Part shown: in pieces, positions 1 through 64,000 of the stretch
Layout of the letters: each line of letters starts with the position of its first letter
How positions within the stretch are numbered: the stretch's first letter is position 1
NCBI RefSeq assembly: GCF_036588685.1
Contig: NC_086386.1
Span: 65,844,001 to 65,908,000, forward strand
Source of the DNA: Mytilus trossulus
Taxonomy: Eukaryota
Direction of reading: 5' to 3'
Length of the DNA: 64,000 nt
The notes under the pieces: generated by a model
The model's database searches: none
Seen by the model: the letters and a program-made list of their open reading frames with translations, nothing else
Told to the model about the DNA's origin: nothing
Made by a program: the position numbers and the translations under genes

Positions 1-386
1 TACAGCTACTATAAATTGTAACACGTTAAAAGCAATTGCTGTGGTTGGTTTTTTTTTTCTCGTTTTTTTCTTCTTTCTTCAACTGACACAATTTAACCGC
101 CATTCAGTATGATATATAACACGTTAGATAATGTTACGTCGTACCAAATGTCAGTTTCTGAACCATTCAGTCATCTTCTAAAAGCTATATAGACTTTACA
201 TTTGCCTCAGTATACATACTGTTTAGGAGATGATAGGTTTTTCAATAGATTGTTACATGACCTTGTGTGCTTACAAATATTTCTGAATTATATCTAGCCA
301 AATTTTCGGTTTCAAACAATTGCAGTTACACGAACAATTTCTTTCATTATTAAAAGTTATGGGGTGCCCATTTGCAAAAACAAACC

Positions 387-459
387 AGGTTCTGGCGAGG
401 TTCGAACTCGCGACCTTCTGCGTGTAAAGCAGACGTGATAACCACTACACCACAGAACC
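387..459 (-). tRNA. trnV-TAC: tRNA-Val(TAC)
   Basis: 73 nt: acceptor GGTTCTG/CAGAACC, anticodon stem TCTGC/GCAGA with loop TTTACAC, T-arm GCGAG-TTCGAAC-CTCGC, A/B boxes, downstream T5 terminator. Confidence 0.95.
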
Positions 460-865
460 GGACAATGTACTTATCAAATATTTTCGAACTTATACTTCAG
501 TTTATATATCATGTGAAAATCGCTAAACAAATAGGCATATCATCAGAGTCTAACTTGTGCCTCTCAGCTTAGATTGCTATAGCACACACAGGTTAAAATG
601 AAACCACTGACACACATGGGGAGAGCAAGATAAAAAGAAAAGTTTTCAACTGCACTCTTCCATATTTCAGAATGTATCACGTACTTCTTTTAGGTTTTAT
701 AAGTGCTTCCTATAAGTTTGCACGAAGGACTTTTCAAATGTTTAATACAATGTTCTTAATAAAAAATCACAGTAATGCAAATGAGTATTAAAAAACCACC
801 AATACGCCAATGATAAGTCGGACAGCTGACTAATAAATAAATATATAAGACACAATTCATTAATG

Positions 866-938
866 GTTTCCGTGGTGTAGTGGTTATCACATCCGCTTAA
901 CACGCGGAAGGTCCTGAGTTCAATCCTCAGCGGAAACA
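866..938 (+). tRNA. trnV-AAC: tRNA-Val(AAC)
   Basis: 73 nt: acceptor GTTTCCG/CGGAAAC+A, anticodon stem TCCGC/GCGGA with loop TTAACAC, T-arm CTGAG-TTCAATC-CTCAG, T7 terminator just downstream. Confidence 0.96.
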
Positions 939-957
939 TACTTTTTTTCGGCTTGGA

Positions 958-1197
958 CAAGTTTTTTTTGTTTTTTTTTTCTTACATTGCCCCGGCACTG
1001 ACGCGTCAACTTATACAATAGAGAGAGTCTTTAATCGAGGAATTTTCTTCTTTTTTTTTTTTTATGTTAAAGGTGTAAGTTTTTTTTGTTTTTTTTTTCT
1101 TACATTGCCCCGGCACTGACGCGTCAACTTATACAATAGAGAGAGTCTTTAATCGAGGAATTTTCTTCTTTTTTTTTTTTTTATGTTAAAGGTGTAA
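958..1197. repeat. ~120-bp tandem duplication in the spacer (left units 1, 2, 4, 5; absent from unit 3 and the right block)
   Basis: The segment from aagtttttt...cttacattgccccggcactgacgcgtc to ...ttaaaggtgtaa occurs twice in a row. Confidence 0.9.
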
Positions 1198-1655
1198 CAC
1201 CACCAAATCATGGTACGTCACATCCGGTTGCATACGAAAGTAGGTCTAAAAAAATATTCCCTTGAATTTGACCGTTGTAGGTAATTAATCCTACATTTTA
1301 TTGCAGTAAAACTATTTCTGAGTCATAAACAAATGTCTTGGGTATTTCAAAATACCATTATTTTTTATTTGCGATTTCTATAGAAAATTTTGTAATCTTG
1401 AGGTTGCATGGTGACTAAACCTTGTACACAGATAGCATAAGGGGAGAAATTTGATTGGTTAACTTCCAATGATGGTTATTTTCTTATATGCAATGAAATG
1501 TTATGTGAAACTTTTTCTATAGAACTGGACAGGATAAAACTTTACTCATGCCAAGTATTTCTTTATTTGAAACAAAGATAAATTCTACACAATTTTTTGA
1601 AAAGTGCAAATTTAACAAAGACTAATAGGGGAAAATCAATGGTGGTATAACACCT
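1190..1655. mobile_element. Kolobok-like MITE embedded in every array unit (first copy given)
   Basis: TTAA|AGGTGTAA(C/T)ACCACCA ... TGGTGGTA(T/A)TACACCT inverted termini. TTAA on the left flank, degenerate on the right. Non-coding. Confidence 0.7.
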
Positions 1656-2480
1656 AAATAGCTCTTTTTAACTTAAAAAAAAAAGAAGAAGAAAAAGAAA
1701 GCAGGATTAACAACACTTCATTTCCTAGACGGTTTACTACGAAATCTCAAATTGTAATAATTTCAAAATCGAGAGGAAATTGCATAAAATAGATATGTCA
1801 TTTTGCTACATGTATCATACGGAACCAACAATCATTCTCAGGCAGCAATGACTTTTATTGTTTCATTGCATTTAAGGCGAGTGCATCATGAAAGGTGCAC
1901 TTGAATAGGCCCCTATTTGTTTTGCTTTTTAGTAAATGTACGCCTATCATTTGTCAACTTGTTTAAGTTAGCTATATTATCGGCACAATTGCATGTATAG
2001 TTATCCTCTTTTAATTCGAATCCGAAGTTTAACAATTTGAGAAAACGGTAGGATTTACTATTCGGATTTTCATTAAAACTGTAAAAGTTCTCAATACAGC
2101 TACTATAAATTGTAACACGTTAAAAGCAATTGCTGTGGTTGGTTTTTTTTTTCTCGTTTTTTTCTTCTTTCTTCAACTGACACAATTTAACCGCCATTCA
2201 GTATGATATATAACACGTTAGATAATGTTACGTCGTACCAAATGTCAGTTTCTGAACCATTCAGTCATCTTCTAAAAGCTATATAGACTTTACATTTGCC
2301 TCAGTATACATACTGTTTAGGAGATGATAGGTTTTTCAATAGATTGTTACATGACCTTGTGTGCTTACAAATATTTCTGAATTATATCTAGCCAAATTTT
2401 CGGTTTCAAACAATTGCAGTTACACGAACAATTTCTTTCATTATTAAAAGTTATGGGGTGCCCATTTGCAAAATCAAACC

Positions 2481-2553
2481 AGGTTCTGGCGAGGTTCGAA
2501 CTCGCGACCTTCTGCGTGTAAAGCAGACGTGATAACCACTACACCACAGAACC
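2481..2553 (-). tRNA. trnV-TAC: tRNA-Val(TAC)
   Basis: Same sequence as 387-459. Confidence 0.95.
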
Positions 2554-2959
2554 GGACAATGTACTTATCAAATATTTTCGAACTTATACTTCAGTTTATA
2601 TATCATGTGAAAATCGCTAAACAAATAGGCATATCATCAGAGTCTAACTTGTGCCTCTCAGCTTAGATTGCTATAGCACACACAGGTTAAAATGAAACCA
2701 CTGACACACATGGGGAGAGCAAGATAAAAAGAAAAGTTTTCAACTGCACTCTTCCATATTTCAGAATGTATCACGTACTTCTTTTAGGTTTTATAAGTGC
2801 TTCCTATAAGTTTGCACGAAGGACTTTTCAAATGTTTAATACAATGTTCTTAATAAAAAATCACAGTAATGCAAATGAGTATTAAAAAACCACCAATACG
2901 CCAATGATCAGTCGGACAGCTGACTAATAAATAAATATATAAGACACAATTCATTAATG

Positions 2960-3032
2960 GTTTCCGTGGTGTAGTGGTTATCACATCCGCTTAACACGCG
3001 GAAGGTCCTGAGTTCAATCCTCAGCGGAAACA
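2960..3032 (+). tRNA. trnV-AAC: tRNA-Val(AAC)
   Basis: Same sequence as 866-938. Confidence 0.96.
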
Positions 3033-4573
3033 TACTTTTTTTCGGCTTGGACAAGTTTTTTTTGTTTTTTTTTTCTTACATTGCCCCGGCACTGACGCGT
3101 CAACTTATACAATAGAGAGAGTCTTTAATCGAGGAATTTTCTTCTTTTTTTTTTTTATGTTAAAGGTGTAAGTTTTTTTTGTTTTTTTTTTCTTACATTG
3201 CCCCGGCACTGACGCGTCAACTTATACAATAGAGAGAGTCTTTAATCGAGGAATTTTCTTCTTTTTTTTTTTTTTTATGTTAAAGGTGTAACACCACCAA
3301 ATCATGGTACGTCACATCCGGTTGCATACGAAAGTAGGTCTAAAAAAATATTCCCTTGAATTTGACCGTTGTAGGTAATTAATCCTACATTTTATTGCAG
3401 TAAAACTATTTCTGAGTCATAAACAAATGTCTTGGGTATTTCAAAATACCATTATTTTTTATTTGCGATTTCTATAGAAAATTTTGTAATCTTGAGGTTG
3501 CATGGTGACTAAACCTTGTACACAGATAGCATAAGGGGAGAAATTTGATTGGTTAACTTCCAATGATGGTTATTTTCTTATATGCAATGAAATGTTATGT
3601 GAAACTTTTTCTATAGAACTGGACAGGATAAAACTTTACTCATGCCAAGTATTTCTTTATTTGAAACAAAGATAAATTCTACACAATTTTTTGAAAAGTG
3701 CAAATTTAACAAAGACTAATAGGGGAAAATCAATGGTGGTATTACACCTAAATAGCTCTTTTTAACTTAAAAAAAAAAGAAGAAGAAAAAGAAAGCAGGA
3801 TTAACAACACTTCATTTCCTAGACGGTTTACTACGAAATCTCAAATTGTAATAATTTCAAAATCGAGAGGAAATTGCATAAAATAGATATGTCATTTTGC
3901 TACATGTATCATACGGAACCAACAATCATTCTCAGGCAGCAATGACTTTTATTGTTTCATTGCATTTAAGGCGAGTGCATCATGAAAGGTGCACTTGAAT
4001 AGGCCCCTATTTGTTTTGCTTTTTAGTAAATGTACGCCTATCATTTGTCAACTTGTTTAAGTTAGCTATATTATCGGCACAATTGCATGTATAGTTATCC
4101 TCTTTTAATTCGAATCCGAAGTTTAACAATTTGAGAAAACGGTAGGATTTACTATTCGGATTTTCATTAAAACTGTAAAAGTTCTCAATACAGCTACTAT
4201 AAATTGTAACACGTTAAAAGCAATTGCTGTGGTTGGTTTTTTTTTCTCGTTTTTTTCTTCTTTCTTCAACTGACACAATTTAACCGCCATTCAGTATGAT
4301 ATATAACACGTTAGATAATGTTACGTCGTACCAAATGTCAGTTTCTGAACCATTCAGTCATCTTCTAAAAGCTATATAGACTTTACATTTGCCTCAGTAT
4401 ACATACTGTTTAGGAGATGATAGGTTTTTCAATAGATTGTTACATGACCTTGTGTGCTAACAAATATTTCTGAATTATATCTAGCCAAATTTTCGGTTTC
4501 AAACAATTGCAGTTACACGAACAATTTCTTTCATTATTAAAAGTTATGGGGTGCCCATTTGCAAAAACAAACC

Positions 4574-4646
4574 AGGTTCTGGCGAGGTTCGAACTCGCGA
4601 CCTTCTGCGTGTAAAGCAGACGTGATAACCACTACACCACAGAACC
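4574..4646 (-). tRNA. trnV-TAC: tRNA-Val(TAC)
   Basis: Same sequence as 387-459. Confidence 0.95.
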
Positions 4647-5052
4647 GGACAATGTACTTATCAAATATTTTCGAACTTATACTTCAGTTTATATATCATG
4701 TGAAAATCGCTAAACAAATAGGCATATCATCAGAGTCTAACTTGTGCCTCTCAGCTTAGATTGCTATAGCACACACAGGTTAAAATGAAACCACTGACAC
4801 ACATGGGGAGAGCAAGATAAAAAGAAAAGTTTTCAACTGCACTCTTCCATATTTCAGAATGTATCACGTACTTCTTTTAGGTTTTATAAGTGCTTCCTAT
4901 AAGTTTGCACGAAGGACTTTTCAAATGTTTAATACAATGTTCTTAATAAAAAATCACAGTAATGCAAATGAGTATTAAAAAACCACCAATACGCCAATGA
5001 TCAGTCGGACAGCTGACTTATAAATAAATATATAAGACACAATTCATTTATG

Positions 5053-5125
5053 GTTTCCGTGGTGTAGTGGTTATCACATCCGCTTAACACGCGGAAGGTC
5101 CTGAGTTCAATCCTCAGCGGAAACA
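5053..5125 (+). tRNA. trnV-AAC: tRNA-Val(AAC)
   Basis: Same sequence as 866-938. Confidence 0.96.
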
Positions 5126-6599
5126 TACTTTTTTTCGGCTTGGACAAGTTTTTTTTTGGTTTTTTTTTCTTACATTGCCCCGGCACTGACGCGTCAACTT
5201 ATACAAATGAGAGAGTCTTTAATCGAGAAATTTTCTTCTTTTTTTTTTTTATGTTAAAGGTGTAATACCACCAAATCATGGTACGTCACATCCGGTTGCA
5301 TACGAAAGTAGGTCTAAAAAAATATTCCCTTGAATTTGACCGTTGTAGGTAATTAATCCTACATTTTATTGCAGTAAAACTATTTCTGAGTCATAAACAA
5401 ATGTCTTGGGTATTTCAAAATACCATTATTTTTTATTTGCGATTTCTATAGAAAATTTTGTAATCTTGAGGTTGCATGGTGACTAAACCTTGTACACAGA
5501 TAGCATAAGGGGAGAAATTTGATTGGTTAACTTCCAATGATGGTTATTTTCTTATATGCAATGAAATGTTATGTGAAACTTTTTCTATAGAACTGGACAG
5601 GATAAAACTTTACTCATGCCAAGTATTTCTTTATTTGAAACAAAGATAAATTCTACACAATTTTTTGAAAAGTGCAAATTTAACAAAGACTAATAGGGGA
5701 AAATCAATGGTGGTATTACACCTAAATAGCTCTTTTTAACTAAAAAAAAAGAAGAAGAAAAAGAAAGCAGGATTAACAACACTTCATTTCCTAGACGGTT
5801 TACTACGAAATCTCAAATTGTAATAATTTCAAAATCGAGAGGAAATTGCATAAAATAGATATGTCATTTTGCTACATGTATCATACGGAACCAACAATCA
5901 TTCTCAGGCAGCAATGACTTTTATTGTTTCATTGCATTTAAGGCGAGTGCATCATGAAAGGTGCACTTGAATAGGCCCCTATTTGTTTTGCTTTTTAGTA
6001 AATGTACGCCTATCATTTGTCAACTTGTTTAAGTTAGCTATATTATCGGCACAATTGCATGTATAGTTATCCTCTTTTAATTCGAATCCGAAGTTTAACA
6101 ATTTGAGAAAACGGTAGGATTTACTATTCGGATTTTCATTAAAACTGTAAAAGTTCTCAATACAGCTACTATAAATTGTAACACGTTAAAAGCAATTGCT
6201 GTGGTTGTTTTTTTTTTTCTCGTTTTTTTCTTCTTTCTTCAACTGACACAATTTAACCGCCATTCAGTATGATATATAACACGTTAGATAATGTTACGTC
6301 GTACCAAATGTCAGTTTCTGAACCATTCAGTCATCTTCTAAAAGCTATATAGACTTTACATTTGCCTCAGTATACATACTGTTTAGGAGATGATAGGTTT
6401 TTCAATAGATTGTTACATGACCTTGTGTGCTAACAAATATTTCTGAATTATATCTAGCCAAATTATCGGTTTCAAACAATTGCAGTTACACGAACAATTT
6501 CTTTCATTATTAAAAGTTATGGGGTGCCCATTTGCAAAAACAAACCAGGTTCTGGCGAGGTTCGAACTCGCGACCTTCTGCGTGTAAAGCAGACGTGAT

Positions 6600-7637
6600 T
6601 TTTTTTTTTTTATCTTTATTAAAATCAAACATCATATAATACAAATAAAACAAATTATAAAATCAATTGTCCTTGATTGTTCTCATTATAGCTATATGCT
6701 ATACTTTGTATTCACAATACTGTTATTTCTCATTTCAGGTACACAATAATTATTACAATTTAAAGACTAGAACATTGTCTGTTTCTTCTAACAAAGGGTT
6801 ATCCATTAAAAACTTTTTTTGAAATATATGACTCATATTATGACATCGACAGAGATAGACATACATATATGTTACATAATGTTTTAATGTATATTGAAAT
6901 AATTTTATCAAATTTACACTAGAATAACCACTATTCAACAAGTTTCTCCTTCTGAAGATACAAAATCTGGCAACAGACATAAAAAAATTAAGAAAAGAAT
7001 CATTCACACCTTTCATATGCCATCTCAATCCCAAAATCAATAGTTCCTCACTTCTTACTAAACTAATCTTATCTGAATCACAGTTTTCAAATATTCTAAC
7101 TAATAAGGATGACAAATAATTATGAAAATCTTCAAGTTTATCACAATTCATAAATATATGCAGGATGTCTTCCTTTTCACTGCAACACACTTTACAGATA
7201 TTATCATCAACTAAACCTATCTTTTGAAGTTTTACATTAGTAAAAATACAGTTATGTAACACCTTAAAGTCTAACTCAACCAAATTAGAAGGTTTCCAAT
7301 ACATATTGACATGTTCCCATATTTTACTGAATGCTTCAGAACTCACATCAAATTCTGATTTCCATAACTCAATACCAACAGGTTCTTCAACAATATTTTC
7401 CAACATAATAGTATATAATGTTTTAGTACTACATAATTTCAAATCATAATGCACATTTTTACAAATAATTGAAATGTCTATTGTTCTTGGTATAGATATT
7501 CTGTGAATATCAGTGTTCACTGTGTTTTTCCATTCTACAGGTATAACATTCAACAAGTTTCTATATCTATCAACTACATATTGTACATTAACATCTTCAT
7601 ATACAACTTGAATCATTTCAACTATAGCATGATCAGG
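6600..7637 (-). mobile_element. 5'-truncated Tx1/L1-clade non-LTR retrotransposon E1 inserted in tRNA-Val(TAC)
   Basis: On the minus strand it ends AATAAAGAT-(A)n joined to TCACGTCTG of the tRNA. TSD ATCACG (6 bp; 10 bp with one mismatch). Contains an ORF2 C-terminus. Confidence 0.9.
6753..7637 (-). CDS. Truncated ORF2 C-terminal region (post-RT, zf-RVT zinc finger) of E1
   Basis: LDFKVLHNCIFTN..L and CKVC-x8-HIFMNC CCHC motif typical of the L1/Tx1 ORF2 end. The frame stays open up to the truncation junction. Confidence 0.88.
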   Translation of the reverse strand, partial: PDHAIVEMIQVVYEDVNVQYVVDRYRNLLNVIPVEWKNTVNTDIHRISIPRTIDISIICKNVHYDLKLCSTKTLYTIMLENIVEEPVGIELWKSEFDVSSEAFSKIWEHVNMYWKPSNLVELDFKVLHNCIFTNVKLQKIGLVDDNICKVCCSEKEDILHIFMNCDKLEDFHNYLSSLLVRIFENCDSDKISLVRSEELLILGLRWHMKGVNDSFLNFFMSVARFCIFRRRNLLNSGYSSVNLIKLFQYTLKHYVTYMYVYLCRCHNMSHIFQKKFLMDNPLLEETDNVLVFKL

Positions 7638-8069
7638 CGTGATAACCACTACACCACAGAACCGGACAATGTACTTATCAAATATTTTCGAACTTATACT
7701 TCAGTTTATATATCATGTGAAAATCGCTAAACAAATAGGCATATCATCAGAGTCTAACTTGTGCCTCTCAGCTTAGATTGCTATAGCACACACAGGTTAA
7801 AATGAAACCACTGACACACATGGGGAGAGCAAGATAAAAAGAAAAGTTTTCAACTGCACTCTTCCATATTTCAGAATGTATCACGTACTTCTTTTAGGTT
7901 TTATAAGTGCTTCCTATAAGTTTGCACGAAGGACTTTTCAAATGTTTAATACAATGTTCTTAATAAAAAATCACAGTAATGCAAATGAGTATTAAAAAAC
8001 CACCAATACGCCAATGATCAGTCGGACAGCTGACTAATAAATAAATATATAAGACACAATTCATTAATG

Positions 8070-8142
8070 GTTTCCGTGGTGTAGTGGTTATCACATCCGC
8101 TTAACACGCGGAAGGTCCTGAGTTCAATCCTCAGCGGAAACA
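8070..8142 (+). tRNA. trnV-AAC: tRNA-Val(AAC)
   Basis: Same sequence as 866-938. Confidence 0.96.
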
Positions 8143-9687
8143 TACTTTTTTTCGGCTTGGACAAGTTTTTTTTGTTTTTTTTTTCTTTACATTGCCCCGG
8201 CACTGACGCGTCAACTTATACAATAGAGAGAGTCTTTAATCGAGGAATTTTCTTCTTTTTTTTTTTTTATGTTAAAGGTGTAAGTTTTTTTTGTTTTTTT
8301 TTTCTTACATTGCCCCGGCACTGACGCGTCAACTTATACAATAGAGAGAGTCTTTAATCGAGGAATTTTCTTTTTTTTTTTTTTTTTTTATGTTAAAGGT
8401 GTAACACCACCAAATCATGGTACGTCACATCCGGTTGCATACGAAAGTAGGTCTAAAAAAATATTCCCTTGAATTTGACCGTTGTAGGTAATTAATCCTA
8501 CATTTTATTGCAGTAAAACTATTTCTGAGTCATAAACAAATGTCTTGGGTATTTCAAAATACCATTATTTTTTATTTGCGATTTCTATAGAAAATTTTGT
8601 AATCTTGAGGTTGCATGGTGACTAAACCTTGTACACAGATAGCATAAGGGGAGAAATTTGATTGGTTAACTTCCAATGATGGTTATTTTCTTATATGCAA
8701 TGAAATGTTATGTGAAACTTTTTCTATAGAACTGGACAGGATAAAACTTTACTCATGCCAAGTATTTCTTTATTTGAAACAAAGATAAATTCTACACAAT
8801 TTTTGGAAAAGTGCAAATTTAACAAAGACTAATAGGGGAAAATCAATGGTGGTATTACACCTAAATAGCTCTTTTTAACTTAAAAAAAAAAGAAGAAGAA
8901 AAAGAAAGCAGGATTAACAACACTTCATTTCCTAGACGGTTTACTACGAAATCTCAAATTGTAATAATTTCAAAATCGAGAGGAAATTGCATAAAATAGA
9001 TATGTCATTTTGCTACATGTATCATACGGAACCAACAATCATTCTCAGGCAGCAATGACTTTTATTGTTTCATTGCATTTAAGGCGAGTGCATCATGAAA
9101 GGTGCACTTGAATATGCCCCTATTTGTTTTGCTTTTTAGTAAATGTACGCCTATCATTTGTCAACTTGTTTAAGTTAGCTATATTATCGGCACAATTGCA
9201 TGTATAGTTATCCTCTTTTAATTCGAATCCGAAGTTTAACAATTTGAGAAAACGGTAGGATTTACTATTCGGATTTTCATTAAAACTGTAAAAGTTCTCA
9301 ATACAGCTACTATAAATTGTAACACGTTAAAAGCAATTGCTGTGGTTGGTTTTTTTTTTCTCGTTTTTTTCTTCTTTCTTCAACTGACACAATTTAACCG
9401 CCATTCAGTATGATATATAACACGTTAGATAATGTTACGTCGTACCAAATGTCAGTTTCTGAACCATTCAGTCATCTTCTAAAAGCTATATAGACTTTAC
9501 ATTTGCCTCAGTATACATACTGTTTAGGAGATGATAGGTTTTTCAATAGATTGTTACATGACCTTGTGTGCTAACAAATATTTCTGAATTATATCTAGCC
9601 AAATTTTCGGTTTCAAACAATTGCAGTTACACGAACAATTTCTTTCATTATTAAAAGTTATGGGGTGCCCATTTGCAAAAACAAACC

Positions 9688-9760
9688 AGGTTCTGGCGAG
9701 GTTCGAACTCGCGACCTTCTGCGTGTAAAGCAGACGTGATAACCACTACACCACAGAACC
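9688..9760 (-). tRNA. trnV-TAC: tRNA-Val(TAC)
   Basis: Same sequence as 387-459. Confidence 0.95.
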
Positions 9761-10202
9761 GGACAATGTACTTATCAAATATTTTCGAACTTATACTTCA
9801 GTTTATATATCATGTGAAAATCGCTAAACAAATAGGCATATCATCAGAGTCTAACTTGTGCCTCTCAGCTTAGATTGCTATAGCACACACAGGTTAAAAT
9901 GAAACCACTGACACACATGGGGAGAGCAAGATAAAAAGAAAAGTTTTCAACTGCACTCTTCCATATTTCAGAATGTATCACGTACTTCTTTTAGGTTTTA
10001 TAAGTGCTTCCTATAAGTTTGCACGAAGGACTTTTCAAATGTTTAATACAATGTTCTTAATAAAAAATCACAGTAATGCAAATGAGTATTAAAAAACCAC
10101 CAATACGCCAATGATCAGTCGGACAGCTGACTAATAAATAAATATATAAGACACAATTCATTAATGGTTTCCGTGGTGTAGTGGTTATCACATCCGCTTA
10201 AC

Positions 10203-11682
10203 TTGTGTGTTCCATTCCTGATTGGGCTTTACAGTCAATCAAGAAGATATGTTTAGATTTTTTATGGAATAATGGATCGCATTTGATCAAATATAGAACG
10301 ATTATAGGAGCTAAAACTGATGGAGGGTTAAAATACCCTGATATTTATTTAAAACTATTAGCATTTAGATTAAAATTTTTGACAAGATTTTTAGATAAGG
10401 ATTTTCATGCTATATGGAAATACACTATGACATATTTTTTGAACAAGATACACAATACAAATCTAGGTGTACATTGTTTATTTTTATTGCTACAAAAGAA
10501 AGACTGTACAAACATACCTGTGTTTTATAGGGAAATCATTGATGCATGGCAATATTTTAAACCTTATGTTGATATTGATATACGATCGGTTGATATTTTT
10601 AATCAACCAATTTTTTTGAACGAATCCATCAAGGTGAATGGTAAATGCATACTTTGGAAACAGTTTTTATTAGCTGGAATTACCAAATTGAAACATGTAG
10701 CATATGAAGTGGTTCCAGGTTTTTTACCTTTTAATGCTATTTATGAAATGATTGAAAATGTTGATGACAATGTAGATTGTAATAAACTAAGACAGCAATA
10801 TAATAGTTTGCTAGAATGTATTCCAAATGAATGGAAAAAGGTGATATTAAATGAAACAAAACCAGTTAACTGTGATGAGGTTCCATTGTTTATTGTAAAT
10901 TATAATAACAAAACAAAAGATTTTGTATGTTGTAAAACAAAAGATTTTTATGGTATATTAGTAGATAAATGTTATATTGAACCTGATGCTCATCAATATT
11001 GGTTAGAAGTTTTAATGTCCAATATGTTCCTTTTAAGTTCGTATGGACAAGTGTTCATTGTTATTGGAAATCGCCAGACTGTGTGCAATTAGATTTTAAA
11101 ATTGTTCACAATAGAATATTTACAAATTTAAAACTAAAAAGAATAAAACTTTCTGACTCAGACATTTGTGATAGTTGTAAATCTGAAGTAGAAGATTTGT
11201 TTCACTTATTTTTGAAATGTCATGATCTAGATGTTTTTCATAGCTATATGTTTAGTTTTTTATGTGAGCTTCTAGAGAAATGTAAAATTGATGTCTTGGT
11301 AAATCAAGGATATAGACAGATGTTTTTGCTTGGTATGACAAGTACTTATACTGATGTAAATACATATTTTGTTAATTTTGTTCTTTCTGTTGCAAGACTT
11401 TGTGTTTTCAAAAGGAGACAAATGATCAAAAATGATGTCAAGAAAATAGATCTTACGAGATTTTTCAGGTATACACTGAAACATTATATTTCTTATTTTC
11501 ATGTATATTGTAAGATGGTTAACAAGATGAACACTTTTGAAAGGAACTTTCTAAAGAATAATTGTAAAATCATTGAAATAGATGGTGTTTTGTTACTGTG
11601 ATACTCTATTGAATATTTTAATCTTTTATTATCAATATGAATTGTGATTTTATATGTTTTATTGAATAAAGATAAAAAAAAA
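10203..11682 (+). mobile_element. 5'-truncated Tx1/L1-clade non-LTR retrotransposon E2 inserted in tRNA-Val(AAC)
   Basis: 16-bp TSD ATCACATCCGCTTAAC (10187-10202 / 11683-11698). Ends AATAAAGAT-(A)n. Confidence 0.93.
10205..11601 (+). pseudogene. Truncated, frameshifted ORF2 C-terminal half of E2
   Basis: FLW...GGLKYPD motif that follows L1/Tx1 RT domains. Frame change near 11000. CDSC-x8-HLFLKC zinc finger. Confidence 0.88.
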
Positions 11683-12050
11683 ATCACATCCGCTTAACAC
11701 GCGGAAGGTCCTGAGTTCAATCCTCAGCGGAAACATACTTTTTTTCGGCTTGGACAAGTTTTTTTTGTTTTTTTTTTCTTACATTGCCCCGGCACTGACG
11801 CGTCAACTTATACAATAGAGAGAGTCTTTAATCGAGGAATTTTCTTCTTTTTTTTTTTTTTATGTTAAAGGTGTAAGTTTTTTTTGTTTTTTTTTTCTTA
11901 CATTGCCCCGGCACTGACGCGTCAACTTATACAATAGAGAGAGTCTTTAATCGAGGAATTTCCTTCTTTTTTTTTTTTTTTATGTTAAAGGTGTAACACC
12001 ACCAAATCATGGTACGTCACATCCGGTTGCATACGAAAGTAGGTCTAAAA

Positions 12051-12070
12051 AAATATTCCCTTGAATATTT
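12051..12070. other. Fold-back inversion junction of the array
   Basis: ...aaatattc-cctt-gaatattt...: arms are reverse complements around a 4-nt loop, and array orientation switches here. Confidence 0.92.
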
Positions 12071-12267
12071 TTTTAGACCTACTTTCGTATGCAACCGGAT
12101 GTGACGTACCATGATTTGGTGGTGTTACACCTTTAACATAAAAAAAAAAAAAGAAGAAAATTCCTCGATTAAAGACTCTCTCTATTGTATAAGTTGACGC
12201 GTCAGTGCCGGGGCAATGTAAGAAAAAAAAAAAAAAAAAAAAAACTTGTCCAAGCCGAAAAAAAGTA

Positions 12268-12340
12268 TGTTTCCGCTGAGGATTGAACTCAGGACCTTCC
12301 GCGTGTTAAGCGGATGTGATAACCACTACACCACGGAAAC
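12268..12340 (-). tRNA. trnV-AAC: tRNA-Val(AAC)
   Basis: Reverse complement of 866-938. Confidence 0.96.
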
Positions 12341-12746
12341 CATTAATGAATTGTGTCTTATTTATTTATTTATTAGTCAGCTGTCCGACTGATCATTGGC
12401 GTATTGGTGGTTTTTTAATACTCATTTGCATTACTGTGATTTTTTATTAAGAACATTGTATTAAACATTTGAAAAGTCCTTCGTGCAAACTTATAGGAAG
12501 CACTTATAAAACCTAAAAGAAGTACGTGATACATTCTGAAATATGGAAGAGTGCAGTTGAAAACTTTTCTTTTTATCTTGCTCTCCCCATGTGTGTCAGT
12601 GGTTTCATTTTAACCTGTGTGTGCTATAGCAATCTAAGCTGAGAGGCACAAGTTAGACTCTGATGATATGCCTATTTGTTTAGCGATTTTCACATGATAT
12701 ATAAACTGAAGTATAAGTTCGAAAATATTTGATAAGTACATTGTCC

Positions 12747-12819
12747 GGTTCTGTGGTGTAGTGGTTATCACGTCTGCTTTACACGCAGAAGGTCGCGAGT
12801 TCGAACCTCGCCAGAACCT
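12747..12819 (+). tRNA. trnV-TAC: tRNA-Val(TAC)
   Basis: Intact 73-nt copy. Confidence 0.95.
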
Positions 12820-13869
12820 GGTTTGTTTTTGCAAATGGGCACCCCCATAACTTTTAAAAATGAAAGAAATTGTTCGTGTAACTGCAATTGTTTGAAACCG
12901 AAAATTTGGCTAGATATAATTCAGAAATATTTTTTAGCACCCAAGGTCATGTAGCAATCTATTGAAAAACCTATCATCTCCTAAACAGTATGTATACTGA
13001 GGCAAATGTAAAGTCTATATAGCTTTTGGGAGATGACAGAATGGTTCAGAAACTGACATTTGGTACGACGTAACATTATCTAACGTGTTATATATCATAC
13101 TGAATGGCGGTTAAATTGTGTCAGTTGAAGAAAGAAGAAAAAAACGAGAAAAAAAAACCAACCACAGCAATTGCTTTTAACGTGTTACAATTTATAGTAG
13201 CTGTATTGAGAACTTTTACAGTTTTAATGAAAATCCGAATAGTAAATCCTACCGTTTTCTCAAATTGTTAAACTTCGGATTCGAATTAAAAGAGGATAAC
13301 TATACATGCAATTGTGCCGATAATATAGCTAACTTAAACAAGTTGACAAATGATAGGCGTACATTTACTAAAAAGCAAAACAAATAGGGGCATATTCAAG
13401 TGCACCTTTCATGATGCACTCGCCTTAAATGCAATGAAACAATAAAAGTCATTGCTGCCTGAGAATGATTGTTGGTTCCGTCTGATACATGTAGCAAAAT
13501 GACATATCTATTTTATGCAATTTCCTCTCGATTTTGAAATTATTACAATTTGAGATTTCGTAGTAAACCGTCTAGGAAATGAAGTGTTGTTAATCCTGCT
13601 TTCTTTTTCTTCTTCTTTTTTTTTAGTTAAAAAGAGCTATTTATAAAGGTGTAATACCACCATTGATTTTCCCCTATTAGTCTTTGTTAAATTTGCACTT
13701 TTCAAAAAATTGTGTAGAATTTATCTTTGTTTCAAATAAAGAAATACTTGGCATGAGTAAAGTTTTATCCTGTCCAGTTCTATAGAAAAAGTTTCACATA
13801 ACATTTCATTGCATATAAGAAAATAACCATCATTGGAAGTTAACCAATCAAATTTCTCCCCTTATGCTA

Positions 13870-13985
13870 TCTGTGTACAAGGTTTAGTCACCATGCAACC
13901 TCAAGATTACAAAATTTTCTATAGAAATCTGTGTACAAGGTTTAGTCACCATGCAACCTCAAGATTACAAAATTTTCTATAGAAA
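13870..13985. repeat. ~58-bp tandem duplication inside the spacer MITE (also ~33298-33413 and ~35400-35515)
   Basis: tctgtgtacaagg...ttctatagaaa occurs twice in these three units only. Confidence 0.88.
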
Positions 13986-14288
13986 TCGCAAATAAAAAAT
14001 AATGGTATTTTGAAATACCCAAGACATTTGTTTATGACTCAGAAATAGTTTTACTGCAATAAAATGTAGCAACGGTCAAATTCAAGGGAATATTTTTTTA
14101 GACCTACTTTCGTATGCAACCGGATGTGACGTACCATGATTTGGTGGTATTACACCTTTAACATAAAAAAAAAAAGAAGAAAATTTCTCGATTAAAGACT
14201 CTCTCATTTGTATAAGTTGACGCGTCAGTGCCGGGGCAATGTAAGAAAAAAAAACCAAAAAAAAACTTGTCCAAGCCGAAAAAAAGTA

Positions 14289-14361
14289 TGTTTCCGCTGA
14301 GGATTGAACTCAGGACCTTCCGCGTGTTAAGCGGATGTGATAACCACTACACCACGGAAAC
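14289..14361 (-). tRNA. trnV-AAC: tRNA-Val(AAC)
   Basis: Intact copy. Confidence 0.96.
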
Positions 14362-14767
14362 CATTAATGAATTGTGTCTTATTTATTTATTTATTAGTCA
14401 GCTGTCCGACTGATCATTGGCGTATTGGTGGTTTTTTAATACTCATTTGCATTACTGTGATTTTTTATTAAGAACATTGTATTAAACATTTGAAAAGTCC
14501 TTCGTGTAAACTTATAGGAAGCACTTATAAAACCTAAAAGAAGTACGTGATACATTCTGAAATATGGAAGAGTGCAGTTGAAAACTTTTCTTTTTATCTT
14601 GCTCTCCCCATGTGTGTCAGTGGTTTCATTTTAACCTGTGTGTGCTATAGCAATCTAAGCTGAGAGGCACAAGTTAGACTCTGATGATATGCCTATTTGT
14701 TTAGCGATTTTCACATGATATATAAACTGAAGTATAAGTTCGAAAATATTTGATAAGTACATTGTCC

Positions 14768-14840
14768 GGTTCTGTGGTGTAGTGGTTATCACGTCTGCTT
14801 TACACGCAGAAGGTCGCGAGTTCGAACCTCGCCAGAACCT
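14768..14840 (+). tRNA. trnV-TAC: tRNA-Val(TAC)
   Basis: Intact copy. Confidence 0.95.
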
Positions 14841-15512
14841 GGTTTGTTTTTGCAAATGGGCACCCCCATAACTTTTAATAATGAAAGAAATTGTTCGTGT
14901 AACTGCAATTGTTTGAAACCGAAAATTTGGCTAGATATAATTCAGAAATATTTTTTAGCACCCAAGGTCATGTAGCAATCTATTGAAAAACCTATCATCT
15001 CCTAAACAGTATGTATACTGAGGCAAATGTAAAGTCTATATAGCTTTTGGGAGATGACAGAATGGTTCAGAAACTGACATTTGGTACGACGTAACATTAT
15101 CTAACGTGTTATATATCATACTGAATGGCGGTTAAATTGTGTCAGTTGAAGAAAGAAGAAAAAAACGAGAAAAAAAAACCAACCACAGCAATTGCTTTTA
15201 ACGTGTTACAATTTATAGTAGCTGTATTGAGAACTTTTACAGTTTTAATGAAAATCCGAATAGTAAATCCTACCGTTTTCTCAAATTGTTAAACTTCGGA
15301 TTCGAATTAAAAGAGGATAACTATACATGCAATTGTGCCGATAATATAGCTAACTTAAACAAGTTGACAAATGATAGGCGTACATTTACTAAAAAGCAAA
15401 ACAAATAGGGGCATATTCAAGTGCACCTTTCATGATGCACTCGCCTTAAATGCAATGAAACAATAAAAGTCATTGCTGCCTGAGAATGATTGTTGGTTCC
15501 GTCTGATACATG

Positions 15513-15809
15513 AGTAGTATAGTACTTGAACGACTCCAGCGCACCCCCTCCAAAAAAAAAAAAAAATTTGACCCCCAAAAAATTACCCTCATTTCAAGTA
15601 AAAGAGCCCTAAATTTTCATAAAAAAAAGCAAAAAAACACCCCAAAAAACACCAAATTTTCTTACTCCCAAAAATTTTTTTTTTTACTTTTTTTAAAAAA
15701 AAACGTTATTAAAAACACCCAAAAAACAACAAAAAAATTCAAAAAAAAATAAATAAAAAAAACCGGGAGAACAGGCAGAGAAAAAATTCTGTGGGATTTA
15801 AGAGAAAAA
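15513..15809 (+). repeat. Polinton left TIR (main part)
   Basis: Reverse complement of ~30640-30936. Confidence 0.93.
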
Positions 15810-16336
15810 AATAATTTCCCCAGTGCGCCCCAACCTTGATTTTTAATTAATTTTATCAATATAGTCTAGTAATAAAACGGATCAATACGACTACAACTTC
15901 AATTGCTTTTCATAAGCAGCTTTTTATTGAAACTAAGCATACAAATCAATAGCATTACATTAAACCGATGATCAAAGGATCTTTTCACAACTTTCTATAG
16001 TTAATTCAATAGCAACGATCGATTCTGTATAAAACATTATTGATGACAACATGTTGCCTGGGTGATGTAAACATATAGCAGACGTTTATTGACAGTGGAG
16101 AGATTGGAGTATTTCACAAGAAAATCATCTGTAGGTGTTTATTCATTCTATTATTTTGTGTTGTGAATAGATTCCGTTGTAATACTTTTTTATGAAAAAA
16201 AACCAACAATAAAAACACCCAAAAAACAACAAAAAAATTCCAAAAAAAAATAAATAAAAAAACCGGGAGAACTGACAGAGAAAGAATTCTGTGGGATTTA
16301 AGAGAAAAATAAAAAAATCAATTTTTACTTTAAAAA

Positions 16337-16918
16337 ATGAAACAACCTACAGCTCCTAATTTATATCCAGAATTACCTATAGAAGATGGACAAAATTATA
16401 GACTACAAAAAATAACAGAAATAGAAAAAACATTAATAAATGAGAGAGATAAACGAAAATCACTATACAAAAAATATAAACGCGGAGTTAATGTTACTGA
16501 TGGTGTTGATACAAGTTTAATTTCGACATCTGTTGTTTTAGCTGGTATAGGAATTGCTTTTCCTATCTTTCTTCCCATACAAATTGCAGCTGTTGTATGT
16601 GGAAGTTTAGGAGGTCTAGTTAAATTAATTAGAAGAAAGTTGACAACAAAATCAAAAAAACATTATGAAATTAAAACAATGGCAGAATGCAAGTTAAACA
16701 GCATAAAAGATTTAATATCAAAATCTTTAACTGACGGACAGATAAGTTCAGATGAATTTAAACTTATTTTAGATGAATTAGAAAAATTTAATGAGATGAA
16801 AAAAAATAAAAAAAAAGTAATTTTAAAAAGTTTACCAGATGATGAAAGAAAAAAACTAATTGAGGAAACAGAAAATAGAGTAAAAAACGAATTAAAAAAA
16901 AAAATGGAAAATCTTTGA
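16337..16918 (+). CDS. Polinton hypothetical protein with a central hydrophobic (TM-like) hairpin and coiled-coil C-terminus
   Basis: 193-aa ORF starting at the inner TIR boundary. Hydrophobic stretch VVLAGIGIAFPIFLPIQIAAVVCGSLGGLV. Confidence 0.8.
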   Translation: MKQPTAPNLYPELPIEDGQNYRLQKITEIEKTLINERDKRKSLYKKYKRGVNVTDGVDTSLISTSVVLAGIGIAFPIFLPIQIAAVVCGSLGGLVKLIRRKLTTKSKKHYEIKTMAECKLNSIKDLISKSLTDGQISSDEFKLILDELEKFNEMKKNKKKVILKSLPDDERKKLIEETENRVKNELKKKMENL

Positions 16919-17078
16919 TTTTCTTTAATAAAATCGTTATACGAATTTTAGTTGATAACGGAAATCCACCAAACTATGAATCAATTTTTAATTAAATAAA
17001 TGGATGAAGAAACAAAAGAAAAATTAGTAAAAAATGTAAAATAATGTTAAATAAAAAATTTAATTATTTTTATCTTAA

Positions 17079-17351
17079 GGTGGTACCTAACACTACAGGG
17101 AGATAACTCTGTAAAATCATCTAAACGTTTTAATTACGTTACGTTGTTAAGGGAATATTAAGCTTCTGAATGATCAAAATTAGTGTTTGTCAAACTGCTA
17201 TATAACCAGTGTAATTTTTCTGACAAAACGGTTGGTTCAAAATTTTTGAAATTTTTATATATTAGTTAAAGGGTCAAAGTAAATACTTTGATAAAATTTT
17301 ATGAAAATTAAACGAGCCAAATTTATTTTAGTTAAAGTGTTAGGTACCACC
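17079..17351. mobile_element. 273-bp Kolobok-type MITE nested in the Polinton
   Basis: Perfect 16-bp TIR GGTGGTACCTAACACT/AGTGTTAGGTACCACC flanked by TTAA on both sides (17075-17078, 17352-17355). Confidence 0.9.
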
Positions 17352-17402
17352 TTAAGTTGTTTTTAACAGGTTCTTTTTATTGTTTATTATCTAATATTTT
17401 AG

Positions 17403-18723
17403 ATGAATAAAATGGCTGAAGGAGGTTATGAGTTTGATAATGATTATGATAAAGAAGAAGAAGAAACGTCTGTTCAAAATGATGAAGAGTTTCAAAAGTA
17501 TATAAATAAAGAAATTGAAGTAACAAGAGATTTATCAGAAAATGATGCTAAAATTCGTAAAAAAGAAACTACAAAAAAAATGATTAAACAATTTTATAAA
17601 AAAAATGGTGAAACTACACGTAATGAAGTAGGTTTTTTTGTTAGGGAAGATCATAATGAAAGACAAATCTTATATGTAAAAGATGAAAAAGGTAATGATA
17701 TTGCATTAACATATTACCAAAAAGGAGTATTAAAGTTTTATAAATTTAGCACTCTTCAAAGAGAATACGGTGTTAATTTTGTCAGGGATGTTTTAGGTGT
17801 AGATGATTATAAAATATCTGATAATTTAAGAGAAGCTAGAGCAGATTTTCAAGATTTTCAAAGAACGATAAAATCACCAATTCGTGAACTCGATAATATA
17901 GAAATTCCATTACAAGAAATATCTACACAAGAAGAAGGACAAGAATTATTAGAAACAGCAAGTAATGCAGAAACATATGTGAAAGAAATAGAAACTTCAT
18001 TTATTGAACAAGGAACATCTTTAGTAGATAATGAAACACAAACAGAAATGACAAAAAGAGAGATGGATGGAATAATCAGTGCAATGACATCAGTAAAGGA
18101 AGAGATTGCAAATGAATTAGCAAAACTGAATGAAACAAATAAAGACTTAGCAAAAGAAAATGCCAAATTAGAACAAGCTAAAGAAGACAATGATGAATTT
18201 CAAATAGATAGAATACGTAGTCGAATAAGAGAGTTGGAATCTGAGAGAAGTGCAAGAATAGAAGTAATTAATATTAATAGAGAAAAACTACGTAGTCAAT
18301 TAGATAGATTTAAACAAACAATACATAAAATTTTAAACGAAGACAGAACATTAGGTGAAAGAATAAGAACATTATTCAGAGAACAAGGAATAACAATAGT
18401 TAGTGTTTTAACTGCTTTTGGAATGATTATTGGTGTTATTGTTGAGGCATTTACTGGTTCTCCTTCTCCTGCTCCTTCTCCTCCATCAAAAGATGGTGTA
18501 CAAGACTGGATAAAAAAAACAATTAAAAAATCTTGGAAAATTATTATCTTTTCTTGCAGGAAAATTAGCAGCTGCATTACCAGGTATTATAGGTTCTATT
18601 GTTTCTTGGTTATTGTCTGCAACAAAAGACGTAGTAAATTGGTTTGCAAACAACTTATGGGCATTGCTTATTTTAGTTGTTAGTTTATTGTTTACTGCTG
18701 CTAGAGATTATTTGAAAAAATAA
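17403..18723 (+). CDS. Polinton long coiled-coil protein with hydrophobic C-terminus (one extra A in an A-run near 18512-18519)
   Basis: 426-aa ORF. Removing one A restores ...WIKKQLKNLGKLLSFLAGKLAAALPGIIGSIVSWLL...NNLWALLILVVSLLFTAARDYLKK* ending at 18723. Confidence 0.78.
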
Positions 18724-19940
18724 AGTGCTGTAAATCCTATTACAATACTTACAAATATTATTGCTTGTTTATTATCTTCATGATCTTCATGTTCAGTTTT
18801 TTTTATTGGATCTATTTTTGGTTCTTTAGGCTTTTCAGGTTTTATAGGTTCTTGTGGTTTTACAGGTTCTTTTGGTTTAAAATCAACATGATCAAAATTT
18901 TTATTATTTAAATCATCATTTAACCCAAGTGTTTGATTTTCTGTTGCAATTATAATTTTATTATTATAACCAACAATACTTCCAATTTGCAAAACCATAT
19001 CACTGGGAGACATATATAAACCAAGTCCATAAGCATAATCAACTTTACTTCTTGCGTATTTTAAAACATTTTCGTAATTCGATATTTGGGTGGGTAAATC
19101 GATAGGACTATTTATTACATCTTGTACATTTGCTAAGAATTGTTTTTGTGCATCAAATCCTGTTCCTACTTTTAAAATTTTTGTTTTTGTTTGAGATTGT
19201 GCACCTAACAAAGCCCATACATAAATTTTAATACTTTCATTAATACGTTCAATACCTGCTTGTGTAAACCCATTAGAGTTATCTAAAATAAATGTTGTCC
19301 AAGCCATACTTATATCTTTTTCATGATACAATTTATCATGAATATTAAAGAATGGACCATCCTTTTTATGATTTTGTCTATATTCACCACTTGGTTTATA
19401 ATATTGCTCAAAACTTCCTAATCCTTGACATGATGATTCTAGTTTTTGTCTCCAATCTGTATTTGGAGAAATATTAAATTCATCACATATTTTTTGATAT
19501 ACAGCTTTGTCATATGAGTTCTTATAATAACAGAAAGAAGAATCTGTTGGTAAAGGTGATTTAAGTTCTTTTAAAATTCTTGCAATGCAATAATATAAAT
19601 GAAACATATAAAAAGACTTTGTAAGATTTGAAGTATTTTGTATATGATCATTATAAGAAACACCACATCCTGTACTTGCACACCAAACTGCAAAATTTAA
19701 CTGACATTGCCACCAATCAAATGAAGAATGAATCCAGGCATTCCATGGTTCGTTAGTGTGTATTGATGGGTTTTGATAGTTTTGAAATAAATCAGGAAAA
19801 GATGTTTTAAAGTTCTCTTTTTGATTTACAAATATTGTTTGATTTACAAGATTTGTTTTTAATTGATGATCTTTTTCAGAATATTTAATACCTGGATTAT
19901 ATGAAACATTAGGATTATATTTAAATTCTTTTGTTATCAT
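18708..19940 (-). CDS. Polinton hypothetical protein, 410 aa, with PKEP-rich stalk and C-terminal TM anchor
   Basis: Long ORF. WQCQLNFAVWCASTGCGVS core, KPKEPVKPQEPIKPEKPKEP linker, terminal AIIFVSIVIGFTALYFFK. Confidence 0.82.
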   Translation of the reverse strand: MITKEFKYNPNVSYNPGIKYSEKDHQLKTNLVNQTIFVNQKENFKTSFPDLFQNYQNPSIHTNEPWNAWIHSSFDWWQCQLNFAVWCASTGCGVSYNDHIQNTSNLTKSFYMFHLYYCIARILKELKSPLPTDSSFCYYKNSYDKAVYQKICDEFNISPNTDWRQKLESSCQGLGSFEQYYKPSGEYRQNHKKDGPFFNIHDKLYHEKDISMAWTTFILDNSNGFTQAGIERINESIKIYVWALLGAQSQTKTKILKVGTGFDAQKQFLANVQDVINSPIDLPTQISNYENVLKYARSKVDYAYGLGLYMSPSDMVLQIGSIVGYNNKIIIATENQTLGLNDDLNNKNFDHVDFKPKEPVKPQEPIKPEKPKEPKIDPIKKTEHEDHEDNKQAIIFVSIVIGFTALYFFK

Positions 19941-19955
19941 TTTTTTATATTAAAA

Positions 19956-20597
19956 ATGTTTCATACTATTTCAAATATTGATAATACAATAAACTTAGAA
20001 CAATACATAAATAACAGAAATGGAAATAAACGTATTGGTTTGAAATTTATAAGATACAGTATAGGTTGGTATAATGTTTATCATGGGTTTATAACAAAAA
20101 CCAGAGAGGAACAGCAAAGGATTATGAATGGTTATTATAGTTTTCAACAAATAGTGGATGAATTTCAAAAAGAAAATATTGTATTATCCGTAAATGAAGC
20201 AAATGGTATCGCTTCATTAAACACTACTACTGAGTTAAAGATAAGTAAGGGTTTGGGAAATATGTTAGGATTTAATAATAAACGTAAATTCGAACCTAAT
20301 GAATTACATTATGGAAACAAATTTGTGGATTTTGCTATCCATAAATCATTATATATCCATTTGGAACAAGTTAGCACTTCTCATAATTATCTTGATGGTA
20401 AGCCAAGTACATTATTGGCTGTTATTCCAGTCGAGAATAAAGAGTTTGGTGAAGTTATAACAGCGAGATTTGAGCATCCGGAATATAAGTGTTTAGTAAA
20501 TGATGTTATAACAGAATTGAAATTAGAAATAAGAGATGAAAATAATAACAAGATAATTAATCATTTACCAATTAATTGTGTTTTAGAAGTTATATAA
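19956..20597 (+). CDS. Putative minor capsid (penton, single jelly-roll) protein
   Basis: SLYIHL...LDGKPSTLLAVIPV...P.YK.L...ITELKLEIRDENN pattern of Polinton minor capsid proteins. Lies upstream of the MCP. Confidence 0.75.
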   Translation: MFHTISNIDNTINLEQYINNRNGNKRIGLKFIRYSIGWYNVYHGFITKTREEQQRIMNGYYSFQQIVDEFQKENIVLSVNEANGIASLNTTTELKISKGLGNMLGFNNKRKFEPNELHYGNKFVDFAIHKSLYIHLEQVSTSHNYLDGKPSTLLAVIPVENKEFGEVITARFEHPEYKCLVNDVITELKLEIRDENNNKIINHLPINCVLEVI

Positions 20598-20610
20598 TTT
20601 ATTTAATAAA

Positions 20611-21156
20611 ATGAGCATACTTGGTGTCAAAAAAAAAAACGTAGATACATCGGAAATAAAAAAGGAAATATTAAATATGAAGAGTGAGCTTCAAACAAGG
20701 GATACTAAGGATAGAGATTTACGCCGGAGTGTCGCTGCCCTAACCATCAGAGTTTTAAATGTTGAAAATATAGTTAGTAATATTAAAAATAAACCAGACA
20801 AAAAATTAATAAGTATAAATGCTGGAATTGATGGTTCAATACATGCAAGACAAAAGTTTAATTTTGGTGATGGTGGTGGTGGTTATTATGTAATGAACTT
20901 TCCAGGACAAATATTGGGTATTAGTTTAGTAAGTTTAAGAACAAACTCAGATAATATAGATGTTATGATAACTGTTAATAATTATAAGACATATAGTTAC
21001 GGAATAAGTTTAAGTAATGGTGACACACACAGTTATCATAACTTTAATATGCCTTTTGAAGTTAAGGCTGGAGATATTATAGGGTTTGTTAGTGAGAGTG
21101 ATAATTCTACATGTATCAATACTCTAGTATCAGTGATAATTGAATTATTTTTATAA
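20611..21156 (+). CDS. Hypothetical protein, possible fibre/spike (N-terminal coiled coil plus beta-rich C-domain)
   Basis: 181-aa ORF between the penton and MCP genes. Function inferred from architecture only. Confidence 0.65.
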   Translation: MSILGVKKKNVDTSEIKKEILNMKSELQTRDTKDRDLRRSVAALTIRVLNVENIVSNIKNKPDKKLISINAGIDGSIHARQKFNFGDGGGGYYVMNFPGQILGISLVSLRTNSDNIDVMITVNNYKTYSYGISLSNGDTHSYHNFNMPFEVKAGDIIGFVSESDNSTCINTLVSVIIELFL

Positions 21157-21174
21157 CAAATTTAATCCTTAAAA

Positions 21175-22440
21175 ATGTCGGCATACGGAAACAAATTAAA
21201 TCCTTACAGAAAAATAAGAGAACCCCGTGGTGTGAAAGGTATTCGTCAAAGTGTATCAATAACAAATAATCCTTCAACTATTGATCAAAATCAACAGCTA
21301 TTAGTGAGATTCCCCAATCTAAGCAATAATGATGTTATTGTTCCTGGAACAACCAGATTGGCATTTGAAATAGAACTCACATCTACAGACGACAATGCAA
21401 CTATATATCAAAACATAGGAAGAACAATAGTTAAAAAAACAACAATTCGTATAAGTGGAAATGAAATTATGTCAATTGATGATAGTGATATTTATCATTG
21501 TTATGTTGATTTATGGAAATCTACATCTGAACGTTTAAATATGGCATACTAAGGAATTGGTGAAACAAACATGTTAAAACACAGAGTTGGTACGGATGAT
21601 AAAGCATCAAACATAGGGGATGAAGCAATTGCAACTGCATATGGTGCAAGATTTTGTATCCCACTTGATTTTGAACTATTAGAAACTCATATGCCTTTTT
21701 ATCAAGCAGGTCTTGGTGATAGACTTGAATATGAACTTACATTTAATAATTATAGCAATGTTATTAAATCAACAGATACATCTGCAAGTTATACAATCAA
21801 AAACATTTGTTTAGAATTTGATATGGTTACTGATGCAGAATTAGCAAGACAGATAAGACAACAAGTTAATGGTAAGATGGTTATTTTGTACGATAGAATA
21901 CTAAGACATAGAAAAATAACCAAAAACAAATCTGATACATTGTGGAATATAAATTTAAATGTTCCAGCTAGAAGTATGAAAGGAATTCTAATGTTGTTCG
22001 AAGATCCTGAAAGAACAAGTACCGAAACTTATTATAATCCTAACATAACAAAAGTAGAAATGACAATAGAAGGTGTTCCAAATCAACTATACAGTCAAGG
22101 AATGAAAGCATATCAACAATGGGATGAAATAAATAAATTCTTTGCTTTAAATTCAAAAAGAAATAAAACAACAGAAGAAGTTTTAAAGGATTTAAATTTA
22201 TCCTATACAACATTAGAAAAATATCTTACAACTAATTATGCATTATGGTTAGATTTACGTTCAACAGATGACAACTCATTACACGGTTCAGGTAGAAGAA
22301 TTGAAAATGCTTCTGAAGGTATTACTATCCAAATAACTAAAACAGCAGGAGCAAATAAATTAATAAATGTTTATCTGTTTGTTATACAAGATGCACAAAT
22401 TAATTTTGAAGATGGAAGATTTAAAGAAGTTAATTACTAG
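21175..22440 (+). pseudogene. Putative major capsid protein (double jelly-roll, ~421 codons) with an in-frame stop at 21550-21552
   Basis: ORFs 21175-21552 and 21571-22440 share a frame (MAY*GIGETNML). Size, beta-rich pattern (FCIPLDFEL, LEYELTF, LWLDLR) and position fit an MCP. Confidence 0.78.
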
Positions 22441-22808
22441 GAATTACTGTCTTGACGAACAAGTTCTGTTATCCTAATCTGTTCAGAAATTAAATCACTT
22501 TTCTTTATTTCCAATATAGTCTTTTCTTCATTCTCACAGGTTCTTTTTGTTATGAATTTTTTAAGCTTAGTCTTTGCACTAACTTTTTGTCTTGTTAATC
22601 GAAGCCAAATCCGTCTCTTGTTTCTGTCACCAAAATCTTCCTTAGTTTTATTTATTCTCTCGGTTAAATATTCAATTTCCTTTTTTATGCTGTTTATATC
22701 CATATCTTGTATATTTATCGTATTATTACGTTTCACTAATAATGTTTCAAGTTTTTCTAATTCATCCGACACTTTAATTAAATAACATCTTCTCAATTCA
22801 GATTCCAT
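22437..22808 (-). CDS. Hypothetical coiled-coil protein, 123 aa
   Basis: ATG-initiated ORF converging on the MCP stop codon. No recognisable motif. Confidence 0.55.
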   Translation of the reverse strand: MESELRRCYLIKVSDELEKLETLLVKRNNTINIQDMDINSIKKEIEYLTERINKTKEDFGDRNKRRIWLRLTRQKVSAKTKLKKFITKRTCENEEKTILEIKKSDLISEQIRITELVRQDSNS

Positions 22809-22947
22809 TTTGAAGTTACTGTAGCAATATTAAATTGCAAATTTAATTAAAAACCGCACTTTGTTACCTGTAAATATTTACAATGATCGATTTAGTTTAT
22901 TTAAAGTCATATCCTATTGAATTAAATATAAACAGTTTGCTTGGATA

Positions 22948-23052
22948 CAGTAAACATCTCCTTAGTTACAATGAACACTTACTTAGTTACAGTAAACAAC
23001 TCCTTAGATGCAGTAAACAACTCCTTAGATGCAGTAAATACTTACTTAACTA
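22948..23052. repeat. 5 x 21-bp degenerate tandem repeat (CAGTAAACAACTCCTTAGATG)
   Basis: Read directly from the sequence in the non-coding gap between the 123-aa ORF and the integrase. Confidence 0.85.
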
Positions 23053-23352
23053 CAGGTTATTGTAAATTTTACCTGAGAATTTTGTTTACAACTATTAAAC
23101 TTTTACTGACGCAGTTAATTAGTTTGATGCATGATTTAACAAACGAATTCAAGTATGTTTCTTACATTTTGTCGATATTATTGAATTTGTTCTTTTATTA
23201 ATATATATAATATTACAATTGACTGTAGTTAGATTTAAATATCAAATTCACAACGTTTCAACTATTCAAACCAGTAATTACTGTTTGCTATGCAAAACAG
23301 ACATTTAAGATTTAATGGATTTATTCAATGGATTTTAAATCTACCTAGAGAT

Positions 23353-24171
23353 CTAAAACTTAGTCAAAAGTAATTCTTGTTCATAGAAAGCACCTGTTAT
23401 TTCGTCGCCTTTTAAATCAATTATTTTATAAGTAAAAGGAATTGTATTTAAAACTTTTTCAATTACAAATATTTCTTTAGTCCAACGAGTAGTATAACCC
23501 TTTTCAAATTTACCCTTTTTTTTTGTTATTCTTACTCTAGTACCTACTTCGAATTTAGGTTTTTTAATTTTCTCTTCTTTTTCTGGATATAAATTTTTAT
23601 ACACTGTTAATTCATTTTTTAATTTACTTGCTTGAACAGGTGTCATTTTAATTGAAGAATGTACTGTATTATTATAATTTTTAACTAATTTATCTAATAT
23701 ATCATAATATTTTAAAGTTTCATTAGCAGTAAAGTATTTATACATATGTTGTTTCATTGTTCCTATCCATCGTTCCACTACACTGGATTTTTCTTCATTC
23801 TCAGTTGAATATAACTTTATGTTATTATCTTTTAACAATTCTTTTACTTGTCGATTATAAAATTCGGATCCTTTATCTGACCAAATATATATTGGTTTTC
23901 TTTCTTTAAATAATGTTTTAAATGCTTCACTCACTGCTACTCCTGTTTTATTTTTCAATGGAATCAACCAACCATATTTACTAAAAACATCTATAACTGC
24001 TAATAAATATTTATAGTGTTTATTTTGTTTTGAATATTGTTGTATATCTATCAAATCAACTGCCCATGTTTGATCTATTGAATGAACATAAACACGTCTT
24101 TTAGGAAAAGATTTTATAACTCTATGATGTAATTCATCTGCTAATTTATTTGTTAGATTTGTTTTAGACAT
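23353..24171 (-). CDS. Retroviral-like (RVE, DDE) integrase of the Polinton
   Basis: WAVDLID, AVIDVFSKYGW, IWSDKGSEF, SSVVERW, KGYTTRWTKEIF motifs. Likely start MSKTN (the ORF extends to 24219). Confidence 0.96.
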   Translation of the reverse strand: MSKTNLTNKLADELHHRVIKSFPKRRVYVHSIDQTWAVDLIDIQQYSKQNKHYKYLLAVIDVFSKYGWLIPLKNKTGVAVSEAFKTLFKERKPIYIWSDKGSEFYNRQVKELLKDNNIKLYSTENEEKSSVVERWIGTMKQHMYKYFTANETLKYYDILDKLVKNYNNTVHSSIKMTPVQASKLKNELTVYKNLYPEKEEKIKKPKFEVGTRVRITKKKGKFEKGYTTRWTKEIFVIEKVLNTIPFTYKIIDLKGDEITGAFYEQELLLTKF

Positions 24172-24201
24172 TTTGAAGTAACTAAAATGTTTTTTTTTAA
24201 A

Positions 24202-24423
24202 ATGGATGAAAGAAAACATTGTTCAAAATGTAATGAATACAAGTTACTAAGTGAATATTACAAAGCAAAAGACAAACCACTGGGAGTTAAATCTGCATGT
24301 AAAGAATGTTTAAAACCTTCAAAACAAAATCATTATCAAAATAACAAAGAAAAATATAAAAAAGCTTTTAAAGAATTTATGGAAAGAAATCCTTTTTATT
24401 GGAATTTATATCCAAGAAAATAA
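24202..24423 (+). CDS. Small zinc-finger protein (CxxC...CxxC)
   Basis: CSKC-x22-CKEC, resembling the N-terminal Zn fingers of HNH/endonuclease VII-type proteins but without a nuclease domain. Confidence 0.7.
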   Translation: MDERKHCSKCNEYKLLSEYYKAKDKPLGVKSACKECLKPSKQNHYQNNKEKYKKAFKEFMERNPFYWNLYPRK

Positions 24424-24449
24424 TATAATTAAAAATTAAATATTACAAA

Positions 24450-27400
24450 ATGGGATCTAAAAAATCCTTTAAAGATCTTATTACTGAAACTACTATTGAT
24501 GATATAGAAGAAATCAATGCAACTAAATACATAAACTTATTAAAAGATAAAATAGTTATTAATCAATTTCCTTTAAAAATAAAGATAATAATAACAAGTG
24601 AATTTACAACTCCTATGGCATTTGATAGAATAGAAAGTCATTACTCTCATCCTGTTAAAGTTGTCCTAACACAAAACAATTTATCTACATTTTACAATAA
24701 TTTGTTAGATAAATTTAAAGCTTGGGTAGATAAATTTCAAGAAAGAGGATCTGGTTTTGTTTTCGATGGTATCAAAAGTGTAAAAGTAAAACTATATAAA
24801 TATGAATATCAAAGAGCTTCATCTTATTTTCCCCTTCAATTTAAATCAAGTAATATTATTAATATCCAAAATAAAAAGGATAATAAGTGTTTTCTTTGGT
24901 CAATATTAGCAAGTTTATTTCCAGCCAATAAAGACAAACAAAGAGTAACAAAATATAAAGAATATGAAAATGAAATTAACATGAAAGGAATTGAATATCC
25001 TGTTTCAATAAAAGATATCCCAAAAGTAGAGAAACAAAATAATCTAAGTATAAATGTATTTGCTTTAGAGGATCAAACAAATAAACAATCTTTACATCCA
25101 GTTTATATATCAAATGTAGAAAGTAAAAACGTAATTGATCTCTTATACATTGAAAGTAACGAAAATACTCATTATTGTCTAATTAAAGATTTAAATAGTT
25201 TTATGTGTGATAAGAATAGAAATAAATCGTTTATATGTAGAAACTGTTTGCAAGGATTTCAAAGAGAAGAAACACTAATAAAACATAAAAAAATATGTTA
25301 TGATAACAAACATTGTAAAACCATAATGCCAAAACCAGGAAAAAATATTCTTAAATTCAATAATCATCATTTTAAAAATAAATTACCATTTGTTATCTAC
25401 TCTGATTTCGAAGCATATAATATTCCTATACAATCCTGTACTCCAGATCCTAATAAATCTTATATAAAACCAATAAGTAAACAAGAAATAAATAGTTATG
25501 GTATTTATGTTCATTCTGATTATCCAGAAATATATAAACCACAATACTTTTCTTATGTTGGTGATGATACAGTAGAAAAATATGTGGAAAAAGTAATGAA
25601 GATATACAAAGAAATAACTTATAAGATCTACCTTAACGAAAAGAAAAAACCAATATTAAATAATCATGAAGAAGATGAATTTCAAGAAGCAACCGGATGT
25701 TATATTTGTGGAGAAGAATTTAAAGAAAGCGAAAAAGTAAGAGAACATAATCATCTTTCAGGTAAATATAGAGGAGCAGCGTGTCAATCGTGTAACACAA
25801 AAGAAGGTAAAGCAACAAAATTAATACCCGTGTTCTTTCATAATGGATCGAATTATGATTTCCACTTTTTAATCGAAGAATTAATGAAATATGAAGATGA
25901 ATATAATAAAGTAAAACTTCTTTCTAAAAACTCAGAAAATTATATTTCTATAGATTATGGATCAAATTATAAAAAATTAAGATTCCTAGATTCATATAGA
26001 TTTATGTTAAAAGGCTTATCAGATATTGCCAAATCAATGGATGAGTTTCCTATTTTAGAAAAAGAGTTTAAAGGTAATATAGCTCTTTTAAAACAAAAAG
26101 GATTCTATCCATATGAATACATAGATTTTATAAAAAAATTTGAAGATAAAAAACTTCCTGAAATAGAAAATTTTTATTCTAAATTAAAAAAAGAAACAAT
26201 TACAAAAGAAGAGTACAAACATGCACAAAAAGTCTGGGAATATTATAATTGTAAAACTTTATTAGACTATCATAATTTATATCTTAAAACTGATGTTCTT
26301 ATCTTAGCCGATGCATTCGAAAAATTTAGAAATTTCTTTTTAGAAAACCATAAAATAGATCCATGCTATTGTTATTCTGCTCCGGGATTGACTTGGCAAT
26401 GCGGGTTAAAATTTACTGGAGTAAAACTAGAATTATTAACTGATGTTGATATGTTACAAATGTTTGAGAAAGGAATAAGAGGAGGATTTTCTGGAGTATT
26501 AGGTCCTAGACATGTAAAAGCCTTCAACAAATATACTTCAAATTATGATAAAGATTATAGAATAATAGATGAACATGAAAAAAAAGAGTGTTTAAAAAGA
26601 TTAAAAGAAGGAAAAGATTTAAATAAATTTTTTGAAAAAAATTATTTGTTGTATCTAGATGCAAATAATTTATATGGATGGGCTATGTCACAAAAACTTC
26701 CTACAGGAGATTTTAAATGGGAAAAAGATTTAAAATATTATAAAGAAATTCCAAAAGGAAGAGGATGTTTAATTGAATGTGATTTAAAATACACAGAAAA
26801 ATGTAAAAAGAAAACATATAAATATCCTTTAGCACCAGAAAAGATGAAAATAAAAAAAGAAGAATTATCTGATTACCAATTAAATCTATTGGGAGACAAA
26901 CCATTAGGTAATGAAGAAAAATTATTTTTAACATTGAGAGATAAAAAAAAATATATAATTCACGATAGCATTTTAAAAGAATATATAAAACTTGGAATAA
27001 AGGTAACAAAAGTTTACAGAACAATTTCATTTAAAGAATCAAATTGGTTAGCAAAATACATAAATTTCAATACAGAACAAAGAACTAAAGCAAAATCAGA
27101 TTTTGAAAAAGATCTTTGGAAACTGATGAACAATAGTTTCTATGGTAAAACATTAGAAAATATCAGAGGAAGAAGTGAAATAAAATTATTTACAGACAGG
27201 GAAGAAGTAAAAAAATATATAAAAAAACCAAATTTTAAAGACTCAATAATATTTAATGATAACTTTGTTGCAATTGAAAATAATGTTACTTCTGTTAAAT
27301 TTAATAAACCTATTTATTTAGGACAGGCTATATTGGATTACTCAAAACAATTAATGTATAGCTTTTATTATGATGTTGTTAATGAATTATGGGAAAAGAA

Positions 27401-27887
27401 TGAATTAGTTGCAAGTGATACTGATAGTATGATTTTGAGTGTAAAAACCAAAGATATTTATAAAGACATGGAAGAAATGATAGATGAACTTGATACGTCT
27501 GGTTATCCAAAAGATCACCCTTTATATTCAGAAAAAAATAAAAAAGTAATTGGTAAATTTAAAGATGAACTTAATGGGAAAATTATGAATGAAATAGTTT
27601 ATTTAAAAAGTAAAGCATATTCTTTTACATTAACAGACACAATGTGTTTAAGTGAAGAAAAAAAATTAAAAGGAATTGGAAAAACTACAATAAATAAAGA
27701 TATTAAATTTGATGATTATAAAGATTGTTTGTTCAATAATAAAACCAAAATGAATAAAATGTGTACAATGAACTCGAGCAAACACAAAATGTTTGTTAAT
27801 GAAGTAAATAAAATAAGTATGTCTTCATTCGACGACAAAAGATATATTTTAGATAATGGAATAGATACTCAACCTTTTGGATTTTAA
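24450..27887 (+). CDS. pPolB: Protein-primed family B DNA polymerase, 1145 aa, intact
   Basis: Exonuclease motifs (YSDFE, FHNGSNYDFH, Y...DV) and polymerase motifs LYLDANNLYG, KLMNNSFYGK, SDTDS. Inserted endonuclease-VII-like Zn motif CYIC...HNHLSGKYRGAACQSCN. Confidence 0.98.
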   Translation: MGSKKSFKDLITETTIDDIEEINATKYINLLKDKIVINQFPLKIKIIITSEFTTPMAFDRIESHYSHPVKVVLTQNNLSTFYNNLLDKFKAWVDKFQERGSGFVFDGIKSVKVKLYKYEYQRASSYFPLQFKSSNIINIQNKKDNKCFLWSILASLFPANKDKQRVTKYKEYENEINMKGIEYPVSIKDIPKVEKQNNLSINVFALEDQTNKQSLHPVYISNVESKNVIDLLYIESNENTHYCLIKDLNSFMCDKNRNKSFICRNCLQGFQREETLIKHKKICYDNKHCKTIMPKPGKNILKFNNHHFKNKLPFVIYSDFEAYNIPIQSCTPDPNKSYIKPISKQEINSYGIYVHSDYPEIYKPQYFSYVGDDTVEKYVEKVMKIYKEITYKIYLNEKKKPILNNHEEDEFQEATGCYICGEEFKESEKVREHNHLSGKYRGAACQSCNTKEGKATKLIPVFFHNGSNYDFHFLIEELMKYEDEYNKVKLLSKNSENYISIDYGSNYKKLRFLDSYRFMLKGLSDIAKSMDEFPILEKEFKGNIALLKQKGFYPYEYIDFIKKFEDKKLPEIENFYSKLKKETITKEEYKHAQKVWEYYNCKTLLDYHNLYLKTDVLILADAFEKFRNFFLENHKIDPCYCYSAPGLTWQCGLKFTGVKLELLTDVDMLQMFEKGIRGGFSGVLGPRHVKAFNKYTSNYDKDYRIIDEHEKKECLKRLKEGKDLNKFFEKNYLLYLDANNLYGWAMSQKLPTGDFKWEKDLKYYKEIPKGRGCLIECDLKYTEKCKKKTYKYPLAPEKMKIKKEELSDYQLNLLGDKPLGNEEKLFLTLRDKKKYIIHDSILKEYIKLGIKVTKVYRTISFKESNWLAKYINFNTEQRTKAKSDFEKDLWKLMNNSFYGKTLENIRGRSEIKLFTDREEVKKYIKKPNFKDSIIFNDNFVAIENNVTSVKFNKPIYLGQAILDYSKQLMYSFYYDVVNELWEKNELVASDTDSMILSVKTKDIYKDMEEMIDELDTSGYPKDHPLYSEKNKKVIGKFKDELNGKIMNEIVYLKSKAYSFTLTDTMCLSEEKKLKGIGKTTINKDIKFDDYKDCLFNNKTKMNKMCTMNSSKHKMFVNEVNKISMSSFDDKRYILDNGIDTQPFGF

Positions 27888-27898
27888 TTTATTTTAAT

Positions 27899-28318
27899 TT
27901 ATTTTAATTTCCAAACAATAAAACCAGTTAATGTCATACCACCAACAACAAATGCAATCTCTCTATTTTTCTGGTCTTCTGATGGAGTATAAAAATCACT
28001 TAATGTAGGTTTAGGTGATAATGAAGTTAATTTTTTATTCGTGACACGATAGTATAGTTTCATTGCTTGGTCAACATCATCAAAAGTCTGAACCGCATGA
28101 TGTTCCTTTTGTAATTGTTCATTTATAAAATCTAATCTTTGTATTCTTTTTTTATTCCATTCTGATTGTGCTTTTTCTAATTTTTCTATAGCTTTATCAT
28201 GTCTTATTTTCTCTTCATTTGCATTACTACCCATATGTGAAAATAAATAATTACTCCCTGAAAATGCAAAAGCATTTGTTATTGCCCCACCAAGCATCAT
28301 TGTTAAAGCACTTGCCAT
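27899..28318 (-). CDS. Polinton small protein with hydrophobic N- and C-termini, 139 aa
   Basis: ORF in a tightly packed minus-strand run. Ends IAFVVGGMTLTGFIVWKLK. Confidence 0.75.
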   Translation of the reverse strand: MASALTMMLGGAITNAFAFSGSNYLFSHMGSNANEEKIRHDKAIEKLEKAQSEWNKKRIQRLDFINEQLQKEHHAVQTFDDVDQAMKLYYRVTNKKLTSLSPKPTLSDFYTPSEDQKNREIAFVVGGMTLTGFIVWKLK

Positions 28319-28334
28319 TTTATAAAAACAAAAA

Positions 28335-28571
28335 TTACTTCATAATATCAGCAGGTATAATACCTTGCTTAATCAACATATCTTTTGTTGCCATCGCAAG
28401 TAATATATCAATGGACAACATTACAACATCATTCATATTAAAATCCACTTTTGGTGCTGGCCTCCTTAAAACCTTTTTACCTATTTCTGCATATCCAACT
28501 GTTAACAATGTTTCCACTCCAGCATGATATAACATATTTGCTATTTGTTTTCCGTCTTTTTGAGTTGTCAT
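28335..28571 (-). CDS. Polinton small hypothetical protein, 78 aa
   Basis: Tightly packed ORF with an AAAATG start context like its neighbours. Confidence 0.7.
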   Translation of the reverse strand: MTTQKDGKQIANMLYHAGVETLLTVGYAEIGKKVLRRPAPKVDFNMNDVVMLSIDILLAMATKDMLIKQGIIPADIMK

Positions 28572-28586
28572 TTTAATGTACTAAAT

Positions 28587-29006
28587 TTAATTAAATTCAA
28601 AAGGATCAATTTCTTTCTTTTGTTTTTCTGGTTTTGTTATTTCTTTAATCATTCTTTCTGGTTTCTTACTTTGGTTGTAAAAAAACAATCCCAATCCAAC
28701 AATACTTATAGGAAAAAGTACAAATTTGTAATCAACTAGGGAACTGGAGTGTTTCTTGACAGAAGGGATATGTTCGTTTGATTCATAATCTGTTTCTGTA
28801 TCAGAATCTTTTGTTATTTGTTTGATTTTTGAATTTTCTTTTTTTAATTTTTCCACTTCTTTTTTTCTCAATTCTGCATTTCTTATTCTTACTTCTGCAC
28901 CTTTCTTACCAGCAGCTACTCTTTTTGGGTCTTTTGGTTTGGGTTTTTTAAATACTTCTTTTTTTTCTTCTTTGTTTTCTTTTTGTTCAGGATTTTCATT
29001 CATCAT
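28587..29006 (-). CDS. Basic protein with KDPKRVAAGKKG motif and a TM segment, 139 aa
   Basis: KGG-like basic motif followed by FVLFPISIVGLGLFFY. Confidence 0.72.
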   Translation of the reverse strand: MMNENPEQKENKEEKKEVFKKPKPKDPKRVAAGKKGAEVRIRNAELRKKEVEKLKKENSKIKQITKDSDTETDYESNEHIPSVKKHSSSLVDYKFVLFPISIVGLGLFFYNQSKKPERMIKEITKPEKQKKEIDPFEFN

Positions 29007-29635
29007 TTTTTATGTCATTTTTTTCATCTTTTTTTTGGAAATCGAGCGAAGCGAGTGGTTCGATATGTCTTGCTGTTGTTAATATTGCAGTAAAAGGAGC
29101 AAGATACATTCCATATCTATAGTACAGTTCACAACATGTATTAGTTAAAGCATTATTGATAAAAGGATCTTCCTCTAAGTCTTGTATTAAAATTGGTGGA
29201 TTAACAACTTTGAAAAACTTTGATACACCCATGACATATAAATTTATAAAAGAGTTTCCTAATGTCTTGGTCATACTAGCTCCCAATCTTGCTTCATATT
29301 TACAGTATAGTTTGTTTATTTGTTCTGTTGTCATTTTATCAATATCTGACAGTTGTAATTCTTTACCCAGATATTGTTTACTACTCCCACCAGCAACAAC
29401 GGATGATAATCTTTCGCGTTTTTTTTTCTTGAAGGGAACCGTTCACTTCGCTCGCTTCATCATCAATATTTATGTTTTCCACAATTTGCTCGCTTAATAA
29501 TTCTTCAGCATTCATTTTATACGTTTCAAAAAACGGATATAATTTATTTTTAACTTTAAAAAAATTAAATACAACATATCCAACCAATGATAAGACTGCA
29601 GTGTTTGTTGCAATTGTTAGTATTTCCAACAGCAT
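28996..29635 (-). CDS. Hypothetical protein split by one extra base in a homopolymer near 29419-29427
   Basis: Removing one A joins the 84-aa and 112-aa ORFs through QEKKRERLSSVVAGGSSKQYLGKELQLSDIDKMTTEQ. Confidence 0.68.
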
Positions 29636-29647
29636 TGCTTTTTTTTA

Positions 29648-29850
29648 TTGCTTATTTTGGTTAAATTACTTAAGAATTACTTATTTTGGTTAAATTACTT
29701 AAGAATTACTTAAGCATTACTTAAGTATTATTTTGCTTATTTTGGTTAAATTACTTAAGAATTACTTATTTTGGTTAAATTACTTAAGAATTACTTAAGC
29801 ATTACTTAAGCATTACTTAAGCATTACTTAAGCATTACTTGAGAATTGCT
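29648..29850. repeat. Tandem array of 11-bp TTACTTAAG(C/A)A units with a longer superperiod
   Basis: Read directly from the sequence. Non-coding, downstream of the ATPase gene. Confidence 0.88.
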
Positions 29851-29857
29851 AAAAAAA

Positions 29858-30535
29858 TCAATTAAGTAACCAATAATCAGTAGGTTGATCTGTCTTTAAT
29901 ATTAATTTACGATGTTTCTTTTTTTTAAGTTCTTCCTTTATTCTTTGTCTTTCTTCCAAAGTAGGAATAACATCATTTTCTCTTAGACAATTATCAAAAC
30001 TATCTCTATCTTTTGTGTAGAACATGCATAACCATTTTGTTTGTTCTCTTAAATCTTTTAAAACAGAGTTGTATCTCTGTGAAATGACCCACACTGATTG
30101 TTCCGCATGTCTTCCTGAAAATGCAAGCTCGGACAGCATATCTTTTTTCTTTGTTAGTTCTTTTGTTGCACTGCAGTCATCAATGATATATAATGTTGGA
30201 TGACCAGCATATTTTTTAAAGAACATTCTTAGTAGTTCTTGTAGCTTCTCTTCTTCATTAAGGGAACCGTTCGCTTCTCTCACTTCAACAATAGGATTAA
30301 CAATTATTAGATTTTTTGTTTTTGGTTTTCTAACATCATCAATCCATTCACGATTTTTGTATGCTTTGTTCCATTGGATGGTTGGACAAAGTATGACTAT
30401 ATATTTGAAAACTCCACTATATTCTCCTTCTAATAAATCAAGAACAAACTCTGTTTTTCCACATCCTGTTTGTCCACATATAATAGCACAATGGGGATAT
30501 TTTGGTAATTCATAAAGGGAATCGTTCGCTTCCAT
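29858..30535 (-). CDS. DNA packaging ATPase (A32/FtsK-HerA family)
   Basis: Walker A GQTGCGKT, Walker B YIIDD, SGRH arginine motif, ISQ sensor. Confidence 0.93.
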   Translation of the reverse strand: MEANDSLYELPKYPHCAIICGQTGCGKTEFVLDLLEGEYSGVFKYIVILCPTIQWNKAYKNREWIDDVRKPKTKNLIIVNPIVEVREANGSLNEEEKLQELLRMFFKKYAGHPTLYIIDDCSATKELTKKKDMLSELAFSGRHAEQSVWVISQRYNSVLKDLREQTKWLCMFYTKDRDSFDNCLRENDVIPTLEERQRIKEELKKKKHRKLILKTDQPTDYWLLN

Positions 30536-30609
30536 TTTTTAAGGGGAACAGTTCGCTTCCATTTTTTAAGGATAACCGGAGTGTATCTCGCTCCGCTCGC
30601 TTGCTTTTC

Positions 30610-30936
30610 TTTCATTTTTAAAAGTAAAAATTGATTTTATTTTTCTCTTAAATCCCACAGAATTTTTTCTCTGCCTGTTCTCCCGGTTTTTTTATTTATT
30701 TTTTTTGGAATTTTTTTGTTGTTTTTTGGGTGTTTTTAATAACGTTTTTTTTTATAAAAAAGTAAAAAAAAAAATTTTTGGGAGTAAGAAAATTTGGTGT
30801 TTTTTGGGGTGTTTTTTTGCTTTTTTTTATGAAAATTTAGGGCTCTTTTACTTGAAATGAGGGTAATTTTTTGGGGGTCAAATTTTTTTTTTTTTTTGGA
30901 GGGGGTGCGCTGGAGTCGTTCAAGTACTATACTACT
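30610..30936 (-). repeat. Polinton right TIR
   Basis: Matches left 15513-15809 plus ~16310-16342. Its inner end includes an ATGAAA start. Confidence 0.93.
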
Positions 30937-31696
30937 TACATGTAGCAAAATGACATATCTATTTTATGCAATTTCCTCTCGATTTTGAAATTATTACAAT
31001 TTGAGATTTCGTAGTAAACCGTCTAGGAAATGAAGTGTTGTTAATCCTGCTTTCTTTTTCTTCTTCTTTTTTTTTAGTTAAAAAGAGCTATTTATAAAGG
31101 TGTAATGCCACCATTGATTTTCCCCTATTAGTCTTTGTTAAATTTGCACTTTTCAAAAAATTGTGTAGAATTTATCTTTGTTTCAAATAAAGAAATACTT
31201 GGCATGAGTAAAGTTTTATCCTGTCCAGTTCTATAGAAAAAGTTTCACATAACATTTCATTGCATATAAGAAAATAACCATCATTGGAAGTTAACCAATC
31301 AAATTTCTCCCCTTATGCTATCTGTGTACAAGGTTTAGTCACCATGCAACCTCAAGATTACAAAATTTTCTATAGAAATCGCAAATAAAAAATAATGGTA
31401 TTTTGAAATACCCAAGACATTTGTTTATGACTCAGAAATAGTTTTACTGCAATAAAATGTAGGATTAATTACCTACAACGGTCAAATTCAAGGGAATATT
31501 TTTTTAGACCTACTTTCGTATGCAACCGGATGTGACGTACCATGATTTGGTGGTATAACACCTTTAACATAAAAAAAAAAAAAGAAGAAAATTTCTCGAT
31601 TAAAGACTCTCTCATTTGTATAAGTTGACGCGTCAGTGCCGGGGCAATGTAAGAAAAAAAAACCAAAAAAAAACTTGTCCAAGCCGAAAAAAAGTA

Positions 31697-31769
31697 TGTT
31701 TCCGCTGAGGATTGAACTCAGGACCTTCCGCGTGTTAAGCGGATGTGATAACCACTACACCACGGAAAC
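31697..31769 (-). tRNA. trnV-AAC: tRNA-Val(AAC)
   Basis: Intact copy. Confidence 0.96.
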
Positions 31770-32175
31770 CATTAATGAATTGTGTCTTATATATTTATTT
31801 ATTAGTCAGCTGTCCGACTGATCATTGGCGTATTGGTGGTTTTTTAATACTCATTTGCATTACTGTGATTTTTTATTAAGAACATTGTATTAAACATTTG
31901 AAAAGTCCTTCGTGCAAACTTATAGGAAGCACTTATAAAACCTAAAAGAAGTACGTGATACATTCTGAAATATGGAAGAGTGCAGTTGAAAACTTTTCTT
32001 TTTATCTTGCTCTCCCCATGTGTGTCAGTGGTTTCATTTTAACCTGTGTGTGCTATAGCAATCTAAGCTGAGAGGCACAAGTTAGACTCTGATGATATGC
32101 CTATTTGTTTAGCGATTTTCACATGATATATAAACTGAAGTATAAGTTCGAAAATATTTGATAAGTACATTGTCC

Positions 32176-32248
32176 GGTTCTGTGGTGTAGTGGTTATCAC
32201 GTCTGCTTTACACGCAGAAGGTCGCGAGTTCGAACCTCGCCAGAACCT
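32176..32248 (+). tRNA. trnV-TAC: tRNA-Val(TAC)
   Basis: Intact copy. Confidence 0.95.
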
Positions 32249-33731
32249 GGTTTGTTTTTGCAAATGGGCACCCCATAACTTTTAATAATGAAAGAAATTG
32301 TTCGTGTAACTGCAATTGTTTGAAACCGAAAATTTGGCTAGATATAATTCAGAAATATTTTTTAGCACCCAAGGTCATGTAGCAATCTATTGAAAAACCT
32401 ATCATCTCCTAAACAGTATGTATACTGAGGCAAATGTAAAGTCTATATAGCTTTTGGGAGATGACAGAATGGTTCAGAAACTGACATTTGGTACGACGTA
32501 ACATTATCTAACGTGTTATATATCATACTGAATGGCGGTTAAATTGTGTCAGTTGAAGAAAGAAGAAAAAAACGAGAAAAAAAAACCAACCACAGCAATT
32601 GCTTTTAACGTGTTACAATTTATAGTAGCTGTATTGAGAACTTTTACAGTTTTAATGAAAATCCGAATAGTAAATCCTACCGTTTTCTCAAATTGTTAAA
32701 CTTCGGATTCGAATTAAAAGAGGATAACTATACATGCAATTGTGCCGATAATATAGCTAACTTAAACAAGTTGACAAATGATAGGCGTACATTTACTAAA
32801 AAGCAAAACAAATAGGGGCATATTCAAGTGCACCTTTCATGATGCACTCGCCTTAAATGCAATGAAACAATAAAAGTCATTGCTGCCTGAGAATGATTGT
32901 TGGTTCCGTCTGATACATGTAGCAAAATGACATATCTATTTTATGCAATTTCCTCTCGATTTTGAAATTATTACAATTTGAGATTTCGTAGTAAACCGTC
33001 TAGGAAATGAAGTGTTGTTAATCCTGCTTTCTTTTTCTTCTTCTTTTTTTTTAGTTAAAAAGAGCTATTTATAAAGGTGTAATACCACCATTGATTTTCC
33101 CCTATTAGTCTTTGTTAAATTTGCACTTTTCAAAAAATTGTGTAGAATTTATCTTTGTTTCAAATAAAGAAATACTTGGCATGAGTAAAGTTTTATCCTG
33201 TCCAGTTCTATAGAAAAAGTTTCACATAACATTTCATTGCATATAAGAAAATAACCATCATTGGAAGTTAACCAATCAAATTTCTCCCCTTATGCTATCT
33301 GTGTACAAGGTTTAGTCACCATGCAACCTCAAGATTACAAAATTTTCTATAGAAATCTGTGTACAAGGTTTAGTCACCATGCAACCTCAAGATTACAAAA
33401 TTTTCTATAGAAATCGCAAATAAAAAATAATGGTATTTTGAAATACCCAAGACATTTGTTTATGACTCAGAAATAGTTTTACTGCAATAAAATGTAGGAT
33501 AAATTACCTACAACGGTCAAATTCAAGGGAATATTTTTTTAGACCTACTTTCGTATGCAACCGGATGTGACGTACCATGATTTGGTGGTGTTACACCTTT
33601 AACATAAAAAAAAAAAAAAAGAAGAAAATTCCTCGATTAAAGACTCTCTCTATTGTATAAGTTGACGCGTCAGTGCCAGGGCAATGTAAGAAAAAAAAAC
33701 AAAAAAAACTTGTCCAAGCCGAAAAAAAGTA

Positions 33732-33804
33732 TGTTTCCGCTGAGGATTGAACTCAGGACCTTCCGCGTGTTAAGCGGATGTGATAACCACTACACCACGG
33801 AAAC
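33732..33804 (-). tRNA. trnV-AAC: tRNA-Val(AAC)
   Basis: Intact copy. Confidence 0.96.
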
Positions 33805-34195
33805 CATTAATGAATTGTGTCTTATTTATTTATTTATTAGTCAGCTGTCCGACTGATCATTGGCGTATTGGTGGTTTTTTAATACTCATTTGCATTACTG
33901 TGATTTTTTATTAAGAACATTGTATTAAACATTTGAAAAGTCCTTCGTGCAAACTTATAGGAAGCACTTATAAAACCTAAAAGAAGTACGTGATACATTC
34001 TGAAATATGGAAGAGTGCAGTTGAAAACTTTTCTTTTTATCTTGCTCTCCCCATGTGTGTCAGTGGTTTCATTTTAACCTGTGTGTGCTATAGCAATCTA
34101 AGCTGAGAGGCACAAGTTAGACTCTGATGATATGCCTATTTGTTTAGCGATTTTCACATGATATATAAACTGAAGTATAAGTTCGAAAATATTTG

Positions 34196-34250
34196 CCGAC
34201 CGTGCAAGGGCTGTATAGCCAGTCAAGGTCGTTAAAAACTTCCATTTGTT
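34196..34250 (+). mobile_element. 55-bp insertion with 11-bp TSD, probably an extremely truncated LINE/SINE 3' end
   Basis: TSD GAAAATATTTG (34185-34195 / 34251-34261). The insert folds as CGACC..GGCT-GTAT-AGCC..GGTCG and is absent from other units. Confidence 0.75.
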
Positions 34251-34276
34251 GAAAATATTTGATAAGTACATTGTCC

Positions 34277-34349
34277 GGTTCTGTGGTGTAGTGGTTATCA
34301 CGTCTGCTTTACACGCAGAAGGTCGCGAGTTCGAACCTCGCCAGAACCT
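34277..34349 (+). tRNA. trnV-TAC: tRNA-Val(TAC)
   Basis: Intact gene body; insertion just upstream. Confidence 0.94.
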
Positions 34350-35833
34350 GGTTTGTTTTTGCAAATGGGCACCCCCATAACTTTTAATAATGAAAGAAAT
34401 TGTTCGTGTAACTGCAATTGTTTGAAACCGAAAATTTGGCTAGATATAATTCAGAAATATTTTTTAGCACCCAAGGTCATGTAGCAATCTATTGAAAAAC
34501 CTATCATCTCCTAAACAGTATGTATACTGAGGCAAATGTAAAGTCTATATAGCTTTTGGGAGATGACAGAATGGTTCAGAAACTGACATTTGGTACGACG
34601 TAACATTATCTAACGTGTTATATATCATACTGAATGGCGGTTAAATTGTGTCAGTTGAAGAAAGAAGAAAAAAACGAGAAAAAAAAACCAACCACAGCAA
34701 TTGCTTTTAACGTGTTACAATTTATAGTAGCTGTATTGAGAACTTTTACAGTTTTAATGAAAATCCGAATAGTAAATCCTACCGTTTTCTCAAATTGTTA
34801 AACTTCGGATTCGAATTAAAAGAGGATAACTATACATGCAATTGTGCCGATAATATAGCTAACTTAAACAAGTTGACAAATGATAGGCGTACATTTACTA
34901 AAAAGCAAAACAAATAGGGGCATATTCAAGTGCACCTTTCATGATGCACTCGCCTTAAATGCAATGAAACAATAAAAGTCATTGCTGCCTGAGAATGATT
35001 GTTGGTTCCGTCTGATACATGTAGCAAAATGACATATCTATTTTATGCAATTTCCTCTCGATTTTGAAATTATTACAATTTGAGATTTCGTAGTAAACCG
35101 TCTAGGAAATGAAGTGTTGTTAATCCTGCTTTCTTTTTCTTCTTCTTTTTTTTTAGTTAAAAAGAGCTATTTATAAAGGTGTAATACCACCATTGATTTT
35201 CCCCTATTAGTCTTTGTTAAATTTGCACTTTTCAAAAAATTGTGTAGAATTTATCTTTGTTTCAAATAAAGAAATACTTGGCATGAGTAAAGTTTTATCC
35301 TGTCCAGTTCTATAGAAAAAGTTTCACATAACATTTCATTGCATATAAGAAAATAACCATCATTGGAAGTTAACCAATCAAATTTCTCCCCTTATGCTAT
35401 CTGTGTACAAGGTTTAGTCACCATGCAACCTCAAGATTACAAAATTTTCTATAGAAATCTGTGTACAAGGTTTAGTCACCATGCAACCTCAAGATTACAA
35501 AATTTTCTATAGAAATCGCAAATAAAAAATAATGGTATTTTGAAATACCCAAGACATTTGTTTATGACTCAGAAATAGTTTTACTGCAATAAAATGTAGG
35601 ATTAATTACCTACAACGGTCAAATTCAAGGGAATATTTTTTTAGACCTACTTTCGTATGCAACTGGATGTGACGTACCATGATTTGGTGGTGTTACACCT
35701 TTAACATAAAAAAAAAAAAAAGAAGAAAATTCCTCGATTAAAGACTCTCTCTATTGTATAAGTTGACGCGTCAGTGCCGGGGCAATGTAAGAAAAAAAAA
35801 ACAAAAAAAACTTGTCCAAGCCGAAAAAAAGTA

Positions 35834-35906
35834 TGTTTCCGCTGAGGATTGAACTCAGGACCTTCCGCGTGTTAAGCGGATGTGATAACCACTACACCAC
35901 GGAAAC
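35834..35906 (-). tRNA. trnV-AAC: tRNA-Val(AAC)
   Basis: Intact copy. Confidence 0.96.
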
Positions 35907-36312
35907 CATTAATGAATTGTGTCTTATTTATTTATTTATTAGTCAGCTGTCCGACTGATCATTGGCGTATTGGTGGTTTTTTAATACTCATTTGCATTAC
36001 TGTGATTTTTTATTAAGAACATTGTATTAAACATTTGAAAAGTCCTTCGTGCAAACTTATAGGAAGCACTTATAAAACCTAAAAGAAGTACGTGATACAT
36101 TCTGAAATATGGAAGAGTGCAGTTGAAAACTTTTCTTTTTATCTTGCTCTCCCCATGTGTGTCAGTGGTTTCATTTTAACCTGTGTGTGCTATAGCAATC
36201 TAAGCTGAGAGGCACAAGTTAGACTCTGATGATATGCCTATTTGTTTAGCGATTTTCACATGATATATAAACTGAAGTATAAGTTCGAAAATATTTGATA
36301 AGTACATTGTCC

Positions 36313-36389
36313 GGTTCTGTGGTGTCTGTAGTGGTTATCACGTCTGCTTTACACGCAGAAGGTCGCGAGTTCGAACCTCGCCAGAACCT
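36313..36389 (+). pseudogene. tRNA-Val(TAC) variant with a 4-bp insertion (CTGT) in the D-arm/A box
   Basis: GGTGT-CTGT-AGTGG instead of GGTGTAGTGG. Confidence 0.85.
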
Positions 36390-37814
36390 GGTTTGTTTTT
36401 GCAAATGGGCACCCCCATAACTTTTAATAATGAAAGAAATTGTTCGTGTAACTGCAATTGTTTGAAACCGAAAATTTGGCTAGATATAATTCAGAAATAT
36501 TTTTTAGCACCCAAGGTCATGTAGCAATCTATTGAAAAACCTATCATCTCCTAAACAGTATGTATACTGAGGCAAATGTAAAGTCTATATAGCTTTTGGG
36601 AGATGACAGAATGGTTCAGAAACTGACATTTGGTACGACGTAACATTATCTAACGTGTTATATATCATACTGAATGGCGGTTAAATTGTGTCAGTTGAAG
36701 AAAGAAGAAAAAAACGAGAAAAAAAAACCAACCACAGCAATTGCTTTTAACGTGTTACAATTTATAGTAGCTGTATTGAGAACTTTTACAGTTTTAATGA
36801 AAATCCGAATAGTAAATCCTACCGTTTTCTCAAATTGTTAAACTTCGGATTCGAATTAAAAGAGGATAACTATACATGCAATTGTGCCGATAATATAGCT
36901 AACTTAAACAAGTTGACAAATGATAGGCGTACATTTACTAAAAAGCAAAACAAATAGGGGCATATTCAAGTGCACCTTTCATGATGCACTCGCCTTAAAT
37001 GCAATGAAACAATAAAAGTCATTGCTGCCTGAGAATGATTGTTGGTTCCGTCTGATACATGTAGCAAAATGACATATCTATTTTATGCAATTTCCTCTCG
37101 ATTTTGAAATTATTACAATTTGAGATTTCGTAGTAAACCGTCTAGGAAATGAAGTGTTGTTAATCCTGCTTTCTTTTTCTTCTTCTTTTTTTTTAGTTAA
37201 AAAGAGCTATTTATAAAGGTGTAATACCACCATTGATTTTCCCCTATTAGTCTTTGTTAAATTTGCACTTTTCAAAAAATTGTGTAGAATTTATCTTTGT
37301 TTCAAATAAAGAAATACTTGGCATGAGTAAAGTTTTATCCTGTCCAGTTCTATAGAAAAAGTTTCACATAACATTTCATTGCATATAAGAAAATAACCAT
37401 CATTGGAAGTTAACCAATCAAATTTCTCCCCTTATGCTATCTGTGTACAAGGTTTAGTCACCATGCAACCTCAAGATTACAAAATTTTCTATAGAAATCG
37501 CAAATAAAAAATAATGGTATTTTGAAATACCCAAGACATTTGTTTATGACTCAGAAATAGTTTTACTGCAATAAAATGTAGGATTAATTACCTACAACGG
37601 TCAAATTTAAGGGAATATTTTTTTAGACCTACTTTCGTATGCAACCGGATGTGACGTACCATGATTTGGTGGTATTACACCTTTAACATAAAAAAAAAAA
37701 AGAAGAAAATTTCTCGATTAAAGACTCTCTCTATTGTATAAGTTGACGCGTCAGTGCCGGGGCAATGTAAGAAAAAAAAACCAAAAAAAAACTTGTCCAA
37801 GCCGAAAAAAAGTA

Positions 37815-37887
37815 TGTTTCCGCTGAGGATTGAACTCAGGACCTTCCGCGTGTTAAGCGGATGTGATAACCACTACACCACGGAAAC
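37815..37887 (-). tRNA. trnV-AAC: tRNA-Val(AAC)
   Basis: Intact copy. Confidence 0.96.
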
Positions 37888-40800
37888 CATTAATGAATTG
37901 TGTCTTATTTATTTATTTATTAGTCAGCTGTCCGACTGATCATTGGCGTATTGGTGGTTTTTTAATACTCATTTGCATTACTGTGATTTTTTTATTAAGA
38001 ACATTGTATTAAACATTTGAAAAGTCCTTCGTGCAAACTTATAGGAAGCACTTATAAAACCTAAAAGAAGTACGTGATACATTCTGAAATATGGAAGAGT
38101 GCAGTTGAAAACTTTTCTTTTTATCTTGCTCTCCCCATGTGTGTCAGTGGTTTCATTTTAACCTGTGTGTGCTATAGCAATCTAAGCTGAGAGGCACAAG
38201 TTAGACTCTGATGATATGCCTATTTGTTTAGCGATTTTCACATGATATATAAACTGAAGTATAAGTTCGAAAATATTTGATAAGTACATTGTCCGGTTCT
38301 GTGGTGTAGTGGTTATACTAGTAACCCGAATTTAACTTGAACGGACAAAAACGTGTTAACGCTATTTAAATGAGATTGATCATTATTTGATAAAGATTGA
38401 CAAAAATTAAAAATTATATTTAATTCATTTCAATTCATATCAATTCATTTTAACGCCAGTCAAAGAGATTTCTCTGCGGTGAATCAATTGAAATCAAGTT
38501 GCTGGTTAGTTGCGTTAAACTAATAGGCCACGCCCCCGTTAAACTATTTCAAACATGCATTAATTCGTTTTAAACATGGATGAGACCCGGGCTTTTTACA
38601 GGTAAATCACCCAAGCAAAACGACCTCGATGTATCTATCGTCTTTTGTTTCAAACTTTAAATGCGTCGGTGCATTACGTTTGCGCGCATTACCATTACAT
38701 TTGCACGCGTGGTTTAAAAATGTCAAACTAGGGAATCTGTTGAAAATAAATATAGTTAGATGGATAACATAAATTTATAACGATGGGCAAGTTGATTTAA
38801 GTTTAAAGACCTAGACTGTCTATATATCGGCATACTCTCACGTTTTTTAATGTTTTAAAAGAAAACATATATTTACGTTTTGGGCATTAAATATAAGTCT
38901 ACTTACCAAATTGAAATGAACATAAACTTTGTTAAAAAAAAATGGAAAAGAAACATTCTGCATTGTTGCTTTCATATAATTTTATTTCCTATACATTTGA
39001 GTGGAAATTTCTAAGTTAAAACTGATTGTAGTATAGATAAAATATTCCATCTAGGTGCTCTCGGTGAAGTTCGCGTTACATATTAAAATGAATTTCATTG
39101 GTCGGACCGTTTGCAAACTTTCAATTCAATACACAATATGGAGTCCAGTTCGGAAAAAGAAATCAAATTAAGACTCTACGATGTCCGATTAAACAAACAG
39201 AATTTAGAAAAATAACACTTTTACGATTCTTCCAACCACGACCAAAATATCTATCTTTTTCTCCGCTGAAAATCATTATGAGAACAAGTCAAAAATTGCC
39301 GGAGCTTGATTTATGATGCATACGAAACTTTAATAAATAATTATACGGTTTGTATTTTTCCAAATAACTACTATATCCGATAAAAATCGAAAAAATAAAT
39401 TATCGGTAAAAACTACCGATTTTTCTATGAGACAAACATTATCGTTATATGAGTCGAATTTGTAATATAGATTCATGAAGGACAAACCATATCCTCATGT
39501 TTTTTTATGCAGCACTAGTAAGCATAGTTCGTCTGTTCTCGCTTCAAACCAAACCATCATAAATACACCAGAGATGACTAAAATGGAAGTCTTTTCGCTC
39601 ATTGAGATTTTTTGGTAGGTATTAAGCTTCAATTCGACCATTAACTACCGTAAATTTTAGATTCTTTCAAAATTACGAAAAATATGTTATAATCCTTGAC
39701 CTTCTCAAAGCTTATACTTCGTTCAGTCGATTGTGTGAAAGTTTTTTTTAAGAAACCGGTCTTTTAATGCAAAAAAAAAAAATAAAAGATAAAAGCGATT
39801 TTTGTTTGAAGTAACGAATCTCATTCTTACAAGAAAATGAAAGTTTTCGTGTTTTAGGTTGTGCTGAAGCAAACGTAACAGTTGAAATCAAAGTTACACT
39901 CCGAGATTACACTAAAGACATTTCGCTAGCACACATGGGACTAGATTTATTAATTGTTCATTTGCAGGTCAAAATTAATAATTATGCAAAACAAATGATA
40001 AAACTTCCCAATTTAAAATTGAGAAAAATCCGACAGGAAACCAAAGTACAAAGGTACGGCATTTATTTGAAAACAATCTCCATCCAACTTCAAAATGTGA
40101 GGTAAATCGATAAGCTTACGCTAGCCAAGCAACCAACAGACAAAATAAATCTTGCCTCTCCGATCAAGACTATCTATAGACACGGAATAAAAAATAACGG
40201 AAAATAACAGCATGTTAGAATGGTTACAAACACATGTATGCAAACATGAAGCAGCTGTTTCTTTACTGAACTGGTCAGTGGTAATACAAAGCCAGGGTTT
40301 CAAAAAGAGGAAGAAAAAGAAAAAGACATTTAAACATGCTAAAATTTATGAAAAGGCAAATCAGACATAGTGTTTAACTAAAATTGAAAAAAAAAGGATC
40401 ATAATAGTCTATAATTTGTAAACATTTATTTCAGAAAGCTAACAACAAAATGAAAGGAAACTATGTATTGCTTAAACACATTGATCAGAGCCGTAACAGA
40501 CTCATGTTTGAAATTTTAAAACAAAGTCACAGTACAAAGGCTTGTCTTCATATCAAATTGTTTTCACGGCGAATGTCTTGCAATAAGCAAACTCCATTAC
40601 TCCGGTGTCGCCCCGGTATAATTTTGCGTGATCCATGCATTCCCCATTTCCATTCTCAATTTTGTGTTTCTGAATTACTTGTCTTTTGTTCATTTACTTC
40701 CCTACTAAATGTCTATAGTCTAAGTGTTAATTTTCATTTGTAAATGTCTGGTTTCGCAATGATGCATGTCCACAAATATCCAGACATTGTGCGGAAAAAT

Positions 40801-42229
40801 ATAGTTTAGAAGATATTATTCTATGCTGAATACAGAAAACATATAGTCGTTTCTTCAGGGAAGATTTGAACTCTAACATTAAAGAGTACCAAACTGGCTT
40901 TTCTTTTTGAGTATTTCCATCCGGTGTCTTACATTTAAGGGTTTAACTTGTATTAACATGAATAAGTCGTGTCAACTTACTGTCAAGATAGACGCCTTTA
41001 TAGAAAATAAAGGACTGTGGGGTAAACATACACGGGACCTAATCGAACACAAAGTTAGAGCTTAACAAAAATACAAATTATCAATGGTCAGCGTTTTTAT
41101 TCCTGGTCATCTTTATAGTCGCTAGCTATAGAGGGTCTTCAACAATGAAAGAATCTGAGAGTACTTAAGTTTCTGACAGCTAGTTCACATTGCTACGTTT
41201 AAAGTCTTCCTGTCCGTCATCCCGCAATCTGATAATTTGATTTTCTGTCTCAGGACCTGCGCATAATGCCATATATAAAATACTTGCCACTGAACATTGA
41301 ACCAAGTAAAATCAATACACATCGTTTCATATGTAAAAAAAAACAATCTACAGATGATTATGCATTTCTTAGTTATAGTTAGATTCCCTTTTGTGGGAGT
41401 TGAACACTTTGCGGGACAATTTTCTTCTCATGGGAAGATATATTTTTCCCATGGGAATATTAGTTTTTTCTTTTTTTTCCTTCAGAATTTGTAAAAGTGC
41501 TCTGAAATATCGAAATGGACTGACAATCATGCACTAGTAACCAATGACTGGAACAATTTAACAGGCATTTCAATAAATTAAAAGTATTTCAATCATACAC
41601 TCAAAAGTCTTTTTATATCGTTGAATGATTGATAGAAATTCTACCGTCCAGCAGATGATTTTACAATTTGAATCTTTCACCTTTGTTTTCGGTCAATATC
41701 ATCGTGCATTTCATGTAATAGTGTTTGCTGAACTGTCAAGTATCAGAAACATGTCTTTTGAATTTCAGAATTAAAATTATAATTTTGTTTTAATCTATAA
41801 TTAAACATGGGGAATGTCGAATCGTGTTTTAGATTGTTTTCTAATTTTAACCTTTTAATTTCGTGAATTTACATCATAATTATTATGAATGTAATTATTC
41901 TTTTTAGTGTAACTCGATATGCGTGTTTTTCGCCACTACAAAGATGTGCACGTACTTTTTCTAGATCTTTTATAACCTCTCAGGTAATTTTCAAAGAAAA
42001 TCCAGAGTTTTCGGCATTTACAAGGACGCGTACGGATGAGGATTAAAAATATAATCTTTGTGATATATTCACTTGTACTTTACCCGTAGGCTGTCTTCGT
42101 GTACTGTAATTTATGGTTTAAAGGAATACGATTACTTTATTTCTCATAAAACTTCAATTACTAGTTATCAAGAACATACATAAACATAACTATAAGGTAA
42201 AATTAATACATGCATGTGTAAACGATACA

Positions 42230-42700
42230 ATTAAATTAACTTGGAGGACTGACTTTCCCATTTATAACTTTTACATAGTTTTTCTTATATTACAATATTT
42301 GATGAGTTTAACTGTTGATCAGCTTTAAAGATATAAGGGTTTGACTAACAATAGTTCCTTAAAAATTTCCTTCTTTTTATATAGTTTATATGTTCTACAA
42401 TTCATAATGTAATGGTACTCGTCATCAATGTTGTTTGTGTCATAGAGACGACATATTCTGTCTTCTCTGTGTAAATCCTGACACCTTCTGGACTCAATCG
42501 GCAACTACCACATCTATATCTGCGTAATATATGAATTTAGAAATGTAAAAGGGAGTTTTCTAATTGATAATTCTTTTTGAAAATATGACAGCATTATGTT
42601 TTATGCGATTCTGCATGAAAGCAAAGAATTCTTCTTGAAACTGGTCCTTGGGGTTTTGTTTAATACATTTTGACACCCATTATCACAAACTGTGCACAAT
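42230..42700 (-). pseudogene. Degenerate 3' fragment of a non-LTR retrotransposon ORF (RTE-X/CR1-like C-terminus)
   Basis: Hand translation with frameshifts gives IKQNPKDQF...RYRCG..PIESRRCQDLHREDRICRLYDTNNIDDEYHYIMNC, a decayed RxC..C....DE.H....C finger. Confidence 0.65.
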
Positions 42701-45004
42701 TACGGAAAACTAATATACGTCCTTGCTGTGCACTATAATTCGAAATAGTTGTAAATTGCAATTTTTTTGAATTTCTATTTTTTCCTCACTAGTTAGGTGA
42801 AAGTATGTTAAAAATTTATTGTAAATTGCGAAAATGCATTACGAGCATAAATCTATAATTTTAAGTTAGAATTTAGAGTCTCAACTTTTTTTCAAAATCT
42901 CTTTAATATTACTGATGTATTATTTATGTTTATGTCAAAGGCGTTTGATTGGATAAAAGTTAAAGTTAGGCGTGGTTTTTGGTAACTTTCCTCCAATCAA
43001 CTGGCCCATTCGACAAACCTGTGTGCGCTGATGCGTGTAAACTGGGTATTGTAACGGTACGTGTCTTACATCAGAACCTATCGTGCGTGACCAATGTTTA
43101 TTGTATAATTTCTTGTCACGTGGTCAAATTATCTGAAATACAAGTTCTAAAGGTGCACTACAGCAGAATTACAGTTTCAGTTGTTATAATTCAGACACAA
43201 ATTAATATGGTTATTTTGAAATCTGCTGCATGGTTTATTCCATTAGCAATCATATTCAAGAAAAGTTGTAAATCTTGAATATTCTGTAATATCTTTATGA
43301 AGCGTGATTGAGAAGTAGATTCACACAGATACTGCAATCATTGTCATCTTTAAAATTTACTTTGCATGCACCAAATTTCTAATCCATTTGTTTAGAACAA
43401 TAAAATATGTTTAAACTACAAAATATCTAAATGAGATTACATAGGAATAACTTGTGGTGTATTCATGTATACTAGTATGTAATAATAATAAAAAGAAACC
43501 AACAGCACTATTTGACGAAGACGAAGACGAAATAAAAGATTGAATTCTAACGTCCAGTGACATATATTACAATGATGTCGAAACAGAACTTGAAATCGAC
43601 AATAGGTTTTCATAGAACCGTCGCTTTTCCAAAGAATTCACGCTAAGTTGCGATTTCACAACTTCGGGTTCGCATTATAGTTATACATGTACAAAATAAC
43701 TAACAATAAACAAATTCTGATGATTTCTTCAACTGTTCTAGGACTTTCTAGTTGTAATATAAATCTGTGGTTTTTCTATATTCGTACTTTCGACGAAGCA
43801 AAGCAGTTCGATCTAGATCTGGACATGTATGCATTAAACATTTACAATATTCAATAGTTGTACATTTTTTTGTAGAACATGTAGAAAAATCCGTCTTTTC
43901 GGATAAAATCTTAATTTACGTACCATTGTAAAATTGAGAACGGAAAATGAGGAGATGCATATACGGACCCTGGATTTAAATCAGATATGATCTGGCGTTT
44001 TTTTTCTTTTTTCAAAATACATATTTTTAATTGTGACTATCTTTAGTTTCGAATCTTTCTTTCATTCTAATTAATTTAGTTTAAATGAAAATAAGGAAAT
44101 TGGAATTAAAACACTGTTGAAGAGAAACTACATATTCGGGTTAAATTCACCTTAGTTTGTTAATTCAAGTTTGACATCTAACATCATAATCCGTAATCCA
44201 CATTTACCCGACAACCTTAAATTGTTTATTGTATTTTATCAATCGAATATCCTCACACAAGAGACTGAGACAAAATAAGTTATTTGTAAGGGTATTTATC
44301 AAAACTGAAATGATTGAAAATATCTTTGGAGAATATGAATTTGCCTAATAAGCGAATAATTATAATACATATATTTCAACATCTTCAATAGAGAGATTAC
44401 TGATAAGATGTCCAAAATATATGTACAGGTATACATTTTGCGATTAAGTGCTCTATAGTATGTCAATGATATCGAATGCCCGCTGAGTGTTAAACATGTA
44501 TGACACTGCTGGTTTTAATTTTCTGACTCAAGTATAAATTTAAGAAAAGTTAATAGTTTCTGAATATTTTTAGATTCAATATTTTATCATTGTTATTATT
44601 TTTTAAAGTCTCACCACATACAAACATAAAATGAGAATCACAGAACTAAACAAAACATTTAAACATTTGCATTGTGTGCATCAATCTTTAAAAAGATAAA
44701 TGAGACGCGTATAAGACACAATATATAAATATAAACAAATTTTTACTCATTTATATTTAAATTTACAGTGTCCGTATATAACAAATAAAATGAAACACCT
44801 TTTTATATAAGAACAAGTGAAATAAAATGCCGTTTCTTTTCAATAAAATATTGTTGATGTTTTTGACATCTATTGCAGCAACATTGTCGTTATTGAATTA
44901 ATATATAAATTTTTCGCTATTTGATACTTATAAATTAAAATCACGGTTAAGCTTAATGTATTATTATATGTCTATAATGGGCATTTTAAAAGGACAGGAA
45001 TATA

Positions 45005-45325
45005 AAAAAGAAGATGTGGTATGATTTCCAATAATAAATTTGTTTATTAAAGTGTCAATTTGACAACAGTCCACAAGAGACCAAAATGACAGAGACATTA
45101 ACAAATATAGGTCACCATACGGCCTTCAACAATGAGTAATGCCCATACCGCAATGAATGAAAAATAAATATGTAAAACATAAACAAACGACAACTATACT
45201 GAATTGCAGGCTCCTGACTTGGGACAGGCGCATACATAAATAATGTGGCGGGGTTAAAATTGTTAGCGGGCTCCCTACCCTCCCCCTAGTCTCGATCAGT
45301 GGTATAACAGTACATGTACAACATA
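45005..45325 (+). repeat. Interspersed host repeat (AAGATGTGGTATGATT...ATAGGTCACC..GGCCTTCAACAATGAG); inverted partial copy at ~46002-46090
   Basis: Two related copies in opposite orientation plus a stub near 47000. Resembles an abundant mussel repeat (recognition only). Confidence 0.6.
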
Positions 45326-45666
45326 ATAACGAAAAAAGAGGGTTTGGATGGGGTTAAATGATTAAAGAATAATGCCCTTGAAAAATGAAGATAAGAGAAT
45401 AATGGGCATAAAAAAAAAAGATTAGAGAAATGCATGGTCTAAAAATATAATGAACATTGAATGATTAATAAAAGAAAACGCTAAAAATTAACTGGTAACA
45501 GAATTTTCCCTTCTTAAAATTTAAAGAAAATTATCAAAGTTATCATTGTAAAAATATGATAAAAGTGAAAACAATCTTGGTAAACCTTTTTTGGTTTCGT
45601 GATAACAGACTATAGGATTCAGTCAATATGAACTGGTTTCCGATACTTCTACTCGGGCTTTAAATT

Positions 45667-45973
45667 CAGTGGCGGATCCAGAGGGGGCGTAGAGGGCGTA
45701 CATCCCCCTTTTGACCGGACTTTTCTTTTTAAAATGATTAATCAGACTAGACTTCGTGAATTAATAGGGAGATACAGCATCTAAAATGTCCAACCCTTAC
45801 ACCTTACCAGCAACTATAAAATATGCATGCCCCACGTCAGGAACCGTTTAAAAAGTGCATATTTCACTTATTTTATGTTTGTAGTCCTAAAAAGGGGCCA
45901 AAACAATATTTCGCCTTGCTTCCCTCGTTACAAAACTACAGCCCCTCTTTCAAAAAACCTGAATCCGCCCCTG
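45667..45973. mobile_element. ~307-bp MITE with CAG(T/G)GGCGGAT(C/T)CAG TIRs (hAT-like)
   Basis: CAGTGGCGGATCCAG ... CTGAATCCGCCCCTG. Flanks tttaaatt/tttatatc could be a decayed 8-bp TSD. Confidence 0.65.
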
Positions 45974-48900
45974 TTTATATCTGACTATGCGGTTGACTTT
46001 AGCTCATTGTTGCATGCCGTACAGTGACCTATAGTTGTTAATTTCTGTGTCATTTGGTCTCTTCGAAGAGTTGTCTCATTGGCATCTTCTTAATTATGTG
46101 TAGTCAAAATCACTGGAAAGAACTGATGAGAATTTGGACTTGTTACTTTATGGAACTAGCACTTAAATCATGCAGAACAATACACACCAACACGTCATTG
46201 TTGAGAAACAAATGAAAGCCTTGCTGTTGTTTGGAAATCACCGTTCTCATTCATTTAAAAGAATGATTTTTTCAAAGATTAAAGAAAACTGGGGAAAAAA
46301 TTAGAGAATAATGCGTAAAAAATTACTTTTAAAGAATAGACTTATTTTTTGAAGATTAGAGAAAAAAGGGATGAAAATTAAATGTTTACAGAATAACAGA
46401 CCCCCCCCCCCCCCCCCCCCCGATTCAGACCCTCCTATAAGAACCATTTTAAATAGGCTTAACTCATTAGATGGACAAAAAGATGGAGGGGATGGTGTGT
46501 AATATTTGTAACTGGGCGTTAAGCAATCATGAATCATTTGATCTATTATATTTTCATTTCTTTATTCTGTAATTTAAAGTGCTTATCCCATTATCATCTT
46601 TATTTCTGTAAACTCTATTTATTTACTTTCATAGCTTCATATTTGTACATGTACATGGTATTTGAAACAGGAACAATATACCGTCGTATATTACAAAAAT
46701 TGAGAATGAAAATGAGGAATGTGTAAAAGAGACAAAAACCCGACTATAGAGCAGACAAAAGAGGAAGGCCTAAATTACGGGTCTTCAATGTAGCGAGAAA
46801 CTCATGCGTATACATACATTCATTATTGTATGCACATATCATGCTTGTACCAGAGACATATAATACAATTATATGTCTCTGGATAAACATAATTATTTAG
46901 AATTAAAAAGAGTATAGTTATCAATAAGTTTAAAGTGAAAAATCGCGAATTATCCCTTTATGGCTTGATGAAGATCTTCATCAAAGAACGAATGAATAGA
47001 AGAAGATGTGGTATGCTTGTCAATAATTTAATTCACCGTACATGTGGAATACCGTACGATAGTTTTTTGGTCTAAAAAAGAATACATCTACTACATGTCT
47101 TTGATTTAACAAATGATAAAAGATCTGGCATAAAAACGTGGTTCTGAATATAATCTAAAAATTGAAGAAAAAGGCAGACTAAGACGTTATACAATTTAAA
47201 GAATACCAATCTTAAAGTTTTATAACTTAGAGGTATACTGTCCCCCTTCTTTTAACCTACAAGAAAACTTCACGAGAGCCGATGATTAAATATCCACCTT
47301 GTTTTTCCGTATATATATATATATATTAAATAACTGAAGAAGCAATTCAAAGGATATTCAATTTGTTTCAATATTGCCTAAAACTGAGGCTACTATAACT
47401 TTTATACATGAAGTAGTCTCAGCCGAAAACAATACATTATATTGATAATATAAGCAAGTGTGACAAACCAAATTGAATCACAAATTTGTTGTTTGGGATT
47501 GTTCATGGTTCACTTATATTCCTTTCACGGATTTGGCTATACTTTTGGACCTTTTGGATTATAGCTCTCCGTCTTTTATATTAAATTTGCTTTTGATTTC
47601 ATATATTTTGGCCTCAAGCATCACTGAAGAGACATGTATTTTCGAAATGCGCATCTGGTACAAGAAAATTGGTACCGTTAATTGTATTCTATATTAACCA
47701 GTGACACGTGTCCTAATTTTTAAGAAAAGGGATAGAAAAAGTATGAAACAAAAATATCCGGTTTTTCAAAACTATATTTTCAAAATGCATTGCATGATTT
47801 AAACCGATTTAAAGTGTTTCATTTATTTTATGTTTGTGCGTTTACGAAAAAATGATAGAAAGTTAAACTTCAATGTTCATGACTTACAAGTATTATATTT
47901 CTTGTAAAATTGATAGATGAGCGGTTTTCACAAATACCGAACATAAGAATATATCGTAAACGTCAATTAATGAACAAGCAACCCAACGAGAAAAATATAA
48001 TTTCAGAGGCATCTACATGTACATCTATAAGTAGTTTTGATTTAGAGAAATCATTCACAAGTTCATTGCCATATGATTCTATTCAGATTTGTGCGTTTTT
48101 TCGATTTACGAATAAGATACAAAAAAATAATTGAAGCAAAAGAAAGAAAGAGACATGAAATAACGAATTAACATAAGTTTACAAATACATACCTAGATGC
48201 ATTTACCAAAACAATATTTGAACTTATTAATACATTTTTTCATATTATTGTAATTTTATGTTTATGTACCCGATATGGAGTTCTTCTAAAATTAAAAAAA
48301 CACTTGAATGGGTATTTCTGGTGTATATACATGTATCACACTTGCTATCTACATGTACAATATACGGAAATGACACGGCTGGGTATTGTAAAGTTACTGA
48401 AGGTAGATTACTGGCAGGTGTATATCCCCGGGCGAAGAATTTACTGATTTGTCAAAACGGTTAGATGTAATTTGTCATTTTGTTAAGGTTTGAATCGCGC
48501 TCATCTCTTTTTTTTTATTATATGAATTGCACCAATAAATGAAACTTGACACATTCCCCATTTCCATTCTCAATTTTATTAATTGTGTCATATTTATCTC
48601 GAAACTATTAACCTATTTACACGTACATGTAACATTAGAATACTTACTTCAACTGTTGAATAACTTTATAATTACTAAAATTCAAAATTATGTACTTCTC
48701 CTTCCGTATGCTATGTTTTTTTGTGTCAATTCTATCTTTCCATCAGGTCCAGAGTGCACTTTTTTTGTCAGTCTAAGTGCTCTAAGGAGGCCCTTTCAGT
48801 TTGAGATTTCTGTACCTACATGTAAATACCTAAAAGGACCTCCTCAGTGCACTAAGAAGAAACATTTGAAAACAAGTCTATGATATTTGCACAATTAAAT

Positions 48901-51718
48901 GATAGTTTTATTGGCGCTAATGAATGTTGCAGTTTTTATGATAAAGTTATGCAAAAAAAAATTCGCGTAATTAACTTGTGGTGCAAATTAATTCTTTTTT
49001 AGCCAAACTAGATATCGGCCTTCAAAACATTGTGTATACACAAACAAAGCAAAATTTATCTTTTACGCAGTCTAGCCGGAGAATACAAGTTTTTGCAATT
49101 TGTGAAGGATTTTAATTTTAGAATGTAATGAACAAGTAAGAAGATCGTTAAATCGGAAAATGAGCTATGCACGATGAAAGGGAAAAGTTTGGTGCGTCGA
49201 TAAAAATTTCATGGATTCACTTGATAATTGTACAGTTTCAAGTCTTTAAATAACACCCATTTGTAGAACTGATTATTTCGATCCTTCAAATATGCATGTG
49301 TAGAATAATAATAAAAAAAATATACTATTAAGTCTCTTTCATATTGATACTGTAGATTTGTATTTTAACATCGATTGCAAACATAACGTTCAGTGAGAAA
49401 TATTTCATGTATTCGTACAGAAAACAAATCAACTTCTTTCAGAATACAATTGATTGGTTATTGAAGTAAATGATTTGCGACAGAATCAGTGACACTTGGC
49501 CAGAAGCGTACCTCTAAAATAAAGAAATATAAAAAAAAAAGGTTACTCATAATGGACTTTTTACAGTCAATGCCGAAAATATTAAATACATCGATTTAAA
49601 TTATGTACACAATAAATATTTTTTGTGTACAAAGTTTTCCGTGTCTACATTTAGATACGAGTATCATATAGAAAACCATCATGTTATATATTTAACTATT
49701 TTATTTTCAACAGATTCACAAGTTTTGCATTTTTAGACCGCGTGTGCATATATGTTTTAATGTTTTTATTTTAATTCCTTAATTATATATGAACATGATA
49801 CGTGTATTATTCATTCGTTTCAACGTTTTAAATTGTGAAGCATGTGAATTCAATAAGACTATACGCATTTAAAGTTTGAAACAAAAAACGATAGATTACA
49901 TCGAGGTCGTTTTGCTTGGGTGATTTACCTGTAAAAAGCCCGGGTCTCATCCATGTTTAAAACGAATTAATGCATGTTTGAAAAAGTTTAACGGGGGCGT
50001 GGCCTATTAGTTTAACGCAACTAACCAGCAACTTGATTTCAATTGATTCACCGCAGAGAAATCTATTTGACTGGCGTTAAAATGAATTGATATGAATTGA
50101 TATGAATTAAATAAAATTTTTAATGTTTGTCAATCTTTATCAAATAACGATCAATCTCATTTAAATAGCGTTAACACGTTTTTGTCCGTTCAAGTTAAAT
50201 TCGGGTTACTAGTGATATATATATATATTAATTAAATTAATTATCACGTCTGCTTTACACGCAGAAGGTCGCGAGTTCGAACCTCGCCAGAACCTGGTTT
50301 GTTTTTGCAAATGGGCACCCCATAACTTTTAATAATGAAAGAAATTGTTCGTGTAACTGCAATTGTTTGAAACCGAAAATTTGGCTAGATATAATTCAGA
50401 AATATTTGTTAGCACCCAAGGTCATGTAGCAATCTATTGAAAAACCTATCATCTCCTAAACAGTATGTATACTGAGGCAAATGTAAAGTCTATATAGCTT
50501 TTGGGAGATGACAGAATGGTTCAGAAACTGACATTTGGTACGACGTAACATTATCTAACGTGTTATATATCATACTGAATGGCGGTTAAATTGTGTCAGT
50601 TGAAGAAAGAAGAAAAAAACGAGAAAAAAAAAACCAACCACAGCAATTGCTTTTAACGTGTTACAATTTATAGTAGCTGTATTGAGAACTTTTACAGTTT
50701 TAATGAAAATCCGAATAGTAAATCCTACCGTTTTCTCAAATTGTTAAACTTCGGCATCGAATTAAAAGAGGATAACTATACATGCAATTGTGCCGATAAT
50801 ATAGCTAACTTAAACAAGTTGACAAATGATAGGCGTACATTTACTAAAAAGCAAAACAAATAGGGGCCTATTCAAGTGCACCTTTCATGATGCACTCGCC
50901 TTAAATGCAATGAAACAATAAAAGTCATTGCTGCCTGAGAATGATTGTTGGTTCCGTATGATACATGTAGCAAAATGACATATCTATTTTATGCAATTTC
51001 CTCTCGATTTTGAAATTATTACAATTTGAGATTTCGTAGTAAACCGTCTAGGAAATGAAGTGTTGTTAATCCTGCTTTCTTTTTCTTCTTCTTTTTTTTT
51101 TAGTTAAAAAGAGCTATTTAGGTGTAATACCACCATTGATTTTCCCCTATTAGTCTTTGTTAAATTTGCACTTTTCAAAAAATTGTGTAGAATTTATCTT
51201 TGTTTCAAATAAAGAAATACTTGGCATGAGTAAAGTTTTATCCTGTCCAGTTCTATAGAAAAAGTTTCACATAACATTTCATTGCATATAAGAAAATAAC
51301 CATCATTGGAAGTTAACCAATCAAATTTCTCCCCTTATGCTATCTGTGTACAAGGTTTAGTCACCATGCAACCTCAAGATTACAAAATTTTCTATAGAAA
51401 TCGCAAATAAAAAATAATGGTATTTTGAAATACCCAAGACATTTGTTTATGACTCAGAAATAGTTTTACTGCAATAAAATGTAGGATTAATTACCTACAA
51501 CGGTCAAATTCAAGGGAATATTTGTTTAGACCTACTTTCGTATGCAACCGGATGTGACGTACCATGATTTGGTGGTATTACACCTTTAACATAAAAAAAA
51601 AAAAAGAAGAAAATTTCTCGATTAAAGACTCTCTCATTTGTATAAGTTGACGCGTCAGTGCCGGGGCAATGTAAGAAAAAAAAACCAAAAAAAAACTTGT
51701 CCAAGCCGAAAAAAAGTA

Positions 51719-51791
51719 TGTTTCCGCTGAGGATTGAACTCAGGACCTTCCGCGTGTTAAGCGGATGTGATAACCACTACACCACGGAAAC
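51719..51791 (-). tRNA. trnV-AAC: tRNA-Val(AAC)
   Basis: Intact copy. Confidence 0.96.
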
Positions 51792-52197
51792 CATTAATGA
51801 ATTGTGTCTTATATATTTATTTATTAGTCAGCTGTCCGACTGATCATTGGCGTATTGGTGGTTTTTTAATACTCATTTGCATTACTGTGATTTTTTATTA
51901 AGAACATTGTATTAAACATTTGAAAAGTCCTTCGTGCAAACTTATAGGAAGCACTTATAAAACCTAAAAGAAGTACGTGATACATTCTGAAATATGGAAG
52001 AGTGCAGTTGAAAACTTTTCTTTTTATCTTGCTCTCCCCATGTGTGTCAGTGGTTTCATTTTAACCTGTGTGTGCTATAGCAATCTAAGCTGAGAGGCAC
52101 AAGTTAGACTCTGATGATATGCCTATTTGTTTAGCGATTTTCACATGATATATAAACTGAAGTATAAGTTCGAAAATATTTGATAAGTACATTGTCC

Positions 52198-52270
52198 GGT
52201 TCTGTGGTGTAGTGGTTATCACGTCTGCTTTACACGCAGAAGGTCGCGAGTTCGAACCTCGCCAGAACCT
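52198..52270 (+). tRNA. trnV-TAC: tRNA-Val(TAC)
   Basis: Intact copy upstream of E3. Confidence 0.95.
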
Positions 52271-52494
52271 GGTTTGTTTTTGCAAATGGGCACCCCATAA
52301 CTTTTAATAATGAAAGAAATTGTTCGTGTAACTGCAATTGTTTGAAACCGAAAATTTGGCTAGATATAATTCAGAAATATTTTTTAGCACCCAAGGTCAT
52401 GTAGCAATCTATTGAAAAACCTATCATCTCCTAAACAGTATGTATACTGAGGCAAATGTAAAGTCTATATAGCTTTTGGGAGATGACAGAATGG

Positions 52495-54173
52495 CTTTTT
52501 TTTGGTCGAGTGGACCTTGATGTGAACGGACGTACATTTTGTCGTATGGAAAAATACACTCTGTTTATATGTTATTGCTCGGATTTCCAAGCTAGATAAA
52601 GGATTAATGTGATTCTGACTTGTAACAGCAGTAAGTCTTTTTCATTATATTGCAAAATTTCGTCGTAAAGTAACTTTTGTAGACATGTTAAGATCATCGT
52701 GTAAAATGAGGTCCTAAAGGGGAATTTATTAGGATTGTGTTTTTTATTCCATCATGGAAAGATTACCGTTATTATTGACAAGTACGATACATAATGCTTG
52801 TGAACAATTTCGTAACATTACATTTACAGTGCACGGAGAAAACGATAAAGCAAGAATATCAATTATGTTTACTAATCAAGAGAGTATCAAAAGTAAGCGT
52901 AAATCGAATTCTACAATTAAACGTGACAATAAAAGACTGAGGGAATATAATGAAAACAATAGTGACACTATAATAAAAGAATGTGCCACAAATACTCAGT
53001 GTTCAAATAATGCAGATAATTATGTCGAATTAGTTAGCGAAATGGACGTTGAAGTTACCCCGAGTGGTACCCCAACAACGTTAACAGGTGAAATTCAATC
53101 AGCTGAGAATGTGAATATTGATTTGTGTGTACACAAAACAGGTAAATCGCCTGACTTATCGGAATGTGTAAACAATAACAAAGATGTAAATACAGGTGAA
53201 AATGTATGTTCAGCAGACAATATTGAAGAAATTAAGGTAGCACAGGAAGATTGGAATTTGGATGATAATTCTGATTTCTTTGCTACTTTTAAGTTCCGTA
53301 AATCAAAAGATAGTACATGTGACAAACCGCCGGTTTCAAATATTTCTGTTAAAACGAAAGAAATTAAGAAATCAAATATAAGAACTGAAGAAAGTGAAAC
53401 AGATGATGCTAATATGAAAACCGTACATGATGCAAGTGATGATGAAGAATGTGAATTAATTTCCAAATTTGTCCTGAAAAAAAGTAAATTTACAATTGGT
53501 AAACTGATTTGCAAAATTGAAAAAACGGGTAGACTTATTATTTTGGATATAGACTCAAACACATACGAAGAACTAGTTAGAAGTGACCGATATTACAAAA
53601 AGTTCAATACAGTATTGACACAAGACTTCAGTGATGTTCGTGAAACGCAGCATATGAATGCTGAAATTGAACAGGCAATACTTCAGATGATAGACTATGC
53701 TAAAAATAAAAAATTGTTGTAAATAAATTGTTGATAAATATATATTCTTTGTGAGCATGCGTGTATGTATTTGTAAGATTGAGTGTATGCTAGCTTTTGT
53801 TTTTTGCCTGCGGAATTATTTATGACTGCTGTCACATAGAAATTGTTTGATATTGATGAATATCAACGTTTATGATCGTGAACTCGCATGGTGGAATGGT
53901 TTCCAGCCCCGTACGAACATTTGATTATTTCGTTTCAATTTTCGTCTCTTTATTTTCTGTAAACATTGAAAGACAATTACCAGTTAATTTCATACTTTAT
54001 ATTGTATTCTGCGTAGGTTTCTAATATAAGTTGAATGATTGAGCTGCATGAAAGATTAGTGTGAGGTAGCATGATAGTATAGGGACTTGATGTTTTCCAA
54101 TAATATGTTGTAAAGTGATGTAGAAGATGATAAAGATTTGTGCAATAAATTTTATCAAGATAAAAAAAAAAAA
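52495..54173 (+). mobile_element. Polyadenylated single-ORF, RT-less retro-element E3, 3' end joined inside tRNA-Val(TAC)
   Basis: Array homology stops at 52494. 259-bp leader, 322-aa ORF, ~440-bp trailer, then AATAAA...AAGAT-(A)12 joined to TCACGTCTG, the same junction as E1/E2. Confidence 0.88.
52754..53722 (+). CDS. Intact 322-aa protein of unknown function carried by E3
   Basis: Uninterrupted ATG-TAA ORF in AT-rich DNA. Compact N-domain with basic KSKRKSNSTIKRDNKRLR, acidic disordered middle, folded-looking C-domain. No RT, endonuclease or CCHC motif. Confidence 0.85.
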   Translation: MERLPLLLTSTIHNACEQFRNITFTVHGENDKARISIMFTNQESIKSKRKSNSTIKRDNKRLREYNENNSDTIIKECATNTQCSNNADNYVELVSEMDVEVTPSGTPTTLTGEIQSAENVNIDLCVHKTGKSPDLSECVNNNKDVNTGENVCSADNIEEIKVAQEDWNLDDNSDFFATFKFRKSKDSTCDKPPVSNISVKTKEIKKSNIRTEESETDDANMKTVHDASDDEECELISKFVLKKSKFTIGKLICKIEKTGRLIILDIDSNTYEELVRSDRYYKKFNTVLTQDFSDVRETQHMNAEIEQAILQMIDYAKNKKLL

Positions 54174-54225
54174 TCACGTCTGCTTTACACGCAGAAGGTC
54201 GCGAGTTCGAACCTCGCCAGAACCT
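54173..54225 (+). pseudogene. 3' fragment (positions 21-73) of tRNA-Val(TAC) after E3
   Basis: ATCACGTCTGC...CAGAACCT directly follows the poly(A). Confidence 0.92.
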
Positions 54226-55647
54226 GGTTTGTTTTTGCAAATGGGCACCCCATAACTTTTAATAATGAAAGAAATTGTTCGTGTAACTGCAATTGTTTGA
54301 AACCGAAAATTTGGCTAGATATAATTCAGAAATATTTGTTAGCACCCAAGGTCATGTAGCAATCTATTGAAAAACCTATCATCTCCTAAACAGTATGTAT
54401 ACTGAGGCAAATGTAAAGTCTATATAGCTTTTGGGAGATGACAGAATGGTTCAGAAACTGACATTTGGTACGACGTAACATTATCTAACGTGTTATATAT
54501 CATACTGAATGGCGGTTAAATTGTGTCAGTGGAAGAAAGAAGAAAAAAACGAGAAAAAAAAACCAACCACAGCAATTGCTTTTAACGTGTTACAATTTAT
54601 AGTAGCTGTATTGAGAACTTTTACAGTTTTAATGAAAATCCGAATAGTAAATCCTACCGTTTTCTCAAATTGTTAAACTTCGGCATCGAATTAAAAGAGG
54701 ATAACTATACATGCAATTGTGCCGATAATATAGCTAACTTAAACAAGTTGACAAATGATAGGCGTACATTTACTAAAAAGCAAAACAAATAGGGGCCTAT
54801 TCAAGTGCACCTTTCATGATGCACTCGCCTTAAATGCAATGAAACAATAAAAGTCATTGCTGCCTGAGAATGATTGTTGGTTCCGTATGATACATGTAGC
54901 AAAATGACATATCTATTTTATGCAATTTCCTCTCGATTTTGAAATTATTACAATTTGAGATTTCGTAGTAAACCGTCTAGGAAATGAAGTGTTGTTAATC
55001 CTGCTTTCTTTTTCTTCTTCTTTTTTTTTTAGTTAAAAAGAGCTATTTAGGTGTAATACCACCATTGATTTTCCCCTATTAGTCTTTGTTAAATTTGCAC
55101 TTTTCAAAAAATTGTGTAGAATTTATCTTTGTTTCAAATAAAGAAATACTTGGCATGAGTAAAGTTTTATCCTGTCCAGTTCTATAGAAAAAGTTTCACA
55201 TAACATTTCATTGCATATAAGAAAATAACCATCATTGGAAGTTAACCAATCAAATTTCTCCCCTTATGCTATCTGTGTACAAGGTTTAGTCACCATGCAA
55301 CCTCAAGATTACAAAATTTTCTATAGAAATCGCAAATAAAAAATAATGGTATTTTGAAATACCCAAGACATTTGTTTATGACTCAGAAATAGTTTTACTG
55401 CAATAAAATGTAGGATTAATTACCTACAACGGTCAAATTCAAGGGAATATTTTTTTAGACCTACTTTCGTATGCAACCGGATGTGACGTACCATGATTTG
55501 GTGGTATTACACCTTTAACATAAAAAAAAAAAAAGAAGAAAATTTCTCGATTAAAGACTCTCTCATTTGTATAAGTTGACGCGTCAGTGCCGGGGCAATG
55601 TAAGAAAAAAAAACCAAAAAAAAACTTGTCCAAGCCGAAAAAAAGTA

Positions 55648-55720
55648 TGTTTCCGCTGAGGATTGAACTCAGGACCTTCCGCGTGTTAAGCGGATGTTAT
55701 AACCACTACACCACGGAAAC
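55648..55720 (-). tRNA. trnV-AAC: tRNA-Val(AAC) with a D-stem substitution (TCAC>TAAC, position 55698)
   Basis: cggatgttat instead of cggatgtgat. Confidence 0.85.
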
Positions 55721-56126
55721 CATTAATGAATTGTGTCTTATATATTTATTTATTAGTCAGCTGTCCGACTGATCATTGGCGTATTGGTGGTTTTTTAATA
55801 CTCATTTGCATTACTGTGATTTTTTATTAAGAACATTGTATTAAACATTTGAAAAGTCCTTCGTGCAAACTTATAGGAAGCACTTATAAAACCTAAAAGA
55901 AGTACGTGATACATTCTGAAATATGGAAGAGTGCAGTTGAAAACTTTTCTTTTTATCTTGCTCTCCCCATGTGTGTCAGTGGTTTCATTTTAACCTGTGT
56001 GTGCTATAGCAATCTAAGCTGAGAGGCACAAGTTAGACTCTGATGATATGCCTATTTGTTTAGCGATTTTCACATGATATATAAACTGAAGTATAAGTTC
56101 GAAAATATTTGATAAGTACATTGTCC

Positions 56127-56199
56127 GGTTCTGTGGTGTAGTGGTTATCACGTCTGCTTTACACGCAGAAGGTCGCGAGTTCGAACCTCGCCAGAACCT
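56127..56199 (+). tRNA. trnV-TAC: tRNA-Val(TAC)
   Basis: Intact copy. Confidence 0.95.
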
Positions 56200-57620
56200 G
56201 GTTTGTTTTTGCAAATGGGCACCCCATAACTTTTAATAATGAAAGAAATTGTTCGTGTAACTGCAATTGTTTGAAACCGAAAATTTGGCTAGATATAATT
56301 CAGAAATATTTGTTAGCACCCAAGGTCATGTAGCAATCTATTGAAAAACCTATCATCTCCTAAACAGTATGTATACTGAGGCAAATGTAAAGTCTATATA
56401 GCTTTTGGGAGATGACAGAATGGTTCAGAAACTGACATTTGGTACGACGTAACATTATCTAACGTGTTATATATCATACTGAATGGCGGTTAAATTGTGT
56501 CAGTGGAAGAAAGAAGAAAAAAACGAGAAAAAAAAACCAACCACAGCAATTGCTTTTAACGTGTTACAATTTATAGTAGCTGTATTGAGAACTTTTACAG
56601 TTTTAATGAAAATCCGAATAGTAAATCCTACCGTTTTCTCAAATTGTTAAACTTCGGCATCGAATTAAAAGAGGATAACTATACATGCAATTGTGCCGAT
56701 AATATAGCTAACTTAAACAAGTTGACAAATGATAGGCGTACATTTACTAAAAAGCAAAACAAATAGGGGCCTATTCAAGTGCACCTTTCATGATGCACTC
56801 GCCTTAAATGCAATGAAACAATAAAAGTCATTGCTGCCTGAGAATGATTGTTGGTTCCGTATGATACATGTAGCAAAATGACATATCTATTTTATGCAAT
56901 TTCCTCTCGATTTTGAAATTATTACAATTTGAGATTTCGTAGTAAACCGTCTAGGAAATGAAGTGTTGTTAATCCTGCTTTCTTTTTCTTCTTCTTTTTT
57001 TTTTAGTTAAAAAGAGCTATTTAGGTGTAATACCACCATTGATTTTCCCCTATTAGTCTTTGTTAAATTTGCACTTTTCAAAAAATTGTGTAGAATTTAT
57101 CTTTGTTTCAAATAAAGAAATACTTGGCATGAGTAAAGTTTTATCCTGTCCAGTTCTATAGAAAAAGTTTCACATAACATTTCATTGCATATAAGAAAAT
57201 AACCATCATTGGAAGTTAACCAATCAAATTTCTCCCCTTATGCTATCTGTGTACAAGGTTTAGTCACCATGCAACCTCAAGATTACAAAATTTTCTATAG
57301 AAATCGCAAATAAAAAATAATGGTATTTTGAAATACCCAAGACATTTGTTTATGACTCAGAAATAGTTTTACTGCAATAAAATGTAGGATTAATTACCTA
57401 CAACGGTCAAATTCAAGGGAATATTTTTTTAGACCTACTTTCGTATGCAACCGGATGTGACGTACCATGATTTGGTGGTATTACACCTTTAACATAAAAA
57501 AAAAAAAGAAGAAAATTTCTCGATTAAAGACTCTCTCATTTGTATAAGTTGACGCGTCAGTGCCGGGGCAATGTAAGAAAAAAAAACCAAAAAAAAACTT
57601 GTCCAAGCCGAAAAAAAGTA

Positions 57621-57693
57621 TGTTTCCGCTGAGGATTGAACTCAGGACCTTCCGCGTGTTAAGCGGATGTGATAACCACTACACCACGGAAAC
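57621..57693 (-). tRNA. trnV-AAC: tRNA-Val(AAC)
   Basis: Intact copy. Confidence 0.96.
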
Positions 57694-58099
57694 CATTAAT
57701 GAATTGTGTCTTATATATTTATTTATTAGTCAGCTGTCCGACTGATCATTGGCGTATTGGTGGTTTTTTAATACTCATTTGCATTACTGTGATTTTTTAT
57801 TAAGAACATTGTATTAAACATTTGAAAAGTCCTTCGTGCAAACTTATAGGAAGCACTTATAAAACCTAAAAGAAGTACGTGATACATTCTGAAATATGGA
57901 AGAGTGCAGTTGAAAACTTTTCTTTTTATCTTGCTCTCCCCATGTGTGTCAGTGGTTTCATTTTAACCTGTGTGTGCTATAGCAATCTAAGCTGAGAGGC
58001 ACAAGTTAGACTCTGATGATATGCCTATTTGTTTAGCGATTTTCACATGATATATAAACTGAAGTATAAGTTCGAAAATATTTGATAAGTACATTGTCC

Positions 58100-58172
58100 G
58101 GTTCTGTGGTGTAGTGGTTATCACGTCTGCTTTACACGCAGAAGGTCGCGAGTTCGAACCTCGCCAGAACCT
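58100..58172 (+). tRNA. trnV-TAC: tRNA-Val(TAC)
   Basis: Intact copy. Confidence 0.95.
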
Positions 58173-59595
58173 GGTTTGTTTTTGCAAATGGGCACCCCAT
58201 AACTTTTAATAATGAAAGAAATTGTTCGTGTAACTGCAATTGTTTGAAACCGAAAATTTGGCTAGATATAATTCAGAAATATTTGTTAGCACCCAAGGTC
58301 ATGTAGCAATCTATTGAAAAACCTATCATCTCCTAAACAGTATGTATACTGAGGCAAATGTAAAGTCTATATAGCTTTTGGGAGATGACAGAATGGTTCA
58401 GAAACTGACATTTGGTACGACGTAACATTATCTAACGTGTTATATATCATACTGAATGGCGGTTAAATTGTGTCAGTTGAAGAAAGAAGAAAAAAACGAG
58501 AAAAAAAAAACCAACCACAGCAATTGCTTTTAACGTGTTACAATTTATAGTAACTGTATTGAGAACTTTTACAGTTTTAATGAAAATCCGAATAGTAAAT
58601 CCTACCGTTTTCTCAAATTGTTAAACTTCGGCATCGAATTAAAAGAGGATAACTATACATGCAATTGTGCCGATAATATAGCTAACTTAAACAAGTTGAC
58701 AAATGATAGGCGTACATTTACTAAAAAGCAAAACAAATAGGGGCCTATTCAAGTGCACCTTTCATGATGCACTCGCCTTAAATGCAATGAAACAATAAAA
58801 GTCATTGCTGCCTGAGAATGATTGTTGGTTCCGTATGATACATGTAGCAAAATGACATATCTATTTTATGCAATTTCCTCTCGATTTTGAAATTATTACA
58901 ATTTGAGATTTCGTAGTAAACCGTCTAGGAAATGAAGTGTTGTTAATCCTGCTTTCTTTTTCTTCTTCTTTTTTTTTTAGTTAAAAAGAGCTATTTAGGT
59001 GTAATACCACCATTGATTTTCCCCTATTAGTCTTTGTTAAATTTGCACTTTTCAAAAAATTGTGTAGAATTTATCTTTGTTTCAAATAAAGAAATACTTG
59101 GCATGAGTAAAGTTTTATCCTGTCCAGTTCTATAGAAAAAGTTTCACATAACATTTCATTGCATATAAGAAAATAACCATCATTGGAAGTTAACCAATCA
59201 AATTTCTCCCCTTATGCTATCTGTGTACAAGGTTTAGTCACCATGCAACCTCAAGATTACAAAATTTTCTATAGAAATCGCAAATAAAAAATAATGGTAT
59301 TTTGAAATACCCAAGACATTTGTTTATGACTCAGAAATAGTTTTACTGCAATAAAATGTAGGATTAATTACCTACAACGGTCAAATTCAAGGGAATATTT
59401 TTTTAGACCTACTTTCGTATGCAACCGGATGTGACGTACCATGATTTGGTGGTATTACACCTTTAACATAAAAAAAAAAAAAGAAGAAAATTTCTCGATT
59501 AAAGACTCTCTCATTTGTATAAGTTGACGCGTCAGTGCCGGGGCAATGTAAGAAAAAAAAACCAAAAAAAAACTTGTCCAAGCCGAAAAAAAGTA

Positions 59596-59668
59596 TGTTT
59601 CCGCTGAGGATTGAACTCAGGACCTTCCGCGTGTTAAGCGGATGTGATAACCACTACACCACGGAAAC
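59596..59668 (-). tRNA. trnV-AAC: tRNA-Val(AAC)
   Basis: Intact copy. Confidence 0.96.
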
Positions 59669-60074
59669 CATTAATGAATTGTGTCTTATATATTTATTTA
59701 TTAGTCAGCTGTCCGACTGATCATTGGCGTATTGGTGGTTTTTTAATACTCATTTGCATTACTGTGATTTTTTATTAAGAACATTGTATTAAACATTTGA
59801 AAAGTCCTTCGTGCAAACTTATAGGAAGCACTTATAAAACCTAAAAGAAGTACGTGATACATTCTGAAATATGGAAGAGTGCAGTTGAAAACTTTTCTTT
59901 TTATCTTGCTCTCCCCATGTGTGTCAGTGGTTTCATTTTAACCTGTGTGTGCTATAGCAATCTAAGCTGAGAGGCACAAGTTAGACTCTGATGATATGCC
60001 TATTTGTTTAGCGATTTTCACATGATATATAAACTGAAGTATAAGTTCGAAAATATTTGATAAGTACATTGTCC

Positions 60075-60151
60075 GGTTCTGTGGTGTCTGTAGTGGTTAT
60101 CACGTCTGCTTTACACGCAGAAGGTCGCGAGTTCGAACCTCGCCAGAACCT
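60075..60151 (+). pseudogene. tRNA-Val(TAC) variant with the 4-bp CTGT insertion
   Basis: Same insertion as 36313-36389. Confidence 0.85.
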
Positions 60152-61576
60152 GGTTTGTTTTTGCAAATGGGCACCCCATAACTTTTAATAATGAAAGAAA
60201 TTGTTCGTGTAACTGCAATAGTTTGAAACCGAAAATTTGGCTAGATATAATTCAGAAATATTTGTTAGCACCCAAGGTCATGTAGCAATCTATTGAAAAA
60301 CCTATCATCTCCTAAACAGTATGTATACTGAGGCAAATGTAAAGTCTATATAGCTTTTGGGAGATGACAGAATGGTTCAGAAACTGACATTTGGTACGAC
60401 GTAACATTATCTAACGTGTTATATATCATACTGAATGGCGGTTAAATTGTGTCAGTTGAAGAAAGAAGAAAAAAACGAGAAAAAAAAAACCAACCACAGC
60501 AATTGCTTTTAACGTGTTACAATTTATAGTAGCTGTATTGAGAACTTTTACAGTTTTAATGAAAATCCGAATAGTAAATCCTACCGTTTTCTCAAATTGT
60601 TAAACTTCGGCATCGAATTAAAAGAGGATAACTATACATGCAATTGTGCCGATAATATAGCTAACTTAAACAAGTTGACAAATGATAGGCGTACATTTAC
60701 TAAAAAGCAAAACAAATAGGGGCCTATTCAAGTGCACCTTTCATGATGCACTCGCCTTAAATGCAATGAAACAATAAAAGTCATTGCTGCCTGAGAATGA
60801 TTGTTGGTTCCGTATGATACATGTAGCAAAATGACATATCTATTTTATGCAATTTCCTCTCGATTTTGAAATTATTACAATTTGAGATTTCGTAGTAAAC
60901 CGTCTAGGAAATGAAGTGTTGTTAATCCTGCTTTCTTTTTCTTCTTCTTTTTTTTTAGTTAAAAAGAGCTATTTAGGTGTAATACCACCATTGATTTTCC
61001 CCTATTAGTCTTTGTTAAATTTGCACTTTTCAAAAAATTGTGTAGAATTTATCTTTGTTTCAAATAAAGAAATACTTGGCATGAGTAAAGTTTTATCCTG
61101 TCCAGTTCTATAGAAAAAGTTTCACATAACATTTCATTGCATATAAGAAAATAACCATCATTGGAAGTTAACCAATCAAATTTCTCCCCTTATGCTATCT
61201 GTGTACAAGGTTTAGTCACCATGCAACCTCAAGATTACAAAATTTTCTATAGAAATCGCAAATAAAAAATAATGGTATTTTGAAATACCCAAGACATTTG
61301 TTTATGACTCAGAAATAGTTTTACTGCAATAAAATGTAGGATTAATTACCTACAACGGTCAAATTCAAGGGAATATTTTTTTAGACCTACTTTCGTATGC
61401 AACCGGATGTGACGTACCATGATTTGGTGGTATTACACCTTTAACATAAAAAAAAAAAAAAAAGAAGAAAATTTCTCGATTAAAGACTCTCTCATTTGTA
61501 TAAGTTGACGCGTCAGTGCCGGGGCAATGTAAGAAAAAAAAACCAAAAAAAAACTTGTCCAAGCCGAAAAAAAGTA

Positions 61577-61649
61577 TGTTTCCGCTGAGGATTGAACTCA
61601 GGACCTTCCGCGTGTTAAGCGGATGTGATAACCACTACACCACGGAAAC
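61577..61649 (-). tRNA. trnV-AAC: tRNA-Val(AAC)
   Basis: Intact copy. Confidence 0.96.
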
Positions 61650-62055
61650 CATTAATGAATTGTGTCTTATATATTTATTTATTAGTCAGCTGTCCGACTG
61701 ATCATTGGCGTATTGGTGGTTTTTTAATACTCATTTGCATTACTGTGATTTTTTATTAAGAACATTGTATTAAACATTTGAAAAGTCCTTCGTGCAAACT
61801 TATAGGAAGCACTTATAAAACCTAAAAGAAGTACGTGATACATTCTGAAATATGGAAGAGTGCAGTTGAAAACTTTTCTTTTTATCTTGCTCTCCCCATG
61901 TGTGTCAGTGGTTTCATTTTAACCTGTGTGTGCTATAGCAATCTAAGCTGAGAGGCACAAGTTAGACTCTGATGATATGCCTATTTGTTTAGCGATTTTC
62001 ACATGATATATAAACTGAAGTATAAGTTCGAAAATATTTGATAAGTACATTGTCC

Positions 62056-62132
62056 GGTTCTGTGGTGTCTGTAGTGGTTATCACGTCTGCTTTACACGCA
62101 GAAGGTCGCGAGTTCGAACCTCGCCAGAACCT
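62056..62132 (+). pseudogene. tRNA-Val(TAC) variant with the 4-bp CTGT insertion
   Basis: Same insertion as 36313-36389. Confidence 0.85.
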
Positions 62133-63557
62133 GGTTTGTTTTTGCAAATGGGCACCCCATAACTTTTAATAATGAAAGAAATTGTTCGTGTAACTGCAAT
62201 AGTTTGAAACCGAAAATTTGGCTAGATATAATTCAGAAATATTTGTTAGCACCCAAGGTCATGTAGCAATCTATTGAAAAACCTATCATCTCCTAAACAG
62301 TATGTATACTGAGGCAAATGTAAAGTCTATATAGCTTTTGGGAGATGACAGAATGGTTCAGAAACTGACATTTGGTACGACGTAACATTATCTAACGTGT
62401 TATATATCATACTGAATGGCGGTTAAATTGTGTCAGTTGAAGAAAGAAGAAAAAAACGAGAAAAAAAAAACCAACCACAGCAATTGCTTTTAACGTGTTA
62501 CAATTTATAGTAGCTGTATTGAGAACTTTTACAGTTTTAATGAAAATCCGAATAGTAAATCCTACCGTTTTCTCAAATTGTTAAACTTCGGCATCGAATT
62601 AAAAGAGGATAACTATACATGCAATTGTGCCGATAATATAGCTAACTTAAACAAGTTGACAAATGATAGGCGTACATTTACTAAAAAGCAAAACAAATAG
62701 GGGCCTATTCAAGTGCACCTTTCATGATGCACTCGCCTTAAATGCAATGAAACAATAAAAGTCATTGCTGCCTGAGAATGATTGTTGGTTCCGTATGATA
62801 CATGTAGCAAAATGACATATCTATTTTATGCAATTTCCTCTCGATTTTGAAATTATTACAATTTGAGATTTCGTAGTAAACCGTCTAGGAAATGAAGTGT
62901 TGTTAATCCTGCTTTCTTTTTCTTCTTCTTTTTTTTTAGTTAAAAAGAGCTATTTAGGTGTAATACCACCATTGATTTTCCCCTATTAGTCTTTGTTAAA
63001 TTTGCACTTTTCAAAAAATTGTGTAGAATTTATCTTTGTTTCAAATAAAGAAATACTTGGCATGAGTAAAGTTTTATCCTGTCCAGTTCTATAGAAAAAG
63101 TTTCACATAACATTTCATTGCATATAAGAAAATAACCATCATTGGAAGTTAACCAATCAAATTTCTCCCCTTATGCTATCTGTGTACAAGGTTTAGTCAC
63201 CATGCAACCTCAAGATTACAAAATTTTCTATAGAAATCGCAAATAAAAAATAATGGTATTTTGAAATACCCAAGACATTTGTTTATGACTCAGAAATAGT
63301 TTTACTGCAATAAAATGTAGGATTAATTACCTACAACGGTCAAATTCAAGGGAATATTTTTTTAGACCTACTTTCGTATGCAACCGGATGTGACGTACCA
63401 TGATTTGGTGGTATTACACCTTTAACATAAAAAAAAAAAAAAAAGAAGAAAATTTCTCGATTAAAGACTCTCTCATTTGTATAAGTTGACGCGTCAGTGC
63501 CGGGGCAATGTAAGAAAAAAAAACCAAAAAAAAACTTGTCCAAGCCGAAAAAAAGTA

Positions 63558-63630
63558 TGTTTCCGCTGAGGATTGAACTCAGGACCTTCCGCGTGTTAAG
63601 CGGATGTGATAACCACTACACCACGGAAAC
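63558..63630 (-). tRNA. trnV-AAC: tRNA-Val(AAC)
   Basis: Intact copy; its TAC partner would lie just beyond the window end. Confidence 0.96.
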
Positions 63631-64000
63631 CATTAATGAATTGTGTCTTATATATTTATTTATTAGTCAGCTGTCCGACTGATCATTGGCGTATTGGTGG
63701 TTTTTTAATACTCATTTGCATTACTGTGATTTTTTATTAAGAACATTGTATTAAACATTTGAAAAGTCCTTCGTGCAAACTTATAGGAAGCACTTATAAA
63801 ACCTAAAAGAAGTACGTGATACATTCTGAAATATGGAAGAGTGCAGTTGAAAACTTTTCTTTTTATCTTGCTCTCCCCATGTGTGTCAGTGGTTTCATTT
63901 TAACCTGTGTGTGCTATAGCAATCTAAGCTGAGAGGCACAAGTTAGACTCTGATGATATGCCTATTTGTTTAGCGATTTTCACATGATATATAAACTGAA

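Follow-up and report, generated by a model that had tools for sequence, protein, structure and literature searches.

Site-specific LINEs are studied as models of how a retroelement picks a harmless address and as possible safe-site gene-insertion tools. Among the target-specific LINEs of the Tx1 clade, Tx1L inserts in Tx1D transposons, Keno in U2 snRNA genes, Mutsu in 5S rRNA genes, and Kibi and Koshi in microsatellites, while Dewa is described as targeting the spacer of tRNA-Leu (PMC3706591). The legend of Kojima's 2015 Tx1 tree lists U2, U5, 5S, satellites, transposons and microsatellites as targets (PMC4494074), and a survey of bivalve transposable elements reports Tx1, and not L1, among bivalve L1-group LINEs (PMC10294476). 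Three LINEs encoding a restriction-like endonuclease, NeSL-1_TV (tRNA-Pro), LIN15_SM (tRNA-Arg) and LIN25_SM (tRNA-Glu), insert in single tRNA genes (PMC4640811). Dada DNA transposons insert at fixed positions inside tRNA and 5S genes, many families targeting nucleotides 8–13 within the A box (PMC8869645), whereas Dictyostelium TRE5-A and TRE3 insert beside tRNA genes (PMC3706591). Yeast Ty3 likewise targets tRNA genes irrespective of isotype.

Two interrupted valine tRNA genes

We analyzed a window of 64,000 nucleotides of Mytilus trossulus DNA containing an array of tRNA-Val genes, two of which are interrupted by 5′-truncated copies of APE-type LINEs, E1 and E2, no longer functional. Both elements lie in sense orientation between tRNA positions 21 and 22, as follows:

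6547–6598, minus strand: 3′ part (positions 22–73) of the tRNA-Val-TAC gene interrupted by E1, beginning with the 3′ copy of the target-site duplication, TCACG
6599–7637, minus strand: E1, a 5′-truncated copy (~1.04 kb) of family A, holding the C-terminal 298 codons of ORF2 with the CCHC knuckle, the 3′ UTR, and AATAAAGAT (6620..6612) followed by 13 A
7638–7663, minus strand: 5′ part (positions 1–26) of the same gene, ending with the 5′ copy of the duplication, (A)TCACG
10167–10202, plus strand: 5′ part (positions 1–36) of the tRNA-Val-AAC gene interrupted by E2, ending with the 5′ copy of the duplication, (A)TCACATCCGCTTAAC
10203–11683, plus strand: E2, a 5′-truncated (1.48 kb), frameshifted copy of family D, holding the ORF2 C-terminal region in two frames (overlapping ORFs 10205–11092 and 10999–11601), the 3′ UTR, and AATAAAGAT (11665–11673) followed by 10 A
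11684–11735, plus strand: 3′ part (positions 22–73) of the same gene

The last A of the E1 tail may be tRNA A21, so that the element ends at 6599 or 6600. The halves were assigned by comparison with the intact Val-TAC gene at 9688–9760 and the intact Val-AAC gene at 8070–8142, and in intact paralogues the 22-mer flanking each element starts 21 nt into the gene called by ARAGORN. The target-site duplication of E1 is 5–6 nt, rather than the 6–10 nt given in the earlier note, and that of E2 is 15–16 nt, as the note stated. The 19-mer GTGGTGTAGTGGTTATCAC, shared by the two isoacceptors, occurs 29 times in the window at up to one mismatch (28 exact, 1 with one mismatch), compared to 0 in 100 shuffles. 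ARAGORN found 27 intact Val genes; the two extra hits (7639–7657 on the minus strand and 10173–10191), where it called no gene, correspond to the interrupted genes, making E1 and E2 the only interruptions in the window. The C-terminal proteins of the two elements align at 40% identity over 197 aa and 35% over 264 aa.

The observation made in the earlier note, that two diverged families are inserted at the same nucleotide inside tRNA-Val genes, in sense orientation and with target-site duplications, was therefore confirmed, and chance is excluded by the genome-wide tally given below.

Related insertions across the genome

In the Mytilus genome, copies 98–99% identical to E1 were found on contigs C19, C8 and C1, and the 3′ parts following such copies at the same position belong to Gly-CCC, Gly-TCC, Val-CAC and Thr-CGT genes. 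The nearest copies of E2 are 95% (contig C7) and 85% (contig C4) identical. Sister families lie at this position in at least a dozen other isoacceptor types, in Ile, Trp, Lys, Glu, Tyr, Leu, Gln, Arg, Thr and a Met-like gene. ARAGORN calls on intact paralogues placed the insertion 20–23 nt into the gene for 12 isoacceptor types, including one that ARAGORN labels SeC, and Arg-CCT from family E; flanks without such a paralogue (Glu-TTC, Glu-CTC, Leu-CAA, Tyr-GTA, Gln-TTG, Gln-CTG, Arg-ACG and Arg-TCT) were named by eye from the anticodon loop. Exhaustive searches with 3′-end patterns recovered 29 places for TTTTAATAAAGATAAAAAA, against 1 for the reversed-pattern control, comprising 9 of family A, 6 of family S, 10 of family B and 4 unrelated, and 10 places for TTATTGAATAAAGATAAAAAA, comprising 9 of family C/D and 1 unrelated.

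After collapsing array duplicates with identical poly(A) length and flanks (Glu-TTC ×3, 5S ×2, His ×2, Arg-ACG ×2), we counted 34 independent events: 25 in bona fide tRNA genes at 21/22, 4 in tRNA-like sequences carrying a T-arm or B box, 2 in 5S rRNA genes, 1 in tRNA-His with its 3′ junction at 9/10, and 2 (L015 and L002) outside recognisable Pol III genes. All tRNA, tRNA-like and 5S events are in sense orientation. Of the 25 events in bona fide tRNA genes, 3 are in Val genes and the other 22 in Gly, Thr, Ile, Lys, Glu, Trp, Tyr, Leu, Gln, Arg and a Met-like gene. Family S copies that are 98–100% alike lie in 5S genes (two independent events, at +27/28 and +28/29), in tRNA-Lys at 21/22 and in tRNA-His; it is the only family with 5S hits, and the local 5S sequence does not resemble the tRNA site. 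In contrast, family E is dispersed, with 1 of its 82 3′ ends in a tRNA gene, compared to 6–10 3′ ends per targeted family. Two metagenome relatives, L092 and L093 (55–56% ORF2 identity and ~68% nucleotide identity to families A, B and C), have the same tail and junction, in Thr-AGT and Tyr-GTA, and a distant metagenome relative (28% identity) sits in a 5S-like flank within about 3 nt of the mussel 5S sites. Evidence from RNA was negligible, amounting to 3 reads in about 6% of one run.

Across these copies, tails range from A6 to A20, copy lengths are about 0.04, 0.5, 1.0, 1.5, 1.7, 5.6 and 6.0 kb, target-site duplications span 5–16 nt, and target deletions of about 0.2 and 1 kb occur, consistent with the hallmarks of target-primed reverse transcription. 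Full-length copies with 12-nt target-site duplications were found on C19 in Gly-CCC (~6.0 kb, to the 3′ end of which E1 corresponds) and on contig C6 in Ile-AAT. The full-length elements carry an ORF1 with CCHC knuckles and a 1300-aa ORF2 with the architecture of an L1-group LINE: Exo_endo_phos at residues 18–241 (E 1e-8), RVT_1 at 526–766 (E 9e-32) and zf-RVT at 1117–1173 (E 6e-6; 27.3 bits, just under the 27.5 cutoff). ORF2 aligns with human L1 ORF2p over residues 15–882 (E 3e-85). The L1 endonuclease chimera carrying the Tx1L β-hairpin loop (PDB 2v0r; PMC1950540) scored 90 bits, against 74 for both wild-type L1-EN (1vyb) and the R1Bm-loop chimera (2v0s); the gain lies in the loop (11 residues, basic, with a DG-containing tip), which aligns without a gap. 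The designation Tx1-like is thus supported indirectly, as it also is by the bivalve survey that lists Tx1, and not L1 (PMC10294476). In our trees, which contained no reference Tx1 or L1 sequences, E1 and E2 fall in the two deepest branches of the clade, the E2 protein piece groups with a Mytilus edulis protein (P0019) next to family C, and family E is nested inside the tRNA-targeting clade. The lineage is old enough to have split into at least seven families, at roughly 50–65% ORF2 identity, that keep the site.

The earlier note's interpretation, an old lineage with conserved tRNA-Val specificity recognizing the shared 19-mer, was partly supported: the diverged families, the age of the lineage and, indirectly, the Tx1-like affiliation held, whereas the valine specificity did not. 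Both window copies are in Val genes only because the window is a Val-gene array, and the 19-mer does not delimit the recognition sequence. Across 15 reconstructed targets, only G at −4 (14/15), T at −2 (13/15), A at −1 (14/15) and G/T at +1 (11/4) are kept.

Models for target choice

We consider it likely that E1 and E2 derive from two families of one clade of Tx1-like (L1-group, APE-type) LINEs that integrates inside RNA polymerase III genes, overwhelmingly inside tRNA genes of any isotype, at the boundary between the D loop and the 3′ strand of the D stem, just past the A box. The fixed 3′ junction (AATAAAGAT(A)n, then position 22), the variable 5′ junction and the existence of full-length elements were observed directly. 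What follows is inferred from the junctions alone, including the nick, its strand and the role of the endonuclease: the ORF2 endonuclease would nick the antisense strand, which Pol III copies, opposite 21/22; the freed 3′ end would prime cDNA synthesis on the poly(A) tail; the sense strand would be cut a variable 5–17 nt downstream; and the 5′ end would often be lost. Our best guess for site choice is direct recognition of tRNA-gene DNA around G18 G19 .. T A | G/T by the endonuclease, whose target-contacting hairpin loop is of the Tx1L type, together with other ORF2 parts, although some additional pull towards Pol III genes is possible given the 5S insertions of family S. The few conserved target bases, and a distance from G18 G19 to the junction that varies from 2 to about 4 nt, so that the site tracks the loop/stem boundary rather than a fixed spacing, are awkward for simple sequence reading. 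The 5S insertions point to something other than the D-loop sequence, and the His event and the two events outside recognisable Pol III genes do not conform to this site. In this view, family E has lost the specificity.

A tentative alternative is tethering, in which the element's proteins or RNP would be brought to active Pol III genes by TFIIIC, TFIIIB, Pol III or a transcription-dependent DNA structure, the nick falling at a preferred step about 20–28 bp into the transcribed region, as an intragenic counterpart of TRE5-A or Ty3. The insertions of near-identical family S copies in 5S, tRNA-Lys and tRNA-His genes, the lack of obvious shared sequence between the 5S and tRNA sites, the insertions in tRNA-like sequences carrying a T-arm or B box, the sense orientation, the tracking of the D-loop/D-stem boundary and the 5S-like flank of the distant metagenome relative are in line with this model, and TRE5-A is reported to hit both tRNA genes and Pol III complex sites on the rDNA element (PMC5391098). 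However, known tethered elements insert beside the gene (PMC3706591), and single-nucleotide precision over more than 20 tRNA types with different leader lengths fits reading of the conserved A-box end better than a ruler measured from the transcription start. In addition, Tx1L endonuclease is itself sequence-specific (PMC1950540) and the endonuclease of this clade carries a Tx1L-like loop, and only 3 of 34 events (two 5S, one His) demand tethering. In its strongest form, which we regard as unlikely but not excluded, the clade would recognize tRNA genes, and in family S also 5S genes, through the Pol III complex or a transcription-dependent structure and not through a DNA word. It would then be the first metazoan LINE, and the first intragenic, nucleotide-precise one, to use the Pol III machinery as its address; because that address is conserved in all eukaryotes, targeting would carry over to other hosts, and family E would be a natural loss-of-targeting mutant pinpointing the protein determinant.

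Apparent specificity produced after insertion, by random insertion, selective loss everywhere except in redundant multicopy genes and spread of a few insertions through tandem-array amplification or gene conversion, is very unlikely. Some copies are array duplicates, and family E shows that dispersed insertion is tolerated, but the events remaining after collapse lie on many contigs, in more than 20 tRNA types, with different poly(A) lengths and 5′ junctions, and selection cannot place insertions at one phosphodiester bond and in one orientation. Specificity for tRNA-Val, suggested by the two window copies and the third family A copy in Val-CAC, is refuted by the Gly and Thr insertions of copies nearly identical to E1 and by the 22 non-Val events.

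Comparison with described elements

The tRNA-directed non-LTR elements that we found in print each use one isotype, or a spacer, or insert beside the gene, and we found no published intragenic LINE that hits all tRNA isotypes, in a search that did not extend to Repbase or Dfam. Here, single, apparently still intact families hit tRNA genes of nearly all isotypes at one structural position next to the A box, which is among the most conserved DNA in eukaryotes. The same genome offers natural contrasts, a sister family that also enters 5S genes and a nested family that lost targeting and has the most 3′ ends, making comparative mapping of the specificity determinant directly feasible. The clade also matters for tRNA gene annotation in bivalves, because interrupted tRNA genes are missed by tRNA finders, as ARAGORN missed both in this window.

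With the target-specific Tx1-clade LINEs, these elements share the APE endonuclease, RT and C-terminal CCHC architecture, a Tx1L-like hairpin loop, and insertion at a fixed site in multicopy RNA genes with variable target-site duplications or truncations; the published families, however, are each tied to one target, and that of Dewa is a spacer rather than the gene body. NeSL-1_TV, LIN15_SM and LIN25_SM are also non-LTR elements inserted in tRNA genes, but they belong to the NeSL-related group and each is reported for one isotype, whereas the present clade is APE-type. Dada elements share fixed intragenic positions, but are DDE transposase elements with 6–7 bp target-site duplications, each family tied to one or two isotypes through primary sequence, while the mussel clade is a LINE with a 21/22 junction and variable duplications. 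TRE5-A, TRE3 and Ty3 resemble it in targeting tRNA genes irrespective of isotype, and the use of Pol III complex sites on the rDNA element by TRE5-A is comparable to family S hitting tRNA and 5S genes, but they insert at a distance beside the gene, whereas the insertions described here lie inside it at one bond.

Two interrupted genes in a tRNA-Val array

The window (contig C14, positions 65844001-65908000, of the 1.3-Gb genome) consists of a tandem array of tRNA-Val(TAC) and tRNA-Val(AAC) genes, in which ARAGORN identified 27 intact genes. The 19-mer shared by the two isoacceptors occurs 29 times at up to 1 mismatch (28 exact, 1 with one mismatch), compared with none in 100 shuffled sequences, and the two additional hits mark two interrupted genes, as follows:

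7663..7638, minus strand: positions 1-26 of the interrupted tRNA-Val(TAC) gene
7637..6599, minus strand: insert E1, 1.04 kb, ending AATAAAGAT plus 13 A
6598..6547, minus strand: positions 22-73 of the same gene
10167-10202, plus strand: positions 1-36 of the interrupted tRNA-Val(AAC) gene
10203-11683, plus strand: insert E2, 1.48 kb, ending AATAAAGAT plus 10 A
11684-11735, plus strand: positions 22-73 of the same gene

The duplicated target is (A)TCACG in E1 and (A)TCACATCCGCTTAAC in E2. Both inserts encode the C-terminal part of a LINE ORF2 with a CCHC knuckle, E2 being frameshifted, and the two proteins are 35-40% identical. What the earlier note had observed, two diverged elements at the same nucleotide of two tRNA-Val genes, is confirmed in every point that matters.

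The array has other irregularities. It reverses orientation at a near-perfect palindrome (window ~12000-12125, centred near 12060): the genes before it read Val-TAC on the minus strand and Val-AAC on the plus strand, whereas those after it are mirrored, marking an inversion junction within the tRNA array. A ~16 kb gap (window 15000-31000) holds ORFs (23353-24219 minus, 24450-27887 plus, 29858-30535 minus and neighbours) with Pfam hits to an rve integrase core, a Pox_A32 packaging ATPase and Endonuclease_7, a gene set reminiscent of a Polinton/Maverick-type virus-like transposon inserted in the array. A second interruption of ~14 kb (window 37900-51700) contains no ORF of 150 aa or more.

To characterize the elements, we searched the genome with E1 and E2, which yielded copies 98-99% identical to E1 on contigs C19, C8 and C1, plus several families at about 67% nt identity. 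Extension of two copies of the E1 family (family A) gave a ~6.0 kb full-length element on C19 and a copy on C1 truncated by ~366 nt. The C19 element has a ~0.3 kb 5' UTR, an ORF1 with two CCHC knuckles and no Pfam hit, and a 1300-aa ORF2 with Exo_endo_phos, RVT_1 and zf-RVT domains, which aligns with human L1 ORF2p over residues 15-882 (E 3e-85). Its endonuclease scores 90 bits against PDB 2v0r, the L1-EN chimera carrying the Tx1L hairpin loop, which takes part in target recognition (PMC1950540), but 74 bits against wild-type L1-EN, and the gain lies in an ungapped match of the 11-residue loop. In addition, a survey of bivalve LINEs lists Tx1, and not L1, among bivalve clades (PMC10294476). 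Together, these indirect lines of evidence, rather than an RT phylogeny with reference sequences, make the designation Tx1-like well supported. The named best protein matches are from Mytilus coruscus (92-97% identity over partial coverage) and M. edulis (82%), and the host is therefore a Mytilus mussel; a Protein Atlas search returned no result for the ORF2 and only uninformative names for the protein entry P0001.

A B-box-like GGTTCGAAC near the 5' end of the full-length family A copy initially suggested a rebuilt Pol III promoter. The first ~60 nt of the 5' UTR are conserved between families, as compared among the 5' end of full-length family A (locus L066, C19), the family C and family B copies on contig C6 (L009+L091 and L038+L089, respectively) and two metagenome relatives, L092 and L093. 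Families A and C share a block with a B-box-like GGTT..CGAA.GCACC followed by an A-box-like ATGTAGTGTT.ATAGGAC, which is partly conserved in family B, L092 and L093, and these three share ..AGCACAGCCC.. This block could be a promoter or an RNA element, although the AT-rich 6 kb body makes Pol III transcription of the whole element unlikely.

The 5' 1.3 kb of the full-length family A copy matched at 0.55-0.81 of sampled words in 16 sequencing runs from several studies, carrying four organism codes and mollusc, seawater and sediment metagenome labels. Mapping of four runs onto this stretch gave 3 RNA reads in about 6% of one raw-read run (X23), none in another (X24), one contig from a run whose RNA label is a guess, and DNA contigs that end within 3 nt of the element's 5' terminus, consistent with the boundary we assigned. 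These data say nothing firm about transcription and provide no evidence for or against co-transcription with the tRNA half.

Insertion sites across the genome

The 3' flanks of the fetched copies show the same junction, poly(A) followed by the first base of the 3' strand of the D stem, in many different tRNA genes. To count insertions without bias, we searched the genome for the 3' ends of the families as exact patterns. Pattern TTTTAATAAAGATAAAAAA gave 29 places, compared with 1 for the reversed control, which we assigned after fetching the 13 flanks not previously seen and checking 36-45 nt of upstream element sequence. Nine belong to family A: Val-TAC (the window copy), Gly-CCC, Gly-TCC, Val-CAC, Thr-CGT, one degenerate tRNA-like flank, and Glu-TTC three times as array duplicates of one very short copy. 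Six belong to family S, described below. Ten belong to family B: Ile-AAT, a Met-like gene that ARAGORN labels SeC, Thr-CGT, Trp-CCA, Lys-TTT, Glu-CTC, Glu-TTC, Leu-CAA, Tyr-GTA and Gln-TTG. The remaining four are unrelated sequences. Pattern TTATTGAATAAAGATAAAAAA gave 10 places, compared with 0 for the control: E2 in Val-AAC, Ile-AAT, Thr-CGT, Gln-CTG, Arg-ACG twice (duplicates), two tRNA-like flanks, one other repeat and one unrelated sequence. Body similarity alone revealed three further relatives: an 85% relative of E2 in Arg-TCT, a 91% relative of E1 in the same tRNA-like sequence as one family C copy, and a 95% relative of E2 with a non-tRNA flank. A near-full-length family A copy in Thr-CGT (L035/L047/L067, C19:1958367-1966769) appears to be split by about 2.5 kb of other DNA between its last 92 nt and the rest, possibly a nested insertion.

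Where an intact paralogue of the target lay in the fetched DNA, ARAGORN placed the insertion 20-23 nt into the gene, which holds for Val-TAC, Val-AAC, Val-CAC, Gly-CCC, Gly-TCC, Thr-CGT, Thr-AGT, Ile-AAT, Lys-TTT, Trp-CCA, Arg-CCT and the SeC-labelled gene; the other isotype names were read by eye from the anticodon loop of the flank. After collapsing array duplicates (same flank, same poly(A) length) and including the two metagenome relatives, we counted 34 independent events: 25 in bona fide tRNA genes at 21/22, 4 in tRNA-like sequences at the equivalent place, 2 in 5S rRNA genes, 1 in tRNA-His at 9/10 and 2 elsewhere. No antisense insertion was seen. The interpretation in the earlier note is partly supported: the elements are Tx1-like, site-specific and old, but the proposed specificity for tRNA-Val is rejected by these flanks.

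Across 15 reconstructed tRNA-type targets, the conserved bases are G at -4 (14/15), T at -2 (13/15), A at -1 (14/15) and G (11/15) or T (4/15) at +1. The number of bases between G18 G19 and the junction varies from 2 to about 4, so that the junction follows the loop/stem boundary rather than a fixed spacing, and one tRNA-like target has T instead of A at -1, indicating that the A is not required. The 5' junctions vary, with target-site duplications of 5-6 nt (E1), 15-16 nt (E2) and 12 nt (full-length A on C19, full-length B on C6, and the His copy), and target deletions of about 1 kb (C1 copy) and about 0.2 kb (second C19 copy).

Family S, family E and metagenome relatives

Three copies are followed by the 3' part of 5S rRNA (Rfam 54-63 bits). 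A pattern search with a 5S motif found nothing, and the intact 5S gene used for comparison was obtained by DNA search. Against this gene, one junction lies after A27, and the other, present as two array duplicates, lies after C28. Grouping by the last 14 nt of the 3' ends merges these copies with family A, but comparison of the bodies showed that the 5S, His and one Lys copy belong to a separate family, S, which is only 64-67% nt identical to A. A separate 5S-specific family was considered and rejected, as the 5S copies are 98-100% identical to each other, to the copy in tRNA-Lys-TTT at the canonical 21/22 site and to the two duplicate copies in tRNA-His. In the His event (L078/L174, C8:50080078-50080580), the 3' junction is at 9/10 and the 12-nt duplication spans positions 10-21, so that its right-hand edge, the 5' junction, coincides with the canonical 21/22 bond. 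One family has thus entered 5S genes twice, a tRNA gene at the usual site once, and a tRNA gene at an unusual site once. The 5S rRNA genes themselves (L086, C8:45609337-45612424, and C8:45.57-45.61 Mb) lie in a 996-bp tandem repeat that also holds a tRNA gene per unit, and this array switches orientation near C8:45.592 Mb.

Family E shares the AATAAAGAT(A)n tail and has 82 3' ends spread over 16 contigs (C1-C15 and C43). Only 5 of the 82 have a GTTCRA within 20-75 nt, of which only one is a tRNA gene, Arg-CCT, and the 15 different family E flanks we inspected show no common sequence. Family E may nevertheless have preferred targets of its own. Copies of different families (C and E; L015 and L016) lie at the same point of the same non-tRNA repeat, GATTGGGAAATG..., two family E copies (L024 and L026) share another repeat as target, and a repeat beginning TAGCCAGTCAAGG... 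recurs as a family E target and also lies in the window's array spacer (L053, L018 and window 34215).

In maximum-likelihood trees of ORF2 (quick search, SH-aLRT support, midpoint root), family E is nested among the tRNA-targeting families, with P0008 and the metagenome element L093 as its sisters (94-98% support). Families A and B form one subclade, family S and L092 form another, and family C and E2's family D form the deepest branch. The trees left out most of the 120 listed proteins, 70 (first tree) or 78 (second tree) of the 80 metagenome loci, and E2's second reading frame. On this nesting of family E, the tRNA address is the older state, and family E, which has the highest count of 3' ends, is a secondary loss.

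To extend the analysis, we scanned JGI-type metagenome contigs with an ORF2 alignment. The two closest of the 80 loci, L092 and L093, have 55-56% ORF2 identity and about 68% nt identity to families A, B and C, and both end TTTTAATAAAGAT plus 10 A. L092 is followed by a Thr-AGT 3' part from position 22, and L093 by an intron-containing Tyr-GTA 3' part from position 22. The 5' flank of L093 is a tRNA-Lys-TTT 5' part running to position 38; the contig therefore joins two different insertions, either through a collapsed assembly or through recombination, with both ends lying in tRNA genes. A regex and T-arm scan of all 80 loci found tRNA flanks only at L092 and L093, whereas Rfam at gathering threshold, run on 40 of the 80, found nothing. 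A distant relative (28% identity; L129 and L130) is followed by a 5S-like 3' part recognized by eye, with a junction within about 3 nt of the mussel 5S junctions in an eye alignment; on L129 the 5S model scored 32 bits, below its gathering score of 38, and Rfam on L130 6850-7020 found nothing at E 0.01 or better. The other 76 loci, at 27-32% identity, showed no tRNA flank, although many of those contigs end before the element does.

Site selection and comparison with known elements

The element anatomy, the fixed 3' junction next to a poly(A) tail, the variable 5' truncation, the variable second junction and the constant sense orientation were observed directly. By contrast, the sequence of integration steps is inferred from the established TPRT model of APE-type LINEs: the first nick would fall on the antisense strand opposite 21/22, priming would occur on the poly(A) tail, and a second cut would be made 5-17 nt downstream on the sense strand. 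As to how the site is found, we favour direct reading of the A-box end by the Tx1L-like endonuclease, because the junction is precise to one bond in more than 20 tRNA types. The 5S hits of family S, the hits in tRNA-like sequences and the strict orientation keep a Pol III-machinery tether alive as a serious rival, possible but less likely as the main determinant. Recognition of tRNA-Val alone is excluded by the range of isotypes entered.

In the full-text literature searched, which does not extend to Repbase or Dfam entries, so that a catalogued family cannot be excluded, we found no description of a LINE that enters tRNA genes of all isotypes at one intragenic position. Among tRNA-related non-LTR elements, Dewa lies in the spacer of tRNA-Leu (PMC3706591). 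NeSL-1_TV (Pro), LIN15_SM (Arg) and LIN25_SM (Glu) are each tied to one isotype (PMC4640811). TRE5-A inserts beside tRNA genes (PMC3706591; PMC5391098). Dada DNA transposons use tRNA positions 8-13, with one or two isotypes per family (PMC8869645). We class the finding with the target-specific Tx1-type LINEs.

Follow-up and report, generated by a model that had tools for sequence, protein, structure and literature searches.

Several groups of mobile elements bear on what is described here. Large non-coding CACTA members carrying host-like DNA are found in plants; MULE/Mutator elements, which have long terminal inverted repeats (TIRs), make an 8–11-bp duplication; piggyBac elements have ends of the CACTAG or CCC type and a TTAA duplication directly at both ends; and Academ-type ends read TAG. 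Choice of target is a feature of others. Tx1-clade elements choose theirs via their own endonuclease (PMC4494074), and DNA transposons that target microsatellites include some CryptonV families (as cited in PMC8869645) and MuTAnT (as described in PMC4486113).

Structure of the split tRNA gene

In the 64-kb stretch of mussel (Mytilus) DNA analysed (the window), one tRNA-Val(TAC) gene of a tRNA array with 2-kb units is split by an 11,897-bp element (38317–50213; Table 1), much as the initial annotation had it: an 11.9-kb long-TIR element in a tRNA-Val D-loop, with an AT filler. Its inverted repeats of about 350 bp align over 350 columns with 97.7% identity (E 3e-170), and a second, sub-terminal block of 72 bp is inverted between its ends (83% identity). 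On the left, the GGTTAT of the tRNA runs to 38316 and is followed by ACTAGTAACCCG from 38317. On the right, CGGGTTACTAGT runs up to 50213 and is followed by a G, a 26-nt filler consisting of A and T only, (AT)7-TAATTAAATTAA, and then TTATCAC again. TTAT flanks the element on both sides, and the 1,973-bp array unit breaks off at unit position 622 and restarts at 619, a 4-bp overlap. The earlier claim of a duplicated TTA(T) with about 27 bp of added filler is borne out by these junctions, the filler being the G plus 26 A/T-only bases.

Of six boundary pairs tried, none yields a matching duplication together with ends that are intact and symmetric; the sole match, AT, comes with an asymmetric left end. 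The true terminus is probably CACTAGT, with the C lost on the left. At no boundary pair was there a duplication match of MULE/Mutator size, up to 11 bp. Academ-type TAG ends gave no duplication, and Helitron 3' ends (CTAG|T), considered by eye at both termini, were dropped (no hairpin).

Because the halves of the split tRNA match the intact gene, and the flanks share 99.4% and 99.9% identity with the nearest sister units, the junction irregularities are probably as old as the insertion. The two flanks may stem from different units, since at three spacer SNP positions the type changes across the element or close to it. At the right junction the sequence folds back onto the target, with GTGATA pairing with TATCAC and TAATTA repeated, a fold that is statistically weak (15 of 200 shuffles fold equally well, z −1.8); a left-junction hairpin was no better than shuffles (74/200). 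The filler has an alternative possible source, as its first 17 bases recur inside the element at 47313. The inverted repeat is also enriched in GTTAA (6 occurrences vs 1.6 expected, p ~0.01, for a motif picked after looking).

Table 1. Features of the split tRNA-Val(TAC) gene, the element and the neighbouring insertions (positions in the window)
Feature	Position	Strand	Remarks
LINE A, 5'-truncated	6600..7633	-	same D-loop site, another TAC gene
LINE B, 5'-truncated	10203..11682	+	homologous site of AAC gene; ~16-bp duplication; 40% aa identity to A
5' half of split tRNA-Val(TAC)	38295..38316	+	positions 1–22; ends GGTTAT; contains A-box TAGTG; matches intact gene at 56127
Left terminal inverted repeat	38317..38666	+	begins ACTAGT; terminal C probably missing; match of X4 record 9 also begins at 38317
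Non-coding interior	38667..49862	.	~30% GC; full cover in four public runs
Left sub-terminal block	38699..38770	+	83% to right-hand block
Likely decayed LINE C-terminal relic within element	42328..42504	-	a lead; match scores in text
Zone of nested very-high-copy short repeats	44724..48863	.	7 of 10 depth bins; edges near 44999, 46063, 47581, 48546–48581
Right sub-terminal block	49681..49751	-	
Right terminal inverted repeat	49863..50213	-	ends ACTAGT
G	50214..50214	+	probably element's last base (minus strand CACTAGT), or start of inverted target copy
A/T-only filler, 26 nt, (AT)7 then TAATTAAATTAA	50215..50240	+	
3' half of split tRNA-Val(TAC)	50241..50295	+	positions 19–73; TTAT repeated
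Insertion G, poly(A)-ended	52495..54173	+	last 24 nt in common with A (92%); 3' junction at same site

Coding content and copies of the element

None of the 118 stop-to-stop frames of the element (at least 38 aa) reached the Pfam cut-off, with sub-threshold matches in three of them (E 0.01–0.04), and none of its six stop-read-through frames had any Pfam match. No transposase with DDE, C(2)C and H(3–4)H motifs and no tyrosine recombinase was found among its frames by Pfam, in agreement with the initial annotation, which had called the element non-autonomous. When 15 LINE proteins were compared with the element by tblastn, nothing fell below E 0.7. For a 96-aa frame at 39815 the protein atlas gave no usable match, and Rfam returned the tRNA half, one sub-threshold snoRNA match and nothing else. 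For the likely LINE relic, the best matches (0.96–0.97) were without Pfam, and the nearest named clusters were zf-RVT at 0.93.

In contigs of four public runs, out of 24 listed, all 30 bins of the element were covered in every run. Depth, which here is summed contig depth and not copy number, was a median 53 times as high in run X7 as in run X1 over the 19 interior bins, and 5 times as high over the seven nested-repeat bins. From run to run the interior depth rises and falls as a single block, and the element therefore likely moves as one unit. In run X8 the interior median depth was 17,000 (summed), no lower than that of tRNA-unit contigs (4,400–4,900). Among the loose ends listed, in which nested repeats dominate, one had a foreign outer flank (record 9 of run X4). 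It starts to match at 38317; the 841 letters before that point are foreign and do not correspond to the tRNA-Val flank. The copy is just 91% identical, and the base before ACTAGT is not T. No read or contig spanning the element junctions was seen in the four runs. A 26-mer from the inverted repeat had no match in viral and metagenome contigs; shorter inverted-repeat patterns matched 2, 10 and 9 loci, of which 0/21 extended past 20 bases, and these were dropped as chance.

Full cover, block-wise depth and the one foreign flank point to a dispersed multi-copy unit. With its inverted ends and no transposase found, the element has the features of a non-autonomous TIR DNA transposon in the broad sense, and likely belongs to a multi-copy family of mussel DNA transposons whose mobility depends on an enzyme encoded elsewhere. 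This would be a family of large non-coding repeats that appears to be about ten times as abundant in some mussel data sets as in others. Such a family would escape ORF-based libraries and would be useful to know for mussel genome annotation, and is not a new mechanism.

Relation to described transposons

The element resembles EnSpm/CACTA elements of the CMCT clade in its probable CAC..GTG ends, with CACTA at the right end, but its left end lacks the C and no transposase was found in it; plant CACTA repeats are also much shorter than its 350-bp repeats. For CA..TG ends, the right end fits if G 50214 is the element's, the left end begins AC, and X4 record 9 excludes only a T before ACTAGT. A 2-bp AT duplication would fall in the 2–5-bp range given for the clade in PMC12730594; it fits just with asymmetric ends, and TTAT is parted from the end by the filler. 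The end motif had no match in the curated bivalve libraries of PMC10294476 (files 24 and 25), of which the opening ~400 bases per entry were covered and file 24 comprises autonomous elements only.

The inverted repeats of piggyBac Kenshin begin CACTAG(A), with 6/6 agreement with the right end of the element (PMC4298943); the left end lacks the C. In contrast to piggyBac, no TTAA lies directly at the ends (left TTAT, right ATAT). As one bivalve hAT-Tip100 also begins CACTAG, this motif is not diagnostic. Presumably there are piggyBac groups that duplicate ATAT, a lead for which our literature search found no supporting paper.

Like Dada, the 11.9-kb sequence is a DNA element that lies in a tRNA gene close to the A-box, and Dada-tV uses tRNA-Val as well. 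However, the Dada families examined in PMC3706591 and PMC8869645 have no terminal inverted repeats and make 6–7-bp duplications, and Dada-tV lies in the anticodon arm. Here, the inverted repeats are 350 bp long, a 6–7-bp match is absent from all six boundary pairs, and the TTAT repeated across the filler amounts to 4 bp. Dada copies lie mostly in small-RNA genes; the one foreign flank listed for the present element, from a 91% copy, differs from this tRNA flank. The adjoining (AT)n recalls the CryptonV families that insert in microsatellites, but it is present on one side only and no recombinase was found in the element. Of the features of Crypton ends, namely 4–6-bp direct repeats without inverted repeats, the repeated TTAT fits the former, but long inverted repeats are present.

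The shared D-loop position and the route of insertion

The D-loop position GGTT(A)TCAC was met by four insertions. The initial annotation had put all four within about 2 bp of one site; they do share the D-loop position, but while A, G and the 11.9-kb element are in TAC genes, B is at the homologous site of the paralogous AAC gene. The breakpoints of the element lie no more than 2 nt from the poly(A) junctions of the other three insertions (A, B and G). Full-length relatives of LINE A have a PF03372/PF14529 endonuclease, a PF00078 reverse transcriptase (RT) and PF13966 (zf-RVT), and match Mytilus proteins with up to 100% identity. The 11.9-kb element has the D-loop position in common with these target-specific Tx1/L1-type LINEs (A, B and the dependent G), but has inverted ends, no poly(A) and no RT, which supports the view that a different transposon class sits at a LINE site.

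Since the other three insertions end in poly(A) and would be expected to use one common site, the 11.9-kb element is the only independent coincidence. Its chance of hitting the D-loop position (≤2 bp from either site) is 10/1973 = 0.5%, or 2/186 = 1.1% if AT is required and 2/38 = 5% if TTAT is required, figures that are post hoc and take no account of open chromatin at tRNA genes. One X4 unitig begins exactly at ATCAC (50243), as would be expected if other animals also have poly(A) junctions there. The tRNA A-box TAGTG is identical to the last five bases of the element, and within each 1,973-bp unit TAGTG/CACTA is confined to the two tRNA A-boxes, which is a possible LINE-free reason for the insertion site.

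We tentatively favour, at a little short of an even chance, a reading in which a non-autonomous transposon, once excised, was captured by DNA repair at a D-loop break that the resident LINE endonuclease had probably opened. A transposase acting in trans would have excised the element, and a LINE endonuclease targeting GGTT/ATCAC would have cut the tRNA-Val(TAC) gene. End joining may then have taken off the left terminal C and produced the A/T filler, through slippage and through snap-back synthesis templated by the target end. A fold-back with a repeated short motif is the pattern of templated end-joining filler, and a single end-joining event accounts for both junctions more simply than the two-step idea considered below. 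The break in the split tRNA gene is something we infer from one junction pair and, because the filler is without poly(A), nothing directly shows LINE action there. The element's family probably does not itself target tRNA genes. If correct, this would be a naturally occurring example of a complete 12-kb DNA transposon being patched into a retrotransposon cut site.

Alternatively, a transposase could have inserted the element into GGTT-AT-CAC, duplicating the central AT (2 bp), followed by a later re-cut that was resealed in place with loss of the C and addition of the filler; the LINE site would then be shared by chance, helped by open chromatin. We consider this rather unlikely, as it requires two events plus the 0.5–5% coincidence, and a re-cut element remaining in place is unusual. 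It does make use of AT, the only duplication fitting any boundary pair, a target CAC beside the real end would look like a second end, and the CMCT-clade elements described in PMC12730594 combine CA..TG ends with 2–5-bp duplications. Under the two-step idea, which the initial annotation had also raised and which is unlikely, a LINE-site break was repaired with an (AT)n tract into which an AT-repeat-seeking element then inserted. The (AT)7 directly after GTG, with just two such tracts in the 64 kb, and the existence of microsatellite-targeting DNA transposons (CryptonV, MuTAnT) agree with it. However, the left side has no extra AT repeat, the element would have had to insert at the first AT of the seven, its left terminal C would need to have been lost in a separate event, and none of the 33 tRNA-Val 5' halves in the window is a filler-only gene. 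Animal EnSpm elements may target TA repeats; our literature search found no paper in support of this.

It is distinctly improbable that the element has a true preference for tRNA-Val, whereby its transposase would take the A-box TAGTG-GTTAT-CAC for a look-alike of its own end, insert beside it and converge on the LINE site. The confinement of TAGTG/CACTA to the two A-boxes speaks for it, the SNP switch across the element could stem from recombination between two same-site insertions, and short end motifs of the Dada elements described in PMC3706591 recur in their target genes. A dedicated targeting enzyme, however, should leave clean ends, and of the 17 tRNA-Val(TAC) 3' halves in the window just one has the element, though interior depth in X8 is no lower than that of tRNA-unit contigs. 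The mismatch of the sole foreign flank among the loose ends listed with the tRNA-Val flank argues against strict tRNA targeting, and the convergent targeting that had been proposed for this element is not supported. Were the flanks of other copies tRNA genes, this would be a tRNA-targeting DNA transposon lineage structurally unrelated to Dada, with a testable end-mimicry rule. We regard as quite doubtful the broader idea that an uncatalogued 12-kb long-TIR mussel family either homes on tRNA-Val since the Pol III A-box spells CACTA, a DNA transposon and LINEs converging by unrelated means, or regularly lands in LINE endonuclease cuts. Very unlikely, too, is a route like that proposed for tyrosine-recombinase Cryptons, in which an excised circle with A/T donor flank at its end-to-end junction would have recombined with the tRNA at TTAT. 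A single crossover at TTAT would yield a 4-bp direct repeat with a one-sided extra tract, and the Cryptons covered in PMC3212892 have 4–6-bp direct repeats and a proposed circular intermediate, but they lack terminal inverted repeats, their recombinase-site spacers are given there as 6–8 bp against ~30 nt here, and Pfam found no recombinase in the element. Misassembly is extremely unlikely: tandem arrays are hard to assemble and no spanning read or contig was seen, but a complete repeat-to-repeat element lies between both gene halves in exact phase, with a 4-bp overlap.

Element structure and junctions

The DNA element with long terminal inverted repeats (TIRs) splits a tRNA-Val(TAC) gene at the D-loop site GGTT(A)TCAC (coordinates are tabulated below). 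An alignment of its two ends spans 350 columns at 97.7%; an additional 72-bp block matches at 83%. On the right, a G (50214) and 26 bases consisting of A and T alone separate it from TTATCAC, and TTAT thus lies on both sides. Re-reading the sequence bore out the junctions given in the initial annotation, which had described a real observation correctly. Both halves of the split tRNA agree with the intact gene, and each flank closely matches its nearest sister unit (99.4% and 99.9% identity); the insertion event is therefore recent.

Contigs from four public sequencing runs (X1, X4, X7 and X8) were compared with the element. In X4, record 9 (1,167 nt, depth 27, 28 differences in 325) begins its match exactly at 38317, preceded by 841 letters that do not align to the tRNA flank. 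Thus, one diverged relative sits in a context other than this tRNA, with a base other than T preceding its ACTAGT. As a G also stands at the right end, the simplest interpretation is that the true terminus is CACTAGT and that this copy lost the C from its left end. A deep X7 contig skips a block present at the right end only; in other copies the inverted repeats may therefore reach ~430 bp or more.

Coordinates of the element, of other insertions and of array features
Feature	Position	Description
Long-TIR element	38317-50213	11,897 bp, ACTAGT to ACTAGT
Nested-repeat zone	44724-48863	inside element
Internal match to filler	47313	first 17 filler bases
Right-end block	49781-49862	~80 bp
Insertion A	6600-7633	truncated LINE
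Insertion B	10203-11682	truncated LINE
Insertion G	52495-54173	329-aa frame without Pfam match
Orientation flip	~12040-12080	near-perfect palindrome, short spacer
Polinton/Maverick-like insertion	15513-30936	15.4 kb, in spacer; AGTAGT..ACTACT ends; 6-bp TACATG duplication; long open frames
Short insertion	34196-34250	55 bp; lies ~26 bp 5' of a TAC gene; duplication of 11 bp
TAC genes with 4-bp insertion	36310-36335; near 60075; near 62055	GTGT-CTGT-AG, directly 5' of A-box
Spacer-SNP unit blocks	1-12 kb; 12-38 kb; 50-64 kb	second boundary at or near element

The tRNA-Val array and its shared insertion site

The unit map shows that the window consists of ~1,973-bp units in tandem, each carrying a tRNA-Val(AAC) gene and a tRNA-Val(TAC) gene; 27 tRNA genes were called in it. 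The first 12 kb are oriented opposite to the remainder, and the palindrome at the flip is as expected for a fold-back inverted duplication. The three TAC genes sharing a 4-bp insertion are absent from the tRNA calls; this insertion is possibly one old footprint, later spread by array homogenisation. The Polinton-like insert, whose frames look by eye like those of a putative DNA polymerase B, integrase and packaging ATPase, coincides with no spacer-SNP block boundary in the window.

In insertions A, B and G, (A)TCAC directly follows the poly(A) tail. A and B both contain zf-RVT, their proteins being 40% identical, and the final 24 nt are common to G and A. Full-length relatives of A carry endonuclease, RT and zf-RVT domains, a set that fits the L1/Tx1 type, with Tx1 suggested by the domains. 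Among the protein matches to the array LINE, 10 of 15 bore the names of M. coruscus or M. edulis, most at 95-100% identity, which marks the host as a Mytilus mussel. The same D-loop position is used by two distinct LINE families (A and B), in TAC and AAC genes; a literature search found no tRNA-Val D-loop described as a Tx1-type LINE target. A ~277-bp duplication of the unit flanks G and leaves the upstream tRNA intact; G is possibly a LINE-dependent non-autonomous element.

The initial annotation had counted four insertions at one site. The position is indeed common to A, B, G and the element, but B lies in the AAC gene rather than the TAC gene, and since A, B and G are expected to share one target, the element is the sole independent coincidence. 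The chance of its falling there is 0.5-5%, a figure picked post hoc that varies with the element's needs.

Possible routes into the tRNA gene

Loss of one base on one side, with slipped and partly inverted A/T filler opposite, is typical of end-joining and unlike the clean joining of a transposase. We rank first, tentatively, a single repair event: a break would have opened beside the LINE cut in the tRNA-Val D-loop, and one end-joining event would have inserted the element there, with the left terminal C lost and A/T filler added on the right. This ranking reflects that one event accounts for the position as well as for the two junctions. At the right junction the sequence folds back onto the target (GTGATA with TATCAC, and TAATTA repeated), although 15 of 200 shuffles do so equally well. 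Six boundary pairs were tested for duplications of 2-11 bp, and the sole match was AT, with the left end minus its C; normal insertion with re-cutting afterwards comes next, and we think it unlikely. The two-step route of the initial annotation, through an AT tract, is rather improbable, and integration of a circle highly so. The unusual landing in tRNA-Val was probably a repair accident.

Several observations count against end-joining. The filler's first 17 bases are found again within the element. The element ends in the same five bases as the A-box TAGTG, a motif that, per unit, is confined to the two tRNA genes; end motifs of Dada elements are similarly echoed in their targets (PMC3706591). 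A true tRNA preference, also raised initially, nevertheless seems doubtful, slightly more so than the AT-tract route: among the loose ends listed, the flank check of other copies gave one informative contig, X4 record 9, outside this tRNA flank. The element junction lacks poly(A) as a mark of LINE action. Three spacer SNP positions switch type across or near the element, with the upstream allele kept in one downstream part-unit. The switch may reflect an ordinary gradient, loss of the DNA between two cut units, or two insertions that recombined. No reads spanning the element junction were seen; misassembly is nonetheless the least probable reading, and a very remote one.

Affinities, coding content and depth in public runs

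We class the element as a non-autonomous TIR transposon, with EnSpm/CACTA as its closest likeness. The CMCT clade is defined by CA..TG ends together with duplications of 2-5 bp (PMC12730594). CACTAG also begins the piggyBac Kenshin (PMC4298943) and, in library entries of about 400 bases, one bivalve hAT, so the end motif cannot assign a superfamily. The length of the duplication and the long inverted repeats rule out Dada identity (PMC3706591 and PMC8869645). In the bivalve libraries of PMC10294476, 14 of 33 supplementary files were searched, with entries truncated at about 400 bases; the family could be present in full-length bivalve libraries, Repbase or Dfam. A partial literature search, of text rather than sequence, found no description of the element or of any long-TIR element in tRNA-Val.

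The absence of a transposase, reported initially, was upheld: none of 118 frames (at least 38 aa) reached the Pfam cut-off, and none of six read-through frames had a match. The interior is about 30% GC with nested very-high-copy repeats, and likely holds a LINE relic. Of the 24 runs listed, 20 each contained between 30 and 46% of the sampled words; with evenly spaced differences, this would amount to an identity of about 96-97.5%.

Depth was compared in the four runs, which carry four organism labels and come from four studies. All 30 bins along the element were covered in every run, and in the 19 interior bins without nested repeats the CV of depth was 0.22 (X7), 0.29 (X8), 0.67 (X1) and 0.65 (X4). 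Summed contig depth, which is not a copy number, was 53-fold higher in X7 than in X1 for the interior, against only a 5-fold difference for the nested repeats. The interior thus varies as one block, as a mobile unit would. Small indels and skips were many and differed from run to run, as expected without coding constraint.

Follow-up and report, generated by a model that had tools for sequence, protein, structure and literature searches.

How does a sequence that encodes neither reverse transcriptase nor endonuclease come to lie, with its own poly(A) tail, at the very nucleotide of a tRNA gene that is used by self-sufficient Tx1-like LINEs? The question is raised by an element, here called E3, found in a stretch of 64,000 nucleotides of the mussel Mytilus trossulus (assembly GCF_036588685.1, contig NC_086386.1, positions 65,844,001 to 65,908,000), which we refer to as the window, and within which all coordinates are given. 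An earlier note, based on the sequence alone, had proposed that E3 belongs to a non-autonomous family mobilized in trans by the ORF2 protein of a LINE specific for tRNA-Val, and that it carries a protein of its own. We find that the described features are all present and that this interpretation is supported, with some refinements, although mobilization in trans remains an inference.

Structure of the element

The element occupies positions 52504 to 54173 of the forward strand. It consists of a leader of 250 nucleotides (52504-52753), an intact open reading frame of 322 amino acids running from ATG to stop (52754-53722), a trailer of 439 nucleotides (53723-54161) with an AATAAA signal at 54144-54149 and a terminal AAGAT at 54157-54161, and a poly(A) tail of 12 A's (54162-54173). 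There is no other open reading frame of 60 amino acids or more on the sense strand, and a Pfam search finds no domain in the only one present. The tail is joined to the TCAC of a 5'-truncated tRNA-Val(TAC), at about 54174-54225.

This truncated gene is the beginning of the downstream copy (54174-54449) of a target-site duplication of 276 base pairs, whose upstream copy (52219-52494) is identical at 275 of 276 positions and begins at TCAC, directly after the GGTTA of the D-loop. The tRNA-Val(TAC) upstream of E3 (52198-52270, forward strand) is intact, as predicted by ARAGORN and supported by an Rfam tRNA match of 69 bits: it is preserved because the long duplication regenerates the whole gene.

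The earlier note placed the 5' end of the element nine nucleotides too far upstream. The nucleotides CTTTTTTTT at 52495-52503 belong neither to the element nor to the target: they are junction filler, absent from two other copies that carry different fillers of 8 and 4 nucleotides, and eleven other units of the array continue uninterrupted past position 52494. The element starts at GGTCGAG, and its 5' terminus, GGTCGAGTGGACC...GGACGT, is fixed in the family. The impression that this 5' end is a natural start rather than a truncation is now supported, since three copies of E3 and its closest kin (family A, below) and eight copies of a sister family (family B) begin at the same nucleotides.

Other copies and related families

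The genome holds two more full-length copies of E3, 98-100% identical, in a tRNA-Asn and a tRNA-Ser gene. The three copies sit at the homologous D-loop position, with the same 5' end but with different fillers and with duplications of 276, 34 and 91 base pairs, and they are accompanied by truncated and older copies (truncated copies are found at the places we label C9, C15, C5, L057 and L058). E3 is therefore not single-copy, although family A, with three full-length copies, is a low-copy family.

E3 is family A of a superfamily of 1.7-kb poly(A) retroposons with a single open reading frame, found so far only in Mytilus, although unnamed ENA and Logan contigs of 1.0-1.9 kb that encode family members could not be inspected or assigned to species. 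Family B hits the D-loop of at least eight tRNA types: the eight copies examined are all full length, with the same 5' terminus, and sit at GGT(T)A^ of tRNA Met, Lys, Asp, Thr, Gly, Gln and both Val types. Between families A and B, the 5' UTR is about 69% identical although synonymous sites are saturated, and the 3' UTR is 62% identical. Family C is dispersed.

Being mRNA-shaped, with AATAAA and poly(A), E3 could be an ordinary processed pseudogene, copied by accident from the mRNA of an intron-containing host gene, and the annotations of M. galloprovincialis, M. edulis and M. coruscus indeed list the homologues as hypothetical proteins. However, several independent insertions share one fixed 5' end at one specific target, and all members examined in the three families are intronless, poly(A)-tailed and flanked by target-site duplications. 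No intron-bearing parent was seen among the members inspected, which do not include every one of the 126 matches of the protein in the genome: the interrupted copy labeled C7 contains, in its 472-bp interruption, a MITE with terminal inverted repeats, not an intron, and the copy labeled C4 holds a 3.2-kb insert without ORF2. This explanation, already largely refuted, is very unlikely.

The array that contains E3 also holds LINE fragments, and E3 might be the 3' portion, or an extra open reading frame, of a longer autonomous element. This possibility is refuted by the element boundaries: the duplication of 276 base pairs bounds exactly 1.67 kb, and three copies share both ends. In addition, no family member in 1.84 billion proteins exceeds 325 amino acids, no ORF2 lies next to any member examined, and the autonomous element has a different ORF1 and a different 5' UTR.

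Autonomous LINEs at the same site

Two elements of the window, E1 (6599-7637, reverse strand) and E2 (10203-11683, forward strand), are 3' parts of 5'-truncated Tx1-like LINEs, both with a zf-RVT domain. They join the same GGTTA^TCAC position in sense orientation, E1 in a tRNA-Val(TAC) with a duplication of 5 base pairs and tail AATAAAGAT(A)13, and E2 in a tRNA-Val(AAC) with a duplication of 15 base pairs and tail GAATAAAGAT(A)10; both end in AATAAAGAT(A)n.

Candidates for the autonomous partner exist in the same arrays. A two-ORF LINE whose domains include Exo_endo_phos, RVT_1 and zf-RVT lies at GGTTA^GAGC of a tRNA-Thr, with a duplication of about 290 base pairs, and four near-identical full-length copies exist. 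Such LINEs have an RRM/CCHC ORF1 and an APE-RT ORF2, the architecture expected of the Tx1 clade. In one array, the autonomous LINE and a truncated E3 tail use the same nucleotide of the same tRNA-Thr-like gene type. The GGT(T)A^ position in the D-loop is used by E1, E2 and the elements labeled L049, L045-L048 and L037, and the target is the D-loop of many tRNA species, not that of tRNA-Val alone as the earlier note had it.

The last 150 nucleotides of family B are 78% identical to the tail of an autonomous LINE in tRNA-Gln (z=14.6 against shuffles), but this strong match is shown only for family B. The tail of E3 shares with the autonomous tails only the terminal AAGAT(A)n, and is otherwise not significantly similar to those of E1, E2, L049 or L037. 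A genome search with the last 143 nucleotides of E3 gave 18 hits, all of them E3-type copies or short truncated tails, and no LINE.

There is thus the possibility that family A is mobilized by another partner, an undetected or extinct LINE with a matching CAAGAT tail, and older A-type copies do occur at non-tRNA sites (C7, C9, L057 and L058). We consider it unlikely: the insertion nucleotide, the orientation and the variable long duplications are the same as for the autonomous lineages, and no LINE with an A-type tail was found with the 143-nucleotide query. Moreover, the young A copies are 98-100% identical, so that the partner must be active now, a requirement that the four near-identical autonomous copies fit.

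The encoded protein

The protein has a basic N-terminal domain (residues 1-70), predicted to comprise a helix, a hairpin, a helix and a KRK-rich stretch, an acidic disordered middle (71-228), and a C-terminal domain (229-322) predicted to be folded; pLDDT is about 90-95 for both terminal domains. A search of the genome gives 126 matches, most of them open frames of roughly 280-350 amino acids without internal stops, and the protein family has 62 cluster representatives, none above 325 amino acids. Ratios of dN/dS are 0.05-0.16 in the N-terminal domain, 0.2-0.8 in the C-terminal domain and about 1 in the middle. Pairwise ratios between element copies are a rough measure, but they indicate purifying selection on both terminal domains.

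The nature of the protein remains elusive. Pfam searches with the open reading frame and with 12 family members, a profile search of PDB, two Foldseek searches of PDB, two wide structural searches with VIA-align, and a search of the ESM Atlas with the C-terminal domain gave no lead: the best Z score with VIA-align was 4.8, and its weak polo-box and Pur-alpha-like matches are within noise. The earlier note had suggested, among other roles, a divergent ORF1. However, alignment of the family profile with autonomous ORF1s of 570 and 439 amino acids by hhalign gives a probability of about 0.1%, tblastn finds nothing, and ORF1 has CCHC knuckles while E3 has none. The open reading frame is not a detectable relative of ORF1.

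A proposed mechanism

Our preferred explanation, in which we have good confidence, is that E3 is a young, full-length copy of a non-autonomous, protein-coding poly(A) retroposon. The mechanism that we propose is entirely inferred. The 1.67-kb unit would be transcribed from its own 5' end, the conserved terminal motif and 5' UTR suggesting an internal Pol II-type promoter, and the transcript would be polyadenylated after AATAAA and translated into the 322-amino-acid protein. The RNA would then be copied into DNA by target-primed reverse transcription, using the ORF2 protein (APE endonuclease plus RT) of a co-resident Tx1-like LINE. That endonuclease would nick tRNA genes just after the D-loop GGT(T)A, with a second-strand cut 5 to about 290 base pairs downstream, giving variable duplications. 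Long duplications that rebuild an intact tRNA gene would explain how such elements are tolerated in tRNA arrays.

Because the two folded domains are under purifying selection between element lineages, we propose that the protein acts for the element itself, most likely as a cis-acting RNP or nuclear-import factor that stands in for ORF1p and couples the RNA to the borrowed ORF2p. An ORF1-like role rests on analogy only, since the protein has no detectable similarity to either autonomous ORF1 or to any known RNA-binding fold.

The protein could also be something other than a replication factor: an antagonist or competitor of the autonomous LINE, for example by sequestering ORF2p, or cargo, or a host-beneficial protein that merely rides on the element. 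The lack of relation to the LINE ORF1, the orphan fold, the neutral or fast evolution of the acidic middle, and the persistence of the family through changes of 3' tail and of target behaviour all speak for such a role. However, selection on a protein carried only by mobile copies is most simply explained by a benefit to the copy that encodes it, and intact open reading frames are the rule in young copies. We thus hold this alternative to be the less likely one, although none of our analyses separates the two.

A more speculative reading, to which we give only tentative credit, is that a Mytilus-restricted superfamily of mRNA-like retroposons has evolved, or captured, an orphan two-domain protein that functionally replaces ORF1p and lets the element hijack the ORF2p of several different LINE lineages. 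The tRNA-D-loop-specific families A and B and the non-specific family C would have arisen by swapping 3' tails, and the element would be a protein-coding parasite of LINEs with its own dedicated hijacking factor, a kind not described for non-LTR systems.

Comparison with known systems

Nearly all known parasites of LINEs are non-coding (SINEs, SVA) or keep the ORF1 of the LINE (HAL1, HeT-A), while here an RT-less element keeps an unrelated, selectively constrained protein across lineages that differ in tail and in target behaviour. This raises the general question of what an RNA needs, beyond a 3' tail, to win access to the reverse transcriptase of a LINE. Full-text literature searches, which did not extend to Repbase itself, found no description of this family or of D-loop-specific LINEs in Mytilus.

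HeT-A of Drosophila telomeres, a Gag-only non-LTR retrotransposon that depends on an RT from TART/TAHRE, is, like E3, RT-less, poly(A), protein-coding and target-specific, and coexists with autonomous relatives at the same target; in both, the protein is under negative selection, and is thought necessary for the element's own transposition (PMC5537684). However, the protein of HeT-A is a recognizable Gag/ORF1 related to that of TAHRE, while the E3 protein shows no relation to the ORF1 of the presumed partner, and HeT-A adds to chromosome ends without a nick, whereas E3 uses an endonuclease site inside tRNA genes, with target-site duplications.

HAL1 (half-L1) and other internally deleted non-autonomous LINEs are also short, LINE-dependent elements that keep one open reading frame and lack ORF2. 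The open reading frame of HAL1 is L1 ORF1; in E3, neither the open reading frame nor the 5' UTR nor most of the 3' UTR is derived from the sampled autonomous elements, and only a short 5'-terminal motif and the extreme 3' end are shared.

The inference of a LINE partner from a shared target preference follows the logic applied to SINEU and Tx1-Mar in crocodilians (Kojima 2015, PMC4494074), where a non-autonomous retroposon sits at the same specific target as Tx1-type LINEs. SINEU elements are short, non-coding and headed by snRNA sequence. E3, at 1.67 kb, is mRNA-like, encodes a conserved protein, has T-runs in its leader, and has no Rfam match inside the element, hence no small-RNA head: it does not have the Pol III head of a SINE.

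The presumed partner has the APE plus RT plus zf-RVT architecture, and the strict site choice in multicopy small-RNA genes, of target-specific Tx1-clade LINEs such as Keno in U2, Mutsu in 5S and Dewa in the tRNA-Leu spacer (PMC3706591, PMC4494074). Dewa targets a spacer of tRNA-Leu (PMC3706591), while the Mytilus elements cut inside the coding D-loop of many different tRNA species, a broad but precise specificity that is of interest for target-site recognition by APE-type endonucleases and for safe-harbour integration. Dictyostelium TRE5-A and yeast Ty1/Ty3 likewise exploit tRNA genes as safe, multicopy landing sites, but they insert near tRNA genes through Pol III factors, not at a fixed nucleotide (PMC3706591); here the junction is nucleotide-precise inside the gene.

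An insertion in a tandem array of tRNA-Val genes

The 64,000-nucleotide window is a tandem array of tRNA-Val(AAC) and tRNA-Val(TAC) genes, in which 27 tRNA genes were called. The array switches orientation at about 11990-12110, around a near-perfect palindrome in the spacer, and the strand assignments of tRNA-Val(AAC)/(TAC) flip between the first 10 kb and the rest of the window. Two large gaps interrupt the tRNA genes: the first contains an ORF with an rve integrase domain (23353-24219, minus strand) next to a 1145-aa ORF with an Endonuclease_7 match (24450-27887), and the second spans positions 38295-50295.

The element under study, E3, lies between the intact tRNA-Val(TAC) at 52198-52270 and the next unit of the array. 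It has a leader at 52504-52753, a single ATG-to-stop ORF of 322 aa at 52754-53722, a trailer at 53723-54161 with AATAAA at 54144-54149, and twelve A's at 54162-54173, followed by TCAC and the rest of a 5'-truncated tRNA-Val. The features described in an earlier note from the sequence alone are confirmed, but the note missed one: the 276 bp at 52219-52494 are repeated at 54174-54449 with 275/276 identity. In eleven other units of the array, the sequence ending in ...GACAGAATGG runs straight on into TTCAGAAACTGAC. E3 is thus an insertion bounded by a 276-bp target-site duplication (TSD). The nine bases CTTTTTTTT at 52495-52503 are junction filler and are not part of the element.

The TSD begins right after GGTTA of the D-loop and, because it spans the rest of the tRNA gene, a complete tRNA-Val survives upstream of the element. 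TSDs of 276-290 bp that start in the D-loop and run past the 3' end of the tRNA regenerate an intact gene upstream of the insertion, while short TSDs of 5-35 bp destroy it, a difference that may affect how well insertions are tolerated.

A repeated element with defined ends

The window belongs to contig C14 of a 1.3-Gb assembly. A DNA search of that assembly, followed by local re-alignment, gives two further full-length copies. The first, L002, on contig C1, is 99.6% identical to E3 and is inserted in a tRNA-Asn gene at GGTTA^GCGC, with a TSD of 34 bp and 8 nt of filler. The second, L003, on contig C11, is 98.0% identical to E3 and is inserted in a tRNA-Ser(AGA) gene at GGTTAA^GGCG, with a TSD of 91 bp and 4 nt of filler; E3 itself lies at GGTTA^TCAC of tRNA-Val(TAC). 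All three copies start at (G)GTCGAGTGGACC and end in ...TTTTATCAAGAT(A)n. These are independent insertions, not segmental duplicates.

Contigs C9 and C5 hold 5'-truncated copies, and older, degraded copies lie on C7, C4, C10, C12 and C13. A 223-bp tail in a tRNA-Thr-like gene on C15 was subsequently multiplied with its array, at a period of 1187 bp (loci L007-L012, C15:5445958-5454029). Retroposon copies are likewise repeated at a period of 3165 bp at C10:13469250-13506359, and of 1879 bp at C9:15439658-15467673. Such copies were multiplied by tandem-array duplication and not by transposition, which inflates the apparent copy number.

The earlier note would have been refuted if E3 were a single-copy derivative of an intron-containing host gene, or the 3' part of a longer autonomous element; among the members inspected, neither condition holds. 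The old E3-type copy on C7 (locus L038), which sits at a non-tRNA site, has a diverged TSD of about 72 bp and lacks poly(A), is interrupted by 472 bp at L038:3991-4462, but this insert has terminal inverted repeats beginning GGGCCATTCCAGTTAAT and a short duplication, so that it is a MITE and not an intron. The copy on C4 has a 3.2-kb insert with no similarity to ORF2.

Related families

The first 450 nt of E3, that is, the leader plus the first 65 codons, match many loci in other tRNA arrays at about 70% identity. Eight such elements, which we call family B (E3 and its copies being family A), were examined. Each is 1.73-1.80 kb long with one ORF of 283-314 aa; all start at (G)GTCGAGTGGACC, end in ATAATAAAGAT(A)n, and sit at GGT(T)A^ of the D-loop. 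Their targets are tRNA-Met, Lys, Asp, Thr, Gly, Gln, Val(AAC) and Val(TAC), and their TSDs are 14-71 bp, with a few A/G-rich filler bases.

The protein of a third family, C, is 28-30% identical to the E3 protein. Family C is also 1.7 kb, single-ORF, poly(A)-tailed and TSD-flanked, but it is dispersed at non-tRNA sites (C4:59442200, C10:2379400 and C1:65624000) and has a different tail, GATTGAATAAA(A)n. It shares the same protein architecture, with a long Asp/Glu run in the middle, and its LINE partner was not identified. A protein search of the genome gives 126 matches, most of which are open frames of roughly 280-350 aa without internal stops.

Autonomous elements at the same site

A search with E2, a 5'-truncated 3' part of a Tx1-like LINE found in the same window, revealed a full-length LINE on contig C19 (locus L049, C19:1983000-1991000, minus strand). 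Its ORF1 is 570 aa long, with an RRM-like N-terminus and CCHC knuckles, and its ORF2 is 1300 aa long, with Exo_endo_phos, RVT_1 and zf-RVT. It is inserted at GGTTA^GAGC of tRNA-Thr(CGT), with a TSD of about 290 bp and the tail TTGAATAAAGAT(A)9. Four near-identical full-length copies exist, on C19, C15 (5407710), C6 (6204987) and C5 (66947313), all in tRNA arrays that also hold the RT-less elements; the element looks recently active, and its D-loop target is shared across tRNA-Thr, Ile, Val and Gln. Further ORF1 lineages, 35-48% identical, lie in the same arrays.

A second autonomous lineage, in locus L037, has an ORF2 46% identical to the first and is inserted in tRNA-Gln. Its last 150 nt are 78% identical to the family B tail, which is far above chance (z=14.6, with 0 of 300 shuffles reaching the score): this is the classical tail sharing between a LINE and its parasite.

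For E3 itself the picture is weaker. Its tail is not significantly similar to any autonomous tail compared beyond AAGAT(A)n, and a genome search with its last 143 nt finds only E3-type copies and short truncated tails. The partner of family A is therefore inferred from the identical insertion nucleotide, the orientation, the variable long TSDs, and the presence of young autonomous copies.

The encoded protein

Homologues found by a word-indexed search are all from Mytilus (M. galloprovincialis, M. edulis, M. coruscus) or from unnamed short contigs. A profile search of 1.84 billion proteins finds 62 cluster representatives, none longer than 325 aa, and the named ones are all Mytilus. Public read-assembly (Logan) contigs that encode the E3-type protein are 1.4-1.75 kb long, close to the length of the element, which would fit either full-length transcripts or repeat-bounded unitigs.

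The N-domain, residues 1-70, is strongly conserved and basic (pI 9.9), with a helix, a beta-hairpin, a helix and a KRK-rich stretch, and a predicted structure with pLDDT of about 90. The middle region, residues 71-228, is acidic, variable and predicted disordered. The C-domain, residues 229-322, is conserved, with four predicted strands plus two helices and pLDDT of about 95. Neither domain was recognised by searches of Pfam, by a PDB sequence profile search, by Foldseek, by VIA-align, whose best Z of 4.8 is within noise, or, for the C-domain, by ESM Atlas, and hhalign against both autonomous ORF1s finds nothing.

Pairwise Nei-Gojobori estimates of dN/dS between element lineages are 0.05-0.16 for the N-domain, 0.2-0.8 for the C-domain and about 1 for the middle region, indicating selective constraint on the protein. 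The 5' UTR is about 69% identical between families A and B although synonymous sites are saturated, which points to constraint on the leader as well. A motif TCGARYGSACC lies near the 5' terminus of families A, B and C and of the autonomous LINE, and a GGACGT at about +25 is shared by A, B and C; we read these as a possible internal promoter, but this is inference only.

Mode of propagation

The D-loop site is used precisely and repeatedly by both RT-less and RT-encoding elements, and the insertions bear the hallmarks of target-primed reverse transcription. We infer that E3 is transcribed from its own 5' end and polyadenylated, that it uses the LINE ORF2p in trans, and that its protein serves the element's own propagation. 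Our preferred reading is that the protein is a substitute for ORF1p, acting as an RNP or import factor, but a role as an antagonist or as cargo is not excluded.

The interpretation of the earlier note, a non-autonomous family mobilised in trans by a tRNA-Val-specific ORF2 and carrying its own unknown protein, with a divergent ORF1 as one suggestion, is supported with three refinements: the target is tRNA genes in general, the ORF is not a detectable relative of ORF1, and the tail match is shown only for family B.

Comparison with known systems

We found no description of this family in the literature that could be searched, which did not include Repbase. The closest analogue is HeT-A, which is Gag-only, target-specific and dependent on the RT of another element (PMC5537684). 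HAL1 is also close, but E3 cannot be placed in a class of ORF1-only derivatives, since its ORF is not a detectable ORF1 relative. Nor is E3 a SINE, since it has no small-RNA head and is coding. Inferring a partner from a shared target follows the precedent of SINEU and Tx1-Mar (PMC4494074). Published tRNA-linked Tx1 relatives such as Dewa, however, target the spacer of tRNA-Leu (PMC3706591), not the D-loop of many tRNAs.
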